64,000 bases of DNA from Planctomycetota bacterium (lineage in GTDB: Bacteria > Planctomycetota > MHYJ01 > WSZJ01), in assembly GCA_038060895.1 (NCBI GenBank), contig JBBTCT010000001.1:128001-192000 (forward strand). The letters are read 5' to 3'. This document shows positions 1 to 64,000 of the stretch, piece after piece. Under the pieces are notes generated by a model. It was given only the letters and a program-made list of their open reading frames with translations, made no database searches and was not told where the DNA came from. How positions within the stretch are numbered: position 1 is the first letter of the stretch; the number at the start of each line of letters is the position of its first letter. Both the position numbers and the translations under genes were made by a program.

Positions 1-1328
1 AGGACGAGGAGGTCGGCGGTCGGCGCCGCCTGCCCCGAGGACGTCACGGCGGCATAGACGCGTCCGCCGTACACCACCGGAGGCGACCCGAACCAGACGT
101 TCTGCAGGTCCGGATCTGGGTCCGTCTGGGTCGACCAGAGCTGCGTGCCGATGTCCAGCGCGAACGCCGCCAGGAACGTCGGGTCGTTGTTCGCGCCCAT
201 GTTGACCTGGCGCGGGAGGAAATTCACGTAGACCCGGCCGTCCGCAATCACGGGCGCCACCATGCTCATCACGCGCGGCTGCCCGATCATCGCCTGCACG
301 AAAATCGACTTCGCGTTGGAGGCCGGAGGGTTGACCCACAGCTCTCGCCCGTCCTCGAGCGACAGCGCCCACACGCTCGCGCCGTCGGCAATCACGACTT
401 CTCCACCGGGGCCGACCGCCGGGTAGGCCTGCAGGAAGGGAACCTGGACCTGGTTGCGCCCCACGACCTGGCGCGCCTGGTTCATGTGCGCCGTCAGCTC
501 TTCCCCACTCAACCCCGGAAAAGACCAGAGACGCACGTCGTTCCTCGAACGCGAGTCGCTCACCCGCGTCCCCGCGTTGTTCCCGCCGATCCGCGGCCAG
601 TCCGTGCCGCGGTCCGTCCGCATACGCGCCGGCTCCACCTTCGCCAGGACCCCGACCGCTTCCTTCGCTGTTATGCGCTTTCCCGCAATCGTCAGCGGCG
701 CGTCCCCCAGCGCCTCCAGCCGGGCCTTCGCTTCCGCCCATCCCGCTTCATCCCCCGCCCGCCGGCAGGCCGCCGCCCATTTCGCCACCAGCGGCGCCAT
801 CGCGACGTCGGGACTCGGGTAGAGGCGCGCGGCGAGTTCCCAGTAATGAAGCGCGTCTTCGAGCCGGCCCTGCTCGGCGCAGGCGTCGGCGAGGCGGACG
901 GCCGCGTCGTCGCCCACGGAGGTGAAGAAGTAGTCGTTCACGACGCGTTCGAGCCCGACGCCGCCCTCCTTGATGGCCTGCTCGAAGAGCGACTTCGCTA
1001 CGGCGTCGTTCGCGGTCCGGTACGCCGTCAGTCCCTCGATGGGGAATTTCGAAATCCGCTCGAAGACGTGCCGGCGCACGCCCCGCCACATCTTCGAGTC
1101 CTTCCCGTCGGGCGTCATGCTGTCGGGATGCTCCCGCAGGACGCGCGCGTACTTGTCCACCGCGAGGTCCCAGTTTCCGTTCTTCTCGGCTTCAGCCGCC
1201 TGCTTGAGAAGCGGCTCGGCCTCGTCGGTTTCGACGTAGATCGGGCTCTCGACCCCTTCCTGGGCCCGGACGGACGCAGCCAGGGCGGCCGAGAAGAGAA
1301 AGGCGACGGCCATGTGTCGCGGCATCAT
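1..1328 (-). CDS. Secreted PQQ-binding-like beta-propeller repeat protein (partial, runs off the left edge)
   Basis: Not in the ORF track because no stop lies inside the window. Manual translation from the ATG at 1328 gives MMPRHMAVAFLFSAALAASVRAQEGVESPIYVE... (signal peptide, then a TPR-like helix). Later come PQQ-propeller motifs: 'SVWALSLEDGRELW', 'APVIADGRVYV', 'LAAFALDIGTQLWST', 'SPPVVYGGRVY'. Confidence 0.75.
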   Translation of the reverse strand, partial: MMPRHMAVAFLFSAALAASVRAQEGVESPIYVETDEAEPLLKQAAEAEKNGNWDLAVDKYARVLREHPDSMTPDGKDSKMWRGVRRHVFERISKFPIEGLTAYRTANDAVAKSLFEQAIKEGGVGLERVVNDYFFTSVGDDAAVRLADACAEQGRLEDALHYWELAARLYPSPDVAMAPLVAKWAAACRRAGDEAGWAEAKARLEALGDAPLTIAGKRITAKEAVGVLAKVEPARMRTDRGTDWPRIGGNNAGTRVSDSRSRNDVRLWSFPGLSGEELTAHMNQARQVVGRNQVQVPFLQAYPAVGPGGEVVIADGASVWALSLEDGRELWVNPPASNAKSIFVQAMIGQPRVMSMVAPVIADGRVYVNFLPRQVNMGANNDPTFLAAFALDIGTQLWSTQTDPDPDLQNVWFGSPPVVYGGRVYAAVTSSGQAAPTADLLV

Positions 1329-1425
1329 GCGTCGATCCCCTGAGCGGACGGTCCTTCAATGAAACGGGGCGGGCGAACGGGTCTTCCCCCGTCACGCCCG
1401 CCCCCGTGGATGGCGAATTCCCGGG

Positions 1426-2124
1426 CTACTTGTACTGGCGCAGCTTCTCGACGAGCGTGGAGACCTGTCCGTGGCCCTCTTTCGTCTGCACCACGATCAG
1501 AATGCCGTTCTGGATTTCGACCGAGCATTTCGGGTTGTCGTTCCAGCTGGTGCCGCAGGTGTGGTTCTTGATCAGGTCGACGAGGACGGTCGGGTCGTCC
1601 AGCGACGAACTGGAATCCTCGCTCGCAGTCACCTCGACGCCGATTCCCTCGGAGGTTCCCGCGCCGCTTCCCAGGCTGATTTCCGGCGCCTTGAAGTCGC
1701 GCAGGTGCAGAAGCAGGTCGCGGACGTCGTACAGCTCGAGGTAGGTCTCTTTCTTCGTCTCCTCCATCGTGACGATCATCACGACGCCTTCCTCGATCCT
1801 GTAGCTCAAGTCCACCATCTTGGTGATGAGCGCGAGGCAGTCGGTCGCCTTGAGCTCGTCCACCTTGAGCGTCACGGGGTGATCCTCGCCCCCGTCTTTG
1901 ACGCCTTTCGAGATCAGAATGTTCACGCTCGTGACTTCGCGGAAGAAGTCCACGACCTCGGTCAGCGGGGCGTCGGTGAAATTGAGCGACACCTTCAGCG
2001 TCTCGAGCATCGCGATCGTCTTGCGGTCCTCCTCCGACTTCGCCTCGAGCTTCGGGCCATCGGCCCGGGCAATCGCGGCGCAGGCGAGAAGAGCAGTAGC
2101 GCATAGCAGGTTGGACGTTTTCAT
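1426..2124 (-). CDS. Secreted STN / secretin N-terminal-like domain protein (no secretin barrel)
   Basis: Signal peptide; 'KVSLNFTDAPLTEVVDFFREVTSVNILI', 'LYDVRDLL', 'GILIVVQTKEGHGQVSTLVEKLR' match the planctomycete STN-type family. Confidence 0.65.
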   Translation of the reverse strand: MKTSNLLCATALLACAAIARADGPKLEAKSEEDRKTIAMLETLKVSLNFTDAPLTEVVDFFREVTSVNILISKGVKDGGEDHPVTLKVDELKATDCLALITKMVDLSYRIEEGVVMIVTMEETKKETYLELYDVRDLLLHLRDFKAPEISLGSGAGTSEGIGVEVTASEDSSSSLDDPTVLVDLIKNHTCGTSWNDNPKCSVEIQNGILIVVQTKEGHGQVSTLVEKLRQYK

Positions 2125-2240
2125 GTCTCACTCCGTTCCAAACGGCTCCCCCCGCTCGGAAGGCCGATCATTGTAAAGAAAAGTGGCAATGCGGAGATAG
2201 CGGAAAATGAAGTGGCGCGTGGCGGTCGACGAAGAGGAAC

Positions 2241-2837
2241 TCAGGGCTGAGCGGTGAAGAATGAGAGGGCGGTTTGGCCGTACTTGCGGACCTCGTCTGG
2301 CGTAAATCCTGACGGAGCATTGAGTTCCGCGCTGGAGCGGTGCTCGACTACCAGCCAGGCACCATTTCGAAGCGCGCCTTCTGACTTCAGCCGCGACAGC
2401 AGCGCCCGAAACTTCTCGCGAGCTTCCGGCTCGTCGATGAAAGCATAAGGCGGGTCGGCAAACGCCAGGTCAGCCCCTTCTCCCGCCACCTCGACCAACC
2501 GCTGCGCGACATCGCCGTCAAGCACGCGCAGCCGAGGTTCACATTTCAGTTTCGAGGCGCTCGCCCGGATCGCCGAAAGGCACGCGGCGTCCTGTTCGAA
2601 AACCGTCGCGGAAGCCGCCCCGCGGGAGAGCGCTTCGAACGAAAGTGCTGCAGTTCCCGCGTACAGGTCCAGCACGCGCGCCCCTTCCATCGCGCCCAGC
2701 ACGTTGAAGATCGCCGCGCGAACCTTCGCGAGCGCGGGCCGCGCGACTCGGCCCGGGGGAGAGAAGATCCGAGTCCCGGACCATGCGCCGCCCGTAAGGC
2801 GGATCGGGCCCGGCGAGGCGCCACGGGACACGGTCAC
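2241..2837 (-). CDS. rsmD: 16S rRNA (guanine966-N2)-methyltransferase RsmD
   Basis: 'IRLTGG...G', 'VRAAIFNVL', 'VLDLYAGTAALSFEALSRGA', 'FADPPY', 'RKYGQT' motifs. Confidence 0.9.
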   Translation of the reverse strand: MTVSRGASPGPIRLTGGAWSGTRIFSPPGRVARPALAKVRAAIFNVLGAMEGARVLDLYAGTAALSFEALSRGAASATVFEQDAACLSAIRASASKLKCEPRLRVLDGDVAQRLVEVAGEGADLAFADPPYAFIDEPEAREKFRALLSRLKSEGALRNGAWLVVEHRSSAELNAPSGFTPDEVRKYGQTALSFFTAQP

Positions 2838-5542
2838 TTCGTGAACAGCTTGTCGATTTCGATGGAGAGGCGCGTGTCGACTTCCGGGTCCTTGAACTCT
2901 CCCTGTACAAAGATTGCAACGCCGGCCCGCATGACGCGGCCCACCGTTTCTCCGAAGACTCCGTGAAACTTCGGCGACATCTTGAGGCGGATTTTGCCGT
3001 CGAAGTCCAGGTACCCCTTGTCCGACAGCAAGTCCATGGACTTCGATTCCAGGCTGAGCTGCTTGAGGTTGAATCGACCGTTGCCGACGTCAAACGTGAC
3101 CGAGCCCCGCTCAAAGACGTCCTTCTTCCCGAAATCAAGTACGTTGAACACCCGCGCAAGGAGCGGCACGTCGTAGAGCTCGCTGTCCTTGAAGGAGACC
3201 GCGCCGGAGCCCGTAAACCCGTTCGAATTTCCGCCTGTCCCTTCCATCCTCAAGTCGCTGCTGGCCCGCCCGGTGATGTTCTTCCCGGCGAACGCCGTGT
3301 CCCGCGTCAACTGGAGCAGATCGACGTTGACGCCCTTGAGCTCCACCTTCCAGTCCGACGTCGCCGTGTCGTACGAAACGTCTCCGGAGATCCGCCCGTC
3401 GTAACAGGTCGCGTCGATGTCATCGATGTTGAGCATCCCGTCCCGCAGGCTCGGGTTTGCGCGCACGCCCTGGATCTTGAAGTCCTCGACGCGCAGGCTC
3501 GCATTCTTGATCTGCGTCACGACCGTGCTCGAACCGGGCTTCATCGCACCGTGCGTCACCGTGATGTCGGCGTTCACTTCCCGGTAAGCCAGCCCCGCAT
3601 CAAAGGACCCGTCCTTCAGCTTGATGGACGACGCCGTGAACCGCGACTCCCCTGCACCCATCTCCGGGTCGCCCTTCCTGAAATTCAGGTCCGTAAGGTC
3701 CAGCGCCCCTTTCAGGTTCATGTCCGAAATGATCCCGCCGAAATCGGTCGGAAGGGCCGCGCGCAGGTCGCCATCGATCGGAATGTTGTTGCCGCTGATC
3801 GTCAGGTTGTACGAAGGATCGGCGTCCAGCCCGTCCACCGTACCGCGAATTTCCAGGCTCGCCTTTCCGTGCTCCCCGTCCAGCCGGCGCACCTCGACCC
3901 GCTTCGCATCCGTCCAGACTTCGCCCGTAATGTTCGACACCAGATAGGGCACCCCGTCAAACGTCGCCTTCATCCCCTTCGGCCGGACCGTCACGTCATA
4001 CGTCAGTTCCTTGTCCAGCCCCGGCTCCCGCTTCGTCACCCAGTGAAACCCGATCGAGCCCTCGGGGCTGAAGTGCTTCCAGACCTGCTTGACCGCGTCC
4101 GGGAGCGCCGCGAAAGTTTCGTCGGACAGGCGGACGCCGTCCGTATCGACCGTCACCTCGATCCCGCCGTCCGCCTGGATGCTGGTCAGGTGGCCGTTCA
4201 CGGAGAACCACGATTCGTGGTTGCGGCAGCGCGCGTTCTCGATCGTCAGCTCATCTCCGCGAAGCACGATCAGGCCGGTGACGTTCGTGATCGGGAGGGG
4301 GAACGGCTTGAACGTTGCGGAGCAATCCATCATGTTCATCTCGATGTCGTGCTTGACCGGGATCCCACGGCCGTGAGGCTTGATGACGTCGACCTTGCCG
4401 CGCAGCCGTCCGGCAGGGCTGAAGAGGTCGTAGACGTTGGCGGCGTCGCTCTGGAGAGCGGCGCGCAATTTCGGGTTGATCGGGAGGTTTTCGATATTGA
4501 AGTGCAGGGTGTAGGCCGATTCACCGACGTAGCCGTCCGTCGAACCGGACATCGCGATCTCGACCGGGTCCGCGCCGGCGACGGGCGAAGCGGACTCCCC
4601 GTCCGTCCCGCGCGGCCAGAACTTCGCCGTCATCCCCTGGAATTCGATCCCGTCGTCCTTCAGGCGCATCAGCCCGTTCACATTCAGGACCTTGTACCGG
4701 AAGTTTGCGTACTCGATCGAGATCCCCCGCGGCACAACCTCGGCGACGACGGAAACGGGTTTCGCGGACGCCGGATCGTAGGTCCCTTTCAAGGTCGCAT
4801 CGACCAGCCCGACGGCCTTGTACATCCCGTAGACGCGCTGCACTTCTTCGCCAAATGCCGCCACCGTCTGCGGCCCGACGTCCAGCCCCCTGGTCTCGAG
4901 CCGCACGTCGCTCTTGCCGCTCAAGGTGTCGATCGTGCCGTGGATCAGCCAGCGGCCGAGCGGCCCCGCGTCGGCGCTTCCCTCTACCACGAACTGCTCG
5001 CCGCCGCCGTAGGGAAGGATGTTGAGGTCGAGGTCCTTGACCAGGATCTCGAGTCCTTCCTTCATCAGGGCTTCGTACGCGAACACGAATTCCCCTCGAC
5101 GCACGCTGATCCTCGGGATGGGCCCGCCTGCGGCCTGCGACTCGCCTGCGCGGCGGGCGATTTCCGTCACCAGGTCGAACAACTCGGCGCGCCCGTCCTT
5201 CGTGATCTCGAGCCGTACCATCGGCCGATCGAGTTCGATCGACGCGATCGAGACCTTTCCCTCCATGAGACGGTTGCGGTCGAGCTGCACCCGGATGCTC
5301 TCGGCCCGGAGAAAGGGCGACCCGTCGCGCTTCGGGATCGAAAAATCCTTTGCCACCAGGCCCCTGAACGGGCCGAATGAAATGTCCTCCAGGTGTACGG
5401 GACGCCCGACGATCCGCTCGAGCTCGGTGGTCACGAAGTCCCGATTCAGGAACGTGCGGTAGGCAAGGGCGGTGTCCGCGGCGGCCAGGGCGGCGACGAA
5501 GAGAGCCATGAATCCGAAGGCCGCGAATTTTTTTGTGAGCAT
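2834..5542 (-). CDS. AsmA-like (repeating beta-groove) lipid-transport family protein
   Basis: N-terminal TM helix, about 900 aa of beta-rich repeats, and an AsmA-like C-terminus ('G..SF.D..L..VP', 'V.GEFKDPEV'). Start placed at ATG 5542. Confidence 0.75.
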   Translation of the reverse strand: MLTKKFAAFGFMALFVAALAAADTALAYRTFLNRDFVTTELERIVGRPVHLEDISFGPFRGLVAKDFSIPKRDGSPFLRAESIRVQLDRNRLMEGKVSIASIELDRPMVRLEITKDGRAELFDLVTEIARRAGESQAAGGPIPRISVRRGEFVFAYEALMKEGLEILVKDLDLNILPYGGGEQFVVEGSADAGPLGRWLIHGTIDTLSGKSDVRLETRGLDVGPQTVAAFGEEVQRVYGMYKAVGLVDATLKGTYDPASAKPVSVVAEVVPRGISIEYANFRYKVLNVNGLMRLKDDGIEFQGMTAKFWPRGTDGESASPVAGADPVEIAMSGSTDGYVGESAYTLHFNIENLPINPKLRAALQSDAANVYDLFSPAGRLRGKVDVIKPHGRGIPVKHDIEMNMMDCSATFKPFPLPITNVTGLIVLRGDELTIENARCRNHESWFSVNGHLTSIQADGGIEVTVDTDGVRLSDETFAALPDAVKQVWKHFSPEGSIGFHWVTKREPGLDKELTYDVTVRPKGMKATFDGVPYLVSNITGEVWTDAKRVEVRRLDGEHGKASLEIRGTVDGLDADPSYNLTISGNNIPIDGDLRAALPTDFGGIISDMNLKGALDLTDLNFRKGDPEMGAGESRFTASSIKLKDGSFDAGLAYREVNADITVTHGAMKPGSSTVVTQIKNASLRVEDFKIQGVRANPSLRDGMLNIDDIDATCYDGRISGDVSYDTATSDWKVELKGVNVDLLQLTRDTAFAGKNITGRASSDLRMEGTGGNSNGFTGSGAVSFKDSELYDVPLLARVFNVLDFGKKDVFERGSVTFDVGNGRFNLKQLSLESKSMDLLSDKGYLDFDGKIRLKMSPKFHGVFGETVGRVMRAGVAIFVQGEFKDPEVDTRLSIEIDKLFTK

Positions 5543-5593
5543 GAGGGTCAATTCTAGCCCGCGTGACGAAGTGAAGTGCCGGAATTGCGGCGC

Positions 5594-6598
5594 TCAGGAC
5601 GGCTCAATCAGCATCGAATCCCCGTATGAAAAGAACATGAATTTCCGGCGAACGGCCTCCGCGTACGCCGCCAGCACCCGCTCCCGCCCGCCGAACGCGC
5701 ACGCGAGCATGAGCGGCGTTCCGCCGGGCAGGTGGAAATTGGTGAGAAGGCGGTGGACGGCGCGGAAGCGGAATCCGGGCGTGATGAAAAGCGCGGTCTC
5801 GCCGGCGCCGGCCCGGACGGCGCCGTCCTTCCACGCAGCCTCCAGCGTCCGGGTCACCGTCGTGCCGACCGACGTGACGCGTTTCGCAGCCGAGATCGCC
5901 GCCGCAGTCTCCGCGGGAACGACAAACGGTTCCGGATCCATCCGGTGGTCCTCCACGTTCTCTGCCGTCACGGGCTTGAACGTCCCGACCCCCACGTGCA
6001 GAGTGACGAACGCAATCCCGGCGCCCGTCGCCCTGATCGACTCCAGCACCGCTTCCGTGAAGTGCAGCCCGGCCGTCGGCGCCGCAATCGCCCCTTCTGT
6101 CTTCGCATACACCGTCTGGTACCGTTCGCGGTCCTCGGCGTCCGCCGGGTCGCCGGCGCGGCCGCGCTTGATATAAGGAGGAAGCGGCATCCGGCCGGCG
6201 GCCGCGATGTCGGCATCCGCAGGGAACTCGACTTCCCATGCGCCGCGCGCACGCCGAACGCTTCCCTCGAACGCCCCGAACGACAGCACTTCCCCCTCGC
6301 GCAGCTTCCCGCGCCCGCCGACCATCGCTTCCCAGACTCCACCGCCCTTCGGCCGCACCAGCAGCACGTCGAACGCCCCGCCGGTCTTCCGCTTCCCGCT
6401 CAACCGCGCCGGCCGCACGCGCGTATCGTTGAGAACGAGGAGGTCGCCGGGGCCGAAGAACCGGGGCAGGTCGTGAAAGAGAAGGTGTTCGTCCCGATCC
6501 CGCAGCAGCGCGAACAGCCTTGACGCGTCTCGGCGCGCGGCAGGGTGCTGCGCGACAAGTTCCTCGGACAGGTCGAATTGGAATTCGGAAAGTTTCAC
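5594..6598 (-). CDS. queA: S-adenosylmethionine:tRNA ribosyltransferase-isomerase QueA
   Basis: 'LSEFQFDL.EELVAQHP', 'DLLVLNDTRV', 'MPLPPYI', 'ERYQTVYA', 'AAPTAGLHFT', 'LHVGVGTF', 'FFSYGDSM'. True start is GTG 6598; the track's longer 5' extension overlaps selB. Confidence 0.95.
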   Translation of the reverse strand: MKLSEFQFDLSEELVAQHPAARRDASRLFALLRDRDEHLLFHDLPRFFGPGDLLVLNDTRVRPARLSGKRKTGGAFDVLLVRPKGGGVWEAMVGGRGKLREGEVLSFGAFEGSVRRARGAWEVEFPADADIAAAGRMPLPPYIKRGRAGDPADAEDRERYQTVYAKTEGAIAAPTAGLHFTEAVLESIRATGAGIAFVTLHVGVGTFKPVTAENVEDHRMDPEPFVVPAETAAAISAAKRVTSVGTTVTRTLEAAWKDGAVRAGAGETALFITPGFRFRAVHRLLTNFHLPGGTPLMLACAFGGRERVLAAYAEAVRRKFMFFSYGDSMLIEPS

Positions 6599-6869
6599 AG
6601 GGTGGACTTCATGTCGCGCTCTCACGCAGTGCCGGGACGATGTTCGGCTGCTCGGGATCAGGCATGCGACGAAAACATACCAGCCGCGGCGCTTCAGATG
6701 TACTCCCTTGAGGAAGAAGAAGCCTGGACCATTGCGCAGTTGCGCGAGGGCGAGCCGTTTCCTCCGTCGAAAGTAGAGTGCGACAAGATCACCCTTGGCC
6801 GTCCGGACCACGCCGGCCTGTAGCGCGTCGCCTTGCCCTGCGCCCGCGCGCCGCTTACGCTCTTTCGCG

Positions 6870-8789
6870 ATGCAGGACATCTTCAATATCGTCATCGGGA
6901 CCGCGGGGCACATCGACCACGGCAAGTCCACGCTGGTCCGCAAGCTGACCGGCATCGATCCCGACCGCCTCCCGGAGGAAAAGGAGCGCGGCCTCACCAT
7001 CGACCTCGGCTTCGCGCCCTTCACGCTCAAGGACGGCCGCCGAATCGGGCTCATCGACGTCCCGGGGCACGAGAAGTTCGTGAAGAACATGGTCGCGGGG
7101 GCAACGTCGCTCGACGGCGTCATCCTCGTCATCGCGGCGGACGACGGGATCATGCCGCAGACGCGGGAGCACCTGAACATCCTGCGGATCCTGGACGTGA
7201 AGCGCGGGATGGTGGCACTGACGAAGATCGACATCGCGGAGCCGGACATGCTGGAGCTGGTGGAGGACGAGATCCGGCAGATGCTGCAGGGGACGTTCCT
7301 CGAGGCGGCGCCGATTTTCCGGGTCAGTTCGCACACCGGCGCGGGTTACGAAGCCCTGATCGACGGGATCAACAAACTGGCGGTCGCGACGCCGCCGCGC
7401 ACGACCGAGGGCGTATTCCGGATGCCGATCCAGCGCGTCTTTTCGGCCAAGGGGTTCGGGACGATAGCCACAGGAGTCCCGATCACCGGGAAGGCGAAGC
7501 TCGGCGACACTGTTGAAGTCCTCCCGCTCGGAAAATCGTCGCGCATCCGCGGCCTCCAGGCCTACAAGGGCGATGTCACCGAAATCCGCGCCGGACACTC
7601 TTCCGCCGTCAACCTCTCGGACATCGATCACGCCGAGGTCATCCGCGGCATGGTCATGGCCACCCCCGGATACCTGCACGCCGCCGATCACGTCAACGCG
7701 CGCTTCCGCTTCCTGAACGAGGAAGTTGGCCGGCTGAAGAACGGCGCCGCGGTGCGCCTGCACACGGGGACGGTGGAAGGCCTCGGGACGCTCAACCTCG
7801 TCGAAGGGCAGGATCTCGTAGCGGGAACCGACGCGCTGATCCAGATCCGGCTCGCCGAGCCGGTCGTCGTCGCGGCCAACGACCTTTTTGTGCTGCGCCT
7901 CCAGTCGCCGACGGTGGTTCTCGGAGGCGGGCGAATCCTGTCATCGACGCTCGGCCGGCCGAAGATGAACCGGGCAAAGCTGGTGGAAGATCTCAAGGGA
8001 GCGGAAGCGTCATTGGGTGACTCACGCAAGACCCTCGAGCACCTGATCCGCCGGGCCGGCTCGGACCCCGTGTCGCTCGACTCGATCGCGAAGCAGTCGC
8101 TTCTTCCTATCGCTCAGGCATGGGACCTCGTCGGCGGCCTCAAGCAGAAAGGGCTGGTCACGGAGCTGCCCGAGACGAAGCGGCTCCTGCACCGCGACGG
8201 CCTTGCCGCCGCTGCGGGCGAAATCACGAGGACGCTCGAGGAGTTCCACAAGACGAATCCGGTTTCGGTCGGCATGGAGAAGATTCCTCTTCGCACCGCC
8301 AGCGGCCTGGACCCGGAGGCGTTCGAGGCGGGGCTTGCGCTCGCGCGCAATTCGGGGGGCGCGGCCGAGGAGCGCGGGCTGTGGCGCAAAGCGGCCCACG
8401 CGGTCGCGCTGACTGCGGAGCAGGAGAAACTGATCGAGGCGGCGCGCAAGCTGCTGCTTGCCGACAAGTACGCGACGCCTCGCGTGGACGAAATGGCCGG
8501 GAAGCTCGGGAAGACGCCGCAACAGGTGGACAAGCTTCTCAAGCTGATGATGCAGACCGGCGAGATCGTGAAGCTGAAGGACGACATCCTCCTGCACCGG
8601 GACGCCATTGCGGAAGCGGTGGAGACGGCGCGGAAACTGTGTACGGAAAAGGGAGAAGTCGGCCCGAGCGAGTTCCGCGACGCGATGAAGACCAGCCGGA
8701 AGTACGTGATTCCGCTGCTGGAGCATCTGGATGCAATCGGGGTGACGGTCCGGCAGGGGGACAAGCGGGTGCTCCGGGCTTCCCCGTGA
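6870..8789 (+). CDS. selB: Selenocysteine-specific translation elongation factor SelB
   Basis: 'IGTAGHIDHGKS', 'DRLPEEKERGLTIDLGF', 'IDVPGHEKFVKNM' and the C-terminal SECIS-binding winged helix 'FRDAMKTSRKYVIPLLEHLD...R.GD.R'. Confidence 0.96.
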   Translation: MQDIFNIVIGTAGHIDHGKSTLVRKLTGIDPDRLPEEKERGLTIDLGFAPFTLKDGRRIGLIDVPGHEKFVKNMVAGATSLDGVILVIAADDGIMPQTREHLNILRILDVKRGMVALTKIDIAEPDMLELVEDEIRQMLQGTFLEAAPIFRVSSHTGAGYEALIDGINKLAVATPPRTTEGVFRMPIQRVFSAKGFGTIATGVPITGKAKLGDTVEVLPLGKSSRIRGLQAYKGDVTEIRAGHSSAVNLSDIDHAEVIRGMVMATPGYLHAADHVNARFRFLNEEVGRLKNGAAVRLHTGTVEGLGTLNLVEGQDLVAGTDALIQIRLAEPVVVAANDLFVLRLQSPTVVLGGGRILSSTLGRPKMNRAKLVEDLKGAEASLGDSRKTLEHLIRRAGSDPVSLDSIAKQSLLPIAQAWDLVGGLKQKGLVTELPETKRLLHRDGLAAAAGEITRTLEEFHKTNPVSVGMEKIPLRTASGLDPEAFEAGLALARNSGGAAEERGLWRKAAHAVALTAEQEKLIEAARKLLLADKYATPRVDEMAGKLGKTPQQVDKLLKLMMQTGEIVKLKDDILLHRDAIAEAVETARKLCTEKGEVGPSEFRDAMKTSRKYVIPLLEHLDAIGVTVRQGDKRVLRASP

Positions 8790-9385
8790 AAAAGCCGCCC
8801 CCGCCGACAGGTCCTTCCCCCGCGGCCGAACCGGATCCGGACACGCTTCTCATGATCCGTGTCCGCGACGACGACATGGAGGCCTATACCCTCCTCGTCG
8901 AGCGCTACCAGCAGCGAGTCGTCAACACGGTCTTCCGTTACACGGGAGACGGCGCAGGCGCCGAAGACCTCGCGCAGGAGGTCTTCATCAAGATCTTCAA
9001 GGCCCGCAAATCCTGGGAGCCCGTCGCGAAATTTTCAACGTGGCTCTTCCGAATCGTCACCAACATCTGCCTGAACGAAATTCGGAACCGGAAGCATCGC
9101 CCGAACGTCTCGCTCGACGACAATCCGCTTCTCGATCCAGGCCAGGAGGACCCGGCCGCAATTGAGACCTCGAGAAAGGAACTGGTCCATGCCGTGAGGA
9201 AAGCTCTCGACTCTCTGCCCGAAAACCAGCGCATGGCCGTCGTGCTCAACAAGTGGGAAGACCAGAGCTACGAGCAGATCGGCGAGGCGATGAACCTGAG
9301 CGTGCCGGCCGTGAAAAGCCTGCTGTTCCGGGCCAGGCAGGCGATGAAGGATCAGCTCGAAAAGTTCCTGAGCCCGGACGCGTAG
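8786..9385 (+). CDS. ECF-type RNA polymerase sigma-70 factor
   Basis: 'AEDLAQEVFIKIF', 'FSTWLFRIVTNICLN', 'ALDSLPENQRMAVVL...SYEQIGEAMNLSVPAVKSLLFRAR'. The GTG start overlaps the selB TGA. Confidence 0.9.
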   Translation: MKKPPPPTGPSPAAEPDPDTLLMIRVRDDDMEAYTLLVERYQQRVVNTVFRYTGDGAGAEDLAQEVFIKIFKARKSWEPVAKFSTWLFRIVTNICLNEIRNRKHRPNVSLDDNPLLDPGQEDPAAIETSRKELVHAVRKALDSLPENQRMAVVLNKWEDQSYEQIGEAMNLSVPAVKSLLFRARQAMKDQLEKFLSPDA

Positions 9386-9391
9386 GCGCCT

Positions 9392-10072
9392 CTACTTCGG
9401 CTGGATTGCCGCGCCGTTCGATCTTTCGACGTGCCGCGATTCTGTGCCCGACGCCGGAACCGAAAAGATTCCACCGGGGCGTTTCGCGATTTCCTCGTAT
9501 TGGATCTTCTGCTCCGCCGTCAGGAGCGGCATCATCTTCTCGTTCGTGTCCGCCTTGAGCGCCTCGAGGGCCGCCATGGTGTCGTCTCCGGCCTGGCCGG
9601 CGCGGGCCTTCCTCCAGTTCTTCACCTGGACTCCGACCAGCTCCGAAACTTGTGACGTCTGCTGGGCCGATAGCTCGAGTTGATCGGTCAGGTGCTCGAC
9701 GATGGACCTGCACATCTCGTCCAGCCACGACATTTGCCGCCGCTCCTCGTCTTCAATCGCCTCCTTTGCGGCGGATTCGGCAGTCGACGCCCCCTCCGGA
9801 GATTTCGCGGCAGGGTCCGTGCCTGAAGCGGGTGGAAGGGATGCGAGCGAGGAAACCTGGGCCCGGATCGCGGCGATTTCGCGTGCGAGATCGGCGTTGG
9901 ATGGACCGGCCGGAGCGACGGCCGGAAGAGGCGTCGCGGATTCCATCTTCGCGACGCGGTCCGAAAGCCCGCGGACTTCCGAAGAGGCGCCGCGCGCTTC
10001 GAACACGGCAACCAGCATCCCGGCCACCGATACCGCGGACAGCACGAGCGAGGCCACCTGCAGTTTCATCAC
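9392..10072 (-). CDS. Membrane-anchored coiled-coil protein with Spy/CpxP-like LTxxQ motifs
   Basis: N-terminal TM helix, coiled coil, 'LELSAQQ' and 'LLTAEQKIQY' motifs; paralogue of 10102-10842. Confidence 0.6.
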   Translation of the reverse strand: MMKLQVASLVLSAVSVAGMLVAVFEARGASSEVRGLSDRVAKMESATPLPAVAPAGPSNADLAREIAAIRAQVSSLASLPPASGTDPAAKSPEGASTAESAAKEAIEDEERRQMSWLDEMCRSIVEHLTDQLELSAQQTSQVSELVGVQVKNWRKARAGQAGDDTMAALEALKADTNEKMMPLLTAEQKIQYEEIAKRPGGIFSVPASGTESRHVERSNGAAIQPK

Positions 10073-10101
10073 GTCAAATCTCCCTGCTGTTGTAACGGAG
10101 C

Positions 10102-10842
10102 CTACTTCTGCGAACTGTCGCTTTCGTCAACGCTCTCGACGCTCCCGCCCCACATGTTTCCCTTCTTCATCATCTCGTCGTACTTCGCGCCCTGCTCTGG
10201 CGTCAGCACCAGCTTGACCTTTTCGTTCGTTTCCGCCTGCAGCTTGTTGTAGTCAACCGCTTCCGCGTTTTCGTTTTCCTGGGTGTCGGTCCACATTGTG
10301 TTCATGCGTCCCCACTGGTCGGCGAAGATCGTCGCCAGCTGGTTTTTCTGCGTCTCGGTCAGCTCCAGTTTCTTGGCCAGGCTCTCTGCCCAGCTTTTCG
10401 CAGAGACCTCCAGCTGCTTCCTGTACGCCCGCGCCTGTTTCTCCTTGTCGATCTTGTCCTTCTGCACCATCGCGTCCTGGACCGCCTTGGAGAGGTCGTC
10501 CTTGCTGAGGCCGGGGCCGCCCTTGGCCGCGACCAGCGGGTCGCCCGGCGCGCCCGCCGCGCCCGGGAGATGTGAAGCCGAACCTGTTCGAAGCGCCGCA
10601 ATCTCCTCCCGGAGCCTGGCGATCTCGAGAGCGACGTCGGGAGAGGAAGACGGAGCCTGTTTGTTGGCGTCAGCGGTTGCGCCCGGCTCGGAGCGGGACG
10701 TCGAGCCGCCCTCGAGGCGCTCTACGCGGTCTCCGAGGGAGTTGAGGGAGCCGGCCATGCGGCGGAATTCGATGGAGGCGAAGACGAAAGAAGCGGAAAC
10801 GACGAGGCCCAGGAATGCGGACATGACGGTCGAAGTCTTCAT
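10102..10842 (-). CDS. Membrane-anchored coiled-coil protein with Spy/CpxP-like LTxxQ motifs
   Basis: N-terminal TM helix; 'KLELTETQK', 'ETNEKVKLVLTPEQGAKY'; tandem paralogue of 9392-10072. Confidence 0.65.
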   Translation of the reverse strand: MKTSTVMSAFLGLVVSASFVFASIEFRRMAGSLNSLGDRVERLEGGSTSRSEPGATADANKQAPSSSPDVALEIARLREEIAALRTGSASHLPGAAGAPGDPLVAAKGGPGLSKDDLSKAVQDAMVQKDKIDKEKQARAYRKQLEVSAKSWAESLAKKLELTETQKNQLATIFADQWGRMNTMWTDTQENENAEAVDYNKLQAETNEKVKLVLTPEQGAKYDEMMKKGNMWGGSVESVDESDSSQK

Positions 10843-10946
10843 GGGATGCTCCGGCTGGGGTCCTGCGCGAAGACGGCACGGGGGGGCGCTGAGTTCAGAC
10901 CCTGAATCATAATGATTGGAGCCACGGAATGGGCCCGCGAATCGCG

Positions 10947-11384
10947 CTAGAACGGCACCGGGTCGTCCAGCATCTCCAGCTTTGCTTCGACTTCCAGCAT
11001 CATCTCGAGCAGGCGCCTGCGCCGCTCGTCCATGGTCATCCTGGTGATCAGTTCGGTCGGGGTGTCCTGCGTCGGCCGCCGGAGAATCCTGGTTTCCGGT
11101 GTCGAGGCCGGCGCGACTGCGGGCGGGCTGTCGAGCCTGAGAGTGACCTGCAGTTCCGCTTTCGGGAGGCGGGCCTCCAGGCGCGGCGTGGGAGCGAGCT
11201 TGGGCAAGGGCGCATCGGGGCGGGCATCCGGTCGCCCGGCGGTTGGAAACCAGACGCCGTGACGTCCCGGTGAAACGGGCACCAGGATGGGAATCGGCCG
11301 GCTTTCCCCGGCGGCTGGCAGGAGTCGCGGCGAGGGACGGGGAGCGTCGCTCGGGGAAGGCGGCGGCTGGGGTTTGTTGGGCAT
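10947..11384 (-). CDS. Hypothetical proline-rich protein with a C-terminal helical segment
   Basis: ORF from ATG 11384. Low-complexity Pro-rich body, but a plausible amphipathic C-terminus 'DERRRRLLEMMLEVEAKLEMLDDPVPF'. Confidence 0.4.
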   Translation of the reverse strand: MPNKPQPPPSPSDAPRPSPRLLPAAGESRPIPILVPVSPGRHGVWFPTAGRPDARPDAPLPKLAPTPRLEARLPKAELQVTLRLDSPPAVAPASTPETRILRRPTQDTPTELITRMTMDERRRRLLEMMLEVEAKLEMLDDPVPF

Positions 11385-11759
11385 GCGATGGCCGGGGGGA
11401 ATGGGCGCAAGGAACGTGCCCGGGGACTCAGGAAGCCAGGCGTGATGGAAGGTCTTCCGGCGCGACACTTTAGCGAAATTCTGCACGTTCTTAAATATCT
11501 TAAAGTTTTATGATTTTTGTACAGGTGTACATTCCGAATTACAGAGAGCGCGCGAAAGAATCGAGCGCCAACGCGCGATCCGGACTCGCAATCCGCCGTT
11601 GGAAAGGCTCGACGGCGGGGCGCGAGCCCAAATCACGCGCCGTCTCGAGCCTCACCTCGAAGTTGGCAGCCCGCTTTGAGTCGCTCACAGGCTCCTCCCA
11701 AATGGAATGCGCTTCCAACACTCAAAGGACAAAAGCGTTTGCAGAGAAGTCGTTTTCCG

Positions 11760-11875
11760 CTGAGCGCGAAAAAAATCCTCGTGGGCCGGGCGGAGTCGGC
11801 CCTTAGACCAAGAACACATCCGCAACCGTCACAAGGCCGACGTAGCCTGCCCCGCGAGGATTTTTTCGCGCTCAG
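11760..11875. repeat. About 115-bp imperfect inverted repeat (hairpin element)
   Basis: CTGAGCGCGAAAAAAATCCTCGTGGG...GTCGGCCCTT pairs with AAGGCCGAC...CCCGCGAGGATTTTTTCGCGCTCAG. Confidence 0.8.
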
Positions 11876-11889
11876 ACAGGTCGAGGTGC

Positions 11890-12807
11890 CTACGTCGCCA
11901 CCCCCGACTCTTCAATCTCCACCTCCCCGCCCCCAATGCGGCACTTGACGCCAATAGGCACGACCCAGCTTGAAACGTGATGCCCGAACGATTCCGTCTT
12001 CATCACCGGCCACCTCTCGTCCTCCGAGGCTTTCAGCGTCACCTGCTTCACCGTCACCCCGAACTTCTGTTCCTCGATCCCCTCCAGATGCCCCACAACC
12101 ATCCCCTTCAGCCCCCGGAATTCCCCGCCCAGCCTCAGGTGCCAGAGCGCGCTGTTGACGTCGTCCACGTTTTCGCCCACGTCCTCCCAGAAGTACACCC
12201 GTCCGCGCCATGCCGGCTCGTACCCCGTCCCCTTCAGCCAAACCGTGCTCCATAGGTTCCCGGCAACCGTCAGCCCGCGCCGGACCGCGGCATCCCGCCA
12301 GGCCGCCGTCTCACCGGGCGGCTTTCCCGCCGGCCGCGGATCCATCAGCGCCCTCGCGAAAAACTCGCGCGACTTCTCTCGTCCTTCAGAAAGTCCCCAC
12401 AACACGTTCTCACCCATGAAGGTCACAAGCCCGGTCTTGCGGTGGACGGCATTGAGCAACGACGTGTTGTCGCTGAATCCCATGAAGACCTTGGGATTGC
12501 GCGAGATCCGCGGGTAGTCGAGCAGCTCCAGAATCTCGAACGCTGAAAAGCCGCCGACAAGGCAGAAGATGCCCTTCACTTTCGCGTCCACGAACTGCCG
12601 GTTCAGGTCGTCGGCACGAAGCGCCCGGTCGCGCCCGATGTAGCCGCGTGATTTCTTCACCGATTCCCCGACGCGGACGCGCAGCCCCTGTCCTTCGAGG
12701 AAGCGGACGCCGTTCTGGATCTGGTCGTCGTATGGCGGACACCCCGAGGGCGCGACGATGGCGACCAGGTCGCGCGGGCGGAGGATGCGGGGCTTGACGG
12801 GTGTCAT
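11890..12807 (-). CDS. LD-carboxypeptidase (peptidase S66 family)
   Basis: 'VAIVAPSG', 'RADDLN', catalytic 'GFSDNT' (Ser), 'EDVGE' (Glu), 'FGH' (His), 'PIG'. Confidence 0.9.
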   Translation of the reverse strand: MTPVKPRILRPRDLVAIVAPSGCPPYDDQIQNGVRFLEGQGLRVRVGESVKKSRGYIGRDRALRADDLNRQFVDAKVKGIFCLVGGFSAFEILELLDYPRISRNPKVFMGFSDNTSLLNAVHRKTGLVTFMGENVLWGLSEGREKSREFFARALMDPRPAGKPPGETAAWRDAAVRRGLTVAGNLWSTVWLKGTGYEPAWRGRVYFWEDVGENVDDVNSALWHLRLGGEFRGLKGMVVGHLEGIEEQKFGVTVKQVTLKASEDERWPVMKTESFGHHVSSWVVPIGVKCRIGGGEVEIEESGVAT

Positions 12808-12959
12808 GCTGAGATCCTCTCGAGGAGTGCGCGGAAGCGTGTCAGGAGCGCGTCGATGAGATCGCGAGCTTCCTCCGGAACACGACCCGAGGCGAGTCTC
12901 GTGAAACCGGGGAGGTGGCAGAAGAGGACGGCGACGGTGCTGCGTTCTGAAGAAGGCAC
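12804..12959 (-). pseudogene. 51-aa N-terminal fragment of a class III adenylate/guanylate cyclase
   Basis: Manual translation: MPSSERSTVAVLFCHLPGFTRLASGRVPEEARDLIDALLTRFRALLERISA*. This matches the cyclase 'ERR.V.VLF.DL.GFT.L.....PE....L' start. Below the 60-aa cutoff of the track. Confidence 0.65.
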
Positions 12960-13048
12960 GGGGTCATGATACGGCCCGCGGAGCGATCGGGCATTCAGAG
13001 GACAGATCCGTTTTCCGCCCGGCCTCGTAGAATGTCCGGGTCACCGGC

Positions 13049-13795
13049 ATGGCACCGCAAACGACGACGAAGCGCTTTCCCGGCAGGACCGCTCCCCAGG
13101 CGGCGGCAGGAGCGTCGCCTTCCACCGTGCTGTCCCTCGCGGTGGTGATCCCGGCGCTGAATGAAGAAGCCCGGATCGATGCCGCGGTTGCCTCCGCGTG
13201 GGCGGCCGGCGCGTACGAAGTCGTGGTCGCCGACGGCGGCTCGACGGACGGGACGCGCGAGCGAGCCGCGGCGGTCGCGCGGGTCATCGCTTCTCCTCAG
13301 GGGCGCGCGGCCCAGATGAACTCGGGCGCCGCCGCCACGAAGTCCGACGTCGTCCTGTTTCTGCACGCCGACTCCCGCCTTCCGCGCGACGCCGCAGCGC
13401 TGGTGCGAAGCGTCCTCGCCGACCCGCTCGTCCGCGCCGGTGCGTTCCGCATGCGCTTCGACGCCCCGGGGTTCTATTTCAGATTCATCACGGCGCTCTC
13501 CCACGCCCGCGCCTGGTGGTGGGGAATCACGCTGGGCGACCAGGCGATCTTCGCCCGGCGGGAACTGTTCCGGAGCCTGGACGGCTTCCGGGACCTCCCC
13601 ATCCTCGAGGACCTCGACTTCGCCGACCGCGCCCGGCGCGCGGCGAGATTTCGCGTCCTCAAGGCCGAAGTCCTGACAAGCGCGCGACGATGGGAACTCC
13701 GCGGGCGGCTTCGCACCAGCGTTTCGAACTGGGCTATCCTGTTCCTGTACAAGCTGGGGATGCGCCCTGAAGCGCTGGCGGGCTTGTATCGATGA
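13049..13795 (+). CDS. GT2 glycosyltransferase, TIGR04283-like (rSAM/selenodomain- and arsenosugar-associated)
   Basis: 'VVIPALNEE', 'VVADGGSTDGT', 'GRAAQMNSGA', 'LFLHADSRLP', 'GDQAIF', 'PILED', 'TSARRW'. The start may be the GTG at about 13127. Confidence 0.85.
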   Translation: MAPQTTTKRFPGRTAPQAAAGASPSTVLSLAVVIPALNEEARIDAAVASAWAAGAYEVVVADGGSTDGTRERAAAVARVIASPQGRAAQMNSGAAATKSDVVLFLHADSRLPRDAAALVRSVLADPLVRAGAFRMRFDAPGFYFRFITALSHARAWWWGITLGDQAIFARRELFRSLDGFRDLPILEDLDFADRARRAARFRVLKAEVLTSARRWELRGRLRTSVSNWAILFLYKLGMRPEALAGLYR

Positions 13796-13832
13796 AGCGC
13801 TTCCAGGGCGAACTGAATCCGGAGGATCGAGG

Positions 13833-14642
13833 ATGAAGAAGCTGAAGATCACCCTCTGTGCCGTGGCGATCCTTGCCGCCGGCGCCCTGGCCTTCTGGAA
13901 ACTTCGCCCGGCCGAGAAGGTTCCCGTCAAGCTGACGGACAAGGAGCTGACGAAGGACGAGGCCTTTCCTCATACGCTGTGGACCAAGGTCCTCAAAAAG
14001 CACAGCAAGGACGGTTACCTCCGTTACAAGGCGGTGAAGGACGATCCCGCCGACCTCGACGCGTACCTCGGTTACGTGGCCAAGTTCTCGCCGGAGTCGA
14101 AGCCCGAGACCTTCCCGAAACGCGAGGACAGGTTCGCGTACGCGATCAATGCCTACAACGCCTACGTCGTCAAAGGCGTGATCGATCACTACCCGTGCGA
14201 GTCCGTGATGAAGATCGGCTCGATCCCCGACGACTTCTTCAGCCAGTTCGAGTACCCCTTCGGCGGCAAGTCCTACACGCTGAAGGCCTGGGAAAACAAG
14301 GCCCGCGAAGAATTCGGCGATCCTCGCATCCACTTCGCCGTCAACTGCGCTTCCATCGGCTGCCCGCGCCTTCCGGACGAAGCGTTCGAGCCGGGGCGCC
14401 TCGAGGAGCAGCTGGCCCGCGAGACGCAGAAGTTCGTGAACGAGGAACGAAACGTGAAAGCCGAGGACGGCAAGGTAAAGCTCTCGAGTATTTTCAAGTG
14501 GTACAAGGGCGACTTCACGAAGTGGCTGGAATCGAAGGGGAAGCCGCCGGACCTGCTTGTGTATCTCAAGGAGTGCGGGCGCGACGTGACGGGAGAGATC
14601 GAATTCCTGCCGTACGACTGGGGAATCAACGACCTGAAGTAG
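13833..14642 (+). CDS. DUF547 domain-containing exported protein
   Basis: 'A..INAYNA', 'DPRIHFAVNCASIGCPRL', 'LSSIFKWY.GDF', 'YDWGIND'; GGAGG RBS. Confidence 0.9.
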   Translation: MKKLKITLCAVAILAAGALAFWKLRPAEKVPVKLTDKELTKDEAFPHTLWTKVLKKHSKDGYLRYKAVKDDPADLDAYLGYVAKFSPESKPETFPKREDRFAYAINAYNAYVVKGVIDHYPCESVMKIGSIPDDFFSQFEYPFGGKSYTLKAWENKAREEFGDPRIHFAVNCASIGCPRLPDEAFEPGRLEEQLARETQKFVNEERNVKAEDGKVKLSSIFKWYKGDFTKWLESKGKPPDLLVYLKECGRDVTGEIEFLPYDWGINDLK

Positions 14643-15618
14643 CGCGTTCCGCCAGGCCCGCCGGCGCCGCCGCAAGCCCTGCCCTCTCGCGTCCTCCCGG
14701 TGTAATCTTCCACCTCCGGTGCATCCACTGCCACTGCTCCGGGGCCTTGCGGATGTGTTTCTCCAGCGCCGCGGTCGTCTCGCGCGTCAGCCGCGCAACT
14801 TCCTGGTCCCGGGGCGCAGCCAGGTCGGGACGGATTGGCTCGTCGAAGTAAAGCGTGTACCGGAAAGCTCTCCCTTCCCGAAGGCACGCGAAGGGGACCA
14901 TCGGCGCCCCTGTCGCGCAGGACAGCAGCGCGGGAGTCGTGACCGTCAGGATGTCCCGCCCGAAAAACGGCACCAGCATCCCCGTATCGCGCGGGTTGCG
15001 ATCCGTCAGGAGAGCGACAATCGACCCGGTGCGCAGCGCGCGGATGAGCCCGCGGAACGCGCCGTTCATGGCAACCGTGGTGTGGCCGCGCAACTGCCGC
15101 TCGCGTTCCATCCTCTCGTGCAGGCGCGCGTTGCGGGAGCGGTGCGCGATGCTCGTCAGCTTCAAATCGTTGCGCCCGGCCCACTGCGCCCCCAGCTCCC
15201 AGTTCCCCAGGTGTCCCGAAACGAAGATCAGGCCCTTCCCTTCTCGCGCCGCCTTGAGTACCGGCCTCTCTCCCGAAATCTTCACGATCTCCGACCACCC
15301 GCGGCTCTTGGCGCTTCGCGGCGCCTTCAGCATTTCCGCGGCCATCTGTCCGAAGTGCTCGAAGCAGGCGACGGCGGTGCGCGCGGCCCAGGCCTCCGAC
15401 TTTGCAGGGAACGCGGCGCGGAGCTGTTCTTCGGCGCGGCGGCGGTAACGCGGAAGAGCCACGGCGGCAGCGCGCCCGGTCGCGCGTCCGAGTTCGAGCG
15501 CGGCGGCGAGGGGCAGCGCGTGCACCGGAAGAAGCGCGAAGTTGAGGACCTGCATCTCGACCGCGCGCGCGACGCTGCCGAGGAGGCCTTCACCGAAGCG
15601 GAAGATTTTGACGGTCAT
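14626..15618 (-). CDS. Lipid A late acyltransferase family protein (LpxL/HtrB-like), paralogue 1
   Basis: 'GHLGNWE' catalytic motif, 'VPFFG', 'PEQWQWMHRRWK'. Confidence 0.88.
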   Translation of the reverse strand: MTVKIFRFGEGLLGSVARAVEMQVLNFALLPVHALPLAAALELGRATGRAAAVALPRYRRRAEEQLRAAFPAKSEAWAARTAVACFEHFGQMAAEMLKAPRSAKSRGWSEIVKISGERPVLKAAREGKGLIFVSGHLGNWELGAQWAGRNDLKLTSIAHRSRNARLHERMERERQLRGHTTVAMNGAFRGLIRALRTGSIVALLTDRNPRDTGMLVPFFGRDILTVTTPALLSCATGAPMVPFACLREGRAFRYTLYFDEPIRPDLAAPRDQEVARLTRETTAALEKHIRKAPEQWQWMHRRWKITPGGRERAGLAAAPAGLAERATSGR

Positions 15619-15686
15619 TTCGAGCGTTTCATTCTAGAAGGAGGCTCCACTGGCGCGTACCCCAAGTTTTCCGGAGGAATTCGCGT

Positions 15687-16685
15687 TCATTTTCGGACGG
15701 CCTCCGGACCTGCCCGGGGCGCCTCCCAGGTTCTCCTGGTTCCGTCCGGCGTGCTGCGCCAGCGGCGATGGGCCCAGAGCCATTGCTCGGGCCGTTCCCG
15801 GATCGACCGTTCGAAAATCGCGGTGTACCAGGCGGAGATCGACTTGACGTCTGCGTCGAGGTTGCCCGTCCGTGCCGGTTCCGGATCAGAATGACAACCG
15901 AAGACGTACCGGAATGGCGCCTCGCGGTACGTGTAGAACGGGAGGAGGCGGCATCCGGTCTTGAGCGCAATGACCGCGGGGGTCGGCCACGTCGATGCAA
16001 GCCGGCCGAAGAACGGCACGAACACGCCGTCTCTTCCCGCATTCTGGTCGGACAAGATCACCCCGATCCGGCCGGCCCTCACGTCACGCATCAGTTCCCG
16101 CAGCCCGCCTCCCTGCTTGACGATTTTCCCGCCCGTCGCCCCGCGGGCGGAATTCAGGAATTCATCCACGAAGGGATTCCGGAACGGCCGCGCGATGCTC
16201 GTCAGCGGATAGCCCAGGAGGTTCATCACGATCCCCGCCAGCTCCCACGAGCCCTGGTGCGCGCCAACGAAAATCGCTCCCCTGCCGCTCTTCAGCGCCT
16301 CATCCAGGATCTCGCGCCCTTCGAGCCGCACATACTTCGGCCAGTTTTCCTTTGCGACCCGCCTCCGGAGCACCATGCCTTCGATGATGGAGGAGGCGAA
16401 GTGCTCGAACATGTGCCTCGTGATCTGGCGGGCTCGCCGGGGCTCGTATCCGGCGGCGACGAGGTGCTCGATTGCCCGGGGACGATGCCGGGCGTCTACG
16501 CGAAAGGCAATTCTTCCCGACAGCTTGGAAAGGCCTCGCAGCATCGGGTCGCCCATGCCGAGGAGAAGCGACACCGCGAGCCGGGGCCCTGCGTACTGGA
16601 GCCAGTACGCCGCGCGCACCAGGGGCGGCATGTCGTCCGGCCGGCTCCCGCGACGGGCCGGCGCGGCCTCAGGCGGTTGCGCCAT
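15687..16685 (-). CDS. LpxL/HtrB-like acyltransferase, paralogue 2
   Basis: 'AHQGSWE', 'SDQNAG..GVFVPFFG', 'PEQWLWAHRRWR'. Confidence 0.88.
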   Translation of the reverse strand: MAQPPEAAPARRGSRPDDMPPLVRAAYWLQYAGPRLAVSLLLGMGDPMLRGLSKLSGRIAFRVDARHRPRAIEHLVAAGYEPRRARQITRHMFEHFASSIIEGMVLRRRVAKENWPKYVRLEGREILDEALKSGRGAIFVGAHQGSWELAGIVMNLLGYPLTSIARPFRNPFVDEFLNSARGATGGKIVKQGGGLRELMRDVRAGRIGVILSDQNAGRDGVFVPFFGRLASTWPTPAVIALKTGCRLLPFYTYREAPFRYVFGCHSDPEPARTGNLDADVKSISAWYTAIFERSIRERPEQWLWAHRRWRSTPDGTRRTWEAPRAGPEAVRK

Positions 16686-17598
16686 CGGAGGCCACCGCCT
16701 CCCCGGGTTTCGTCTTCCACCGTCGGTGGATCCACATCCACTGTTCCGGCGCAGCCAGGATCCGCTTCTCCAGCGCCTCCGTCAGCCGCCGGGTCGCTTC
16801 CAGCACCGCCTCGGGCATGGGAAGCGTGCCGTCGGGGACGAACGGTTCTTCGATCTGGATGAGGCTCCGCCCGCCGGGGAGCCGCGTGACGGCAAACCCG
16901 ACGATGGGCGCGCCGGATTTGATCGAGAGCAGCGCGGGAGCCTTGATGGTCGAGGCGTCCTGTCCGAGGAATGGGACGAACACCCCGTGATGGCGCGCGT
17001 CCTGGTCCACGTAAAGCGTCAGGACCCCGCCGTCGCGAAGCGCCTGGAGTCCTTCCTTCATGGCGCCGGCGCGCCAGATCACGCGGGTCCCGACTTGTTT
17101 CCAGAAGTCCTCGAAACCGCGATTCATGAGCGGGTTGTCCATCGCACGGCGAACGACGTTGACGTTGTAGCCGCGCGCCGCCATGGCGACGTTGAAGACT
17201 TCCCAGTCGCCGAAATGTCCGCTGACGGCGATGACGCCGCGGCCCATCGCACGCGCGCGCTCGAGGCGGTCGAGCCCTTCGACTTCGATTCGCTTGTCCC
17301 AGCTGCCGCGTGCCCGGTCGCGCGGGATGCGCACGGTCCGGATAATCGTCTCCATCAGGTGGTAGAAAGATCCCTCGGCGACGTCCTTTCCGCGACGCCC
17401 GAGAACCCGGGTCGCTTCCTTCTTCGCAATCGCTCCGCGCTTCCGCATCACGGACCATAGCAGGCCCGACAGGACGCGCCCCATTCCGAGGGCGAGCGCT
17501 TCGGGGAGCAGCAGCGTTGCATACTGGCCGCCGCGTCCGAGCCAGTACTGCAGGCGCCAGGCGGCCGACATGAAGACGCCGCCGGAGTGCGAGTTCAT
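16669..17598 (-). CDS. LpxL/HtrB-like acyltransferase, paralogue 3
   Basis: 'GHFGDWE', 'VDQDA..GVFVPFLG', 'PEQWMWIHRRWK'. The ATG at 17598 is preceded by TATCCT-N6. Confidence 0.88.
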   Translation of the reverse strand: MNSHSGGVFMSAAWRLQYWLGRGGQYATLLLPEALALGMGRVLSGLLWSVMRKRGAIAKKEATRVLGRRGKDVAEGSFYHLMETIIRTVRIPRDRARGSWDKRIEVEGLDRLERARAMGRGVIAVSGHFGDWEVFNVAMAARGYNVNVVRRAMDNPLMNRGFEDFWKQVGTRVIWRAGAMKEGLQALRDGGVLTLYVDQDARHHGVFVPFLGQDASTIKAPALLSIKSGAPIVGFAVTRLPGGRSLIQIEEPFVPDGTLPMPEAVLEATRRLTEALEKRILAAPEQWMWIHRRWKTKPGEAVASDGATA

Positions 17599-17653
17599 GC
17601 GGACAGGATACACCTTGCGAGGCCCGCGACCTAGACGGACCCGTCGGCGACGG

Positions 17654-18553
17654 TCACGCGGTCCGCGGCCGCCACCGCCGGTGCATCCAGAGCCACTGTC
17701 CCGGCGTCTCGCGGATGTGCTCTTCGAGCTTCCCGGCCATGCGCTCCGTCGCACGGCGCACCGCTTCTTCAGGCTCCCCCGAAGGATCGGCCAGGAACAA
17801 CGGGTCGAACACCAGGCGGATGCGCCCGTCGGGCAGCCTCGGCGCGGCGAAGGTCACGATCGGCGCGCCGTACCGGACGGAAAGGACCGCGGGAGTCCGG
17901 TACGTCGCCGCGAGGCGCCCGAACCACGGCACTTCAATCGAGTCCTGCCGGGCGTACTGGTCGGCGAGAATCGCGAGGAGCTCGTTTCTGCGAAGTGCCC
18001 TCAGTGCGTCGCGCATGGCGCCCTTCTTGTCGATCGTCGCCTGGCCGGTCGCCCGGCGGAACGACTCGAGCTTCCGGCGGATGAACGGGTTGCGCGGCGG
18101 CTTGATGACCGTGTTGACCTTGTATCCCTGAAGCGACATTCCCCACCCGGCCGCCTCCCAGTTGCCGAGGTGGGCGCCGACGACGATGACGCCTTTGCCC
18201 AGTTTCAGCGCCGCATCGACGTGCTCGAGCCCCTCGAACACGATCGCCTTCCGCCACCGTTCGCCGCCGAAAATCCGGTGGGCGCGCACCATTTCAACCA
18301 TGACTTCCCCGAAGTGCCGGAATGAAGCGCGGGCCGCCTGCGCGCCGGAGGGACCGAGGGCTGCCACGGCATTGTCGCGTGCCGTGCGGTTCCGCCCGCG
18401 GAGCACGAGCCGGGCGCAGGAGCCAAGGAAGCGTCCGCAGGCCCGGGCCAGCCCCTCGGGCAGGATGAGAACCCCGGCGCGCGCCACGAGGAAGAAGACG
18501 TAAACGAGCAGCGAAACGGGCGTGCCGAGGACGGGGTGGTCTTCGAGCTTCAC
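17654..18553 (-). CDS. LpxL/HtrB-like acyltransferase, paralogue 4
   Basis: 'AHLGNWE', 'ADQ', 'VPWFG', 'PGQWLWMHRRWR'. Confidence 0.88.
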   Translation of the reverse strand: MKLEDHPVLGTPVSLLVYVFFLVARAGVLILPEGLARACGRFLGSCARLVLRGRNRTARDNAVAALGPSGAQAARASFRHFGEVMVEMVRAHRIFGGERWRKAIVFEGLEHVDAALKLGKGVIVVGAHLGNWEAAGWGMSLQGYKVNTVIKPPRNPFIRRKLESFRRATGQATIDKKGAMRDALRALRRNELLAILADQYARQDSIEVPWFGRLAATYRTPAVLSVRYGAPIVTFAAPRLPDGRIRLVFDPLFLADPSGEPEEAVRRATERMAGKLEEHIRETPGQWLWMHRRWRPRTA

Positions 18554-18586
18554 GGCAAGACGATAGAGCGAAGCGGTTGGAGCGGG

Positions 18587-20107
18587 CTACTTCTTCCGAA
18601 TCTTGAACCCGTTGACCTGCCACGCCAGCTGCGGATCCAGGGGATCCAGTTCGAGCGCCAGCTTCTTCAGCTTGTCGCCCTTCTCCTTCTCCCCCTTGTC
18701 GATCCACGCTGCGCCGAGGTGCAGATAGAAGTACGGGTTCATCGGGTCCAGCTCGCAGGCCTTGTCGATCATCTTGATGGCCTCGTCCGTCTCGTTGTTG
18801 TTCATGAGCCACTGGCCGTAGTCGTCGTAAGTCAGCGGGTTCTGAGTCCCCTTTTCGACCGCCGTCTTGTAATAGCGCCCCGCCTTGATCCGCAGCCCCC
18901 ACCGCTCCGCCCACCCCGCCGCATCCTCGTACCCGCGGTGCGAAACGAGCTTCAGCGTCTTCACGTAGTCGTACCACTCCTTCTCCAGCGCCTTCATGTC
19001 CTTGATGCCGAGGTACTGCTTCAGCAGCCGGATCACCTCGTCCGGCTCGCACATCACCATGTCCCCCTGGTACGGGACCCGCTTGACGTTCTTGTCCGTC
19101 GAGAGCGCGACGTAGAACTTCTGGAAGGGCGCGCTGTACTTCTTCGACTCCATGAGCATGTGCACGAACGACCAGCCCCACGCGTACTGAAGCGCGCTGA
19201 ACTCCTGCATCCGGATCATTTCCTCGAGCCCCTGCCACTCGTCTCCGGACATCGCGTCCAGCAGCACGACGAGTCGCCCCTCCTGGATGTTCCCGACGGT
19301 CATCTTCTTCGCCTTCGCGTCCCAGGTGCTCGAGCCGTAGTACTCGGCCAGGGACTCGTTCACCCACGCCGGATAGTCGAATTTCGGGTTCAGCAGGTGC
19401 GTCAGGTAATGGTTTGTCTCGTGGAACATCACGTCCAGCGTCAGGCGTTCGTCGTTCCGGTCGTAGTAGAAATTCAGATCCAGCGGCGGGACAAACCGGA
19501 AGTACCCGATGGCCCCGCGCGGCGCGCCGCTCACCTGGTAGTACAACTCGTCGTCGTGGTAGAAGCAGACGGGCAGCTTCGGCGTCTTCGCGTCCGTCTT
19601 GATCCCCCACTTCTTCGTGAATTCATTGAAGTAGGTCTCCATCAACTCCTGGTACTCCTTGCACTTCGACTGGGGGATCGTGTATTCGAACTTGAAGTGC
19701 GCCGTTTCCGTGATGTACCGGTCGCGCCACTCCTGGTGCTTCTTCGCTTCGTCCATCGCCTTTTTCGCGTCGTCCGACCTCTTCTTGACCGTCTTGTCGC
19801 GGTCCGCTTTCGAGACCCACTTCCCCTCGAACGGCACCAGCCCCTTTTCCACCTTCGCCTTCTCCTCGTCGTTCTGCGGCACGTAGTTGCCGCTCGAGTC
19901 GGAGAGCTGGGCAAGCACGACGAGATCCTTCTTCACGAAGATCTCGCCGCTCGAATAGATGATCTTGTACCCGCCTTCGGCCGCTTCGATCTTCGTCGCC
20001 TCGACGAATCGCCCGTCCTTGAACTGCAGGGTGTCTGCGGACGCGGGGGAAACGAAGGCCGCTGCGAGTGCGGCGGGGAGCAGGAATCGAAGGGGGTTCA
20101 TCGGCAT
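18587..20107 (-). CDS. Secreted DUF1570-like zinc metallopeptidase with C-terminal TPR
   Basis: Signal peptide and 'ADTLQFKDG'; 'HETNH' zinc motif with 'PAWVNESLAEY'; 'YAWGWSFVHML'; TPR repeats. Confidence 0.75.
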   Translation of the reverse strand: MPMNPLRFLLPAALAAAFVSPASADTLQFKDGRFVEATKIEAAEGGYKIIYSSGEIFVKKDLVVLAQLSDSSGNYVPQNDEEKAKVEKGLVPFEGKWVSKADRDKTVKKRSDDAKKAMDEAKKHQEWRDRYITETAHFKFEYTIPQSKCKEYQELMETYFNEFTKKWGIKTDAKTPKLPVCFYHDDELYYQVSGAPRGAIGYFRFVPPLDLNFYYDRNDERLTLDVMFHETNHYLTHLLNPKFDYPAWVNESLAEYYGSSTWDAKAKKMTVGNIQEGRLVVLLDAMSGDEWQGLEEMIRMQEFSALQYAWGWSFVHMLMESKKYSAPFQKFYVALSTDKNVKRVPYQGDMVMCEPDEVIRLLKQYLGIKDMKALEKEWYDYVKTLKLVSHRGYEDAAGWAERWGLRIKAGRYYKTAVEKGTQNPLTYDDYGQWLMNNNETDEAIKMIDKACELDPMNPYFYLHLGAAWIDKGEKEKGDKLKKLALELDPLDPQLAWQVNGFKIRKK

Positions 20108-20174
20108 CCTCGAGAAAACGAGCCGCCCGGGCGGCCTCGAAGGGCTCCCGGGCGGCGGTTGAGTGCGGTCACGG

Positions 20175-21818
20175 CTACTTTGCGAACTTCTCCCAGTTGG
20201 ACTGCAGTCCGGCCCAATCGGCGTCCGTCCAGCTGCCGAACACGGCCTTGAAAATCTGCTCGTTGAACTCCTTTTCCTTCGCCGACCAGTCCTGCTTCTT
20301 GCGCTTCTTGAATTCTTCTTCCTCTTCCTCTTCCGTCTTGGCGCCTCCAGCCGCCTTGACGGCATCGCGCGCGGCCTTTTCGTTCTCCTGCATGACGGCG
20401 AGGAGGTTCTTGAGGTAGTCCTTGATCATCGTCGAATGCTTCTTGACGCCCCGGCCCGGTCCCATGAGGTAGCGGATGAGCGACGCGCACTGCGCGTAGA
20501 GGTACTGGCCGTCCTCGCCGCCGAACATGTCCTTCTGGGTCACGTTCAGCAGGTCGCGGATCGTCTTGAACTTGCCCTTTTTCGCGCCATCGTTCATCCG
20601 GGTCTTCTCGGAGTCGTCCGGCCCGAACTGGAGCTGGCCCCCCTTGAGGACCGCCGTCCCGATGTACCCGCGAAGGCCGTTCTCGAGCCACGTCGGCAGT
20701 GCGGAGTAAAGTTCGCTGTTCTTGTCGTAGAAGAAGAAGTTCATCACGCCGCGCCCGAGGTACTGGAACTCGTACGGGTTCAGGCCGTCCTTGCTCTCGC
20801 TGGTGATCAGCTCGCGCGAGTCGTTCGACCAGGAATCCCCCGAGCTGCTGCCGAACGCGCGCTCCTCGTCCCGGTCCTTGCAGATCCGCAGGATGCAGCC
20901 CTGCACATACCCCGGCCCGATGTCGCCGAACTCCTTGTCGAGCCATGTCCGCACCGCCTCGGCGTGCGCGATCACCTTGTCCTGGTACTTCGTGCCGGCG
21001 TGGTTCAAGACCAGGAAATGCGCCGTGCGCTTCGTCGTCCAGTCCTTCGGCAGGTCCGCGATCGCCTTCTTGAACATCATCTCTTCGACCTCGAGCCGGC
21101 GCTTCTTCTGCTGCTCAGGCGTCTCGTTCGGGTCGACGACCTTGATCTTCGGGCCGCCGCCGACGTTCTCCTTCTTGGCGTTCGGGTCGCGCGCGATGAG
21201 CTTGAAGCTCTTGAACGAATTCATGACCGTCGTCTGGAGCTTGTCGACGAACTGCTCGAGCACTTCGCACTCGATCGCCAGGTCGCCCCACTCGGCCTTG
21301 TAAATCCAGCAGTAGATCCGCTTCTTCCCGGTCACCACCAGTTTCTCGATCTTTACCTCCAGCATCTTGACCGGCGTCTCACCGATCTTGATGTCCTTCT
21401 CGGCGGAGATGTAGAAGCCGCCGTCGCGGAAGTTGCGCTTGAGGTAGTCCTTGTAATCCACGTACGGGCGCGAGAGGTCGATCACGTCGCCCGGCTTCAC
21501 CGTTCCGCCGCCCGCTTCGCCGCCGCCGGAGTCGGCATCGCCGCCGCCGGGATTGACCACGGCCTTGTCGAAGATGATCACCCGCATGAGCGGGTTGTGC
21601 GTGTACCCGGATTCCTTGTCGTCGTACTTCCGGTCGCACAGCCATTTCGTGGCGATCCACTTCTCCTCCACCTGGATCGGCACCTGCGTCCAGTCCTTCG
21701 GCGGCTGGAACTGGAAGCCATTCCCCTTGTCGACGCACAGCCCCTGGGAAAAGGCGGAAATCTGGGCACCCAGGGCAAGGACGGGAACGAGCGCGAGCGC
21801 GCGGCGAAGAGCGGTCAT
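20175..21818 (-). CDS. Secreted DUF1570-like protein lacking the HExxH motif
   Basis: Signal peptide; 'TAHFLV', 'LPTWLENGLRGY', 'YAQCASLIRYLM' resemble DUF1570, but the zinc motif is replaced by 'YLGRG'. Confidence 0.6.
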   Translation of the reverse strand: MTALRRALALVPVLALGAQISAFSQGLCVDKGNGFQFQPPKDWTQVPIQVEEKWIATKWLCDRKYDDKESGYTHNPLMRVIIFDKAVVNPGGGDADSGGGEAGGGTVKPGDVIDLSRPYVDYKDYLKRNFRDGGFYISAEKDIKIGETPVKMLEVKIEKLVVTGKKRIYCWIYKAEWGDLAIECEVLEQFVDKLQTTVMNSFKSFKLIARDPNAKKENVGGGPKIKVVDPNETPEQQKKRRLEVEEMMFKKAIADLPKDWTTKRTAHFLVLNHAGTKYQDKVIAHAEAVRTWLDKEFGDIGPGYVQGCILRICKDRDEERAFGSSSGDSWSNDSRELITSESKDGLNPYEFQYLGRGVMNFFFYDKNSELYSALPTWLENGLRGYIGTAVLKGGQLQFGPDDSEKTRMNDGAKKGKFKTIRDLLNVTQKDMFGGEDGQYLYAQCASLIRYLMGPGRGVKKHSTMIKDYLKNLLAVMQENEKAARDAVKAAGGAKTEEEEEEEFKKRKKQDWSAKEKEFNEQIFKAVFGSWTDADWAGLQSNWEKFAK

Positions 21819-21971
21819 AACCGGAAGCCTCGAGTGGGGGCTGAATGTGCAGCCCGTTTGGGGTGGGGTCGGGAACGCTGCCGTCCCTCGGGAAACAGCG
21901 TCTCTGTCCGGTACATTAGACGCTGGTCGGGGCAAAATGTTTCCGGATTTCTGAAGAATGTTGCACGCGAA

Positions 21972-22907
21972 CTAACTCGTTGTCGCTTCGCCGGTTGCGG
22001 CGGGCATTCCCTTGCGCTGGGTCTTCCAGCGCCGATGCACCCAGAGCCACTGCTCCGGGAATCGCCGGATCCAGTCCTCAATCGTCTTTGTGAAGCGAGC
22101 CGTCGATTTCTCCAGGTCCGCTTCCTGGTCCACCGATCCCTGCGCGACGAACCCTTCGCCGATTTCGACGAGGAACTTCCCGTCACGCTGACGCATCGCC
22201 GCGAAAGGCACGATCGGCGCCCCCGTGCGGTGCGACAGGAGCGCGGGCGATTTCAGCGTCGAGGCTTCGCGCCCGAAGAACGGAACGAACACGCCCTGGT
22301 CGCGCGCATCCTGGTCCACCAGCATCGCGAGCACTTCCCCGCGCCTCAGCACGTGAATCGCCTCGCGCAGCCCGCCCCACTTCTCGATGACATGGATTCC
22401 CGCACTCGCGCGGGCGTCGTTCAGCAGCTCCTGGACACCGGGATTCTCGATCGGCCTCAGGAGCCACGTCGGCGGGTGCCCCAGGTGGCCGAGCACGACC
22501 GCGCCGATTTCCCAGTTCCCAAGGTGCGCACTCACCGCGATCACTCCCTTGCCCAGCGCCCGCGCAGCCCGGAGATTTTCTTCGCCCACCACGGTGACGC
22601 GGCGGCGGAAGCGGGCGCGGGAGAACATCGAGGTGATCTGCATGCACTCGAAGAGGATCTGGCCGAACTCGAGGACCGATTCTGCGGCGATCCGGCCGCC
22701 GCCGGGGCCGAGGGCCAGCTCCGCCTGGTCCGCTGCAAACTTGAGCTTTCCCTTCACGATCGCGGCGGCCAGGCGACCGAGCCAGCGGCCGCCGGAGCGG
22801 GTGAGGGGCTGGGGAAGGAACTCGATGAAGTCGCGCAACCGGTCGGCGATTCCGGTGACGAACTGGTTGAAGACGGGGCCCCAGACGGGGTCGCGCTCGA
22901 GTTTCAC
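21972..22907 (-). CDS. LpxL/HtrB-like acyltransferase, paralogue 5
   Basis: 'AHLGNWE', 'LVDQDARDQGVFVPFFG', 'PEQWLWVHRRWK'; GTG start at 22907. Confidence 0.88.
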   Translation of the reverse strand: MKLERDPVWGPVFNQFVTGIADRLRDFIEFLPQPLTRSGGRWLGRLAAAIVKGKLKFAADQAELALGPGGGRIAAESVLEFGQILFECMQITSMFSRARFRRRVTVVGEENLRAARALGKGVIAVSAHLGNWEIGAVVLGHLGHPPTWLLRPIENPGVQELLNDARASAGIHVIEKWGGLREAIHVLRRGEVLAMLVDQDARDQGVFVPFFGREASTLKSPALLSHRTGAPIVPFAAMRQRDGKFLVEIGEGFVAQGSVDQEADLEKSTARFTKTIEDWIRRFPEQWLWVHRRWKTQRKGMPAATGEATTS

Positions 22908-22932
22908 GCTGGAAAGGGTAACCGAGGGGTGG

Positions 22933-23111
22933 GGAAAACGGCAGGGGATGGGGTGAAGGCGGGTATGGGATCGGGGGGGCTGGGGCTTGGGATGGGGATG
23001 AGGCAGCGAAGCACCCACGATTGCGTTCGGTGCTTCGCTGCCCGATCCCCATCCCGATCCCTATCCCCCCCCATCCCCATCCCGCTTTTTCCCCATCCCC
23101 TGCCGTTTTCC
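22933..23111. repeat. About 180-bp hairpin with G-rich/C-rich (GGGGAT / ATCCCC) repeat arms
   Basis: Perfect 21-bp outer stem GGAAAACGGCAGGGGATGGGG / CCCCATCCCCTGCCGTTTTCC and perfect 14-bp inner stem GGCAGCGAAGCACC / GGTGCTTCGCTGCC. Confidence 0.9.
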
Positions 23112-24236
23112 ACCGATCTCATACCGAATCAACCTGCAGTCAATCGGCCCGTTCATCACAGGCCACTTCTTCGCGGCCTTTAGCCCGAGGAACTTCGTCA
23201 GCTCCGGGTTCCCGCACAGAACGAACGCCGTCGCCCCGTCGCACCGGTGCAGGAAATTCCCGAGCGCCTTCCACGATTCGTCGAGGTCGTCGCCCTCCCC
23301 GAGCCGCTCGCCATACGGCGGATTCGTAAAAATCGTCGCGGGCGCGACCGCCGGCTTCCAGTCTTTCGCGTCCGCCTGCTCGATCGTCACCAGCCGGTCC
23401 ACCCCCGCCGCCACCACGCTCTTTCGCGCCAGCGCCACCGCACCGGGATGCCGGTCCGCCCCCATGATCGCGAACGGCAGCCGCGCCTTCGCCCGCCGCT
23501 TCGCTTCGTCCCGCTCCTTCGCCCACGCCGCTTCGTCCAGATCCTGCCACCGCTCGAACGCAAACCGCCGGTTCAGCCCCGGCGCACGATCCGCCGCCCA
23601 CATCGCAGCCTCGATCAACAGCGTCGCACTCCCGCACATCGGGTCCGCCAGCGCCGACTTCCGGTCCCACCCCGCCAGCATCAGAATCCCCGCCGCCGTC
23701 GCTTCGTTCAGCGGCGACTTCACCAGGATCTGCCGGTACCCGCGCTTGTGCAGGCTCTCCCCCGCCCAGTCGCGATACAGAAGCGCTTCATCGCGCTTGA
23801 GCACGAGCTTGAGCGGCAAGTCCGGGTCCTGCGTGTCCACGTTCGGCCGGTCGCCGAAGCGCTCCCGGATCTTGTCCACGATCGCGTCCTTGATCGTGAG
23901 CGCCGCGAATCCGCTGTGCGTGAGTTCGGAATCGCGCACCGAAGCGTCGACCGCGATGGTGAACCCGGGGTCGAGGTACTTCGGCCAGTCAACCTCCGCC
24001 GCGCCCGCGTAAAGTTCGCGCGGCCCGCGCGCCGGGCCTTTCCACAGAAGCTCCTGCACGCGAATCGCGGTGCGGAGCCAGAGGCAGGCCTTCCTCGCGA
24101 CGGAGGCGTCCCCCCGGAACTCGACCCCGCCGCGCTTCTCGACCACGTCCGAAGCGCCGATCGCGCGCAGCTCCTCCGCAAGCGCGGGCTCGAAACCGGG
24201 GCCGCAGGGAGAAAAAAACGTGGATGTAAGCGCCAT
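23061..24236 (-). CDS. rlmL: THUMP-domain 23S rRNA guanine-N2 methyltransferase (RlmL-like)
   Basis: 'CLWLRTAIRV', 'GESLHKRGYR', 'PLNEATAAGIL', 'DPMCGSATLLIEAA', 'TNPPYGERLG', 'NGPIDC'. Confidence 0.85.
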   Translation of the reverse strand: MALTSTFFSPCGPGFEPALAEELRAIGASDVVEKRGGVEFRGDASVARKACLWLRTAIRVQELLWKGPARGPRELYAGAAEVDWPKYLDPGFTIAVDASVRDSELTHSGFAALTIKDAIVDKIRERFGDRPNVDTQDPDLPLKLVLKRDEALLYRDWAGESLHKRGYRQILVKSPLNEATAAGILMLAGWDRKSALADPMCGSATLLIEAAMWAADRAPGLNRRFAFERWQDLDEAAWAKERDEAKRRAKARLPFAIMGADRHPGAVALARKSVVAAGVDRLVTIEQADAKDWKPAVAPATIFTNPPYGERLGEGDDLDESWKALGNFLHRCDGATAFVLCGNPELTKFLGLKAAKKWPVMNGPIDCRLIRYEIGGKRQGMGKKRDGDGGG

Positions 24237-24309
24237 GGGTGGCCGAGAGGATACACGCCTTTTTGATCAACTCTCGTTTCCGTCGGCCTCCTGCGAATAA
24301 CATTCACCC

Positions 24310-25545
24310 ATGAACCATTCCAGCGCCTTCGCCGTTCTCTTCCTGGTCTCCGCTTCCGCCCTCGCCGCTCCTCCCGAGCAGAAAGTCTCCGCCAGGGGTC
24401 TCACTTACCAGCTGCGCGTTCCGGAGAACTCCGCCAGGGGAAAACATCCGCTCATCGTCGCGCTCCACGGCGCGGGCGACAACTGCGCGAACTTCATGCG
24501 CTGGATCAGCGGCCCGCAGGCGACGTTCGCGAAGGACGCGATCCTGCTCGCGCCGCAGGCGCTGAAGAACGGATCGTGGGACAAGGAAGACCTGGAGCCG
24601 CTCGCGGATCTCGTGCGGGAGATGAAGGCGGCGCACGCGCCGACGCGCACGATCGGCTTCGGCTTTTCGCGGGGGGCCTACTACACGTTTCACCTCGGCA
24701 CGACGCACCCGGAGCTCTACGACGGCGCCATCCCGTTCGCCGGCGGACTCCCAGGCGCCGTGCCCGACAGCGACGATATGCGCCGCTTGCCCTTCTATGT
24801 CTGCCACGGCGACGCCGACGACGTCGTGCCGGTCGCCGAGAGCGAGCGGTCAGTGAAGGCGCTCGAAACGGGGAAGGTGCCGGTCAAGTTCGAGAAGGTC
24901 GCCGGGCTCAAGCACACGGTGGACTGGGCGGCCGTGAAGCGCGGGCTGGATTGGGTGAATGGGATCCTCGACGAGCGGCAGAAAGCGCTCGACGACGAGG
25001 TCGCGAAGAAGATTGCGGAGTTGGAGAAATCGTTGAAGGAGAAATCCTGGGAAGCGGCGGCCGCGGGGTTCACGGCGATCACGCGCGTGCCGGCGAGGCT
25101 GGCGCCCAAGCTCGCCGGGCTTGCGAAGGCGCACGCGACTTCGGCGGAGGAAACGGTTGCCCTCGCGGCGATCGCCGCCGCCGGCCGTTGTGGCACAGAC
25201 GGCGTTGCGGCTCTCAAGGGGATCGCCGGCACAAATGAAAAACTCGCCCCGGCCGCCGCTTCCGCCCTCGGCGAAACCGGCTCCCCCGCCGCTGCGGAGC
25301 CGCTTCTCGCGTACCTGAAGACGAAGTCAGACACCGTGGCGACGGCAGCCGCGGAGGCCCTCGGAAAGCTCGGCGGCGACGCCGCGACCGGCGCGCTCGT
25401 CGCAGGCCTCTCCAATTGCGAGGCACTCCTCCCTGCGAGCCCGCGCAGAGATGCGATCAACACGGCCCTCAAGAAAACTACCGGGCAGTCGTTCTCGAAA
25501 GCGTCCGAATGGAAGAAGTGGCTCGCCGAAAGCGGGAAGAAGTAA
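24310..25545 (+). CDS. Secreted alpha/beta-hydrolase (phospholipase/carboxylesterase-like) with HEAT repeats
   Basis: 'LIVALHGAG', nucleophile elbow 'GFSRG', 'HGDADDVVP', His in 'GLKH'; C-terminal HEAT-like repeats 'AAAEALGKLG'. Confidence 0.8.
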   Translation: MNHSSAFAVLFLVSASALAAPPEQKVSARGLTYQLRVPENSARGKHPLIVALHGAGDNCANFMRWISGPQATFAKDAILLAPQALKNGSWDKEDLEPLADLVREMKAAHAPTRTIGFGFSRGAYYTFHLGTTHPELYDGAIPFAGGLPGAVPDSDDMRRLPFYVCHGDADDVVPVAESERSVKALETGKVPVKFEKVAGLKHTVDWAAVKRGLDWVNGILDERQKALDDEVAKKIAELEKSLKEKSWEAAAAGFTAITRVPARLAPKLAGLAKAHATSAEETVALAAIAAAGRCGTDGVAALKGIAGTNEKLAPAAASALGETGSPAAAEPLLAYLKTKSDTVATAAAEALGKLGGDAATGALVAGLSNCEALLPASPRRDAINTALKKTTGQSFSKASEWKKWLAESGKK

Positions 25546-25553
25546 TCGCCTCC

Positions 25554-26237
25554 ATGAAGAGGTTTCTGCCTGGCGGCATGTTCTTCTTCATGGGCGCGAT
25601 CTTTCCGTTCGTCGGCTGGAGCATGGCGGAGGAGACGCGCAGCGCGATGAAGCGCTGGATCGAGGTTTCCGCGCAGGTCGCGGGGCACGAGATCCTGTTC
25701 GAGGCGGAACCGGTGCAGGCGGAGGCGGAGCTGGAGGAAGTAACGGGCGGGAAGGCGAGCCGGCCGGGGCTGCGGTTGCGGTACCTGGTGGACGGGATGC
25801 CGGCGGAGGCGGAGGGGCTGTACTCGGCGGACCTGGGTCTCCCTACGATCTGGAACCCCGAGGATCTGGCTCCCTATCCTGTCGGCAGGAAGCTCACGGT
25901 GTGGACGGACCCGCAGGACCTGACGAAGGCCTACCTGGATCGCGCGGTGCCGGCGATGCCCTACGTGATCATCCTGATGCCGATGATCTTCGTCAGCTTC
26001 GGCGCGATGTTCCTCCTGTTCCCGCCGGTAGAGGGGAAGAAGCAGTACGACCCCGGCACGCCGTGGGCCTGGCGGACGTTTCTGTTCATCTGGAACTCGG
26101 CCGGGATCGCGGCGGCCGCGCATTACTTTTCGCAGCCCGGATCGATGAACGCGGGCGATATCGCGCTCTTTTCGATCTATCTCGGCATCGGGGTCCTGCC
26201 GGTGCTGGTGATGGTGAATCGGGCCGTGCGAGCTTGA
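25554..26237 (+). CDS. Hypothetical membrane protein (DUF3592-like)
   Basis: TM helix, soluble OB-like segment 'YPVGRKLTVWTDPQD', then three TM helices. Confidence 0.6.
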   Translation: MKRFLPGGMFFFMGAIFPFVGWSMAEETRSAMKRWIEVSAQVAGHEILFEAEPVQAEAELEEVTGGKASRPGLRLRYLVDGMPAEAEGLYSADLGLPTIWNPEDLAPYPVGRKLTVWTDPQDLTKAYLDRAVPAMPYVIILMPMIFVSFGAMFLLFPPVEGKKQYDPGTPWAWRTFLFIWNSAGIAAAAHYFSQPGSMNAGDIALFSIYLGIGVLPVLVMVNRAVRA

Positions 26238-26282
26238 ATACCTAACTTTGTAAGTAATTAATCTTAAATGTGTACTTTTTAG

Positions 26283-26311
26283 TTGATTCTCACCGACAGT
26301 TACTCTATATC
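26283..26311 (+). promoter_or_regulatory. Putative sigma70 promoter of glnA
   Basis: TTGATT-N17-TATATC inside the AT-rich island at 26238-26315. Confidence 0.4.
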
Positions 26312-26424
26312 CCTCACTTCAATTCTGCCCCCCCCCTCCCCCGCAACTCCTCATCGGAGAGCCCGACATGCGTCACCACTTTCAGTCCTACGCCGCCCCC
26401 GGCACCACAAAGGAGCCCGCTTCC

Positions 26425-27864
26425 ATGGATCACCCGCCCCTGCGCTCGTTCCTCGAAATACCCTACGACAAGCTCGAGGAGATGAACCTCGAGGTCAAGG
26501 AAGCGCGCATCAAGCGCGTGGACGCGGGAAAACTCCAGGAGCAGCGGATGAAGTACCTCGCCGACGAGAAGCGGATCAAGGCCGTCACGGTCTGCTTCAC
26601 GGACCTCGAGGGCCGGCTGCACATGCTCGACTACGACAAGAAGTTCCTGCTGAAGTCCGCGGACAACCTGACGTTCGATGGGTCGTCGATCCGCGGGTTC
26701 TCGCAGCAGGCGGAGTCGGACCTGCGGCTGAAGTGCGACTGGTCGTCGTTCTACTGGCTCCCCGCCGACGTTTTCGGGCCCGGGAAAGTGCTGGTGTTCG
26801 GCGAAGTCCTGGAGCGCGACGGGAAGCCTTATCCCGCCGACATGCGCTCGCGGCTGAAGCAGTTCTGCAACAACCTGTTCTCGAAACAGGGACTGGAGCT
26901 CCACGCGGCCAACGAAATCGAGGGGTTCCTCTTCAGCGGCCGCGAGGCCGAGCGCCGCTACTACGAGACCGGGAAGTTCGACTTCATCTCGACGGGCGGC
27001 TACTACCACTCGCTCCCCGGCGACCCGCTGCGCCGCTTCATCGATACGTCCGCCGAGGTCCAGCGGTCGATGGGGTTCGCGAACGAGAAGGACCATCCGG
27101 AGGTCGCGCCGTCGCAGTTCGAGATGAACTACTCGTACACGCAGGCGCTCATCGCCGCCGACCAGGTGCAGCTCTACAAGCTCATCTGCCGCCAGGTCGC
27201 CGACCGCATGGAGATGAGCGCTTCGTTCCTGCCGAAGCCCGTCACCGGCGTGAACGGCAACGGGATGCACACGAACATCTCGGTCAACAAGAACGGCAGG
27301 AACCTGTTCTACGACAAGAACGGCCAGGACGGCCTGTCCGCGATCGGCTGGAAGTTCATCGACCGGATCCTGAACAACGCGAACGACATCTGCCTGATCC
27401 TGAACTGCAGCGTGAATTCGTACCGCCGGCTCGACCCGCACTTTGAAGCGCCCAACCAGATCAAGGCCAGCGCGATTGACCGCGGCTCGATGGTGCGGAT
27501 CCCGCTCGGCAACGAGCGTTCCGCGCGCATCGAGGTCCGCTCCGTCGCCCCCGACGCAAACCCGTATCTCGCGATTTACACGATGCTCGCGACGGGCCTC
27601 GAGGGCCCGGAGGCGCCGACGTCCGACGCCGACAAGCGCGCGCGGACCCGGTTCCTGCCGGACAACATCCACGACGCGATCCGGCTGTTCAAGACGAGCG
27701 AGTTCGCGATGAAGCTGCTGGGCGAGGAAGTCCACACGAAGTACGCGGAGCTCAAAATGGCGTCGGCGGAGCGCTGCCCGAAGGCGCTGGGCGCGCGCGT
27801 CAAGGTGGCGGAAGTCCAGTTCCACCACGAGGTGACGAACCAGTTCCTGTGGAATCTGTTCTAG
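26425..27864 (+). CDS. glnA: Glutamine synthetase (type I family)
   Basis: 'FTDLEGRL', 'FDGSSIRGF', 'HPEVAPSQFE', 'ASFLPKP..GVNGNGMHTNIS', 'NSYRRL', 'RIEVRS..PDANPYLA'; AAGGAG RBS before the ATG at 26425. Confidence 0.93.
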   Translation: MDHPPLRSFLEIPYDKLEEMNLEVKEARIKRVDAGKLQEQRMKYLADEKRIKAVTVCFTDLEGRLHMLDYDKKFLLKSADNLTFDGSSIRGFSQQAESDLRLKCDWSSFYWLPADVFGPGKVLVFGEVLERDGKPYPADMRSRLKQFCNNLFSKQGLELHAANEIEGFLFSGREAERRYYETGKFDFISTGGYYHSLPGDPLRRFIDTSAEVQRSMGFANEKDHPEVAPSQFEMNYSYTQALIAADQVQLYKLICRQVADRMEMSASFLPKPVTGVNGNGMHTNISVNKNGRNLFYDKNGQDGLSAIGWKFIDRILNNANDICLILNCSVNSYRRLDPHFEAPNQIKASAIDRGSMVRIPLGNERSARIEVRSVAPDANPYLAIYTMLATGLEGPEAPTSDADKRARTRFLPDNIHDAIRLFKTSEFAMKLLGEEVHTKYAELKMASAERCPKALGARVKVAEVQFHHEVTNQFLWNLF

Positions 27865-27888
27865 GAGTCGGGCTGAAGCGGACATTGC

Positions 27889-27925
27889 GGCGCGCGGGGG
27901 CGATGGCTCCCGCGCGCCTTTTTTT
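27889..27925 (+). terminator. Intrinsic terminator after glnA
   Basis: Stem GGCGCGCGGGGGC / GCTCCCGCGCGCC, 4-nt loop, followed by T7. Confidence 0.85.
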
Positions 27926-28126
27926 CGGCTCGAAATGCGAGAATGAGAATCGGCGGAACCAGGTCGAATTCCCCGCGCAGGCGCTCAAGTCTGTTCGCGG
28001 CGTGCGGCCACTCGTCACTATCGAGAAAAATGGGAGGTCATGGTGCCCGATCTCAACCACCCGATGGCGCCGCACAGATTTGCTGCCACGAGACAGGAGG
28101 ACCTCATCCTAGGTTGCTGCAAACAC

Positions 28127-28465
28127 ATGACCCTGGAAGACTCGTTTGAGCGGCAATTCACACTGGATATCATTCGACCGGCGTTTGCAGCTCTACGCTG
28201 GCTGAATTCGGAACGATTCGGGAATTCAGCGACTATCAAGAACAGCATCGAGCACCTTGAAGCGGAGGTCGAGAAACTCTCGAAACTCCCCCTGAGATTC
28301 TCGTCGACCACGAAGGAGACGAATCGTCGGTGCCCCCACTGCGGGAGCGTGGGGCGTTCGCGCCCTCCGGAAGTTCCGTACTGTGACAAGTGCCTGGGCC
28401 TGGTGAGGTGTGGCCTGGACAAAGTTAGTTCACTCGAAGAAGGCTTCGGTACGGATGCGATCTGA
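28127..28465 (+). CDS. Hypothetical protein with a C-terminal zinc-ribbon-like CxxC...CxxC
   Basis: 'CPHC' and 'CDKC'; lower-GC codon usage than the flanks. Confidence 0.5.
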   Translation: MTLEDSFERQFTLDIIRPAFAALRWLNSERFGNSATIKNSIEHLEAEVEKLSKLPLRFSSTTKETNRRCPHCGSVGRSRPPEVPYCDKCLGLVRCGLDKVSSLEEGFGTDAI

Positions 28466-28517
28466 GTCGCCGGCAATGCAGGGAGTGCGGCTCTTCGGCG
28501 TGCGGTACAATGACTCC

Positions 28518-28805
28518 GTGCATTCGCTCACTCAGAATCAGGACTACAAGACGCAGGCCGAAGATACTTCGCCCGAAGCGGAGCGAATTCTGGTCGAAGC
28601 CTGGCGCCGGATGGCCCCTTGGCAGAAGATCGAGAGCGTCCTCCGGATAAATCGGGCATCCGACGACATCGCGACGGCCGGCATCCTGATGCGGCACCCG
28701 GGCGCGACGCCTGATGAAATTCGCCTTCGCCTGGCTGCGCTGCGACTGGATCGCGACACTATGGTGAAGGCCTTCGGCTGGGACCCGGAACGAAACGGGT
28801 ACTAG
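28518..28805 (+). CDS. Small helical protein, probable antitoxin partner of the downstream nucleotidyltransferase
   Basis: 'DTSPEAERILVEAWRRM.PWQK...GI..RHP.A...EIR..LA'; ends 4 nt before the NTase gene. Confidence 0.65.
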   Translation: MHSLTQNQDYKTQAEDTSPEAERILVEAWRRMAPWQKIESVLRINRASDDIATAGILMRHPGATPDEIRLRLAALRLDRDTMVKAFGWDPERNGY

Positions 28806-28809
28806 GGCA

Positions 28810-29388
28810 GTGCCTGACATCATCGACGTTACGGGCGATGTGGCTCACATTCTCACGGAGCTAGGGATCCGTCACGCCGTCGGTGGCTCGATGGCCTCGA
28901 TTCTCCATGGCGAACCGCGGCTCACACAGGATGTCGACTTCATCATCGAGCTTGGTGAGGCGAAAATCCCGGACGTCGTCCGCGCCTTCGGAAACGGGTA
29001 CTACATCGCCGAGCCAGCCGTCCGCGACGCGGTGCAGAGAAGCGCCTCATTCAACGTGATTCACCTGGCCACAATGCTGAAGGCCGACCTTTACGTTGCC
29101 GGGAGAAGCGTGCTTGACCCGTTGCAGATCGGGCGCGCGATCCCGATGAAGCTTCGAAAGGACTCCGCGGCCGAAATTCGGGTCAGCAGCGCAGAGGACA
29201 TCGTGCTCCGAAAACTTGAGTGGTATCGCAAGGGCCGGGAGGTAAGCGATCGGCAGTGGAGGGACATCTTGGGTGTGTTGAAAGTCTCCGGTGCCAGGCT
29301 CGACAGAAATTTCATGGCTACGACAGCCGAGGCCGCGGGCGTCACTGATCTGCTCGAACGGTCGATTCGTGAGGCGGGTCTGGCGTAG
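28810..29388 (+). CDS. Pol-beta superfamily nucleotidyltransferase (putative toxin-antitoxin component)
   Basis: 'AVGGSMAS..HGEPRLTQDVDF' (GS...DxD), 'SSAEDIVLRKLEWY', 'RQWRDI.GVL'. Confidence 0.8.
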   Translation: MPDIIDVTGDVAHILTELGIRHAVGGSMASILHGEPRLTQDVDFIIELGEAKIPDVVRAFGNGYYIAEPAVRDAVQRSASFNVIHLATMLKADLYVAGRSVLDPLQIGRAIPMKLRKDSAAEIRVSSAEDIVLRKLEWYRKGREVSDRQWRDILGVLKVSGARLDRNFMATTAEAAGVTDLLERSIREAGLA

Positions 29389-29403
29389 CCTGAATCGACC
29401 TGC

Positions 29404-30492
29404 CTACTTCGTCCTCTTGATCACGTGATACCCGAACGGCGTCTCCACCACGCCCGAGAGCTTCCCGACTTCCAGGTCCTTAAGTGCCTTTTCGAACTCG
29501 GGAACCATCGCGCCGGGGCCGAACGTGCCGAGGTCGCCGCCCTTGGACTTCGAAGGGCAGTCGCTGATTTCGCCCGCCACTTTCGCGAAGTCCTCACCTT
29601 CGGTCAGGCGCTTGATCAGCGCGTCGATCTCCTTCTTTGCGTCTTCCTTCGTGCGCGTGACGGACGGCGGACAGCGCATCGTTCCTTTCCAGCGGATGAG
29701 GATGTGGCTCGCGCGCCACTGCGGCGGTTTCGCGGCGTTCGCGATCTTCATGCCCTTGATCACGTGGAATCCGAAGGGCGTTTCGACGACTCCGGAAATT
29801 TCACCGGGGGCGAGCGCGAAGGCAACGTCCTCGAACGGGGGCGCCATCATGTTGCGCACAAATGTGCCGAGGTCGCCGCCTTTGGCCTTTGAGGAGCAGT
29901 CACTCATTTCACCGGCGACCTTGGCGAAATCCTCGCCTTTCGTGGTCACGGCCTGGTGGACTTTTTCGGCCAACTCCTTCGCTTCTTCCTTCGTTCGCGA
30001 AACCGTCGGTGCCGCCCGCTCGGCGCCTTTGTAGGCGATGAGGATGTGGGAAGCCGCAGCCTTGGCCGCGAGGCGCGAGGCGATCATGTAGCCCATGTCG
30101 CACTCGAAGATGTCGGAGACCTGGCCGAACTCCATGCCGCAGAGAGCGGCCTCGAGGGCGGGGATCGTGCAGTGCCCGACCGGGATGATGCCGACGCTTC
30201 CCCGCCCGCGAGGCTCGTCCGAGTACTTCTGGACGACGTCGAAGAACGAGCTCCCTTTCGCCCGGGCAGCCTTCAGCGCCTCGTCGGCCCGGGCTTTCGC
30301 TTCTTCCTTCGTCCGGGTGGCGTTCGGAAACGCCTTGGGCGCTCCCTTCCAGCCGATGATGACGACCGCGCCGGAAACTTCGTCGGGAGCCTCGGCGGGT
30401 TTCTTCGGCGACTTTGCGGGATCGGCCTCCGCATCCTCGGCGAAGGCGGGGGCTGCGAAACAGAGCAAAAGGGCGAGGGCGGCGAAGCGCAT
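29404..30492 (-). CDS. Exported parvulin-type peptidyl-prolyl isomerase with three PpiC domains
   Basis: Signal peptide; repeated 'ASHILI', 'SDC.SK.KGGDLG.F', 'ETPFG(F/Y)HVIK'; the first repeat is degenerate. Confidence 0.9.
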   Translation of the reverse strand: MRFAALALLLCFAAPAFAEDAEADPAKSPKKPAEAPDEVSGAVVIIGWKGAPKAFPNATRTKEEAKARADEALKAARAKGSSFFDVVQKYSDEPRGRGSVGIIPVGHCTIPALEAALCGMEFGQVSDIFECDMGYMIASRLAAKAAASHILIAYKGAERAAPTVSRTKEEAKELAEKVHQAVTTKGEDFAKVAGEMSDCSSKAKGGDLGTFVRNMMAPPFEDVAFALAPGEISGVVETPFGFHVIKGMKIANAAKPPQWRASHILIRWKGTMRCPPSVTRTKEDAKKEIDALIKRLTEGEDFAKVAGEISDCPSKSKGGDLGTFGPGAMVPEFEKALKDLEVGKLSGVVETPFGYHVIKRTK

Positions 30493-30596
30493 GGGGCCTC
30501 CGATTTCGGTGAGTTTATGGTGCCGGGCGGCCCGGAATGATACGGGGGAGCGCCTGCGTCGGGAATAAACGGCCGGCCGGGCGGCGATATTCCCTT

Positions 30597-31688
30597 CTAT
30601 CCAGCAGTGACGGAGTCCGGGCCTGCGCCGGAAGCGCGGGTCGAAGCGCGGCTGCGGAAGCGATCCTCCACACGCGCGAGCCCGGCTTCCAGTTCTTCCG
30701 CGCCGCTGACGACTTCGAGATCGACGCCGAGGACCCAGACGGGAACGGTCCAGTCCCTCTCGGAAAGCCGCGCGGCGTCCTTTTCCGTCGTGACGAGCGC
30801 GTCCACTTCAAGCTCGCGGCCCTCAGCCTCGAGGCCATCCAGCTCGACTTCGCTGTAGCGGTGGTGATCCGGGAATGCGCGGAACGCGTTGAGCCGGGCT
30901 TTCTGGCCACGGAGCGTCGCTTCAAATCCCCGCGGGTTGCCCAGGCCGCAGAATCCGAGGATGCGTTTGCCGTGGAGTGACTCGGCCGCAGAACTGCCGC
31001 CGAGCGTGCGCGGGGCGCGGGGGCGGTGGACGGCGGCGGCGGTCGGGCGGCCGCCGGAGACGCTTCCCAGGTGGGCGCGCAAAAGAGCGAGCTCGCCGGC
31101 ATCGAGCATGTCGGCGCGCGACACGACGATGACGTCGGCGCGCTTGAGGCCGTGCGGCGACTCGCGCAGGCACCCGCGCGGGAAAAGCCTGCCGTTCCCG
31201 AAAGGCGCGGAGGCGTCGACCATCGCGATGTTGAAATCGCGGTGCAGGCGCAGATCGTGGAATCCGTCGTCGAGGACCGCTGCGTCGCACCCGTCGGCAA
31301 ACGCCTGGCTCGCCAGCGCCAGGCGGTCCCGCCCCGTGTACCGCTTCCCCGCCCCGAATCGCTCGTCATCGACTCCGCCGACTTCCAGGCCGTACCCGCG
31401 CGACACGACCGCAACTTTCAGCCCCTTCGACTCCAGCCGCCGCGTCAGCATCTCGACCATCGGCGTTTTGCCCGTGCCGCCGAGCGTGATGTTGCCGACG
31501 CCGATCACAGGGCCCGAGAGGCGGTGGCGGCTCTTCAGGCCCAGCGCAAACGCCGCGCTCCGGATCGCCAGCGCGCCGCCGTAGAGGGCGGAAGCGGCCG
31601 AAAGGGCGGCGCGCGAGCACGCCGCGCCGAGTCCGGTGCGACGGCCGGTAACGAGGTCGAACCAGGCGCGTTGGCTGGCAGGAGACAT
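30597..31688 (-). CDS. lpxK: Tetraacyldisaccharide 4'-kinase
   Basis: 'PVIGVGNITLGGTGKTP', 'SRGYG', 'LDDGF', 'GNGRLFPRG.LRE', 'GLGNP..F', 'FPDHH', 'TTEKDA'. Confidence 0.93.
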   Translation of the reverse strand: MSPASQRAWFDLVTGRRTGLGAACSRAALSAASALYGGALAIRSAAFALGLKSRHRLSGPVIGVGNITLGGTGKTPMVEMLTRRLESKGLKVAVVSRGYGLEVGGVDDERFGAGKRYTGRDRLALASQAFADGCDAAVLDDGFHDLRLHRDFNIAMVDASAPFGNGRLFPRGCLRESPHGLKRADVIVVSRADMLDAGELALLRAHLGSVSGGRPTAAAVHRPRAPRTLGGSSAAESLHGKRILGFCGLGNPRGFEATLRGQKARLNAFRAFPDHHRYSEVELDGLEAEGRELEVDALVTTEKDAARLSERDWTVPVWVLGVDLEVVSGAEELEAGLARVEDRFRSRASTRASGAGPDSVTAG

Positions 31689-31798
31689 GAGGGCCTCATT
31701 GTATATCGGCAGGCGGGCGTGATTCGAGTTGGGAGTTGCGAGTGGCGAGGAACAACTTTTCCGTCGGACGGAACCCGGTGCTAACCTCTCGCGCTGGC

Positions 31799-34129
31799 AT
31801 GAAAACGAGCTCCCTCTTGCTGGCGTCGTTCCTCGCCATCGCCGCGGGCGCGGAAGAGCCGCGCGAATGGCTGGTCGTGGGGCCGGTCAAGGGGAAGGGC
31901 CGGAGTCTGGTCAGCGCGGATGCGATCGGCGAGATGATGTTCGGGGCGGAGTCGCCGCGGTACCCGAAGAAGGGGGACAAGCTCGGCGACCTCGAGTGGA
32001 AGGCGATGACCGCGAACGCCGAGGGATACATCGAGGCGGAAGAACTGGCGCCGGGCGCCGCGATGACCGTCGTGACGTCGGATTCGGACCGGGTCGCGAT
32101 CCTGAGGTGCCCCGGGGCGGGGACCGTCTACGTGAATGGCGTTGCCTTTGCCGCCGACCTGTATTCATCCGGGGTCGAGGGCGTGCCGGTTTTCCTCCGC
32201 AAGGGCGAGAACCGCATCCTCTGCCGGGCCGGGCGCGGCGTGCTGGGGCTGTTTGCGTCGGATCCGCCCGCGCCGGTCTACATCGCGGACAAGGACGAAA
32301 CGCTCCCCTGGCGCATGTTCGGCGTCAACCAGGGGACCTGGGGCGCGGCGCCGATCGTGAACGCGACCCACGAGTGGGTGCGCGGGGCGACCCTCGAATA
32401 CGGCAAGGTCAGAGCGCCGCTCCCGCCTCTTCCTCCGCTCTCCGTTTACAAGGCGCCGTTCCTCGTGGGCCAAGGGGAAGAAGTCACGCTCCGCGTCGTC
32501 TTCGGCAAGAGCACGCACTCGCGCACGTGGAAACTCTTCACCCCCGAAAAACCCGGCGGCTTCCAGCGGACCTTCCGCTCGAAAATCGACAGGTCTGTGC
32601 AATCTTTCGGCGAATTGCGCCCGGCGAATTTCGACTCGAAGAGAGAAGTCGCCCTCGTCCTGTCGCTTCACGGCGCAGGAGTCGGTGCCGACGGGCAGTC
32701 GCGCTCCTACGCGGCCCAGGACTGGTTCGCGCTGGTCGCTCCCACGAACCGAAGGCCGTTCGGCTTCAACTGGGAAGAGTGGGGGCGCCTGGACGGGCTC
32801 GAAGTGCTGGAGCAGGGGAAAAAGGATTTCAAGGTCGACGAGTCGCGGATCTACCTGACCGGCCACTCGATGGGCGGCCACGGCGCCTGGCACTTCGCCG
32901 TCACGCACCCGGACCGCTGGGCAGCCGTCGCGCCGTCCGCCGCATGGGTCAGCATCTGGACCTACCCCGCCGCGGGCCGCGACCCCGCGGCCGACTACGG
33001 CCGCCTCTTCCGCGCCTCCGCCGCGCCCTCCGACACGATGGCGCTTCTGCGAAACCTCGACGGCCTCCCCGTCTTCATCCTGCACGGCCTCGACGACGAC
33101 GTCGTCCCGCCGGCGCAGGCGGATCTGATGGTGGAAGCGCTGAAGCCGTTCCACAAAGACTGGCGCTATGTCCCGGTCGAAGGAAAGAAGCACTGGTGGA
33201 ACGCGCTGGAGACGCCCGAGGTGGACTGCGTCCAGCTCCCGGAGATGTTCGACTGGATGCAGGCGCGGCGGCGGCCGGACAGTCTCGCGCGCTGGGAGTT
33301 CCGGACGTTTTCGCCCGCCGTGTCCTCGAGCTGCCGGGGCGTCGAGATCCTCGCCCAGAAGCGGCCGTACGGCCTGTCTCGCGTAAAGGCGACCGAAGAC
33401 GACCTGGGGAAGCGCCTCTTCGAGACGGAGAACGTCGTTCATCTCCGTGTCAAGTCACCGCGCGAGTTCATGCTCGACGGTGAAGCGATGAAATCGGGCG
33501 AGTTCCATAAGGGCGCCGACGGGAAATGGACCACGGGTGCGCCCGCCGGCCTGCGCAAGACCCCGAAACTCCAGGGTCCCTTCACGCAGGCCTTCCACAC
33601 CCCGTTCCTTCTCGTCACGCCGACGGGCGGCACCGAGTCAGAAATCGCCGACGCGGTCGCGCGCGCCCGCTTCGACGCCCAGGTCTGGTGGTATCGCGGA
33701 AACGGGCGCGCGACGGTGGTGACGGACGCCGAGGTCTCGGCGAAGGACTGGAAGAGCCTCAACCTGATTCTGTACGGCAGCGCGGAGTCGAACGGCTGCT
33801 GGAAGAGAATCGCCGACCGCCTGCCTTTCCGCGCGTCGCCGGGCGAGATCACGATCGGCAACGACGTCCTGAAGGGCGACCTGGCTCTCACCGCGGTCTA
33901 CCCGAATCCGGAAGTGCCGGCGCATCTCGTGGCGGTGATCGGCGCGAGCGGGGCCGGCGGAAGGCGTGCCTGGCATGCGATGGGTTTCTGGCATCCCGAC
34001 ACGGGTTCGCCGGACGTGATGTGCTGGGGTGCGGACATCCATGAGAAGTGGCTGGATTCGATCCGGGCGGTGGGGCACTACGGGGCGGACTGGAAACCGG
34101 CAGAGGGGATGTGGGAAGTGAAGCGCTAG
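31799..34129 (+). CDS. Secreted alpha/beta-hydrolase (prolyl oligopeptidase/esterase-like)
   Basis: Signal peptide; 'LSLHGAG', 'RIYLTGHSMGGHG', 'LHG..DDVVP', 'HWW'. Confidence 0.82.
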   Translation: MKTSSLLLASFLAIAAGAEEPREWLVVGPVKGKGRSLVSADAIGEMMFGAESPRYPKKGDKLGDLEWKAMTANAEGYIEAEELAPGAAMTVVTSDSDRVAILRCPGAGTVYVNGVAFAADLYSSGVEGVPVFLRKGENRILCRAGRGVLGLFASDPPAPVYIADKDETLPWRMFGVNQGTWGAAPIVNATHEWVRGATLEYGKVRAPLPPLPPLSVYKAPFLVGQGEEVTLRVVFGKSTHSRTWKLFTPEKPGGFQRTFRSKIDRSVQSFGELRPANFDSKREVALVLSLHGAGVGADGQSRSYAAQDWFALVAPTNRRPFGFNWEEWGRLDGLEVLEQGKKDFKVDESRIYLTGHSMGGHGAWHFAVTHPDRWAAVAPSAAWVSIWTYPAAGRDPAADYGRLFRASAAPSDTMALLRNLDGLPVFILHGLDDDVVPPAQADLMVEALKPFHKDWRYVPVEGKKHWWNALETPEVDCVQLPEMFDWMQARRRPDSLARWEFRTFSPAVSSSCRGVEILAQKRPYGLSRVKATEDDLGKRLFETENVVHLRVKSPREFMLDGEAMKSGEFHKGADGKWTTGAPAGLRKTPKLQGPFTQAFHTPFLLVTPTGGTESEIADAVARARFDAQVWWYRGNGRATVVTDAEVSAKDWKSLNLILYGSAESNGCWKRIADRLPFRASPGEITIGNDVLKGDLALTAVYPNPEVPAHLVAVIGASGAGGRRAWHAMGFWHPDTGSPDVMCWGADIHEKWLDSIRAVGHYGADWKPAEGMWEVKR

Positions 34130-34190
34130 CGCCCCCCCACCTCAGTTTCTACCTTGACCTGCGCCGCCAACGGCGCGACAACCTCTATTC

Positions 34191-36344
34191 ATGCGTTCCC
34201 TCCCCTTGATCCTCGCGCTGAGCTTTTTCGCCGGTTGTGCCGGCGACTCCGGCTCACCGAAGGATCCATCCCGTGACCGCGAAGCGGCGCCGCCTCCCCG
34301 CCCGGAGCCCGCGCCGCCCCTGGCCGATCCCGGGCCCGGGGATCCGGAGCCCGGTCCCGCGCCTGCGCCGGAACCGGCGCCGGCCTCCGCGCCGCGCATC
34401 GTCGCACACACGATCACGCTCTCGCTCGACCCCGCGACGCACGCGATCGAGGCGAGCGACGTCATTGAGCTTGAGGGCGCGGGCACGCGTTCGCTCGACT
34501 TCGACCTGAACCCTGGATTCAAGATCACCTCGGCGGCGTTCGGGCGCCTGGCCGCCGAATCGAAATTCCACGACGGCTCCTTGCACGTCGAGTTTCCCGC
34601 GGCCTCCGGGGAACACTTCACCGTCACGATCGCCTACAAGGGCACTCTTCACGACCCGCCCCACCGCGACGAGGTCCGCTTCGTCGTCGGCGAGAAATGT
34701 AACGGCACCATCCAGGCCGAAGGCGCGTTCCTGCCGGGCTCGGCGGAGTGGTACCCGGACATCGCCGGCTCCATGGCGCGCTTCACCGTCACCGCAAGGG
34801 TCCCCGAGGACTGGGAAGTCATCGGCCAGGGCGCGCGCCACGACTACGACCCGAAGACGAGGCGCGCGACGTGGTGCGACCCGGTCCCGGCCGACCGGCT
34901 CGACGTCGTTGCGGGACCGTACGTTGCCGAAGAGCTGAAAGTCGGCCGCGTCACAGTGCGCTCGTACTTCTTCAAGGAAGACGCTTCGCAGGCGGAAACC
35001 TACCGCAAGGCCGCCGCGGACTGGATCGATCACTGGTCGAAACTTCTCGGTCCCTACCCTTACGACGACTTCTCCATCGTCGAAAACTTCTTCTCCACCG
35101 GCTACGGCATGCCGGCCTTCACTCTCCTCGGGCAGGACGTCATCCGCATGGGCCCCCGCTACCTCATGGAAGGCGGCCTCGGCCACGAAGTCCTCCATTG
35201 CTGGTGGGGAAACGGCGTTTTCATCGAGGGCGGCAACTGGTGCGAAGCCGCCACCACCTATTGCTCCAACTACCACTGGATCGAGTTCACGCAGGACGAA
35301 GCCGCCGCCCGCAGGTACCGCCGCCACCAGGCCGTCCGCTTCTCGATGCACGTCACCTTCGAAAACGATTACCCCGTCCGCGAATTCCGCGGCAAGGTCA
35401 ACGAGGTCGACAACGAAATCGGCTACGGCAAAGGCTCCATGCTCTTCCACCTCGCCCGCCGCCAGATCGGCGACCGTCCCTTCTGGCTCGCCCTCCGCCG
35501 CGTCTTCAAGGAGAAACTGGGCGCTCGCGCTTCCTGGGACGACTTCCGGAAGACGATGGAAGCGGAGTCCGGCGAGGACTTGTCGAAATTGTTCACGGCG
35601 TGGCTTGACGAGGAAGGCGCTCCGGAAATGACGCTGGCGAGGTCGGAGAAGGGCCTGAAGCTGCGCGTCGCCGGGCCGCTGCGCGACCTCAAGGTGCGCG
35701 TCCGGACGACGCTTCCGTCGGGACCGGTGGACGACGAAGTGCAGGTCAAGGACCGCGTCGCCGAATGGACGATCCCGGCGACGGCGACGCGCGTCGAGGT
35801 CGATCCCGATTTCGACGTTTTCCGCCGCCTGTCCGCGGCCGAGCTTCCCCTCTGCCTGAACCGCGTCGTCGTCGCGCCGAAGAAAGCCGTCATCATTCCC
35901 GACGGGGACGTGGCCCCGTATGTGGAGTTGCTCATGCGCCTGGAAGGCTGGGAGCAGATCAAGGGAGCGGAAGCGACGGCGGCGAACCTGTCCGGGAAAT
36001 CGGTGCTGGTCCTCGGCGGCCCCGACACGAATGCGCTGTCGAAAAGGTGGGCGGCCGATGGAAAGTTGAAATTCGCGAACATCGAAGTCCGCGCGGACGG
36101 CTGGACGGCGGACAACGAGGAAGTAAAGCTCGGGCAGGATCGCGGCGTGCTCGTTTCATTCGCGTCGCCGGACGATGCGGCGCAGCAGGCGGCGCTTTTC
36201 TTCCCCGCCAGCCGGGCCGCGACCAAGCCGTCGCGGCTTCTCCTCTACTACGCCTGGGACTCCTGGCTCGTCTGGCGGGACGGCAAGATCGCGGCGCGCG
36301 GCGACTTCCCCGTCGCCAACCCGCTCGCGATCGACCTGAAATAG
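34191..36344 (+). CDS. Lipoprotein M1-family aminopeptidase
   Basis: Lipobox 'FAGC'; 'GYGMP', 'HEVLHCWWGN', 'NWCE', 'GYGKG.M.F'. Confidence 0.85.
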   Translation: MRSLPLILALSFFAGCAGDSGSPKDPSRDREAAPPPRPEPAPPLADPGPGDPEPGPAPAPEPAPASAPRIVAHTITLSLDPATHAIEASDVIELEGAGTRSLDFDLNPGFKITSAAFGRLAAESKFHDGSLHVEFPAASGEHFTVTIAYKGTLHDPPHRDEVRFVVGEKCNGTIQAEGAFLPGSAEWYPDIAGSMARFTVTARVPEDWEVIGQGARHDYDPKTRRATWCDPVPADRLDVVAGPYVAEELKVGRVTVRSYFFKEDASQAETYRKAAADWIDHWSKLLGPYPYDDFSIVENFFSTGYGMPAFTLLGQDVIRMGPRYLMEGGLGHEVLHCWWGNGVFIEGGNWCEAATTYCSNYHWIEFTQDEAAARRYRRHQAVRFSMHVTFENDYPVREFRGKVNEVDNEIGYGKGSMLFHLARRQIGDRPFWLALRRVFKEKLGARASWDDFRKTMEAESGEDLSKLFTAWLDEEGAPEMTLARSEKGLKLRVAGPLRDLKVRVRTTLPSGPVDDEVQVKDRVAEWTIPATATRVEVDPDFDVFRRLSAAELPLCLNRVVVAPKKAVIIPDGDVAPYVELLMRLEGWEQIKGAEATAANLSGKSVLVLGGPDTNALSKRWAADGKLKFANIEVRADGWTADNEEVKLGQDRGVLVSFASPDDAAQQAALFFPASRAATKPSRLLLYYAWDSWLVWRDGKIAARGDFPVANPLAIDLK

Positions 36345-36351
36345 GCGCCGC

Positions 36352-36771
36352 GTGCAAGCCACCTGCACCGAGGGAAAGCAGCGCGAGCTCGAGATCTCCG
36401 CAAGCGCCGAGGAATGGCTCGCATTCGCAGACCTGCTCGACACCGCATCCGGCGCGGTCAGGTTCGCAGGCCGGCCCGCAAAATCGCCGCGCGAGTTTCC
36501 GCTGCGCGCGATCCTGATCCGAAGCGAAGACCGCCCGAAACTCCTGATCAGCATCGATCCCGCCGCAATCGACGCTTCTATCGCAGGCCGGCCCGAGCAC
36601 CTGGAGCACTTCGCCCGCGTCGTCCGCCTGTTCGCGCAGAAGTCCCGGCGAGGCCAGGCAGACCCGATCGAGAACCGCGGCCCCGACCATTTCATTGATC
36701 CGGAGAGCGTCCTGACGCTGTTTCACCTGGGCGGGGAGGATGCGCCACGCATGGGGGATGTTGGCGGGTGA
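36352..36771 (+). CDS. Hypothetical protein (possibly Imm32-like)
   Basis: Clean ORF directly after the aminopeptidase with 'ELEISASAEEW..FADLL'; the family call is tentative. Confidence 0.45.
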   Translation: MQATCTEGKQRELEISASAEEWLAFADLLDTASGAVRFAGRPAKSPREFPLRAILIRSEDRPKLLISIDPAAIDASIAGRPEHLEHFARVVRLFAQKSRRGQADPIENRGPDHFIDPESVLTLFHLGGEDAPRMGDVGG

Positions 36772-36772
36772 A

Positions 36773-36939
36773 GCAGGCGGGCAGGCGGGCAGGCGGGCAG
36801 GCGGGCAGGCGGGCAGGCGGGCAGGCCAAATGCAAACGACGCCCAATTGTCGGTTAGTCGTTCTTTTTCGCCCGCTCGCCCGCCCGCCCGCTCGCCCGCT
36901 CGCCCGCTCGCCCGCTCGCCCGCTCGCCCGCTCGCCCGC
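36773..36939. repeat. Opposed 8-bp tandem arrays (GCAGGCGG)n ... (CGCCCGCT)n forming an imperfect hairpin
   Basis: About 7 copies of GCAGGCGG, then an AT-richer spacer with an AACGAC/GTCGTT stem, then about 8 copies of CGCCCGCT. The units pair through GCGGGC/GCCCGC. Confidence 0.9.
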
Positions 36940-36977
36940 GTCCTTGACTCTCACAGCCATTCGGCGACCCTCACTCT

Positions 36978-38522
36978 ATGACCTCGCGCATGTCGCCGGT
37001 CCTCCTCGGCATCCTTGCCGCCGCTTCGCTCATCGGCGGTTTCGTCATCCTGTCGCCTGAAACCCAACAGCGACGCCCCGCGGCCGCGATGCCCGTTCTT
37101 CCCTCGCAGTCGGCGATGGTGGACGACGTCCGCGCGCTGGCCGCTCCTGCCATGCGAGGCCGGTCGGAAGAAACGGGCGGCGCCGCGCTCGCCGCGGAGT
37201 TCGTCGAGCGCCGCTTCAAGTCCCTCGGGCTCCGCACCGAGCAGCAGTCGTTCGAAATTCCGCGCCGGAGACTGCTGGCGGAAACCCGGCTCCAGACCGG
37301 GCGCGAGACATTCGTCCCCGGAACGGATTTCGCCCCCCTGACCTGGAGCGGAAACGCCTTCGCTTCGGGCCCGCTCGTCGCCGGATTGGCCTCGCGCATC
37401 TGCGGCGACTCCCTGGCAGGCGGAATCGCGGTAGAACGCTTGCCGGCCGCTCCCGGGATGTTCCGGACGCTGGTCCCATCGCTCGCCGATCGCGCCCTGG
37501 CTTACCAGGACCTCGGCGCCGTCGGCGTCCTCTTCGTTGCCGACTCGCGCGATCCCTCGGCCGGAGGCGAAGCGGCGTGGGCGTCGCGTCTGGACGAGCG
37601 GACGGAGGCGCGGTTGAAGGGTGAGCCGGACGGGGTGCGCGGCTGGGCCCGGGACCGCGCGGCGGTCGGCGCGCAGTCCCGCGCCCCGCGGCCGTCGCGC
37701 CCGCTCAGGATTCCCGCGGCGCTCGTCTCTTACGACGCCGGGCGCCGCATCGACGAGTCGCTGAACGCGACGGCCGGCATCCGCGTCGCCATCGAGGACG
37801 AGCCGCTCGCCGGGGCCAACGTCATCAGCATGCTTCCCGGCGAGTTCCCGGGGCGCGCCGCGGTGATCCTCTGCGCGCACTACGACTCGCACGGTCTCCA
37901 GCCACCCTCCCCGGGCCACCCCGCCGGCCGCCTCTACCCCGGCGCCTGCGACAACGCTTCGGGAATCGCCGTCCTCCTCGCCGTTGCCGAAGCGCTGGCC
38001 CACGACTCGCGCTCGCTTCCACACCCCGTCATCTTTGCGGCGTTCGGCGGCGAAGAACTCGGCCTCCACGGCTCCCGCGCCTTCGCCGCGGCGCTTCCCC
38101 GCCTCCGTGGCGGCGCCCTCTGCGCCATCAACGTGGACATGGCGGCGCGCAACGCCGAGAACGAGATTTCGCTCGTCGGAAGCGCCTTCGCGCCGGACGT
38201 GGCCTCGATCGCAAGAAAATCGATGGAGGAGGCAGGGTTCGCGGTCCTGACAACGATGAAGGGCGGATTCGACATCGACTTCACGTTCCGAAACGGCTCG
38301 GACCACTGGCCGCTTCACCAGGCCGGCGTCCCCTCTGTCCTCTTCACGTGCTCGCGGTTTCCGGAGTGTGACACGCCCGGGGACACGCCGAACCTCTGCT
38401 CGCCGGCGAAGCTGCGAAAGGTCGCCGAAGCGGTGCTGGCCGCCGTCCTGGCGGCGTCGCGCCGGCAGGAAACTTTTGCGCGACCGGTGGATGCCGTGGT
38501 GAAGTTCCCGGGAGAGAAGTAG
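36978..38522 (+). CDS. M28-family metallopeptidase with a PA-like insert
   Basis: 'AHYDSHG', 'GACDNASG', 'GGEELGL.GS', 'INVDM', 'GSDHWP'. Confidence 0.85.
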   Translation: MTSRMSPVLLGILAAASLIGGFVILSPETQQRRPAAAMPVLPSQSAMVDDVRALAAPAMRGRSEETGGAALAAEFVERRFKSLGLRTEQQSFEIPRRRLLAETRLQTGRETFVPGTDFAPLTWSGNAFASGPLVAGLASRICGDSLAGGIAVERLPAAPGMFRTLVPSLADRALAYQDLGAVGVLFVADSRDPSAGGEAAWASRLDERTEARLKGEPDGVRGWARDRAAVGAQSRAPRPSRPLRIPAALVSYDAGRRIDESLNATAGIRVAIEDEPLAGANVISMLPGEFPGRAAVILCAHYDSHGLQPPSPGHPAGRLYPGACDNASGIAVLLAVAEALAHDSRSLPHPVIFAAFGGEELGLHGSRAFAAALPRLRGGALCAINVDMAARNAENEISLVGSAFAPDVASIARKSMEEAGFAVLTTMKGGFDIDFTFRNGSDHWPLHQAGVPSVLFTCSRFPECDTPGDTPNLCSPAKLRKVAEAVLAAVLAASRRQETFARPVDAVVKFPGEK

Positions 38523-38758
38523 CGGTCGGGGCAGGGCCCGGCTGGTTTGCGATTCTGCCCGGAGCCGGATTGATTTCGTTTTCACTCCTTGTCATTCACT
38601 TCGACCGCCAGTACAGGCTTTTCGCGAAGAACGACTCGGAGCCGTTCTGCAGCCCCATCCCAAACCCCATCCCTTTCCCGAGCCGGCCCTGCCCCGTCGT
38701 TCCCTATGCCCTGCCGTTCTCCCGCGTTAGACTCCCCTTTCACCCAAAGGAGCCCCGC

Positions 38759-39517
38759 GTGGACGCCCAACCCCCGCGGACCTCGCTCCCCCCCGAGCGC
38801 CTGAGGACGCTCGAGGAGGCGCTCGAGGTCCGGTTCGAGAATCCTGAATTGCTGCTGCGCGCGCTCGTCCATTCGTCGGCGAAGGACGCGACGCTTCCGT
38901 GCAACGAGCGCATGGAGTTTCTCGGCGACTCGGTCCTCGGGCTGCTCGTCAGCGAACACCTGTTTCATCTTTTCCCCGACTTCCCCGAAGGCGACCTGTC
39001 CTCGATCAAATCGGTCGTCGTCAGCGCGACGTCGCTCTCGGCGTGCGCGAAGACGCTGAACATCGCGGACTACGTGATCCTCGGGAAAGGGATTCTGCAG
39101 AGGAAGTCGATCCCGGATTCGGTTCTGGCCAATGCGCTGGAAGCCACCATCGCCGCGATCTACATGGACCAGGGGCTGGAAGCGGCGCGGAAGTTCGTGT
39201 TGCGGATTTTGAGGCCGCGGATCGAAGAGGTGCTCAAGGACCAGCACGCGAAGAACTGGAAGTCTCTGTTGCAGCAACACACGCAGAAGGAGCTGGCCTG
39301 CGTGCCGGCGTACCGGGTGGTGGGAGAGTCGGGGCCAGACCATGAGAAGGCGTTTGAGGTCTCGGTGGAAGTCGCAGGGAAGACCTATGGCCCCGGGGGG
39401 GGAAAGACGAAGAAGGACGCGGAGCAGGCGGCGGCGCGCGTGGCGTTTGAGGCAATTCAGGCAAGGGCAGCCGAGTCCGTGAAGCCCTCTAATCCGGTCG
39501 AGGGCAGCAAAGCCTGA
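38759..39517 (+). CDS. rnc: Ribonuclease III
   Basis: 'NERMEFLGDSVLGL', 'EGDLS', 'LANALEA.IAAIY.DQG', dsRBD 'GPDHEK.F', 'KTKKDAEQAAA'; AAGGAG RBS before the GTG at 38759. Confidence 0.96.
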   Translation: MDAQPPRTSLPPERLRTLEEALEVRFENPELLLRALVHSSAKDATLPCNERMEFLGDSVLGLLVSEHLFHLFPDFPEGDLSSIKSVVVSATSLSACAKTLNIADYVILGKGILQRKSIPDSVLANALEATIAAIYMDQGLEAARKFVLRILRPRIEEVLKDQHAKNWKSLLQQHTQKELACVPAYRVVGESGPDHEKAFEVSVEVAGKTYGPGGGKTKKDAEQAAARVAFEAIQARAAESVKPSNPVEGSKA

Positions 39518-39630
39518 CGAAAACCGGCAGCCGGCCGGCACCATAACTCATTTCCTGAGCTGCGCTTGCGACGCACAGCTCGATTTTTCAGGACTGACTA
39601 CGGAATCCGGCTAGAATTCTCCACTTCACG

Positions 39631-39750
39631 CGCCGAATCCGCTTCCCACAGGAACCGGAACGGGGGACCCAAGTCGCAGGGGTGAACTCCTCCTCAGGGA
39701 GGACAGGGCTATCCGGAAGGCCCGAACCCGTCAGCTAACCCCGCAGGCGT
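39631..39750 (+). ncRNA. Cyclic di-AMP riboswitch (ydaO/yuaA)
   Basis: Conserved blocks CGCCGAATCC...GGGGGACCCA...GGGGTGAA...AGGG...CCCGAACCCGTCAGCTAACCCCGCAGGCG, directly upstream of a ydaO/kimA homologue. Confidence 0.92.
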
Positions 39751-39802
39751 CGATCCGGGGCAACCCGCAACCGGCGGGGGCTCCACGTTCAGGAGCGCCT
39801 TC

Positions 39803-41815
39803 GTGGGTAATCCCGCCCCTTTCTTTGCCCGGACTCAGTCCAGCGCGCCCGAGCCGCCGAAGGGCGGCTGGTTTCGCCGTACCCTGCGATTCCTCGTCGG
39901 CCCGCCACGCAACCTGCGCGACCGGTCCCTCTTCACTCACCTTTCCCTCGTCGCATTTCTTGCGTGGGTCGGGCTCGGGGCCGACGGGCTGTCGTCCTCG
40001 GCCTACGGGCCCGAGGAAGCATTCCGGACGCTCGGACAGCACTCGTACCTCGCGCTGGCGCTGGCGCTCGTGATGGCGACGACTGTCCTCGTGATCGCGG
40101 CGGCCTACAGCCGCGTTATCGAGCAGTTCCCGCACGGCGGCGGCGGGTACGTCGTCGCGACGAAACTGCTCGGCGAGCGCGCGGGACTGGTTTCGGGCTC
40201 GGCGCTCCTCGTCGACTACGTTCTCACGATTACCGTCTCTATCGCGGCCTCCGGCGACGCGCTCTTCAGCCTCCTTCCTCACGCCGCGCTCGCGTGGAAG
40301 CTCCCTGCCGAAGGAGTGTTCCTGGGTGTACTCGTCCTCCTGAATCTTCGAGGGGTGAAGGAGTCGGTCCTCGTCCTCACGCCGATCTTTCTCGTTTTCG
40401 TCATCACGCACCTCGTTCTGATCGTTGGCGGCGTCTTTGCACACGCGTCGGACGCGCCGGCCCTGATGAGCTCTGCATCCACGAGCCTGACGGCGGACCT
40501 CGCCGCCATCGGCGCAGGCGGCATCCTGCTCCGATTTCTTCACGCGTACTCCCTGGGCGGAGGCACGTACACGGGAATCGAGGCCGTTTCGAACGGTCTT
40601 TCAATCATGAGAGAGCCGCGGGTGCAGACGGGAAAGCGGACGATGCTGTACATGGCGCTGTCGCTGGCATTCACGGCGTCGGGACTGCTCCTTTGCTACC
40701 TGCTCTGGAAGGTCACGCCCGTCGCCGGCAAAACGCTGAACTGGGTGCTCGCGGAAAAGTTCGCTGGCCAGGGCTCCGCCGGGCAGATTTTCGTCTGGGT
40801 CACCATCGCTTCGGAGGGCGCTCTCCTCATCGTCGCGGCCCAGGCCGGCTTCCTCGACGGCCCTCGCGTCCTCGCCAACATGGCCGTTGACTCCTGGGTC
40901 CCCCGCCGCTTCGCCGCCCTCTCCGACCGCCTCACCACCCAGAACGGCGTCGTCCTCATGGGCGCCGCATCCCTCGGGGCGCTCCTCTATACGCAAGGCG
41001 ACATCCGCGCCCTCGTCGTCATGTACAGCATCAACGTGTTCCTGACCTTCTCGATGACGACCCTGGCGATGTGCGTCTTCTGGTTCCGCGAACGGCGCAA
41101 GGATCCGAAATGGAAGCGGCGCGCGGCGATCCACGCGGTGGCGTTCAAGTTGTGCGCGACCATTCTTTGCGTGACCGTGTTCGAGAAATTCGGGGAGGGC
41201 GGCTGGCTCACGCTGGTCATCACGAGCGGCGTCATCTTCCTGTGCGTCCTGATCCGGCGGCATTACAACGCCGTGACCAGCCGCCTGGCGCTTCTGTACC
41301 GCGGTCTGCTCGACGCGCCCACCGCCCCCGAACGGGCTTCCGGCATGATCGACCCGGCGCAGCCCGTGGCCGCGATCCTCGTCGCAGGATTCGGCGGGCT
41401 CGGGCTCCACACCTTCCTCGGCGCCTTCCGCGATTTCCCGGGGCAGTTCAAGGGCGCCGTTTTCGTTTCCGCCGGCGTCATCGACTCCCAGCAGTTCAAG
41501 GGCGAAGGGACCATTGAATCCCTTCGTACGAACGTCCGGGAGACGCTGAAGAAGTACGTCGATTTCGCCCGGAACCAGGGGATCCCGGCCGAGTACCGCA
41601 TGGGGTTCGGGACCGACGCAGTTGAGGAGTGCGAAAAACTCTGCGCTGGCGTCTCCCGGGAGTTTCCGCGTTCCGCCTTCTTTGCCGGAAAGGTGCTCTT
41701 TGAGCGCGAACGCTGGTACCAGCGCGTCCTGCACAATGAGACGGCGTTTGCGATCCAGGGAAGGCTTCAGTGGGCGGGTAAGACGGTTGTCATCGTGCCA
41801 GCGCGCGTGACGTGA
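39803..41815 (+). CDS. kimA: KimA/YdaO-like APC-superfamily potassium transporter
   Basis: 'GADGLSSSAYGPEE', 'FPHGGGGYVVA..LLG', 'LLVDYVLTITVSIA', 'YTGIEAVSNG', C-terminal 'LHNETA'; sits behind the ydaO riboswitch. Confidence 0.85.
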   Translation: MGNPAPFFARTQSSAPEPPKGGWFRRTLRFLVGPPRNLRDRSLFTHLSLVAFLAWVGLGADGLSSSAYGPEEAFRTLGQHSYLALALALVMATTVLVIAAAYSRVIEQFPHGGGGYVVATKLLGERAGLVSGSALLVDYVLTITVSIAASGDALFSLLPHAALAWKLPAEGVFLGVLVLLNLRGVKESVLVLTPIFLVFVITHLVLIVGGVFAHASDAPALMSSASTSLTADLAAIGAGGILLRFLHAYSLGGGTYTGIEAVSNGLSIMREPRVQTGKRTMLYMALSLAFTASGLLLCYLLWKVTPVAGKTLNWVLAEKFAGQGSAGQIFVWVTIASEGALLIVAAQAGFLDGPRVLANMAVDSWVPRRFAALSDRLTTQNGVVLMGAASLGALLYTQGDIRALVVMYSINVFLTFSMTTLAMCVFWFRERRKDPKWKRRAAIHAVAFKLCATILCVTVFEKFGEGGWLTLVITSGVIFLCVLIRRHYNAVTSRLALLYRGLLDAPTAPERASGMIDPAQPVAAILVAGFGGLGLHTFLGAFRDFPGQFKGAVFVSAGVIDSQQFKGEGTIESLRTNVRETLKKYVDFARNQGIPAEYRMGFGTDAVEECEKLCAGVSREFPRSAFFAGKVLFERERWYQRVLHNETAFAIQGRLQWAGKTVVIVPARVT

Positions 41816-41845
41816 GCCCGCCGCGCAAGCGGGCCTCGACGGACT

Positions 41846-44800
41846 TCAGGATCCTGCCTCGGCGTCCCGCGCCACTCCCAGCTCGCCGAGCAGATCCTGG
41901 ACCAGGCGGCTGTGGCCCGGCCAGCCCGGCCGCGAGAACATCCTCTCGAGGCGTCGTGCGACCGCCACGGCCTGCTCCCGCTGCCCCGCGGCAGCCAGCG
42001 CTCTCGCCAGCGTCGGCCCGACGCGCGCCAGGTCCCGGCGGGAAAGATCGTTCCAGGCAGCATCGTTTGCCACGAACGCCTGTATCGAGCGGCCCTCGAA
42101 CACGTCGCAAACGGCAAGCATGGCGGGCGCGAAGTTACGGCCGCGCGGGAAGTTCGAGGCCTTGCTTCGCGACGCCGCGCGCTCGAGGTATTCGCGCGCA
42201 ACGGCCGGCGAATCCGGGAAGCGCAATTCGGCGGCGGCGAGGAGCGCGTCGACCGACTCCCAGGTCCAGCCGCCGGCCTCCAGCACCCGGATGGCCTCGT
42301 CCGCCATCGCGATCGCGCGGAGCCGGTCGCCGAGTGCTGCCGCCGACAACGCCCGCGCGACGCTCACCTCGGCCGTCTTCAGGGGGTTCCCGAGCTGACG
42401 GAACAGATCTTCCGCTTCCGCCAGCTGCTCCTCCGCGCCCGCCCCATCGCCCGTGTCGATGGCCAGCTGGCCCAGGCGATGAAGCGCGAACGCGAGGTTC
42501 ATCTGCATGCCTCCCTGCCGGGCCAGCGTGAGGGATTCTTCCAGGTACTGCCGCGCGGGATCAAAGTGTCCCGCGCCAAGGCACGCCTGCGCGACGCTGT
42601 TGAGCGCATAGCCGAGAATCGACCGGTCGCCCACTTCGCGGCAGCGGCGGATTCCTTCCTCGTACAACTCCTTTGCCTCCTGGAACGATTGCCTCAGCCG
42701 GATGTTCGCGATCCCGATGAGGCTCCTGGCCTCCAGCATCCGGTCCCCGATTTCCCGCGCGAGGACGAGCGATTGCTCGCAGGCCGCCCCCGCCTCTTCG
42801 ATCCGGTGACGCCCGTAGTACGCGCCGGCAAGCACGTAAAGCGCATTCGCCAGCCCCGCGCGGTCGCCGACTTCGCGCTTCAGCTCGACGGTTTCGAGCG
42901 AAACACGCAGATTGCCTTCGAAGTCTCCATGCTGGAACAGGATGCTGCCGATCACGTTCAGGTCGCCCGCGGCACCGAAACGGTCGCCGCGCGCTCGACG
43001 GGAGCGGAGGGACTCTTCGAGAAGAGCGAGCGCCTCCGCGTTGCGGCCCAGGACCAGGAAGCACGAAGCGGTCGCTGTCTGGAGATCGGCGCGCACGCCT
43101 GCCGCCGACTCCCCCGCCACCCCGGTTGCGAATTCCTCCTCCGTTCGCGCGATCTCGGCCAGCGCCTCGCTGCTTCGACCGGTGCGGGACATCAGCAGGA
43201 TGCGGGCGCAGCGCGAGTTGAGGCGATCCACTCCGGGAGGGAGAAGCGCGATCGCTTCGGCCGAGGCCGCCAGTGCTTCCTCGTTGCGGCCCATGCCGAG
43301 GAGGACGGAGGCGCGGATCGAGGCGGAGGCCCCCCGGTGGACGCCTGAAGCGGTGTCCGTTATGTGCGCGCATTCGTCGAGCGCCTCGGGGTACCGCGCG
43401 AGGCGGAACAGGGCATTGGCCGCGACGAGGCGGGCCTCCGGACTCGACCCCAGCCGGGAGGACTCGCGTGCTGCGGCGAGAGATTCGGCCCAGGCTCCGC
43501 CGTCGAGGGCCTGCCGCGACGCGGCGAGAAGGACCCGGGCAGCCTCTTCGGCTTCGCCGGCCGCCTCGCGGTGCCCTGCGGCAATTCCGAGCGCCGCGCG
43601 CCCCGCGTCGGCGGCGGCCGATTCGAACAGCAGCGCCGCTTCGTGGTGCAGCCGGGCGCGCTCGCGTTTGGTCACGAGGGAATACGCGGCGTCGCGCAGA
43701 AGCGCGTGCTGGAATGCGAGCTGGCGGTCGCCGGGGAGGAGCGACGCCGGCCGCGCGTAGATCATCTCGCGGCGCCGCGCTTCCTCGAGCGCTTCGGCGA
43801 CGCCGCGTGCCAGCAGCCGGGCCAGCAGCCCTTCCCAGAATTCGCGTCCCACGACGCTCGCCGCTTTCACGATTTCCTTGTCCGCGGCGGGAAGCGCGTC
43901 GAGGCGTGCGACGAGGAGGGCGTGGAGGCCGATCGGAACGCGGGAGGGCGCGGCGAGGAGGCGGGCGGGCGAGTTGCCGACGAGGTTCTCGGTCCGGAGG
44001 AACCGGCAGAGCTCCTCGACGGCGAACGGATTCCCGCCTGAGCCGGATGCGAGGAATTCGGCGAGCGCGGGGTCTGGTGCGGAGCCAAAAGCAGCCTGGG
44101 CGATCGACGCGATCGCCGGCGCGTCGAGGGCGCCGAGCGGGAGGAGTTGCTCTCCTCGAAGCGCGCGCCCCTCTGGCCGCCGCGTGACAACCCACAGCAA
44201 ATCTGTGCCGCGCAGGGACACGGCGAGTTCTTCCAGGAGCGCCAGCGTGTCCTCGTCCGCCCAGTGCAGGTCCTCGAGGCAGACGAGCGCGGGCGCCTGC
44301 GCTTCCAGCCACCGCCGCCAGGCATCCCGGGTTTCCGTCGCGACGCGGGCCGCGGGCAGGTCGCGAATCCGGGCGTTGGGCACGCTGAGGCCGATCGAGA
44401 CGGCGATGAGGCTGGCTGCGTTTTCGCGCTGGACTGATTCGGGCATGGAGCGCTCGAGGGCCGAAGCGAGCGACGCGACGATCCGCGAGGCGTCCGCCCT
44501 GGGGCCTGCGGCCTCGCGGACGAGGCCTGCCAGCGGACCCAGCGGCGGGCGCGCCGATTCGAGAGCGCGCCCTGACAACACGCGCATTTCGGGCCGCGTC
44601 TCGCGGGCCCGCAGACGGAACTCTCCCAGCAGCCGGCTCTTCCCCATGCCCGGCCCCGCTTCGAGGGCCATCAGGGCGCCCCGCCGGCCGAGGGATTCCA
44701 GGAGCGCAGCCATCGGCGCTTCTCGCCCGGCCAGCGGCGCGCGCGCCGTCGCGCCTTCGTGGATCTCCTCGACTTCGAACGCGCTGACCGGCCGTTCGCG

Positions 44801-45313
44801 GCCCTTGAGAACCAGGGGTTCGAGGGCGCGAAGCCGCGCGGCGTGCCGGACTTCCGCGGCGATGCTCTCGCCTGCGATCACGGCGCCCGGCGCCGCCGCG
44901 GCCGACAGACGCTGCGCGACGTTCACGACGTCGCCCATCGCCGTCGCCCGCTCGCCGGCGACGCTTCCCCACAACACTTCTCCCGCGTTCGCGCCGCACG
45001 CCGCCGCAAGCGTCACGCTTCGCTCGCGGGCCAGCGCCGCGACCGCGTCGCGCATCCGGAGGCACGCGCGCACCGCCCGGTGGCCGTCGTCCCGGTGCGC
45101 GACCGGCGCGCCGAAGACGGCCATCAGCGTCTCGCCCACGATCTTGTCAAGCGTTCCTCCCGCGGACTCCACCGCTTCGCGCATGGCGCCGAGCGCGGCG
45201 TCGAAGAGGTCCAGGGCCTCGAGAGGGGGTAGCGACGCCCGAACGGCGTCGACTCCGGCGAGCCGGGCGAAGACGACGGCGACGGTGCGGCGCTCGGAAG
45301 CGGGTTCGGGCAC
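41846..45313 (-). CDS. Class III cyclase-like domain + AAA/STAND ATPase + TPR protein
   Basis: 'ERRTVAVVF', 'MAVFGAPVAH.DD..RAV', 'GDVVNVAQRL', Walker A 'GPGMGKS', 'EDLHWAD', 'GGNPF..EE', 'F.HALLRDAAY', TPR array. GTG start at 45313. Confidence 0.88.
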   Translation of the reverse strand: MPEPASERRTVAVVFARLAGVDAVRASLPPLEALDLFDAALGAMREAVESAGGTLDKIVGETLMAVFGAPVAHRDDGHRAVRACLRMRDAVAALARERSVTLAAACGANAGEVLWGSVAGERATAMGDVVNVAQRLSAAAAPGAVIAGESIAAEVRHAARLRALEPLVLKGRERPVSAFEVEEIHEGATARAPLAGREAPMAALLESLGRRGALMALEAGPGMGKSRLLGEFRLRARETRPEMRVLSGRALESARPPLGPLAGLVREAAGPRADASRIVASLASALERSMPESVQRENAASLIAVSIGLSVPNARIRDLPAARVATETRDAWRRWLEAQAPALVCLEDLHWADEDTLALLEELAVSLRGTDLLWVVTRRPEGRALRGEQLLPLGALDAPAIASIAQAAFGSAPDPALAEFLASGSGGNPFAVEELCRFLRTENLVGNSPARLLAAPSRVPIGLHALLVARLDALPAADKEIVKAASVVGREFWEGLLARLLARGVAEALEEARRREMIYARPASLLPGDRQLAFQHALLRDAAYSLVTKRERARLHHEAALLFESAAADAGRAALGIAAGHREAAGEAEEAARVLLAASRQALDGGAWAESLAAARESSRLGSSPEARLVAANALFRLARYPEALDECAHITDTASGVHRGASASIRASVLLGMGRNEEALAASAEAIALLPPGVDRLNSRCARILLMSRTGRSSEALAEIARTEEEFATGVAGESAAGVRADLQTATASCFLVLGRNAEALALLEESLRSRRARGDRFGAAGDLNVIGSILFQHGDFEGNLRVSLETVELKREVGDRAGLANALYVLAGAYYGRHRIEEAGAACEQSLVLAREIGDRMLEARSLIGIANIRLRQSFQEAKELYEEGIRRCREVGDRSILGYALNSVAQACLGAGHFDPARQYLEESLTLARQGGMQMNLAFALHRLGQLAIDTGDGAGAEEQLAEAEDLFRQLGNPLKTAEVSVARALSAAALGDRLRAIAMADEAIRVLEAGGWTWESVDALLAAAELRFPDSPAVAREYLERAASRSKASNFPRGRNFAPAMLAVCDVFEGRSIQAFVANDAAWNDLSRRDLARVGPTLARALAAAGQREQAVAVARRLERMFSRPGWPGHSRLVQDLLGELGVARDAEAGS

Positions 45314-45425
45314 GATTGGGCGTGGATGATACCTGCGGCGCGCGCTAAGATGCGCCCCTCGCGCAACGGCCGCGGGGCGGAAAGTGCCCTTCGGCCGCGG
45401 CCCTGTTTTTATTTCGGGGCGTTTC

Positions 45426-48400
45426 ATGAGGGAATTTGCGTTGCTGGCGCGCACGCTGCCTGAAATCCAGGCGGCGATGGTCGTGGTCCGCGACCGCAAT
45501 GCCGTGGACCTCGGCGGGCTCTGGGGCTCGAGCGCTGCGCTGGTTGCAGCCTCCATGGCGGCCGCCCCGCCTGCGGAAGAAGACAAGAAGCGTCCTTCTC
45601 CGGCCCGCTGGCTGGTCGTCACAAGCGGAGTCGAGGAAGCCGAACAGACCGTCCTCGACATCGCTTCGTTCTTCGACGGCACAGTCGCCCGCTTTCCCTC
45701 GTGGGAAGCGGCCCCCGGTCCCGACTCCCGCCTGTCGCCGCGCATCTTCGCCCAGCGCCTGAACGTCCTCCTCGATTTCGCAATCCCGGGGCGGACCGCG
45801 CCGCGGGTCGTCGTCGCGCCGATCCAGGCGGTGCTGCAAGGCGTGCCGTCGCCGGACCTGCTCTGGGGAAACCTCCTCGAGATCCGCCCCGGGAAGCCGC
45901 TTCCCATCGACACGCTCGCCCAGCAGCTGGTCGACCACGAGTTCGTGCGCGTGCCGCAGGTCGAGGCGCCCGGGGAATTCAGCGTGCGCGGCGGGATCGT
46001 CGACGTCTTTGCGCACTCGGACGAGCGGCCGTGGCGGATCGTTTACGACGGCGACAACGTCGAGACCGTGAAGCCGTTCGACCCAGCGACGCAGCAGTCG
46101 TTCCGGGCGGAGCGCGAGGCGACGCTGGGGCTGGTGAAGCGGTCGCAGTTCTTCCTGACGCCGGGGACGGGGCACTCGATCGTGGATTACCTGGCGGACA
46201 CGGACTGCGTGCTCTTCCGAGAAGAGTCGGAGCTGGACGAGCGGGCACGGAGGTATCTCGGCACGATTCCTGGCGTTGGCCTCGAACCGCTCGCAGCGCT
46301 GCTCAAGAAGACGGCGAAGCGCGGCGTCGTCCGGACGCACACGCTGCCGGTGAACGAGTCGCCGCATCGCCTGAACATCCGGACGCTGTCGACGCAGCGC
46401 TTCAGCGGTGACTTGAAGAACATCCTGGGCGAGCTGAATCGGGTCGCCGAGGAGGTCCGGAGGGTCATCGTGTACTGCCAGGCGGAGGGCGAAATCCAGC
46501 GTCTCAAGGAGATTCTCAAAGAGGGGAACCTCGAATCACGCGTGACGCCGCACCTTGGCATGCTCCACCGCGGCTTCGTGCTTCCGGCGCTGTCCGCCGC
46601 GTTCATCCCGCACAACGAGCTGTTCAACCGACCGCACCGCCACCACGCCGCGACGACGGGCGCCGTCGAGAAAAAGGGCGAGACGCGCGCGATCGACGCC
46701 TTCCTCGATCTCGAGCCCGGCGACTTCGTCGTGCACAACGTCCACGGCGTCGGCAAATTCATCGGCATCGCCCGCATGGCCCGCGACGGCCGGCAGCAGG
46801 AGTTCCTGCAGGTCGAGTTCAACGAGGGCGTCCGCGTCTACGTCCCCGCTTCGCAGATCGACCAGATCAACAAGTACGTCGGCGGCGGCGCCGCGGTGTC
46901 GCCCGAGCTGTCGCGCGTCGGGTCGGCGGCCTGGGAAGCGAAGAAAGCGCGGGTGGCCGATGCGCTGGAGAAACTCGCGGGGGAGCTGGTGGAAGTGCAG
47001 GCGATCCGCGAGCAGGAACTGGGAACGGCGTTTCCGCCCGACACGCCCTGGCAGCGCGAGTTCGAGGCCGCGTTCCCGTTCGAGGACACGCCCGACCAGA
47101 TCGACGCGACGATCGCGCTCAAGAAGGACATGGAGCGCCCGAAACCGATGGACCGCCTGCTGTGCGGCGATGTCGGCTACGGCAAGACCGAGCTCGCGAT
47201 GCGCGCCGCGTTCAAGACCGTCATGCACGGCAAACAGGTCTGCATCCTGGTGCCGACGACCGTCCTGTCGCAGCAGCACTACGACACGTTTCGCGAGCGC
47301 ATGGCCGCCTACCCGGTCCGCATCGCCGCGCTGTCGCGCTTCCAGTCCAAGGCCGAACAAAAACTCACCGTCGAGGCCACGTCTGCGGGCGCCGTCGACG
47401 TCGTCATCGGCACCCACCGCTTGTTCTCGGGCGACATCCGCTTCAAGGACCTCGGCCTCCTCGTCATCGACGAAGAACAGCGCTTCGGCGTCGAGCACAA
47501 GGAGAAGCTGAAGCGCCTGCGCGCGACGGTGGACATCCTGACGCTGACCGCGACGCCGATTCCGAGGACGCTGCATCTCGCGCTTCTGGGCGTCCGCGAC
47601 ATCAGCACCCTGTCCACGCCGCCGCAGGGCCGCCGCTCGATCCAGACGGAGGTCATGCGGTACTCGAACGAGCGTGTGCGCGAAGCGATTCTTCGCGAGA
47701 TCAACCGCGACGGGCAGGTGTTCTTCGTCCACAACCGCGTGTACGACATCGAGGGTGTCGAGCGGCACCTCAACGACCTGGTGCCGGAAGCGAAGACGAC
47801 GGTCGTCCACGGCCAGATGTCCCCCGACATGCTCGAAGAGCGCATGCTGGCCTTCGTCAATGGCGACGTCGACATGCTCGTCACCACGACGATCATCGAG
47901 TCCGGGCTCGACATCCAGAACGCCAACACGATCATCATCGACGACGCCGACATGTACGGCCTCGCCGACCTTCACCAGCTGCGCGGAAGAGTCGGCCGCT
48001 CGGCCCACCAGGCGTACGCGTACTTCCTCATCCCGAGCGACCGCCCGGTTTCGCACGACGCGGAGAAGCGTCTGCGCGCGATCGAGGAATTCAACGAGCT
48101 CGGCGCCGGCTTCAAGATCGCCACCCGCGACCTCGAGATCCGCGGCGCCGGCAACATCCTCGGCAAGGAACAGTCCGGCCACATCGCCGCCGTCGGCTAC
48201 GAGATGTTCTGCCGGATGCTCGACCAGGCCGTGCGCAAGGCGCGCAAGCTCCCGCCGCCGCTCGACGTCGAGGCCTCGGTGGACTTCCCGGTAGACGCGT
48301 TCATCCCCGCGGAATACGTCCCCGGCGACCGCGTGCGCATCGAGCTGTACCGCCGCATCTGCCGCGCGAAATCGCAGGAAGAACTGGAAGCCGTCAAAAT

Positions 48401-48764
48401 TGAGCTCAACGACCGCTTCGGCCCCCCGCCCGAGCCAGTCCAGACCCTGATCGCGATCGCCGAGGTCCGCGTCGGCGCTTCCCGCCACGACCTCGCCACC
48501 ATCGGCCAGGGCGGCAGCCGCATCATCGCGCGCTTCCGTATCCGCGCGACCGCCGAGATGCTCAAGGCGAAATTCCCGGGCCGCGTCCGCATTGTCGACG
48601 ACGCGAACCTCCACATCGTTCCCGACCCCGAAACGAGCGACCCGCGCAAACTTCTGGCACTCGCGCGCGAGACGCTCGATCCCGCCACGAAGGCGCTCCC
48701 TCCCCCGCCGCCGCCTCCACCGCCGAGGCCCGTGTGGAAGCCGGTGAGAAAGCGCAGCTGGTGA
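45426..48764 (+). CDS. mfd: Transcription-repair coupling factor Mfd
   Basis: 'PGEFSVRGGIVDVF', CarD-like 'GDFVVH..HGVGKF', 'MDRLLCGDVGYGKTE', 'IDEEQRFGV', 'TATPIPRTL', 'LHQLRGRVGRS', TRCF domain. Confidence 0.97.
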   Translation: MREFALLARTLPEIQAAMVVVRDRNAVDLGGLWGSSAALVAASMAAAPPAEEDKKRPSPARWLVVTSGVEEAEQTVLDIASFFDGTVARFPSWEAAPGPDSRLSPRIFAQRLNVLLDFAIPGRTAPRVVVAPIQAVLQGVPSPDLLWGNLLEIRPGKPLPIDTLAQQLVDHEFVRVPQVEAPGEFSVRGGIVDVFAHSDERPWRIVYDGDNVETVKPFDPATQQSFRAEREATLGLVKRSQFFLTPGTGHSIVDYLADTDCVLFREESELDERARRYLGTIPGVGLEPLAALLKKTAKRGVVRTHTLPVNESPHRLNIRTLSTQRFSGDLKNILGELNRVAEEVRRVIVYCQAEGEIQRLKEILKEGNLESRVTPHLGMLHRGFVLPALSAAFIPHNELFNRPHRHHAATTGAVEKKGETRAIDAFLDLEPGDFVVHNVHGVGKFIGIARMARDGRQQEFLQVEFNEGVRVYVPASQIDQINKYVGGGAAVSPELSRVGSAAWEAKKARVADALEKLAGELVEVQAIREQELGTAFPPDTPWQREFEAAFPFEDTPDQIDATIALKKDMERPKPMDRLLCGDVGYGKTELAMRAAFKTVMHGKQVCILVPTTVLSQQHYDTFRERMAAYPVRIAALSRFQSKAEQKLTVEATSAGAVDVVIGTHRLFSGDIRFKDLGLLVIDEEQRFGVEHKEKLKRLRATVDILTLTATPIPRTLHLALLGVRDISTLSTPPQGRRSIQTEVMRYSNERVREAILREINRDGQVFFVHNRVYDIEGVERHLNDLVPEAKTTVVHGQMSPDMLEERMLAFVNGDVDMLVTTTIIESGLDIQNANTIIIDDADMYGLADLHQLRGRVGRSAHQAYAYFLIPSDRPVSHDAEKRLRAIEEFNELGAGFKIATRDLEIRGAGNILGKEQSGHIAAVGYEMFCRMLDQAVRKARKLPPPLDVEASVDFPVDAFIPAEYVPGDRVRIELYRRICRAKSQEELEAVKIELNDRFGPPPEPVQTLIAIAEVRVGASRHDLATIGQGGSRIIARFRIRATAEMLKAKFPGRVRIVDDANLHIVPDPETSDPRKLLALARETLDPATKALPPPPPPPPPRPVWKPVRKRSW

Positions 48765-49231
48765 GCAAGCTCCGGCTCCTTCGAACGGACTCGGAAAGTC
48801 GGCTGTTTGTCGCCGACCCCTGGCTGACGTTGCGATCGGAAGACTATGCCGGCGTACGTTGGCCGTCCTGCCTTCTCGCAACCGATCACGAAGTGGACAT
48901 TGCCGCCATTCTGCCCGCGCTGCGCGAGATCCTCTGCGCGGGAGCGACGTACTTTTGTTTCTGCGGACCCAATGCCTCTGCCATTCACGTCGCGACGGAC
49001 GGCCTGGACATCCTGCTGACCAGCAACCGAGACATACCGGTCGGCCGCGGTGGATACGCAGGCACGATTGGAGAAAATGACACGTCTCTCGAAGACTCAA
49101 TCTTTGAATTCGGGACCTGCGCTATTCACGAAGACCACACGGCCTTTGACCGGCTGGTCATCCCCCTTGGTCTGCAGCCCTTCAAGGATGATCTCCTCCG
49201 CCGGCTGAAGAATTCCTCAGACTTCCATTAG
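48761..49231 (+). CDS. Hypothetical protein
   Basis: The GTG overlaps the mfd stop; lower-GC codon usage; no family recognised with confidence. Confidence 0.5.
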   Translation: MSKLRLLRTDSESRLFVADPWLTLRSEDYAGVRWPSCLLATDHEVDIAAILPALREILCAGATYFCFCGPNASAIHVATDGLDILLTSNRDIPVGRGGYAGTIGENDTSLEDSIFEFGTCAIHEDHTAFDRLVIPLGLQPFKDDLLRRLKNSSDFH

Positions 49232-49257
49232 TCGGAACCGGCTCTTGAAGTAGCCTC

Positions 49258-49272
49258 TAGCCAGTCTGTCTA
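49258..49272. promoter_or_regulatory. Putative antitoxin operator palindrome
   Basis: TAGCCAG-T-CTGTCTA (one mismatch), just upstream of the antitoxin RBS AAAGGA. Confidence 0.45.
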
Positions 49273-49289
49273 GCTAGAAAGGACTTTCG

Positions 49290-49541
49290 ATGAAAAACCA
49301 GTGACCCCTGCAGGATGCCAAGAACCGCTTCAGCGAGGTCGTCGAGCGCGCGCTTCGGGAAGGACCACAGTACGTGACGCGTCGCGGCAAGGAGGCCGTT
49401 GTGGTCGTCGCGATCGACGAATTCCGCAAGGCCCGAGCGCCACGCGAAACTCTCTTCGAGTTCCTCCAGAAGTCCCCGATGCGCGGGGTGCGCCTCGACC
49501 TCCGCCGGCCGCGCGACATGGGACGCCGTATCGACCTGTGA
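49290..49541 (+). pseudogene. Phd/YefM-family antitoxin with a premature TGA at codon 5
   Basis: MKNQ*PLQDAKNRFSEVVERALREGPQYVTRRGKEAVVVV...; the family consensus has W at the stop position ('W.LQDAKN.FSEVV'). Confidence 0.8.
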
Positions 49542-49665
49542 ACTACCTGCTGGACACCTGCGTCATCTCGGAGGGGACCCGGCCGCGCCCGTACACGAGG
49601 ATGTCGGCCTGGCAGGCGTCCCTGCCGCGGGAATCGAAGTGCTCGACCCGTGGAAGAGAGCATGA
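49538..49665 (+). pseudogene. VapC/PIN toxin remnant with an internal deletion
   Basis: The GTG overlaps the antitoxin stop. The PIN N-terminus 'NYLLDTCVISE..RP.P' is joined out of frame to the PIN C-terminus 'GIEVLDPW', and the middle is missing. Confidence 0.78.
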
Positions 49666-49687
49666 CGCCGGATGCTAAGATTCGACC

Positions 49688-50815
49688 GTGATCCGGCTGC
49701 TCTCCACGACTCTCCTCATGGCGCTCGCCTCGACCGCAGCCGCGGAGGAGACGAAACTTGAATCGGCGGGCGCATTCCGCGTCAGGCGTCCTGCGGACTG
49801 GAGCCGGGTCGAGGACAAGGAGCAGGGGACGGTGATGTATGCGCCGGAGGAAGCCGAAGCGGGGTCGTGCGCGCTGATGAAACTCCCCGGCGAGGAATCC
49901 AAGGCGACCCCCGCGGCCTGGGCCAGGACCACGTATGACAAGATGGCCGAGGGCAGCGTTTCGTCCAAGGCCGCCGATCCTGCGAGCCGGGGGCGCTGGG
50001 CGGTGCAGGGCGGGACGATCACGGATGCCGCGGGGACGAAGGCGAAGGTCGCGATCTACGCCGTGCGATTGGGGAAACGCATCGAGGCGTTTGCGTATCT
50101 CGGGGACTCCTCGAAGACTTTCAAGAAGTACGCGACGGACGTCGAAGCGCTTCTCGATTCCGCGACGTGGATCGGACGCAACGAGCCGGGATCGCCCGTG
50201 AAAGGCATCGTCTACCGGCACTACAGATCCACACTGATGCCCGCTTCCGCAGGCGGCGGGACGTTCTGGCGCACCACGGTGGTGCACGTGACGCTCTTCG
50301 ACGACGGACTCGCCTGCGAGCTGTGGCCCGAGGGGGGAATCGCGACGGCGGACCCGAACGTCATTCATGAGAACGCCGTGAACGACTGCTTCGGGGAGTG
50401 GAAGCGCGACGGCGACACGATGACGGTCCAGTGGCACGTCGGCCGCACGGATGTCTACGACGTGGAAGACGGGAAGCTCGTCGCCGGGCGCCACCCGCTC
50501 GTGCCCGTGGCGCCTGTCGACGGCCTGCGCTTTTCCGGCCGCTACGAGTGGATGGGCATCGAGAAACTCTCCTGGATCGAGTTCCGCGACGACGGCACGT
50601 TCGACGGCGACCGCGTCCTCGAGATGATTCCCCACCGTAACGGCGAGGCGCGCCCGGGCCGAGGCACCGGCACGTACGTGATCCGCGATTTCGCGATCGA
50701 GCTGAAGTGGGACCAGGGCGGCTTCGCGCGGACGATCTCGTTCGATGCGTATGGGGACGACCCGAAGAAGGCGGACAGCCTGGGGCTCGCGGGGACGACG
50801 TTCGGGGCGAAGTAG
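49688..50815 (+). CDS. Secreted hypothetical protein
   Basis: Signal peptide; beta-rich C-terminal repeats ('IEFRDDGTF', 'GTGTY.I'). Confidence 0.7.
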   Translation: MIRLLSTTLLMALASTAAAEETKLESAGAFRVRRPADWSRVEDKEQGTVMYAPEEAEAGSCALMKLPGEESKATPAAWARTTYDKMAEGSVSSKAADPASRGRWAVQGGTITDAAGTKAKVAIYAVRLGKRIEAFAYLGDSSKTFKKYATDVEALLDSATWIGRNEPGSPVKGIVYRHYRSTLMPASAGGGTFWRTTVVHVTLFDDGLACELWPEGGIATADPNVIHENAVNDCFGEWKRDGDTMTVQWHVGRTDVYDVEDGKLVAGRHPLVPVAPVDGLRFSGRYEWMGIEKLSWIEFRDDGTFDGDRVLEMIPHRNGEARPGRGTGTYVIRDFAIELKWDQGGFARTISFDAYGDDPKKADSLGLAGTTFGAK

Positions 50816-50825
50816 CGTGAATGAC

Positions 50826-54362
<3,537 letters not shown>

Positions 54363-54372
54363 GCCGCTCCAG

Positions 54373-55368
54373 TTACTTCCCCGTTCCGGCCTCCGCGACG
54401 GCCCACACCAGCACGATGAGATTTCCCCCGCCCGTCGCGACGAGCTTGCCGTCCGGCGAAATCGCGACGGAGTACACGCGAGAGCCATGGCCGTCGATCT
54501 TGAAGCGCGCTTCCCCGGTCTCCGCGTCCCAGGCGCGCAGGGTCTGGTCGGTACTTCCGGAAACGATGAGTTTCCCGTCGGCGCTGAAGACCGCCTTCGT
54601 GGCCATGCGCTCGTGACCGACGATCTGTCGCTCGCGCTCGCCGGTTTCCGCATTCCAGATCCCTACCGTCGCTTCGCGCCCGGCCGTCACGAGCTTCGAG
54701 CCGTCCGGCGACCAGGCAACGTGATTCGTGCCGCCCTCGTGGCCCTTGAGTTTGCGAAGAGCCTTCCCCGCCGGGAGTTCCCAGAGGCGGACGGATCCGT
54801 CCAGGCTGGACGACGCGAGCGTCTTGCCGTCCGGCGCGAAGGCGACGGACATGACGACGTTCTCGTGCCCCTCGAGCGAGGCCTGCTCCTTGCCGGTCGC
54901 CGCTTCCCAGAGCTTGATCTTCTTGTCGCCGGCGCCTGAGGCGACGGTCTTGCCATCCGGCGAGAAGGCCGCGGCATAGACGTAGCCGACGTGTCCCTTC
55001 ATCGTCCGGACTTCCTTGCCGGTCGCCGTGGTCCAGAGCCGCACCGTGCCGTCCGCGCTCGCCGTGACGATCGTCTTTTCGTCGGGCGAAAACGCCGCGC
55101 CGTAAACCCACCCGGTGTGCCCGATGAACGCCCGCACTTCCTTGCCCGTCGCGACCGTCCAGAGGTGCGCCCGTCCGTCTTCGCTTCCCGACAAAAGCAG
55201 CTTCCCGTCCTTGGAAAATGCGACGCTGTCGACGGCGCAGTCGGATTTCGTCGTGGCGCGTCCCATGCGGACGGTGGCTCCGGCGGGAAGCGGGTCGCCA
55301 TTGGAGTCCTTTTTCGGTTCCTGGGCGAAAGCGGCGGACACCAGGAAGAGGGGCATGAGGAAGCGCAC
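54373..55368 (-). CDS. Secreted WD40-repeat protein
   Basis: 'DSNGDPLPAGATVRMG' leader; seven 'GH...V..VAFSPDG...D.TVRLW' repeats. Confidence 0.92.
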   Translation of the reverse strand: MRFLMPLFLVSAAFAQEPKKDSNGDPLPAGATVRMGRATTKSDCAVDSVAFSKDGKLLLSGSEDGRAHLWTVATGKEVRAFIGHTGWVYGAAFSPDEKTIVTASADGTVRLWTTATGKEVRTMKGHVGYVYAAAFSPDGKTVASGAGDKKIKLWEAATGKEQASLEGHENVVMSVAFAPDGKTLASSSLDGSVRLWELPAGKALRKLKGHEGGTNHVAWSPDGSKLVTAGREATVGIWNAETGERERQIVGHERMATKAVFSADGKLIVSGSTDQTLRAWDAETGEARFKIDGHGSRVYSVAISPDGKLVATGGGNLIVLVWAVAEAGTGK

Positions 55369-55501
55369 GTTTCCATCTTATCCCGTCGGGGCGCGAGAGC
55401 TTGCTCCTGTCCGGAAGCAGGGCGAAACTTGAGTTCGTGACATTCCGGCGGCTAACATCCGCCTTCCGTACAACGATGACGGGAGCAATGGAGCAGAGAA
55501 A

Positions 55502-56212
55502 GTGACGCCTCCTGGCGATCCGGAACCCGAGGTCAGCGACGCGCTGAAGATCGCGCGCGCGACGGTGACGAAGGCGAAACTCCGCTTCCCCGTCGTCCCG
55601 CAGGAATTGCAGGGCGAGTTCAGGAAGTATCGGAACTGGTCCTGGGGCACGCTGGAAACGCCGATCGCCGACCCTTACGAGTACGAGTTGCTGGGATTGC
55701 GAGTGCTTTCCGAGCACATCGACAGGGCGCGGCGCATCCGGCACAGGGGAATCGGCAACCTCGCGATCCTGGGCCAGGGCGGCCAAGGGGCAAACTCGAT
55801 GGCGCTGACCTGGGTGCTCGTCCGCCGGCCGCTCGAAATCGTCCTGCAGATCGGCTGGGGCGGCGCCTACGCGGACGCTTCGGATTCCTGCAAGGCCTGG
55901 AACGACGCCATCGCCGCTTCCGACGAACTGCTCGACCTCGTGCCGGCGGGCGACCCCTCGACCACCCACCCGCTCAACCGCGAGTTCGACCGGTTTGTGC
56001 TCTGCGGCTCGGAATTCTACGGCGCCGGGAAACTCGAGGATTTCGGCGAACTGGCGCCGTACGACCCGAAGGCGCCGCCCGCGCCGCCCCTTCCGCCATC
56101 CACTTCGCTCGGACCGCGCGTCTTCATCGGCAATCCCAAAATTGTGATTCCCGCGGCGCTCGAAAAGGCGCGCGAATGCAGGAAGGCCGGAAAGAACCCC
56201 GCGGCGCCGTGA
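55502..56212 (+). CDS. Hypothetical protein
   Basis: Clean 236-aa ORF with normal GC3 bias filling the gap between neighbours. Confidence 0.6.
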   Translation: MTPPGDPEPEVSDALKIARATVTKAKLRFPVVPQELQGEFRKYRNWSWGTLETPIADPYEYELLGLRVLSEHIDRARRIRHRGIGNLAILGQGGQGANSMALTWVLVRRPLEIVLQIGWGGAYADASDSCKAWNDAIAASDELLDLVPAGDPSTTHPLNREFDRFVLCGSEFYGAGKLEDFGELAPYDPKAPPAPPLPPSTSLGPRVFIGNPKIVIPAALEKARECRKAGKNPAAP

Positions 56213-56269
56213 CTTTGGTTTCGAATCCATGAATTTTTCCGCTTCGCTCATGCCACAATTCCCCTCCGC

Positions 56270-57625
56270 ATGATTCGATCCTTTTCTCTGGTCCTCGTTC
56301 TCCTCTCCGCGGGCCTCGCCGCACGGGCCGAAGACCCGCCCCTTCGCGGCGTCGCGGCTTGCAACAAGGCGCTCAAGCTCGCCGGCGAGGGGAAGCCCGC
56401 CGAAGCGCTGAAGGTCCTCGAAGCGGCCAAGGGGACGATGGACGCGGAGGACGAGTGGCTCTGGTGGGGCAACAAGGGAAGCGCCCACCGGGACCTGCGG
56501 CAGGACGCCGAGGCCCTCCCGGCGTACCAAAAGGCCGTCGAACTCAAGCCCGACTGCTGGTTCCAGGTCGAGTACGCGACCCTGCTTCACGAGTTCGGAC
56601 GGTTCGACGAAGCGCTCAAGGTGCTCGATAAACCCGTGCAGAAGGGTTACGCAGAGAGCGCGGCCCGCCTGCGCGCGGTGGTCACGGGGCCGTACCGCAA
56701 GCGCTGGCCGCACGCCTACAAGAAGCTCGAGTATTCCGCCAAGGCGGGGCACTACCAGGTCGTCTCGGATGTGGGGGTAGACGCTGCGGAAATGGACCGG
56801 ATCGAGGCCGCGGCCGCGAAGCTGAACCCGGCCGAGAAGGTCAATATTTCAAAGCTCGAGGCCCTCTTCAAGCCAAACCCCCAGATCGTGAACATCGCCA
56901 ATCTTCTGGAGCTGACGCGCGTCGAGTACATGCGGCTGTCGGGAATGAAAGAAGCCCAGTGGCCCAAAGGCAAGGTGAGCCGGGTCTTCTACTTCCAGGC
57001 GCAGCAGGAGTTTCTCGACTTCGCTTCGGCGGCGGGAGGCGAGAAGGAGCGGGAGAGCACCGTCGGGTTCTTCGACCCGAACTTCAAGGACATCCTGCTC
57101 TACAACACGCCGGGCGGCGGCGAGGCGTTCGGGATTGCGAAGGAGACGCTGGACACGTTCTGGCACGAGGGGTGGCACCAGTTTTTCGACGTGCTGACCT
57201 CGCAGACTCCGACCTGGATTGACGAAGGGATCGCGGAATACGTGGGGAAAGGCGTGATCTCCAAAGACGGCACCAAGCTGGCGCTGGGCCAGCTGGTCAA
57301 GGAAGAGGGCGAGTTCGTCACGAGGTACGAGAAGGTGAAGGGGCTCGTGGCAGACCGCAAGCACGTCCCGTTTCGCGAGTTCTTCAAGTACGACAACAAG
57401 AAATGGAATGCAGGGGACACGCTCGCGCATTACGCGCAAGCCTGGTCGATCGTGTACTACGCGATGCGCGGCGACAACGCGGCGTTCCAGAAGGACTTCC
57501 GCAATTTCTTCCTGGAGCTGGTGAAAGGGACCCCCTGGCTCGACGCGGTCGCATCGATTTTTCCGGACGCGAAGCTGGACGCTTACGAAAGCCAGTGGCG
57601 GGTGTTCATCGACAAGCTCAAGTAG
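56270..57625 (+). CDS. Secreted TPR + DUF1570-like zinc metallopeptidase
   Basis: Signal peptide, TPR, 'HEGWHQF', 'PTWIDEGIAEY', 'YAQAWSIVYY'. Confidence 0.8.
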   Translation: MIRSFSLVLVLLSAGLAARAEDPPLRGVAACNKALKLAGEGKPAEALKVLEAAKGTMDAEDEWLWWGNKGSAHRDLRQDAEALPAYQKAVELKPDCWFQVEYATLLHEFGRFDEALKVLDKPVQKGYAESAARLRAVVTGPYRKRWPHAYKKLEYSAKAGHYQVVSDVGVDAAEMDRIEAAAAKLNPAEKVNISKLEALFKPNPQIVNIANLLELTRVEYMRLSGMKEAQWPKGKVSRVFYFQAQQEFLDFASAAGGEKERESTVGFFDPNFKDILLYNTPGGGEAFGIAKETLDTFWHEGWHQFFDVLTSQTPTWIDEGIAEYVGKGVISKDGTKLALGQLVKEEGEFVTRYEKVKGLVADRKHVPFREFFKYDNKKWNAGDTLAHYAQAWSIVYYAMRGDNAAFQKDFRNFFLELVKGTPWLDAVASIFPDAKLDAYESQWRVFIDKLK

Positions 57626-57902
57626 CGTCGGTGCGGGGGCCGAACCTCTGCGCCGCCCGCGCCTTCGCCCGGGCCGCTTCAACACCACGGTCGCGAGCTG
57701 GCGTCGCCGTCACGAGGCCGTCGACCAGCCGCCGCGCGACGAGGAAAACCTCGTTCACGGAGCGCTCGAACGCAGCCTCGTTCGCCTTTGAAGGCGCGTT
57801 GAAGCCGCTGATCTTCCGGACGAACTGAAGCGAGGCCGCGCGGATTTCGTCGTCGGTGGCTGGCGGCTCAAAATTGAAAAGCGTGCGGATGTTCCGGCAC
57901 AT
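57618..57902 (-). CDS. DUF2277 family protein
   Basis: 'MCRNIRTLFNFEPPATDDEIRAASLQFVRKISGF..PSKANEAAF'. Confidence 0.9.
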   Translation of the reverse strand: MCRNIRTLFNFEPPATDDEIRAASLQFVRKISGFNAPSKANEAAFERSVNEVFLVARRLVDGLVTATPARDRGVEAARAKARAAQRFGPRTDAT

Positions 57903-57917
57903 GGGGGATTCTCCGTG

Positions 57918-58415
57918 TCAGGCCACGCCGCCCGCGGGCTGCATCAGGGCGACGACCGCGCCGGTCGGGTCCTTGAAGATGCAGAAGCGACCGACGTTGG
58001 GGATGTCCGAGGGCGGATGGATGTGAGTCCCGCCGAGCTCGGCGATCTGCTTCCATGCCGCATCGATGTCGCGCACTGCGATGTACCCGCACCAGTGCGT
58101 CGGCACCTGCGCCGGGAACTGCGGCTCGGTCATCTTCAGGATGCCGGCGGCGGACTTCCCGCCCGCCTTCGTCACGCGATACGGCGCCTGGCCCGGCCCC
58201 ATCGGCCAGTCCTCGTGCGTCCACCCGAGCAGCTTCTCGAAGAACGTGAGCGCGGCCACGTCGTCGCGCGTCATCAGCTCGTTCCACATGAACTCGCCGT
58301 GTCTCGGTTTAGGGTTCATGCTGGAAGAAGCGGGCGCGGCGGCTTTCTTGCGCGCGGGTTTGCGGGCGACACTTCTTGCCGTCTTCATTGGAGATTTCCG
58401 GGACCTTTTCGCCAT
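57918..58415 (-). CDS. VOC/glyoxalase family protein with a basic N-terminal tail
   Basis: 'GEFMWNELMT.D...A..FF..LLGW', 'W.GYIAV.DID', 'PP.DIPNVGRF....DPTGA'; GGAGG RBS before the ATG at 58415. Confidence 0.88.
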   Translation of the reverse strand: MAKRSRKSPMKTARSVARKPARKKAAAPASSSMNPKPRHGEFMWNELMTRDDVAALTFFEKLLGWTHEDWPMGPGQAPYRVTKAGGKSAAGILKMTEPQFPAQVPTHWCGYIAVRDIDAAWKQIAELGGTHIHPPSDIPNVGRFCIFKDPTGAVVALMQPAGGVA

Positions 58416-58461
58416 GAACACCCTCCTATCTTTGGATGATTGCGTCGACGCTACGAGAACT

Positions 58462-59229
58462 TTATGTGGGAACTCCCAGCACCACAGCAACGCGCCAAAC
58501 GGATTGGGGCTTGGCGACTCCCTTCAACTCAACTTGCTCCTTGCTCTTTGCCAAGTTGTTTTGTGGCAGCTCAGGCTCAAAAGCACTCAGAAGACCTTCC
58601 GCATCAATGAGAAGCCCGAAGTCAGGGGCGGCCTGCTGCAGGCGTGCCGCCATGAAGATCGTTCGCCCTACGGGTGCGAGCCAGGCACCGATCTGCGGGT
58701 TTCCACCGCAGAAACGAACCTCGATCGGTCCGCGTGTGACCCCGAATCGGCCATCGACCATGTCCGAGTCGTTCAAGATCAGCGCGCCACCAAGGTTGAC
58801 CGTTCGCGTCTTGGGATTCCTGTGGGGCCGACGATTTGCTCGCACTGTCTGGTAAGCGACAAGAAGATTGATGATGCCCTTGGCAGCTTCATATTTGTCG
58901 GAGGAGTTCGGAAACCGGTCGCCGAGGTTGAACATCAGAAAAAAGCCATCACCCGTGGCGGTTACCAGGTCGGGAGGGAATTGGCGAATTAGAGCAAGAA
59001 GTTCAAAAAGCAAGTCGGACTGGGCAAGCCACGAGGGATCCGGAGTCGCCTTTTCGTCCATGACCTTTGAAGTGCTGGATTTCATGTCCCACGAGACGAC
59101 AAGTGTGTCTGCCCACGCTTCGAACATGGCTTGGTCGGGACTCGTCAAGGTGGGGATGTGACCAAGCGGCTTGCTTCGGTCACGTCCGACGATTCCAAGC
59201 CATGAGCCGAAGATGTGTGGGTTAAGCAT
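58462..59229 (-). CDS. Stand-alone class III nucleotide cyclase-like protein (low GC)
   Basis: 'VVSWDMKSST', 'TGDGF', 'GRTIFMAARLQ', 'VELKGV..P..VW' follow the class III cyclase order; AT-richer than the flanks. Confidence 0.7.
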   Translation of the reverse strand: MLNPHIFGSWLGIVGRDRSKPLGHIPTLTSPDQAMFEAWADTLVVSWDMKSSTSKVMDEKATPDPSWLAQSDLLFELLALIRQFPPDLVTATGDGFFLMFNLGDRFPNSSDKYEAAKGIINLLVAYQTVRANRRPHRNPKTRTVNLGGALILNDSDMVDGRFGVTRGPIEVRFCGGNPQIGAWLAPVGRTIFMAARLQQAAPDFGLLIDAEGLLSAFEPELPQNNLAKSKEQVELKGVAKPQSVWRVAVVLGVPT

Positions 59230-59308
59230 GGTCACCTGAATTCTCAAGGGCAAGGAGGACAAACACTTTAACTCCCACTGGTGGGTGACCGTTCGGGATT
59301 GCCGGGCG

Positions 59309-59602
59309 TCAAGATGTCGATCCTCCCGATATCGCCGGCACGAACGCGATCTCGTCCCCTTCCTTCAACTCCACGAGGAGCGACTTCATCTCGCGCGTGT
59401 TGTTCTCGTTGAGGAAGCAGAGCACGTGCGGCCGGAACTTCCCGTTGTCCTCGCACAGGTGAAATCTCAGCGCGGGCGCGGCGAGAAACGTGGCCTCGAT
59501 CGCCCCGGCGAGCGTCGCCGCCTCCACGCGGAGTTTCTTCGACCCCACGATGGCGTGCAGCATCGAGGGGATCAGGACGTCCACGGAGACGCTCTTCGCC
59601 AT
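59309..59602 (-). CDS. MoaD/ThiS-family ubiquitin-like carrier protein
   Basis: 'V.IPS.L', 'G.FRPHVLCFLN', 'LKEGDEIAFVPAISGG' followed by an STS tail; starts 2 nt after the upstream stop. Confidence 0.9.
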   Translation of the reverse strand: MAKSVSVDVLIPSMLHAIVGSKKLRVEAATLAGAIEATFLAAPALRFHLCEDNGKFRPHVLCFLNENNTREMKSLLVELKEGDEIAFVPAISGGSTS

Positions 59603-59604
59603 GG

Positions 59605-60729
59605 CTACACGACGGCGGCGCTGACCGAAAGGACGGGGGGCAGGTACGAGGCGAGTGCCTTCCAGGAGCGCCCGGCGTCCGCGCTGTTGAAGACCTGGCC
59701 GGTGCCGGTCCCGACGTAGAGGCCGCACGGGTCCAGGGAATCGGACGACATTCCCTCGCGCAGGACATTGAGGTACGCGCCGCTTGCCGGCAGTCCCTTG
59801 GACATGGACTTCCAGCCGCCGCGCGGTCCGTTCCAGCGGAACACGCGGAACGCCCCGCTCGTGGCGCGGTAGGCGTAGTTGTTCTTCTTCTCGAGCGGGA
59901 CCGTGAAGCATGTATCGGGGTCGTTCCAGTCGAGAGCGAGCCCGAATCCGTAGTCCGTCGGGAGCCCCATCTCAATCGAATTCCAGGTCTCGCCGTGGTC
60001 GTCCGTGCGGAAAACGCCGACGTGATTCTGCTGGTACGCGCGCCCCGGCACCGCCGGGTGCAGAATGAGTTTGTGCACTCAGGTCCCGACGTCCGTGACC
60101 TTCGGCGCGCCGGGATACTTCGCGACCGCCTTGTTGATCGGCTTCCAGTTCTTCCCCCCGTCGTCCGTCCGGAACGCCCCCGCGGCCGAAATCGCCACGT
60201 ACATCCGCTTCGAATCGTGCGGGTCGAGCTGGATCGTGTGGCAGCACATCCCGCCCGCTCCCGGGCTCCACTGCTTCCGCGTCGGGTGCTCATTCAGGCC
60301 CGGCACCGGCTCCCAGGTCTTCCCTTCGTCCTCGCTCCGGAACAACCCCGCGGGCGCCGTCCCCGCGTACAGCACGCCCTTCTCCCCCTTCCGACCAGGC
60401 TCGATGTGCCAGACCCTCTCGGCCTTCGAGATGCCCCATTTCTTGTAGATCTTTTCGTGGGACGGAAGCGGCTTCGGCGGAATCGGCGGCTTCTTCGCGC
60501 CTGTGAACTTCGCGTCCTTCAGGCCGGCGCTGAAAGTAGAAGCGGCGAACACGTCGCTGACCGCGGCGGCGTGGATCTTCGGCGAGCGGCGGGCATCGAC
60601 GGTGGCGTGGTAGATCGACCATCCCTCGAGGAACGGTCCGCGCCGCTTCCACTCGCGGCGCTTTGCGGACGACTCGAACACGAACAGCCCGCGCTTGGTG
60701 CCGACGCAGACGACGACCTTGTCCGCCAT
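59605..60729 (-). CDS. BNR/Asp-box (sialidase-like) beta-propeller, predicted selenoprotein (U217)
   Basis: Track ORFs 60079-60729 and 59605-60078 are in the same frame and separated only by TGA at 60079-60081, giving 374 aa. Asp-boxes 'SEDEGKTW', 'TDDGGKNW', 'TDDHGETW', 'SADAGRSW' occur on both sides. A SECIS-like hairpin follows the TGA. Confidence 0.75.
60025..60066 (-). promoter_or_regulatory. Candidate bacterial SECIS element
   Basis: Starts 12 nt after the UGA: lower stem AUUCUGC/GCAGAAU, upper stem CCCGGC/GCCGGG, apical loop GGU beginning 26 nt after the UGA. Confidence 0.65.
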
Positions 60730-60798
60730 GAAAGCCTCCGGGATTCTCGGTTCGGTGTGAGGTTACGCGACGAGGTAGCGCATGGATTCTCTCCGCTC

Positions 60799-61224
60799 CT
60801 ACTCGGACTTTGCTTTCTTCTCACGCATCGCATCCACGCTCATCGGCCCGGAACCCTTGCAGGCCATGAACAGGAAGAGGAAGCAGTAGAGCACCGCCGG
60901 TTCGCCGCCGTTCGTTCCGGGGAGGAACCTCGAGATGCCCTCCACCTTGCTGTTGACGACGTGGAACTGCCAGTAAGCGACGGCCATGGTGCCGCTGGCG
61001 AGGAAGGCGGCCGTGCGGCCGAAGAAGCCGATGGCGATCATGAGGCCTGTCACCAGCTCGATGATCCCGCCGGCCTTTCCCTGCGAGTCCAGCTGCGAGA
61101 ACGACATCTTCGAGAGCACGCCGAAGACTTTTTGCATGCCGTGAAACGCGAACATTCCGCCCGAGACGATGCGAACCAGGGCGTAAACGCGGTCCGCTAT
61201 GGGAGCCAGCATGGAACCCAGCAT
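60799..61224 (-). CDS. DoxX family membrane protein
   Basis: 'RIVSG.MF..HG.QK.FG', 'AG.IELV.G', 'AAFLASG.MAVAY', 'NGGE.AVLYCF.FL...G.GP.S.D'. Confidence 0.9.
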   Translation of the reverse strand: MLGSMLAPIADRVYALVRIVSGGMFAFHGMQKVFGVLSKMSFSQLDSQGKAGGIIELVTGLMIAIGFFGRTAAFLASGTMAVAYWQFHVVNSKVEGISRFLPGTNGGEPAVLYCFLFLFMACKGSGPMSVDAMREKKAKSE

Positions 61225-61461
61225 GTATCCCTCCTCCGTTCAGGCATTGGCGCGATTCACGAGTGCTCAGGAACATCCCGCGGCGAATGAGGCTCCCTTT
61301 TACCCTGAAGCGCCCTCAACGTCACGGTCAGGTTCCCGTGAAGTCGGAGGTCGGGCCAGAAGCAGGGTGGAGCTGCCCAGGGAAGTTCGCCGGTGATTTC
61401 GCGGACTTCCGCGTCCGCCGCGCTGCAATACCGCTCTCGCGCTTATGATCGCCGGCAAAGA

Positions 61462-61998
61462 ATGAAGCGCCGCAAGCCCCCGCAGGACCACACCTCCGCC
61501 GCTCCCCCCGAGATCGCCTGCCGCGTCATCGGCCACGTGCGTTCCCCCTACAAGGAGCGCTTCGGCACCCCGCGCCAGCCGTCCGTCACCGAGCAGACGC
61601 TCGAGGACCGCGCGCTCGAGGCGAGCATCGAGCTCCTCCCGGGGCAGAACTTTGAGCAGGCCCTCAAGGACCTCGCGGGATTCGAATACATCTGGGTGCT
61701 CGCCTGGCTGCACCTGAACGAGGGATGGAACCCGCAGGTGATTCCGCCGCGCGGTCCCGAGGTCAAGCGCGGGCTCTTCGCCACCCGCGCGCCGCACCGG
61801 CCAAATCCCATTGCGCTTTCGGCTCTTCGGCTCGTCGGCATCGAAGGCCGGATCCTCAGGATTTGCGGCATCGACCTGCTCGACGGCACGCCGGTGCTCG
61901 ACATCAAGCCCTACATTCCCTATTCCGACGCGTTTCCGGACGCGAAGGCCGGCTGGCTCGAAGGGTTGGATCCCGGCGCACCCGACCGGTGGAAGTAA
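61462..61998 (+). CDS. trmO: tRNA (t6A37)-N6-methyltransferase TrmO/TsaA
   Basis: 'IG.V.SPY.E.FG.PRQ', 'RGLFATRAPHRPNPIALS', 'GIDLLDGTPVLDIKPY'. Confidence 0.92.
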   Translation: MKRRKPPQDHTSAAPPEIACRVIGHVRSPYKERFGTPRQPSVTEQTLEDRALEASIELLPGQNFEQALKDLAGFEYIWVLAWLHLNEGWNPQVIPPRGPEVKRGLFATRAPHRPNPIALSALRLVGIEGRILRICGIDLLDGTPVLDIKPYIPYSDAFPDAKAGWLEGLDPGAPDRWK

Positions 61999-62007
61999 AG
62001 GGACCGG

Positions 62008-63063
62008 CTACTTCGCCTTCTCCCACGCCGCCTTCAACGACTCCGCAGCCGCCGTTGCCTCGTCCACGGCCGCCTGCGCCCGCTTGATCTCCGCTTCCAG
62101 ATCCACGATCTCCGTCTCGGCGGCGGACTTTTCCGTTTCGATCGCCTTGAGCCGGACCTGCGCTGCTGATTTCTCGACCGCCAGGTCGGTGGACGTTTTC
62201 TTGACTGCCGTGAGCGCCTTCGATTCCTTCTCCGCGGCGGTACGCGCCGCGATCAGTTTCTTCTCGGCGTCCTTCATCGCCGGGCTGGCGTCCTTCGGCG
62301 GATCGCCCTCCTTCGGCTTCTCCTTCTCCTGGACCGCGACGAGCTTGTCCGAAGCGGCCTTGACCTTGCCTTCTGCGGCCGCGACGCGTTCTAGCACCGC
62401 AGCCTGGTCGGCCGTCGCCTTGACGATCAGTTTCTCGATGCGCTCGATGTTCGTCCGCTCGGCGGACGCGCGCGTTTCGATCTTCTTGACCTTCCCGGAG
62501 CCCCCGCCCAGCGCGGACTTCGCGGCGTCCCGCGCCGCCGCCAGGGTCGCGACCTCCCTCAGCCCCATCCGGTACGCATGCTCCGCGGGGGAGCACCAGC
62601 GGTTCTCGAATTTGATGTACCCGATGGAAGGGTAGTACGTGTCGGGGTCCCGCCAGTGGCCGTCCACCAGGTGGTAGTCCTGCTTCGTCAATTCGGCCGG
62701 GATTCCTTCCAGCTTCGGGTCGATCTTCCACGCGGCAATCAGGTGCTGGACCGCCTGGTCCGGAAGATCGCGCCCGCCCGCCCAGCGGCCAAGATCGAAC
62801 TGCGAAACCGCATTGTTCGGATCGAGCTTCGCAAGCCGCTCCTTGTACTCCTCTTCCGGCGTCGGCTTCTCCACGACCGAAGCCACGTCCTTGTGCTCGA
62901 GCGTCATCGTCCCCTTTTTCATCTTGATCTTCAGCGTCTTGCCGTCGTCCTCCAGAACCTGCCCCTCCAGGACGCGACCGTCCTTGAGGGTCACGACGTC
63001 GGCGGCCGCGAAACGGGCGGCACAGACAACGAAAATCGCGGCGCGCAGGGGATGGCACTTCAT
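62008..63063 (-). CDS. Secreted protein with a long C-terminal coiled coil
   Basis: Signal peptide, 'ADVVTLKDGRVLEG', a helical region, then Ala/Lys/Glu heptads. Confidence 0.75.
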   Translation of the reverse strand: MKCHPLRAAIFVVCAARFAAADVVTLKDGRVLEGQVLEDDGKTLKIKMKKGTMTLEHKDVASVVEKPTPEEEYKERLAKLDPNNAVSQFDLGRWAGGRDLPDQAVQHLIAAWKIDPKLEGIPAELTKQDYHLVDGHWRDPDTYYPSIGYIKFENRWCSPAEHAYRMGLREVATLAAARDAAKSALGGGSGKVKKIETRASAERTNIERIEKLIVKATADQAAVLERVAAAEGKVKAASDKLVAVQEKEKPKEGDPPKDASPAMKDAEKKLIAARTAAEKESKALTAVKKTSTDLAVEKSAAQVRLKAIETEKSAAETEIVDLEAEIKRAQAAVDEATAAAESLKAAWEKAK

Positions 63064-63136
63064 GCGGTCCTCCAGGCAGTTCGGGACGTGAAGCGGGCAG
63101 GGCTGTCCGCCGGCGATCTTATCAGCCGGAAGCCCT

Positions 63137-63607
63137 TCAAGCCCCGAGCAGCTTTTCCATCATCCCGTTCTGGGCCGAGTAACCGAGGTCCTCGTAGAGA
63201 GCGATCGCCCCGGCATTCGTTGCGTGGACGACCAGCCGCAGGAGGCCGATCCCCTGGCCCCGGGAACGCCGCTCGACCTCCGCAAGAAGCGCCCGCGCGA
63301 TGCCGTGCCGCCGTTCGCTCGCGAGGACGAACACCATCGCGACCTCCGTGAACTTCGGGCCGTGCAGGCCGTCGCCGTCCGATCGCACGCCCGCATGGAT
63401 CCACGCGATCACGCCGGCGCCGGCGTCGGCGACGATCCAGAATTCGGCAGGGTCGGCGATGTCGACCGCGAAGACGGCGGAAGCGTCGCGCAGGAAGCGC
63501 AGGCGCTCCGGGGAATGGCCCAGCGCATCGGGGAGGTCTATGGCACTCTCGCGGAGGCCGCGGACGGCCGCAAAGTCGCGCAATTCGGCGGAGCGGACGA
63601 GAAGCAT
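63137..63607 (-). CDS. GNAT family acetyltransferase
   Basis: Motif A 'VFV..SERRHGIARALL' and motif B 'V..TN.GAIALYE.LGY'. Confidence 0.8.
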   Translation of the reverse strand: MLLVRSAELRDFAAVRGLRESAIDLPDALGHSPERLRFLRDASAVFAVDIADPAEFWIVADAGAGVIAWIHAGVRSDGDGLHGPKFTEVAMVFVLASERRHGIARALLAEVERRSRGQGIGLLRLVVHATNAGAIALYEDLGYSAQNGMMEKLLGA

Positions 63608-64000
63608 GCAGGCGATCAATCTGATGGTGTCGGGCGGAAGGCCCGTGGGAAGCCGCCCGCACTGTACGCTTCCGGATTGCAAATCGTTTATACAAATTGT
63701 CCTGACGGATTCTCTCGAACATATCCACCTTCGTCGTTCCGTTCAAGGATCCGCAACCGTCGTTCATGGTGGGACCTGCCTGGCAAACTCACCCGACCCC
63801 TTGCTGCTCTCATTCTTCACGCGGTCTGGTCTTTCCCGGCGCCTGAACCGGGTCCACCGGTCCGCGGGATTCGAACTCGCGCTCTACGAAGACATCCCCT
63901 GCGGCCACGCTGCCGGACGGGCGATTCCGCTCGCTCCCTGAGGCCGCTACCCCTTCGGACGCCAATGCCCGGCAATCATGTCCTCCGTGTAACCTCCGGC

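What the first reader, a model, noticed from the sequence alone, without database searches (positions are those of the whole stretch)
57618..61224. Co-oriented DoxX - Sec-propeller - MoaD/ThiS - VOC - DUF2277 cluster: possible S/Se-transfer or redox-detox system
Seen: all genes are on the minus strand, and the propeller stop is 2 nt from the MoaD/ThiS start (tight coupling). DoxX is upstream. VOC and DUF2277 (N-terminal MCRN) are downstream, separated only by a low-GC cyclase gene. No MoaE, ThiG or MoeB gene is adjacent. Known: MoaD/ThiS proteins carry sulfur as a C-terminal thiocarboxylate or act as ubiquitin-like modifiers, and DoxX and VOC proteins are linked to thiol/electrophile stress. 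Inference: the propeller's Sec/Cys could accept or process the carrier's C-terminus, making a pathway independent of Moco and thiamine.
Basis: partly seen in the sequence, partly recalled or inferred. Interest (0 to 1): 0.75.

Follow-up and report, generated by a model that had tools for sequence, protein, structure and literature searches.

The report
Selenocysteine propeller paired with ubiquitin-like carrier
A bacterial gene usually labelled a sugar-cutting enzyme appears to read a stop codon as the rare amino acid selenocysteine and sits beside a small ubiquitin-like sulfur-carrier gene in many bacteria, which points to an unstudied sulfur-handling enzyme pair.

Summary
The genes are as described, but the conserved unit is two genes, not five. 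The propeller has TGA at codon 217. Of 120 listed homologs, 106 have Cys there and 14 (one the window's own) end at residue 216. Of 120 C-half hits, 59 begin at residue 218. selB is in the window and a SECIS-like hairpin follows the TGA. So it is very probably a selenoprotein, and it is absent from the 119-family 2026 catalogue. A SAMP/CysO-like gene flanks the propeller in 34 of 39 genome loci and 7 of 12 plasmid loci. DoxX (1 of 39) and DUF2277 (0 of 39) are not linked; VOC-fold genes (11 of 39) belong to a variable stress-gene neighbourhood; the cyclase looks inserted. Two corrections: the carrier ends GG-STS, so GG is masked, and C-C-H is not conserved. The conserved pocket is W107, H164, S181, H219, Q234, H236, R324 plus a Cys/Sec that swaps between positions 217 and 182. 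Best reading: a thiol/selenol enzyme that takes sulfur from its own carrier.

The parts
59605..60729 (-). Seven-bladed Asp-box beta-propeller, 374 aa when TGA217 is read as Sec; YP_299179.1/PDB 3B7F family; begins directly with the first strand (no signal peptide seen). Core part.
   Evidence: 3b7f, E 3.5e-63; pLDDT 92.9; TM 0.89; Z 49.5, rmsd 2.0 over 354 residues
60079..60081 (-). In-frame TGA at codon 217, aligned to the family's Cys (T-U-V-H-K); predicted selenocysteine
   Evidence: 106 of 120 homologs have C and 14 of 120 end at 216; 59 of 120 C-half hits start at 218; selB in the window.
60044..60058 (-). SECIS-like hairpin: 6-bp stem, GGU loop 26 nt after the UGA, -10.3 kcal/mol
   Evidence: passes my coding of the bSECIS rules of PMC13188914; 62 of 1386 window TGA triplets also pass; 709 of 2000 synonymous resamples pass; folding z-scores -0.6 to +0.2, not significant. 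Supportive, not decisive.
59309..59602 (-). SAMP1/CysO-like beta-grasp protein (MoaD/ThiS family), 97 aa, ending GG-STS. Core part.
   Evidence: below the SAMP1 and MoaD cutoffs; best matches CysO 4n6e/3dwg, SAMP1 2l52/3po0
60799..61224 (-). DoxX-family membrane protein; co-oriented neighbour, not a conserved partner
   Evidence: a DoxX hit in 1 of 39 genome loci
58462..59229 (-). Stand-alone class III nucleotide-cyclase-like gene with foreign codon usage; probable insertion
   Evidence: no PADLOC hit; no tblastn hit in 47 loci
57918..58415 (-). VOC/glyoxalase-fold protein with a basic N-terminal tail; loose neighbour
   Evidence: other VOC-fold genes near the propeller in 11 of 39 genome loci and two in L054
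57618..57902 (-). DUF2277 protein; not a conserved partner
   Evidence: 0 of 39 genome loci
6870..8789 (+). selB, selenocysteine-specific elongation factor, in the same window (about 51 kb away)
   Evidence: TIGR00475, 344.4 bits against a cutoff of 242.25

Best explanation
A two-gene module: a cytoplasmic seven-bladed Asp-box propeller enzyme and its own SAMP/CysO-like ubiquitin-fold carrier. In this lineage the propeller is a selenoprotein. SHOWN: gene layout, Cys/stop pattern at 217, selB, fold, conserved adjacency, conserved residues. INFERRED mechanism: (1) the carrier's tail after GG is trimmed by a peptidase, probably a JAMM enzyme encoded elsewhere; (2) a housekeeping MoeB/MoeZ-type enzyme converts GG-COO- to thiocarboxylate; (3) the GG end enters the pocket on one face of the propeller, formed by W107, H164, S181, H219, Q234, H236, F262 and R324; (4) Sec/Cys217 (or Cys182 in the Asp217 subfamily), helped by the three histidines and possibly a metal they bind, passes the sulfur to a small electrophilic substrate, as CysM/CysO and BexX/CysO do. 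The module often sits among electrophile-stress genes (VOC/PhnB, HxlR, DinB, YciI, SRPBCC, here DoxX), so detoxification or modification of a small molecule is the likely setting. DoxX, VOC and DUF2277 are variable neighbours and the cyclase is an insertion. Approximate confidence by layer: Sec 0.93; functional pair 0.85; sulfur-transfer chemistry 0.4.
For: Sec. Split halves carry consecutive GenBank locus tags (FD180_3627/3628; HY716_04160/04165). Stop-217 rows interleave with Cys rows: 6 changes, at least 3 forced, on a quick tree of 74 rows. Pro-Ala at 225-226, which can encode the hairpin, occurs in 51 of 59 stop-type halves against 17 of 56 close Cys forms (not corrected for relatedness). 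Pair: 34 of 39 and 7 of 12 loci, both gene orders, in Acidobacteriota, Planctomycetota, Chloroflexota, Chlorobiota, Pseudomonadota, Bacteroidota and Actinomycetota. Distance matrices correlate (Spearman 0.85 over 41 pairs; 0.56 within 33 genome pairs). The carrier's closest structures are CysO and SAMP1. GG is invariant in all 23 rows of A2 even where a tail follows. Pocket: invariant residues in 21 rows spanning the subfamilies; all 5 Asp217 rows have Cys182 and none of the 16 Cys217 rows does. Neighbours.
Against: No activating (E1) or trimming (JAMM) motif in 51 family loci or the window (recalled motifs, so limited sensitivity). The propeller has no carrier nearby in 5 of 39 genome loci and 5 of 12 plasmid loci. 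One carrier (L056) lacks GG altogether. 3B7F has Asp217 and Ser182, with its nearest Cys at 237, so the swap is not universal. The DNA of the other stop-217 homologs was not seen, so their stop codon is not verified as TGA. The hairpin is largely dictated by the peptide. The genome sample is narrow: 32 of 39 loci are Acidobacteriota at 38-42% identity and none has the stop. The distance correlation is expected from shared ancestry alone. No substrate is identified.
Confidence: 0.42

Rival explanations
1. The propeller is the carrier's processing or conjugating enzyme. A Sec/Cys-His dyad attacks the bond after GG, trimming the tail, removing the carrier from targets, or forming a seleno/thioester that is passed to an amine: E1-independent ligation.
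For: The window's carrier and all 16 homologs at 64-90% identity have variable 2-28 residue tails after an invariant GG, while the 6 at 43-57% end at GG. No JAMM or E1 motif nearby. Natural carrier-GG-SRPBCC and carrier-GG-DinB fusions exist (P0146, P0165).
Against: 31 of 33 complete carriers in genome loci end exactly at GG and need no trimming. Tails are common across the wider SAMP/CysO-like hits (83 of 172 with a tail, 76 without, 13 unscored), which fits ordinary JAMM trimming. A nucleophile that moves between 217 and 182 is unusual for a peptidase (own knowledge).
Confidence: 0.2
2. A metalloenzyme or metal/redox protein with a His3 + Sec/Cys/Asp site. The beta-grasp protein is a non-covalent subunit or chaperone, and its C-terminus is not used.
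For: H164, H219 and H236 are invariant, and position 217 takes only C, U or D; such an exchange is typical of metal ligands (own knowledge). Tails mask GG in this clade, one carrier lacks GG, and 10 of 51 family loci lack a nearby carrier.
Against: GG is kept in 33 of 33 complete genome-locus carriers and 6 of 7 plasmid carriers, which needs a reason.
Confidence: 0.2
3. A dedicated five-gene DoxX-propeller-MoaD-VOC-DUF2277 S/Se-transfer pathway, as first proposed.
For: Co-orientation with gaps of 2-79 nt, and no terminator-like site between the genes on the minus strand. VOC-fold genes recur in 11 of 39 loci. Loci of the stop-217 clade were not available, so a clade-specific operon is not excluded.
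Against: DoxX 1 of 39, DUF2277 0 of 39 (132 of 168 selected ORFs scanned). No tblastn hit for the window's DoxX, VOC or DUF2277 in 47 loci. All 39 genome loci use Cys, so selenium cargo is not required.
Confidence: 0.08
4. A glycoside hydrolase or sialidase, as database names say, with a coincidental neighbour.
For: Asp-box repeats and fold similarity to GH74 (TM about 0.55); source names such as 'exo-alpha-sialidase'.
Against: The family is described as functionally uncharacterised (PMC2716378 passages). The invariant non-structural residues are His/Trp/Ser/Gln/Arg; the only invariant Asp residues in 21 rows are Asp-box D134 and D190. Sec and carrier linkage are unexplained.
Confidence: 0.05
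5. The TGA is a nonsense mutation (pseudogene) or a genuine split into two proteins.
For: TGC/TGT to TGA is one substitution; codon 218 is GTG, a possible start; hairpin folding is not significant.
Against: The same break recurs in 13 other N-halves at 65-85% identity and 59 C-halves at under 90% mutual identity, interleaved with Cys forms. Both halves keep host codon usage. A split would delete the family's invariant Cys. selB is present.
Confidence: 0.05

Closest known systems
YP_299179.1 / PDB 3B7F family (Reut_B4987, 'glycosyl hydrolase, BNR repeat')
   Same: Same seven-bladed Asp-box fold (TM 0.89, Z 49.5, 33-34% identity); W107, H164, S181, H219, H236 and R324 shared.
   Different: 3B7F has Asp at 217; the window has TGA/Sec. 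Its function is listed as not known (PMC2716378 passages).
CysM-CysO and BexX-CysO sulfur-carrier/acceptor pairs (PDB 3DWG, 4N6E)
   Same: The carrier is closest to CysO by profile and fold. An acceptor enzyme beside the carrier with the activating enzyme elsewhere is the proposed way of working (BexX borrowing MoeZ is recalled, not checked).
   Different: The acceptor here is a beta-propeller, not a PLP enzyme or a ThiG-like barrel. No cysteine synthase or JAMM gene is adjacent. Sulfur transfer is not shown.
Archaeal SAMP1 and eukaryotic Urm1 (dual sulfur carriers and protein modifiers)
   Same: Beta-grasp fold, TM 0.74-0.77 to SAMP1; diglycine motif.
   Different: Scores 45.2 bits against the NF041918 cutoff of 60; GG is masked by a tail; no E1 nearby; conjugation untested.
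Catalogued prokaryotic selenoprotein families (119 in Table 1 of PMC13188914)
   Same: Meets the Cys/TGA-pair logic used to define predicted families, with selB and a bSECIS-like hairpin.
   Different: No propeller, BNR, sialidase or WD40 family is listed in that table, in deep-Sep text and supplements or in BSepDB text and its held supplement.
Propellers that bind a C-terminal carboxylate (sortilin Vps10 with neurotensin; KLHDC2 with di-Gly degrons)
   Same: Recalled lead only: a top-face Arg and Ser hold a peptide C-terminus; here R324 and S181 are invariant, and sortilin shares Asp-boxes.
   Different: These are non-catalytic eukaryotic receptors with other blade numbers or repeats; not tested here.

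Membership tests
Bacterial selenoprotein | In-frame UGA aligned to a conserved Cys of homologs | tested here: met
   106 of 120 homologs have C at 217 and none has another residue
Bacterial selenoprotein | The same stop recurs in independent genomes with both halves intact | tested here: met
   13 other N-halves end at 216; 59 of 120 C-half hits start at 218; two pairs have consecutive locus tags
Bacterial selenoprotein | The stop in those other genomes is UGA and they carry selA/selB/selD | not testable with these tools
Bacterial selenoprotein | Sec machinery in the same genome | tested here: met
   selB above cutoff. selA, selD and selC were not seen in the 64 kb window; the rest of the genome was not available.
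Bacterial selenoprotein | bSECIS hairpin 16-37 nt after UGA with G in the loop | tested here: inconclusive
   Passes (4.5% of window TGA triplets do), but 35% of synonymous resamples also pass; z-scores not significant
Bacterial selenoprotein | Selenium in the protein | not testable with these tools
   Needs 75Se labelling or mass spectrometry
YP_299179.1/3B7F Asp-box propeller family | Seven-bladed Asp-box fold with full-length sequence similarity | tested here: met
GH74/GH33 glycoside hydrolases | Conserved catalytic acids (GH74) or Arg triad with Tyr/Glu (GH33); features recalled | tested here: not met
   Invariant residues in 21 rows include one Arg, no Tyr or Glu, and Asp only in Asp-boxes; single propeller at 13-19% identity to GH74
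Canonical MoaD / ThiS (Moco, thiamine) | Score above the equivalog cutoff and linkage to MoaE or ThiG | tested here: not met
   TIGR01682 18 bits vs 66.15; PRK11130 22.7 vs 94; MoaE motif in 1 of 51 loci, ThiG motif in 0
ThiS/MoaD/SAMP/CysO sulfur carriers | Beta-grasp fold with a diglycine motif | tested here: met
ThiS/MoaD/SAMP/CysO sulfur carriers | Free C-terminal GG available for activation | tested here: not met
   Ends GG-STS as encoded; needs trimming. 31 of 33 complete relatives in genome loci do end at GG.
ThiS/MoaD/SAMP/CysO sulfur carriers | Thiocarboxylation by an E1-like enzyme and sulfur delivery to an acceptor | not testable with these tools
   Biochemical
Described prokaryotic Ubl neighbourhoods (Table 1 of PMC1779556; JAB/E1/E2 operons) | Adjacent E1, E2, JAB, MoaE, ThiG, AOR or cysteine synthase gene | tested here: not met
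   Rows 1-11 read: none pairs a Ubl with a propeller; searches found no E1, JAB or ThiG gene here
Anti-phage systems in PADLOC-DB 2.0 | Match to a defence protein model | tested here: not met
   0 hits for the 6 cluster proteins at E up to 0.01

The most novel reading that the evidence does not exclude
The propeller is a new class of seleno/thiol enzyme that acts directly on its ubiquitin-like partner. It cleaves the tail after GG to form a carrier-selenoester and passes the carrier to a target or small molecule without E1, ATP or JAMM. That would be a widespread two-gene ubiquitin-like conjugation or sulfur-transfer system hidden under 'sialidase' labels, and the first propeller-fold selenoenzyme in the catalogues checked.
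Probability: 0.15. Interest if true: 0.92.

Novelty: new variant of a known kind. Interest (0 to 1): 0.7.

Why it matters
It adds a selenoprotein family in a fold missing from the 119-family catalogue. Records of it are split into two hypothetical genes, so it can be corrected in annotation at once. Selenocysteine usually marks a catalytic redox or metal-binding residue, so it points to the active site of a very large family: 7984 of 8000 scored candidates at E up to 1e-20, often named 'exo-alpha-sialidase', with one solved but unexplained structure. The conserved carrier gives that family a testable partner, and gives many orphan MoaD/ThiS-like genes a role outside Moco and thiamine.

Tried and rejected
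Complex prediction of a native Cys-form pair (L008) was not available: queue full, nothing folded. It gives no evidence either way. Cluster look-up for the taxa of stop-217 proteins was switched off. The single genome scan found no close or stop-217 relative; 8 of its 47 loci (L040-L047, partial 21-32% matches without the motifs) were dropped before counting. DNA search of plasmids and protein search of phages found nothing. Rfam found nothing in the cluster, and no tRNA lies in the window. No sigma-70-like promoter was found. A PDB sequence search for the cyclase gave only chance hits. A second Atlas query for the propeller returned no answer. The profile comparison A2 vs A4 is circular because they share members, and was ignored. 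The HMM was built from 33 of the carriers it counts; these were first found independently by clustering. The careful tree did not finish; the quick tree was used. Literature: 10 searches (searches failed, 95, 109) found no paper on the pair or on a Sec propeller. Haft and Tolstoy 2025 (PMC12013261) is not held; I saw its families only as rows in the review's table. The review has no readable supplement. The BSepDB supplement is about 4.0 million characters and may be cut. PA1355/PA1356 as Pseudomonas names for the pair is recalled and unverified; one passage (PMC11538994) links PA1356 to biofilm, and I give it no weight. Rejected: C-C-H as acceptor, selenium as cargo, the cyclase as a member, glycosidase function.

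Full report
Observation. The six genes are present and co-oriented on the minus strand as described: DoxX 61224-60799, propeller 60729-59605, MoaD/ThiS 59602-59309 (2 nt after the propeller stop), a low-GC gene 59229-58462, VOC 58415-57918 and DUF2277 57902-57618. The low-GC gene resembles class III cyclases and has foreign codon usage (GC3 0.64, negative codon score), so I treat it as an insertion. No MoaE, ThiG, MoeB or JAMM gene was found in the window. Two details of the finding are wrong. The carrier ends GG-STS, not GG. C162 and C163 are conserved in only 70% and 24% of 94 aligned sequences.

The TGA is very probably selenocysteine. Read with TGA=U, the gene gives 374 aa. Of the 120 homologs listed, 106 have Cys at 217, 14 end exactly at residue 216 (one is the window's own N-half; the others are 65-85% identical), and none has another residue. 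A search with the C-half, limited to 86-275 aa proteins, listed 120 hits. Of these, 59 begin exactly at 218, 33 begin further downstream, and 28 begin at scattered upstream positions, at most 3 per position. Two N/C pairs carry consecutive GenBank locus tags, and 7 of the 13 other N-halves share a listed contig length with a C-half (indirect). On a quick tree of 74 N-halves (the window's duplicate, short rows and most distant homologs left out), stop-217 rows need 6 changes, at least 3 forced, so Cys and stop forms interleave. selB lies in the same window, above cutoff.

The SECIS evidence is weaker. A 6-bp hairpin with a GGU loop lies 26 nt after the UGA. It passes my coding of the bSECIS rules from PMC13188914 (section 5 read), as do 62 of 1386 window TGA triplets and 0 of 39 distant Cys-form loci. 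However, 709 of 2000 synonymous resamples also pass, and folding z-scores are not significant. The Pro-Ala that can encode the stem is enriched in stop-type halves (51 of 59 vs 17 of 56), uncorrected for relatedness. I did not see the DNA of the other stop-217 genes, so their codon is unverified; the closed metagenome collection stayed unchecked.

What is conserved. The genome scan gave 47 loci; 39 are full-length family members and 8 partial matches were dropped. A MoaD/ThiS-like gene follows the propeller in 34 of 39. In 12 plasmid loci, hand-picked for taxonomic spread from 59 matching records (41 of them Ralstonia, none fetched), it is adjacent in 7: upstream in 5 and downstream in 2. It is absent in three Rhodobacterales and two Streptomyces loci. 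Propeller and carrier distances correlate, as shared ancestry would also give. DoxX appeared near the propeller in 1 of 39 loci and DUF2277 in 0. VOC-fold genes appeared in 11, HxlR regulators in 9, and DinB, YciI and SRPBCC-type genes in 3 each (132 of the 168 ORFs selected were scanned). The window's own DoxX, VOC, DUF2277 and cyclase had no tblastn hit in 47 loci. The sample is biased: 32 of 39 loci are Acidobacteriota and none is of the stop-217 clade, whose named members are Planctomycetota. A clade-specific operon is therefore not excluded. From recall, HxlR-type sensors, DoxX and VOC genes are typical of electrophile-stress regulons.

Anatomy. The model (pLDDT 92.9) is a seven-bladed Asp-box propeller matching PDB 3B7F (TM 0.89; Z 49.5, next best 27.6). 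Passages of PMC2716378 call that family functionally uncharacterised. Across 21 sequences spanning the subfamilies, W107, W154, H164, S181, H219, Q234, H236, F262 and R324 are invariant. Position 217 is Cys in 16 rows (including the window's U) and Asp in 5; all 5 Asp rows have Cys182 and no Cys217 row does. 3B7F itself has Asp217, Ser182 and Cys237. From the strand positions and general propeller topology, most of these residues fall at first-strand starts and second-to-third-strand loops, that is on one face. The carrier is closest to CysO and SAMP1 and scores below the MoaD and SAMP1 cutoffs. Its GG is invariant; the 16 closest homologs all have variable tails, and the 6 more distant ones end at GG. 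In genome loci 31 of 33 complete carriers end at GG. One plasmid-set carrier lacks GG.

Mechanism. The best reading (0.42) is an acceptor enzyme with its own sulfur carrier, working like CysM-CysO or BexX-CysO. The tail is trimmed and the carrier activated by enzymes encoded elsewhere; the GG thiocarboxylate is delivered into the His/Arg/Ser pocket; Sec/Cys passes the sulfur to an electrophile. Every chemical step is inferred. Rivals are a carrier-processing or E1-independent ligating enzyme (0.2), a His3-Sec/Cys/Asp metalloprotein with a non-covalent beta-grasp subunit (0.2), the five-gene pathway (0.08), a glycosidase (0.05) and a pseudogene or split gene (0.05). The complex prediction that would separate the first three could not be run.

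Comparison and novelty. Table 1 of PMC13188914 (section 7, parts 1 and 2 of 3 read) lists 119 families and no propeller. Term searches in that paper, in deep-Sep (PMC12013277: text passages and 4 supplements) and in BSepDB (PMC13326102: passages and 1 held supplement, possibly cut) found no propeller, sialidase, BNR or WD40 entry. NCBIfam of June 2026 has no model above cutoff for the propeller. Table 1 of PMC1779556 (passages) and a passage search of PMC1949818 describe no Ubl-propeller neighbourhood. Other papers were seen only as search listings. Haft and Tolstoy 2025 could not be read, and subscription literature is not covered.

Verdict. The feature is real, but smaller and sharper than reported: a probable new selenoprotein family and a conserved propeller-carrier pair inside a variable stress-gene neighbourhood. 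New variant of a known kind; interest 0.7.

Noticed in passing
window 6870-8789 (+): selB, Sec-specific elongation factor, above the TIGR00475 cutoff; supports Sec decoding in this genome.
   Followed up: yes
window 58462-59229 (-): Stand-alone class III cyclase-like gene with low GC3, inserted in the run; Asp residues sit in W-D-M-K-S-S-T and G-D-G, resembling the two metal-binding motifs (recalled); no PADLOC hit.
   Followed up: partly
window 39621-39764 (+): c-di-AMP (ydaO) riboswitch, 85.9 bits, directly upstream of an amino-acid-transporter-like gene at 39803-41815.
   Followed up: no
window 14626-18553 and 21972-22907 (-): Five LpxL/LpxP-like lipid A acyltransferase paralogs, four in tandem.
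   Followed up: no
window 61393-61998 (+): TrmO (TsaA) tRNA methyltransferase, divergent from DoxX; no tblastn hit in 47 loci.
   Followed up: partly
proteins P0146 and P0165: Natural fusions of this carrier type through GG to an SRPBCC domain and to a DinB domain.
   Followed up: no
protein P0182: Looks by eye like a collapsed remnant: a propeller-like N-terminus followed by a degenerate carrier.
   Followed up: no
L055:227-4813 (Chondrinema plasmid): The carrier-propeller pair lies beside XdhC, MoaE, SufU and cysteine desulfurase; the only locus of 51 with a MoaE motif.
   Followed up: partly
L056:5084-5395 (Nonomuraea): Carrier gene directly after the propeller ends without the diglycine.
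   Followed up: partly
L049:3554-6149 (Fuscovulum plasmid): Propeller without a nearby carrier, directly downstream of a glutamine-synthetase-family gene.
   Followed up: no
L054:1-5766 (Pseudomonas plasmid): Carrier-propeller pair flanked by two VOC genes, YciI, YbaK/EbsC and a sigma factor.
   Followed up: partly
L001-L036, carrier genes: Acidobacterial-type carriers have a conserved Cys (F-F-[AV]-C) near, but not at, the position of the window clade's invariant C62 (H-V-L-C); a possible second thiol on the carrier.
   Followed up: no

Follow-up and report, generated by a model that had tools for sequence, protein, structure and literature searches.

Bacterial selenoproteins that carry their SECIS element inside the reading frame, such as SelD, MoeB and the rhodanese-like proteins in Table 1 of a 2026 catalogue (PMC13188914), have a UGA at a conserved Cys position and a hairpin 16-37 nt downstream with a small G-first loop. 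Their Sec and Cys forms are mixed among close relatives. The gene considered here, which lies in a 64,000-nucleotide stretch of planctomycete DNA (the window), resembles them on each of these counts. It differs in its fold. The same source assigns a thioredoxin-like fold to most of the selenoproteins characterised so far, whereas the present family is a beta-propeller.

The closest solved structure is PDB 3b7f, a structural genomics entry for Reut_B4987 (YP_299179.1) of Ralstonia eutropha JMP134, deposited as a 'putative glycosyl hydrolase with BNR repeats'. The protein consists of one 7-bladed Asp-box propeller, and its family is listed as 'Not known' (PMC2716378). 3b7f is a full-length homologue of the propeller (profile E = 2e-110, 32% identity, TM 0.88) and keeps the equivalents of His148, His164, His219 and the Q-Q-N-H motif. 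However, it has Asp at the Cys/Sec column (G-H-D-P-H-C against G-T-U-V-H-K), lacks the Cys of GGxCLH and is not a selenoprotein. Therefore, a thiol or selenol is not universal across the wider family. More distant are the Asp-box glycosidases (GH33 sialidases and GH74 xyloglucanases), Ycf48 and sortilin, which have Asp-boxes and the propeller fold in common with the present protein. In the case of the glycosidases the similarity is confined to the repeats, with TM values of about 0.55-0.58 at 12-17% identity for GH74 and a profile E of about 2e-3 for solved sialidases.

A third comparison concerns the gene next door. MoaD-MoaE, ThiS-ThiG and CysO-CysM are sulfur-carrier two-gene modules. The present locus is like them in that a small Gly-Gly beta-grasp protein is encoded beside the enzyme that it is predicted to bind, with an E1-like activator elsewhere in the source genome. 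It is unlike them in that the partner is a beta-propeller, and in that the carrier has an invariant R-x-H-x-L-C motif of its own and is extended past the Gly-Gly in 6 of 19 loci. To our knowledge, no beta-propeller has been described as a carrier-dependent enzyme.

The interrupted frame and the Sec machinery

Features of the propeller locus, and selB, in window coordinates
Feature	Position	Strand	Details
Predicted selenoprotein gene, 7-bladed Asp-box (BNR / Sortilin-Vps10 type) beta-propeller	59605..60729	-	374 residues, predicted Sec at 217
Predicted Sec codon UGA (codon 217)	60079..60081	-	motif G-T-U-V-H-K
Candidate SECIS core hairpin	60042..60061	-	GC, bulged A, CCCGGC (60058-60053), loop GGU (60052-60050), GCCGGG (60049-60044), GC
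Stop codon TAG of propeller gene	59607..59605	-	
ThiS/MoaD-like beta-grasp protein, probable partner	59309..59602	-	97 aa, ends ...AISGG-STS, 2 nt downstream of propeller gene
selB, Sec-specific elongation factor, outside propeller locus	6888..8777 (about)	+	TIGR00475

Under translation table 11 the propeller gene is split at the TGA into ORFs of 216 and 157 aa. The initial annotation had treated these as a single frame interrupted by one TGA, and translation with TGA read as U confirms it. The result is a protein of 374 residues (...PKVTDVGT-U-VHKLILHP...YQQNH) in which residue 217 is the sole U and no other stop precedes the TAG. No additional stop or frameshift was seen, in agreement with the annotation, and Asp-boxes do continue on either side of the TGA. 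Four are clear (pattern S/R-x-D-x-G-x-T/S-W), two before residue 217 (RSEDEGKTW 131-139 and RTDDGGKNW 187-195) and two after it (RTDDHGETW 241-249 and NSADAGRSW 348-356). The TGA itself, for which a check of the underlying sequence had been advised, is unchanged in an independent DNA assembly contig and in an RNA-library contig.

What occupies this position in other members of the family? The initial annotation had placed the UGA at the Cys of a G-x-C-V-H motif usual in the family, and alignment bears this out: the column is Cys in 104/104 full-length homologues, with the motif G-x-C-V-H-K. Thirteen other database proteins terminate exactly at the UGA position. Of 65 orthologous loci in other genomes and in metagenomes, 53 have TGA at codon 217 and 12 have TGC or TGT. 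The best 19 propeller loci in 401 genomes of the phylum include 16 with one TGA, in every case as the U codon of G-[TS]-U-V-H-K, and 10 or more taxonomic families within the phylum have TGA-bearing orthologues. In 3 genomes, one of them the source genome (at C42), TGA is also found at the same column in a second paralogue clade. The independent TGA-bearing orthologues that the annotation had looked to as a check are thus present. On these comparative sequence data the UGA is a predicted Sec codon at the Cys position of the propeller.

The Cys forms extend further. A pattern-based scan of genome contigs from a single protein found 39 loci of a 40%-identity subfamily, all Cys, and 9 further distant loci without a G-x-C-V-H-K-type motif. 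The scan found no close propeller orthologues, so its loci were used only as Cys controls. Two other TGA-bearing matches were seen among the paralogues. One (L181) is 3b7f-like, without the Cys and with its TGA at another site; the other is L180.

Could the TGA be a true stop, leaving either a split gene whose 216-aa and 157-aa half-propellers assemble or a pseudogene? Gene callers have recorded 216-aa proteins for 13 relatives, and the second of the two table 11 ORFs may start at the GTG right after the TGA. However, the codon 3' of the UGA is GTC, GTT or GTA, none of them counted as a start, in 9 of 51 Sec forms, which excludes a conserved GTG restart. Both halves stay intact down to 52% orthologue identity with no further lesion, and the break falls on the one invariant Cys codon in 53 loci and again in the second paralogue clade. 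The synonymous-site pattern of the downstream hairpin (see below) also argues against a stop, which is a highly improbable reading of the TGA.

Sec decoding, the preferred reading, would depend on dedicated machinery, and the source genome has it: selA, selB, a Sec-containing selD and tRNA-Sec are all over curated cut-offs. selB was expected inside the window and is indeed there, in one 670-aa open frame with TIGR00475 matches at G000:C1:134888-136000 and 136481-136777 (344.3 bits summed, over cut-off). The presence of selA, selC and selD had been proposed as a check on the genome. It extends to the other TGA-bearing genomes, where selA and tRNA-Sec occur in 15/15. Nevertheless, selA is found in 285/401 genomes of the phylum against 16/16 of those with a TGA propeller, so that co-occurrence with the Sec machinery discriminates poorly.

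The Cys column would fit equally well if Cys were inserted at the UGA by other means. In this scenario TGA would be read as Cys, Trp or Gly through a code change or near-cognate suppression, with the Sec machinery uninvolved. The full Sec machinery in the genome speaks against it, as does the SECIS-type hairpin at the UGA. That hairpin is similar to the one in the genome's own selD, where a GGC triloop tops a 6-bp stem after the UGA and the apex is the same. Moreover, the adjacent ThiS-like gene ends in TGA (59311..59309), and hence TGA still serves as a stop. It is very unlikely that the propeller UGA is read in this way.

A hairpin of SECIS type

The bSECIS model in the legend to Figure 2 of the catalogue specifies a loop of 3-9 nt with a G within its first two positions, a stem of 4-16 bp, a distance of 16-37 nt from the UGA and an MFE of <= -7.5 kcal/mol (PMC13188914). 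The propeller hairpin lies inside all four limits, with a G-first loop of 3 nt, a stem of 6 bp plus 2, a spacing of 26 nt and a folding energy of -14.8 kcal/mol (nt 16-48). Its inner part, CCCGGC-GGN-GCCGGG, begins 20 nt 3' of the UGA. The initial annotation had claimed a bacterial SECIS with a G-first apical loop 26 nt downstream, and this is where the loop begins.

The annotation had also described a longer stem-loop, in which an outer AUUCUGC/GCAGAAU stem encloses the inner CCCGGC/GCCGGG. Only the inner part withstands comparison. Its 6-bp core is paired in 96.1% of cells across 51 Sec orthologues. The outer 7-bp stem exists in the source sequence (60066-60060 with 60031-60025), but just 59.7% of cells pair, no two-sided change occurs and its first pair is present in 1/51 Sec orthologues. 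Because the outer stem is unconserved, the functional element would be the short inner hairpin. A continuous 9-bp helix was likewise rejected, as its three lower pairs hold in one sub-clade only.

Another contrast is between 51 distinct Sec forms and 12 Cys forms of the propeller orthologues. A hairpin of -11 kcal/mol or below is present in 50/51 of the former and 3/12 of the latter, which is the conservation among TGA-bearing orthologues that the annotation's reading called for. The mean MFE is -15.1 kcal/mol for Sec forms and -9.0 kcal/mol for Cys forms (Mann-Whitney p = 3e-6, with the rows related to one another), whereas a control window differs little (-6.3 vs -6.7). The same trend is seen at single positions. 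The first Pro codon of the hairpin is CCG in 49/51 Sec and 7/12 Cys forms, the second is CCG in 45/51 and 4/12, and the first loop base is G in 47/51 and 5/12. One Cys form, L027, retains a hairpin of equal stability. Overall, the hairpin appears to have been selected at synonymous sites, mainly in TGA forms.

One complication is that the hairpin overlaps the codons of a conserved peptide, H-P-A-x-P-G, and constraint on the protein therefore accounts for some of its conservation. Compensatory or re-registered hairpins do alter the peptide: A-A-P-G becomes E-V-P-G in L038, A-R-S-G in L114 and L133, and G-V-P-G in L136. Covariation in the 6-bp core is modest (3 cells changed on both sides) because the stem is nearly invariant. 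Another complication is base composition. The energy of the 75-nt region is unremarkable for G+C-rich DNA (z = -0.43, with 67/200 shuffles folding as well), and the case against chance therefore rests on the comparative data. As a hairpin test, shuffle energy was set aside as uninformative in G+C-rich coding DNA, and the Sec-vs-Cys comparison was used instead.

With the Cys column, the TGA orthologues, the hairpin of the Sec forms and the Sec machinery all in its favour, the Sec insertion put forward in the initial annotation is well supported. Very likely the propeller gene does decode Sec and represents a selenoprotein family that catalogues do not yet include. In the predicted mechanism, the short hairpin within the ORF (six G+C base pairs capped by a GGN triloop, with C-G as the closing pair) would recruit SelB with Sec-tRNA(Sec) to the UGA 20 nt upstream. 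The ribosome would then make one 374-residue beta-propeller in which Sec217 replaces the invariant Cys of the family.

The initial annotation had not placed the family among established selenoproteins, and it is indeed missing from Table 1 of the 2026 catalogue. Neither the family, its Pfam domains nor U-V-H-K appears among the 119 prokaryotic selenoprotein families of that table, which has no BNR, Sortilin or propeller entry (PMC13188914). The propeller protein matches none of the NCBIfam selenoprotein models; the only NCBIfam matches of any kind are F510_1955 glycosylhydrolase (56 bits, cut-off 175) and Ycf48 (23.5 bits). A literature search found no paper connecting BNR, sialidase or propeller proteins with selenoproteins, and an ESM Atlas search with a natural Cys homologue returned automatic names only. 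Apparently, then, this selenoprotein family is undescribed so far. It would add a beta-propeller to a selenoproteome otherwise dominated by thioredoxin-like folds. Since pipelines split the gene in two, the entire family is mis-annotated wherever Sec is used.

Fold, probable partner and possible chemistry

Automatic annotation names the propeller family 'exo-alpha-sialidase'. That it is an Asp-box propeller of the BNR / Sortilin-Vps10 type is clear from its repeats, its Pfam matches (Sortilin-Vps10 41.9 bits, BNR 38 bits), its AlphaFold2 model (pLDDT 91.7, pTM 0.92) and its likeness to 7-bladed 3b7f. Membership of the GH33 exo-alpha-sialidases is another matter. The sialidase domain PF13088 gives no match to the protein at E <= 0.01 and, as noted above, solved sialidases are only weakly similar.

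Several residues are strongly conserved. His148 is kept in 103/104 homologues and His164, His219 and His236 in 104/104. The upstream GGMCCH motif singled out in the annotation is present; its His164 is invariant and its Cys162 is Cys in 75/104. Sec217 would sit at the start of a blade's innermost strand, on the face opposite the Asp-boxes, and the invariant His148, His164, His219, Gln234 and His236 probably share that face. From this arrangement we infer that they together form an active site at the hub. Sec marks catalytic residues, and here it would indicate where the active site lies in a very large family (7988 database relatives were scored) that goes by a sialidase name. Its presence argues for redox, chalcogen-transfer or metal chemistry over glycoside hydrolysis, and the initial annotation's view that this is no simple glycosidase is a reasonable supposition.

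The neighbouring gene offers a clue to which chemistry this might be. It has a beta-grasp domain (Pfam ThiS 32.5 bits, cut-off 22.5) and the Gly-Gly of a sulfur carrier. The Gly-Gly is invariant across 19 loci, at the very end of the protein in 13 and followed by further residues in the others, the source carrier (GG-STS) included. The gene adjoins the propeller in 19/19 orthologue loci, and in the distant Cys subfamily it does so in 35/39. Clustering of the genes up to about 6 kb away on each side of the 19 loci, and 3 kb for the 39, showed nothing else conserved; DoxX was present in 3/19 and an HxlR-like regulator in 13/39. The source genome has three ThiF-family genes and a JAMM-type peptidase gene, none adjacent to the propeller locus. 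A TGA-bearing MoeB-type E1 occurs in just 5/15 other Sec-propeller genomes, so it has no strict link to the Sec propeller.

A complex model made for a natural Cys-form pair of another genome supports binding between the propeller and the ThiS-like protein. It scored 0.63, the best of 3 controls scoring 0.01, and passed a mark that is reached by 58/80 solved complexes and 2/110 mismatched pairs. The runs agreed on 100% of contacts, with a partner pLDDT of 88. Cys/Sec217 is outside the confident contacts, and so the model speaks neither for nor against the carrier tail reaching into the active site.

Perhaps, then, the propeller and its neighbour form a two-protein module for sulfur or selenium transfer, or redox chemistry, on some substrate. 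The Gly-Gly carrier would probably be activated by an E1-like enzyme encoded elsewhere. That the module works by carrier-dependent chalcogen transfer is a tentative idea. Equally speculative is its detailed form, in which Cys/Sec217 at the hub, near the four invariant His, would attack a thiocarboxylate or selenocarboxylate on the carrier Gly-Gly and pass on or reduce the chalcogen. Compared with Cys, Sec would be the superior nucleophile or leaving group. If true, this would be the first beta-propeller selenoenzyme, a new type of partner for sulfur-carrier proteins and an unrecognised carrier-dependent enzyme system.

What if Sec/Cys217 and the invariant His instead bind a metal (e.g., Cu, Fe, Ni, or Zn) at the hub? 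The gene would still be a selenoprotein, and its Sec would coordinate the metal in the manner known from [NiFeSe] hydrogenase and formate dehydrogenase. Its ThiS-like neighbour would then have a structural role as a subunit, or would provide sulfide for assembly or repair of the site. The conservation of the four His together with Cys217 is consistent with this. So is 3b7f, which keeps the four His and has Asp at the Cys column, as Cys/Asp exchange is common among metal ligands. The variability of Cys162 is contrary to an obligatory dithiol or selenosulfide pair. However, the protein has no metal-binding family match in Pfam or NCBIfam, and the strictly conserved Gly-Gly of the partner points to carrier chemistry and less to a purely structural role. 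A metal site is accordingly a rather doubtful reading.

Because the propeller is so strictly paired with a ThiS/MoaD-like protein, the two offer a well-defined system for testing. In its Cys form the two-gene system is widespread in Acidobacteriota, Actinomycetota, Chloroflexota and Gemmatimonadota.

A propeller gene interrupted at the family cysteine

The initial annotation had joined two ORFs into one beta-propeller gene broken by a single TGA, with Asp-boxes on either side. Both points stand. Codon 217 is the sole interruption in the frame, which genetic code table 11 divides into two ORFs, one of 216 aa and one of 157 aa, and Asp-boxes are present in each half. The TGA is unchanged in two independent sequences that match the window without a difference over the part they cover, one a DNA contig of another study and one from a metatranscriptome library, the latter showing presence in an RNA library without thereby proving transcription. 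Pfam assigns Sortilin-Vps10 (41.9 bits) and BNR repeats to the protein; the same scan gives no match to the sialidase domain model, and no NCBIfam model scores above its cut-off. Likeness to GH74 enzymes, Ycf48, sortilin and sialidases lies only in the repeat and the fold.

What does the family carry at position 217? A search of a 5.8-billion-protein collection scored 7988 relatives, and the best 120 were aligned with the query. Of these 120, 106 read G-[TSQ]-C-V-H-K around a Cys at this position. The window's own 216-aa fragment ends exactly there, and so do 13 more proteins of 65-85% identity. Among homologues of at least 300 aa Cys217 is universal (104/104), as the initial annotation had expected for this family. 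So are His164, His219 and His236 (each 104/104), followed by His148, Gln233, Gln234 and Asn235 (each 103/104) and Lys220 (101/104). Position 162, which lies upstream in GGxC(L/C)H, is less constant, with Cys in 75/104.

Coordinates of the propeller gene, its neighbours and related loci
Feature	Position	Strand	Remarks
Beta-propeller gene, predicted selenoprotein	60729..59605	minus	single frame, 374 codons, TAG end
In-frame TGA	60079-60081	minus	codon 217
SECIS core hairpin	60058-60044	minus	by folding; 60061-60042 with two more pairs across a bulged A
ThiS-like partner gene	59309..59602	minus
266-aa ORF	58462-59262	minus	directly 3' of the ThiS-like gene; no Pfam match
DoxX-family membrane protein	60799-61224
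Glyoxalase/VOC-family protein	57918-58490
TrmO-type tRNA methyltransferase	61393-61998
DNA contig of another study	60006-60488		identical to window
Metatranscriptome-library contig	60021-60347		identical to window
selD (L002)	G000:C2:48628-49548		364 bits; one TGA of its own
ThiF/MoeB-type E1	G000:C22:311324-312028		in-frame TGA
Second Sec paralogue (L182)	G000:C42:8076-9155		outside the window
ThiS-like fusion protein	L024:2615-3379

Full-length Sec forms (TGA at codon 217) are invisible to the protein search, whose closest listed Cys form is 82% identical. At the DNA level, relatives at E <= 1e-40 occur in 105 of 401 genomes sampled across the phylum, which the names of the closest proteins suggest is probably Planctomycetota. 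The best 19 places in those 401 genomes (52-100% identity) hold exactly one TGA in 16 cases and none in 3, and in 16/16 single-TGA loci it is the codon of G-[TS]-U-V-H-K. From a metagenome scan the best 80 of 280 relatives were retained; among these, the 46 close loci have TGA in 37 and TGC in 9, and the distant ones have Cys in 31/34, the other 3 being unassigned by motif. Genomes and metagenomes together give a close set of 65 loci, 53 with TGA and 12 with Cys, a ratio to be read with caution: the loci are related to one another, and close Cys forms are numerous in the protein search. In a subfamily at 40% identity, drawn largely from Acidobacteriota, 39/39 loci have Cys.

In a quick maximum-likelihood tree (83 rows, unrooted, short search) the orthologues form a clade with SH-aLRT 100, in which the 12 Cys forms are dispersed among the 53 Sec forms. 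The tree requires at least 11 state changes, against a shuffled mean of 23, and branches with good support force 9 of the 11. The simplest reading of these scattered Cys forms on an unrooted tree is repeated replacement of Sec by Cys. A second paralogue clade, separate from the orthologues, also has TGA in this column (G-Q-U-V-H-K), in this genome and two relatives; a third paralogue, on contig C22 of this genome, is a Cys form.

The SECIS hairpin and the Sec machinery

The hairpin of the Sec forms, CCCGGC, loop GGN, GCCGGG, is short and overlies the codons H-P-A-x-P-G. The window's copy falls within every range of the bacterial SECIS model given in PMC13188914. Its apical loop is GGU, 3 nt where 3-9 nt are allowed, with G first where the model wants a G in one of the first two loop positions; its upper stem has 6 bp, plus 2, within the allowed 4-16 bp; its spacing from the UGA is 26 nt (range 16-37 nt) and its MFE -14.8 kcal/mol (limit <= -7.5 kcal/mol). 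With z = -0.43, the folding energy of the region does not stand out in DNA this rich in G+C. The region folds as the initial annotation described; its outer stem (AUUCUGC/GCAGAAU) lacks conservation among Sec orthologues and was rejected as part of the element.

The inner hairpin, on the other hand, is conserved where TGA is. The 66-nt segments of the close set were compared between Sec and Cys forms, and their MFE differs over nt 16-48 (Mann-Whitney p = 3e-6, with rows that are not independent).

Hairpin features in distinct 66-nt segments of the close set
Feature	Sec forms (51)	Cys forms (12)
Mean MFE, nt 16-48 (kcal/mol)	-15.1	-9.0
Mean MFE, control window nt 34-66 (kcal/mol)	-6.3	-6.7
Hairpin <= -11 kcal/mol	50/51	3/12
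First Pro codon CCG	49/51	7/12
Second Pro codon CCG	45/51	4/12
G at loop start	47/51	5/12

In a fixed register the 6-bp core is paired in 96.1% of cells among Sec orthologues, and two-sided changes are few because the stem is nearly invariable. Several Sec forms alter the peptide but retain a hairpin: CCCGGA-GGU-UCCGGG in L038 (peptide E-V), UCCGGC...GCCGGA in L034, CCGGCCA-GGUC-UGGCCGG in L114 and L133 (peptide A-R-S-G, second Pro gone), CCCGGG-GGUC-CCCGGG in L136 and a stem in shifted register in L118. In 9/51 Sec forms the UGA is followed by GTC, GTT or GTA, so a restart codon is not conserved at that point. On comparative grounds UGA217 almost certainly specifies Sec, inserted by way of a short SECIS inside the ORF.

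The genome (86.5% complete) has the machinery, with selA (541 bits), selD, tRNA-Sec (71.7 bits) and the selB inside the window all above their cut-offs. selA and tRNA-Sec are likewise found in 15/15 other TGA-bearing genomes. However, selA is above cut-off in 285/401 genomes of the phylum, so the machinery is a necessary condition that does not discriminate. Sec use seems unusually common in this phylum. TGA still functions as a stop, since the ThiS-like partner gene ends in it.

selD is itself a selenoprotein gene (...CAG-U-ASK...). Its SECIS, GGGUCC-GGC-GGACCU, is a stem of 6 bp with a GGC triloop, starting 12 nt downstream of the UGA; the apex, C-GGN-G, is identical to that of the propeller hairpin. 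This fits a single SelB that could recognise both elements. Three ThiF-family E1 genes are present, and the best, of ThiF/MoeB type, has a rhodanese-like stretch upstream and reads ...FAPG-U-NEAGVLG at its TGA, which we take to be the conserved Cys of MoeB/ThiF and that of the catalogued MoeB selenoprotein. This E1 probably belongs to that family; TGA-bearing copies occur in 5/15 other Sec-propeller genomes and in 5/18 related genomes searched.

Sec decoding through an in-ORF SECIS is a known kind of system; the family is new within it, subject to supplementary tables (BSepDB Table S2, S9 of PMC4807772) that might list it. Table 1 of the 2026 review PMC13188914 (119 families) names no BNR, sialidase, propeller or glycosyl-hydrolase selenoprotein. 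Word searches found none in the main texts of PMC13188914, PMC9312934 and PMC12013277 or in the searched text of PMC5029168 and the BSepDB paper PMC13326102, nor did the titles listed by full-text literature searches include one.

Fold, proposed active site and the probable ThiS-like partner

The AlphaFold2 model of the propeller is confident (pLDDT 91.7, pTM 0.92). In a propeller blade, Asp-boxes sit between strands three and four, and the opposite face is the usual active-site face. From this location and the strand order of the model, residues 162-164 and 217-219 would start the innermost strands of two adjoining blades and residues 233-236 would end a second strand, all on the face opposite the Asp-boxes. 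Among solved structures 3b7f alone is close: a structural-genomics entry with a 7-bladed Asp-box propeller, for which PMC2716378 gives the family as not known. It shares four histidines with the propeller, but has Asp at the Cys column.

Sec217 and the histidines may be pictured as an active site at the propeller hub, of an enzyme that would act together with a Gly-Gly carrier protein. We tentatively favour chalcogen transfer or redox chemistry using the carrier's activated C-terminus. The main alternative, a metal centre with Sec as ligand, seems nearly as likely, though neither reading is more probable than not.

The putative carrier is the ThiS/MoaD-like protein (Pfam ThiS above cut-off), whose gene directly follows the propeller gene in 19/19 orthologue loci and adjoins it in 35/39 loci of the distant Cys subfamily. 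No other conserved neighbour was found within about 6 kb of the 19 loci; DoxX is beside the module in only 3/19, and the 266-aa ORF was not found flanking other orthologue loci. The carrier's A-x-S-G-G is invariant, at the very end in 13/19 and extended in 6/19 (by S-T-S in the window). R-x-H-x-L-C is also invariant across the 19; we know of no such motif in canonical MoaD or ThiS.

The complex model was built on the natural pair of L027, a Cys form whose propeller is 65% identical to the window's. The model scores 0.63 (best of 3 controls 0.01), a mark met by 58/80 solved complexes and 2/110 mismatched pairs, with 100% contact agreement between runs and a partner pLDDT of 88. The contacts involve residues 34-37, 58-66 and 75-83 on the propeller side and the invariant Arg and His on the carrier side; residue 217 is outside the contact list. 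The model supports, but does not show, binding in the L027 pair, and by homology the window's own pair may bind too. In L024 the ThiS-like protein runs past Gly-Gly into a domain of about 155 residues, SRPBCC / Aha1-like by eye.

The second Sec paralogue, on contig C42, has a ThiS-like gene of its own, ending ...AVSGG. Its hairpin, GCGGGCGC-CGGGU-GCGCCUGC, lies 13 nt after the UGA and is unlike that of the window's propeller gene. Next in the locus come two genes named by eye from translation, one for an ArsR-like regulator and one that is ArsC-like, of the low-molecular-weight-phosphatase type.
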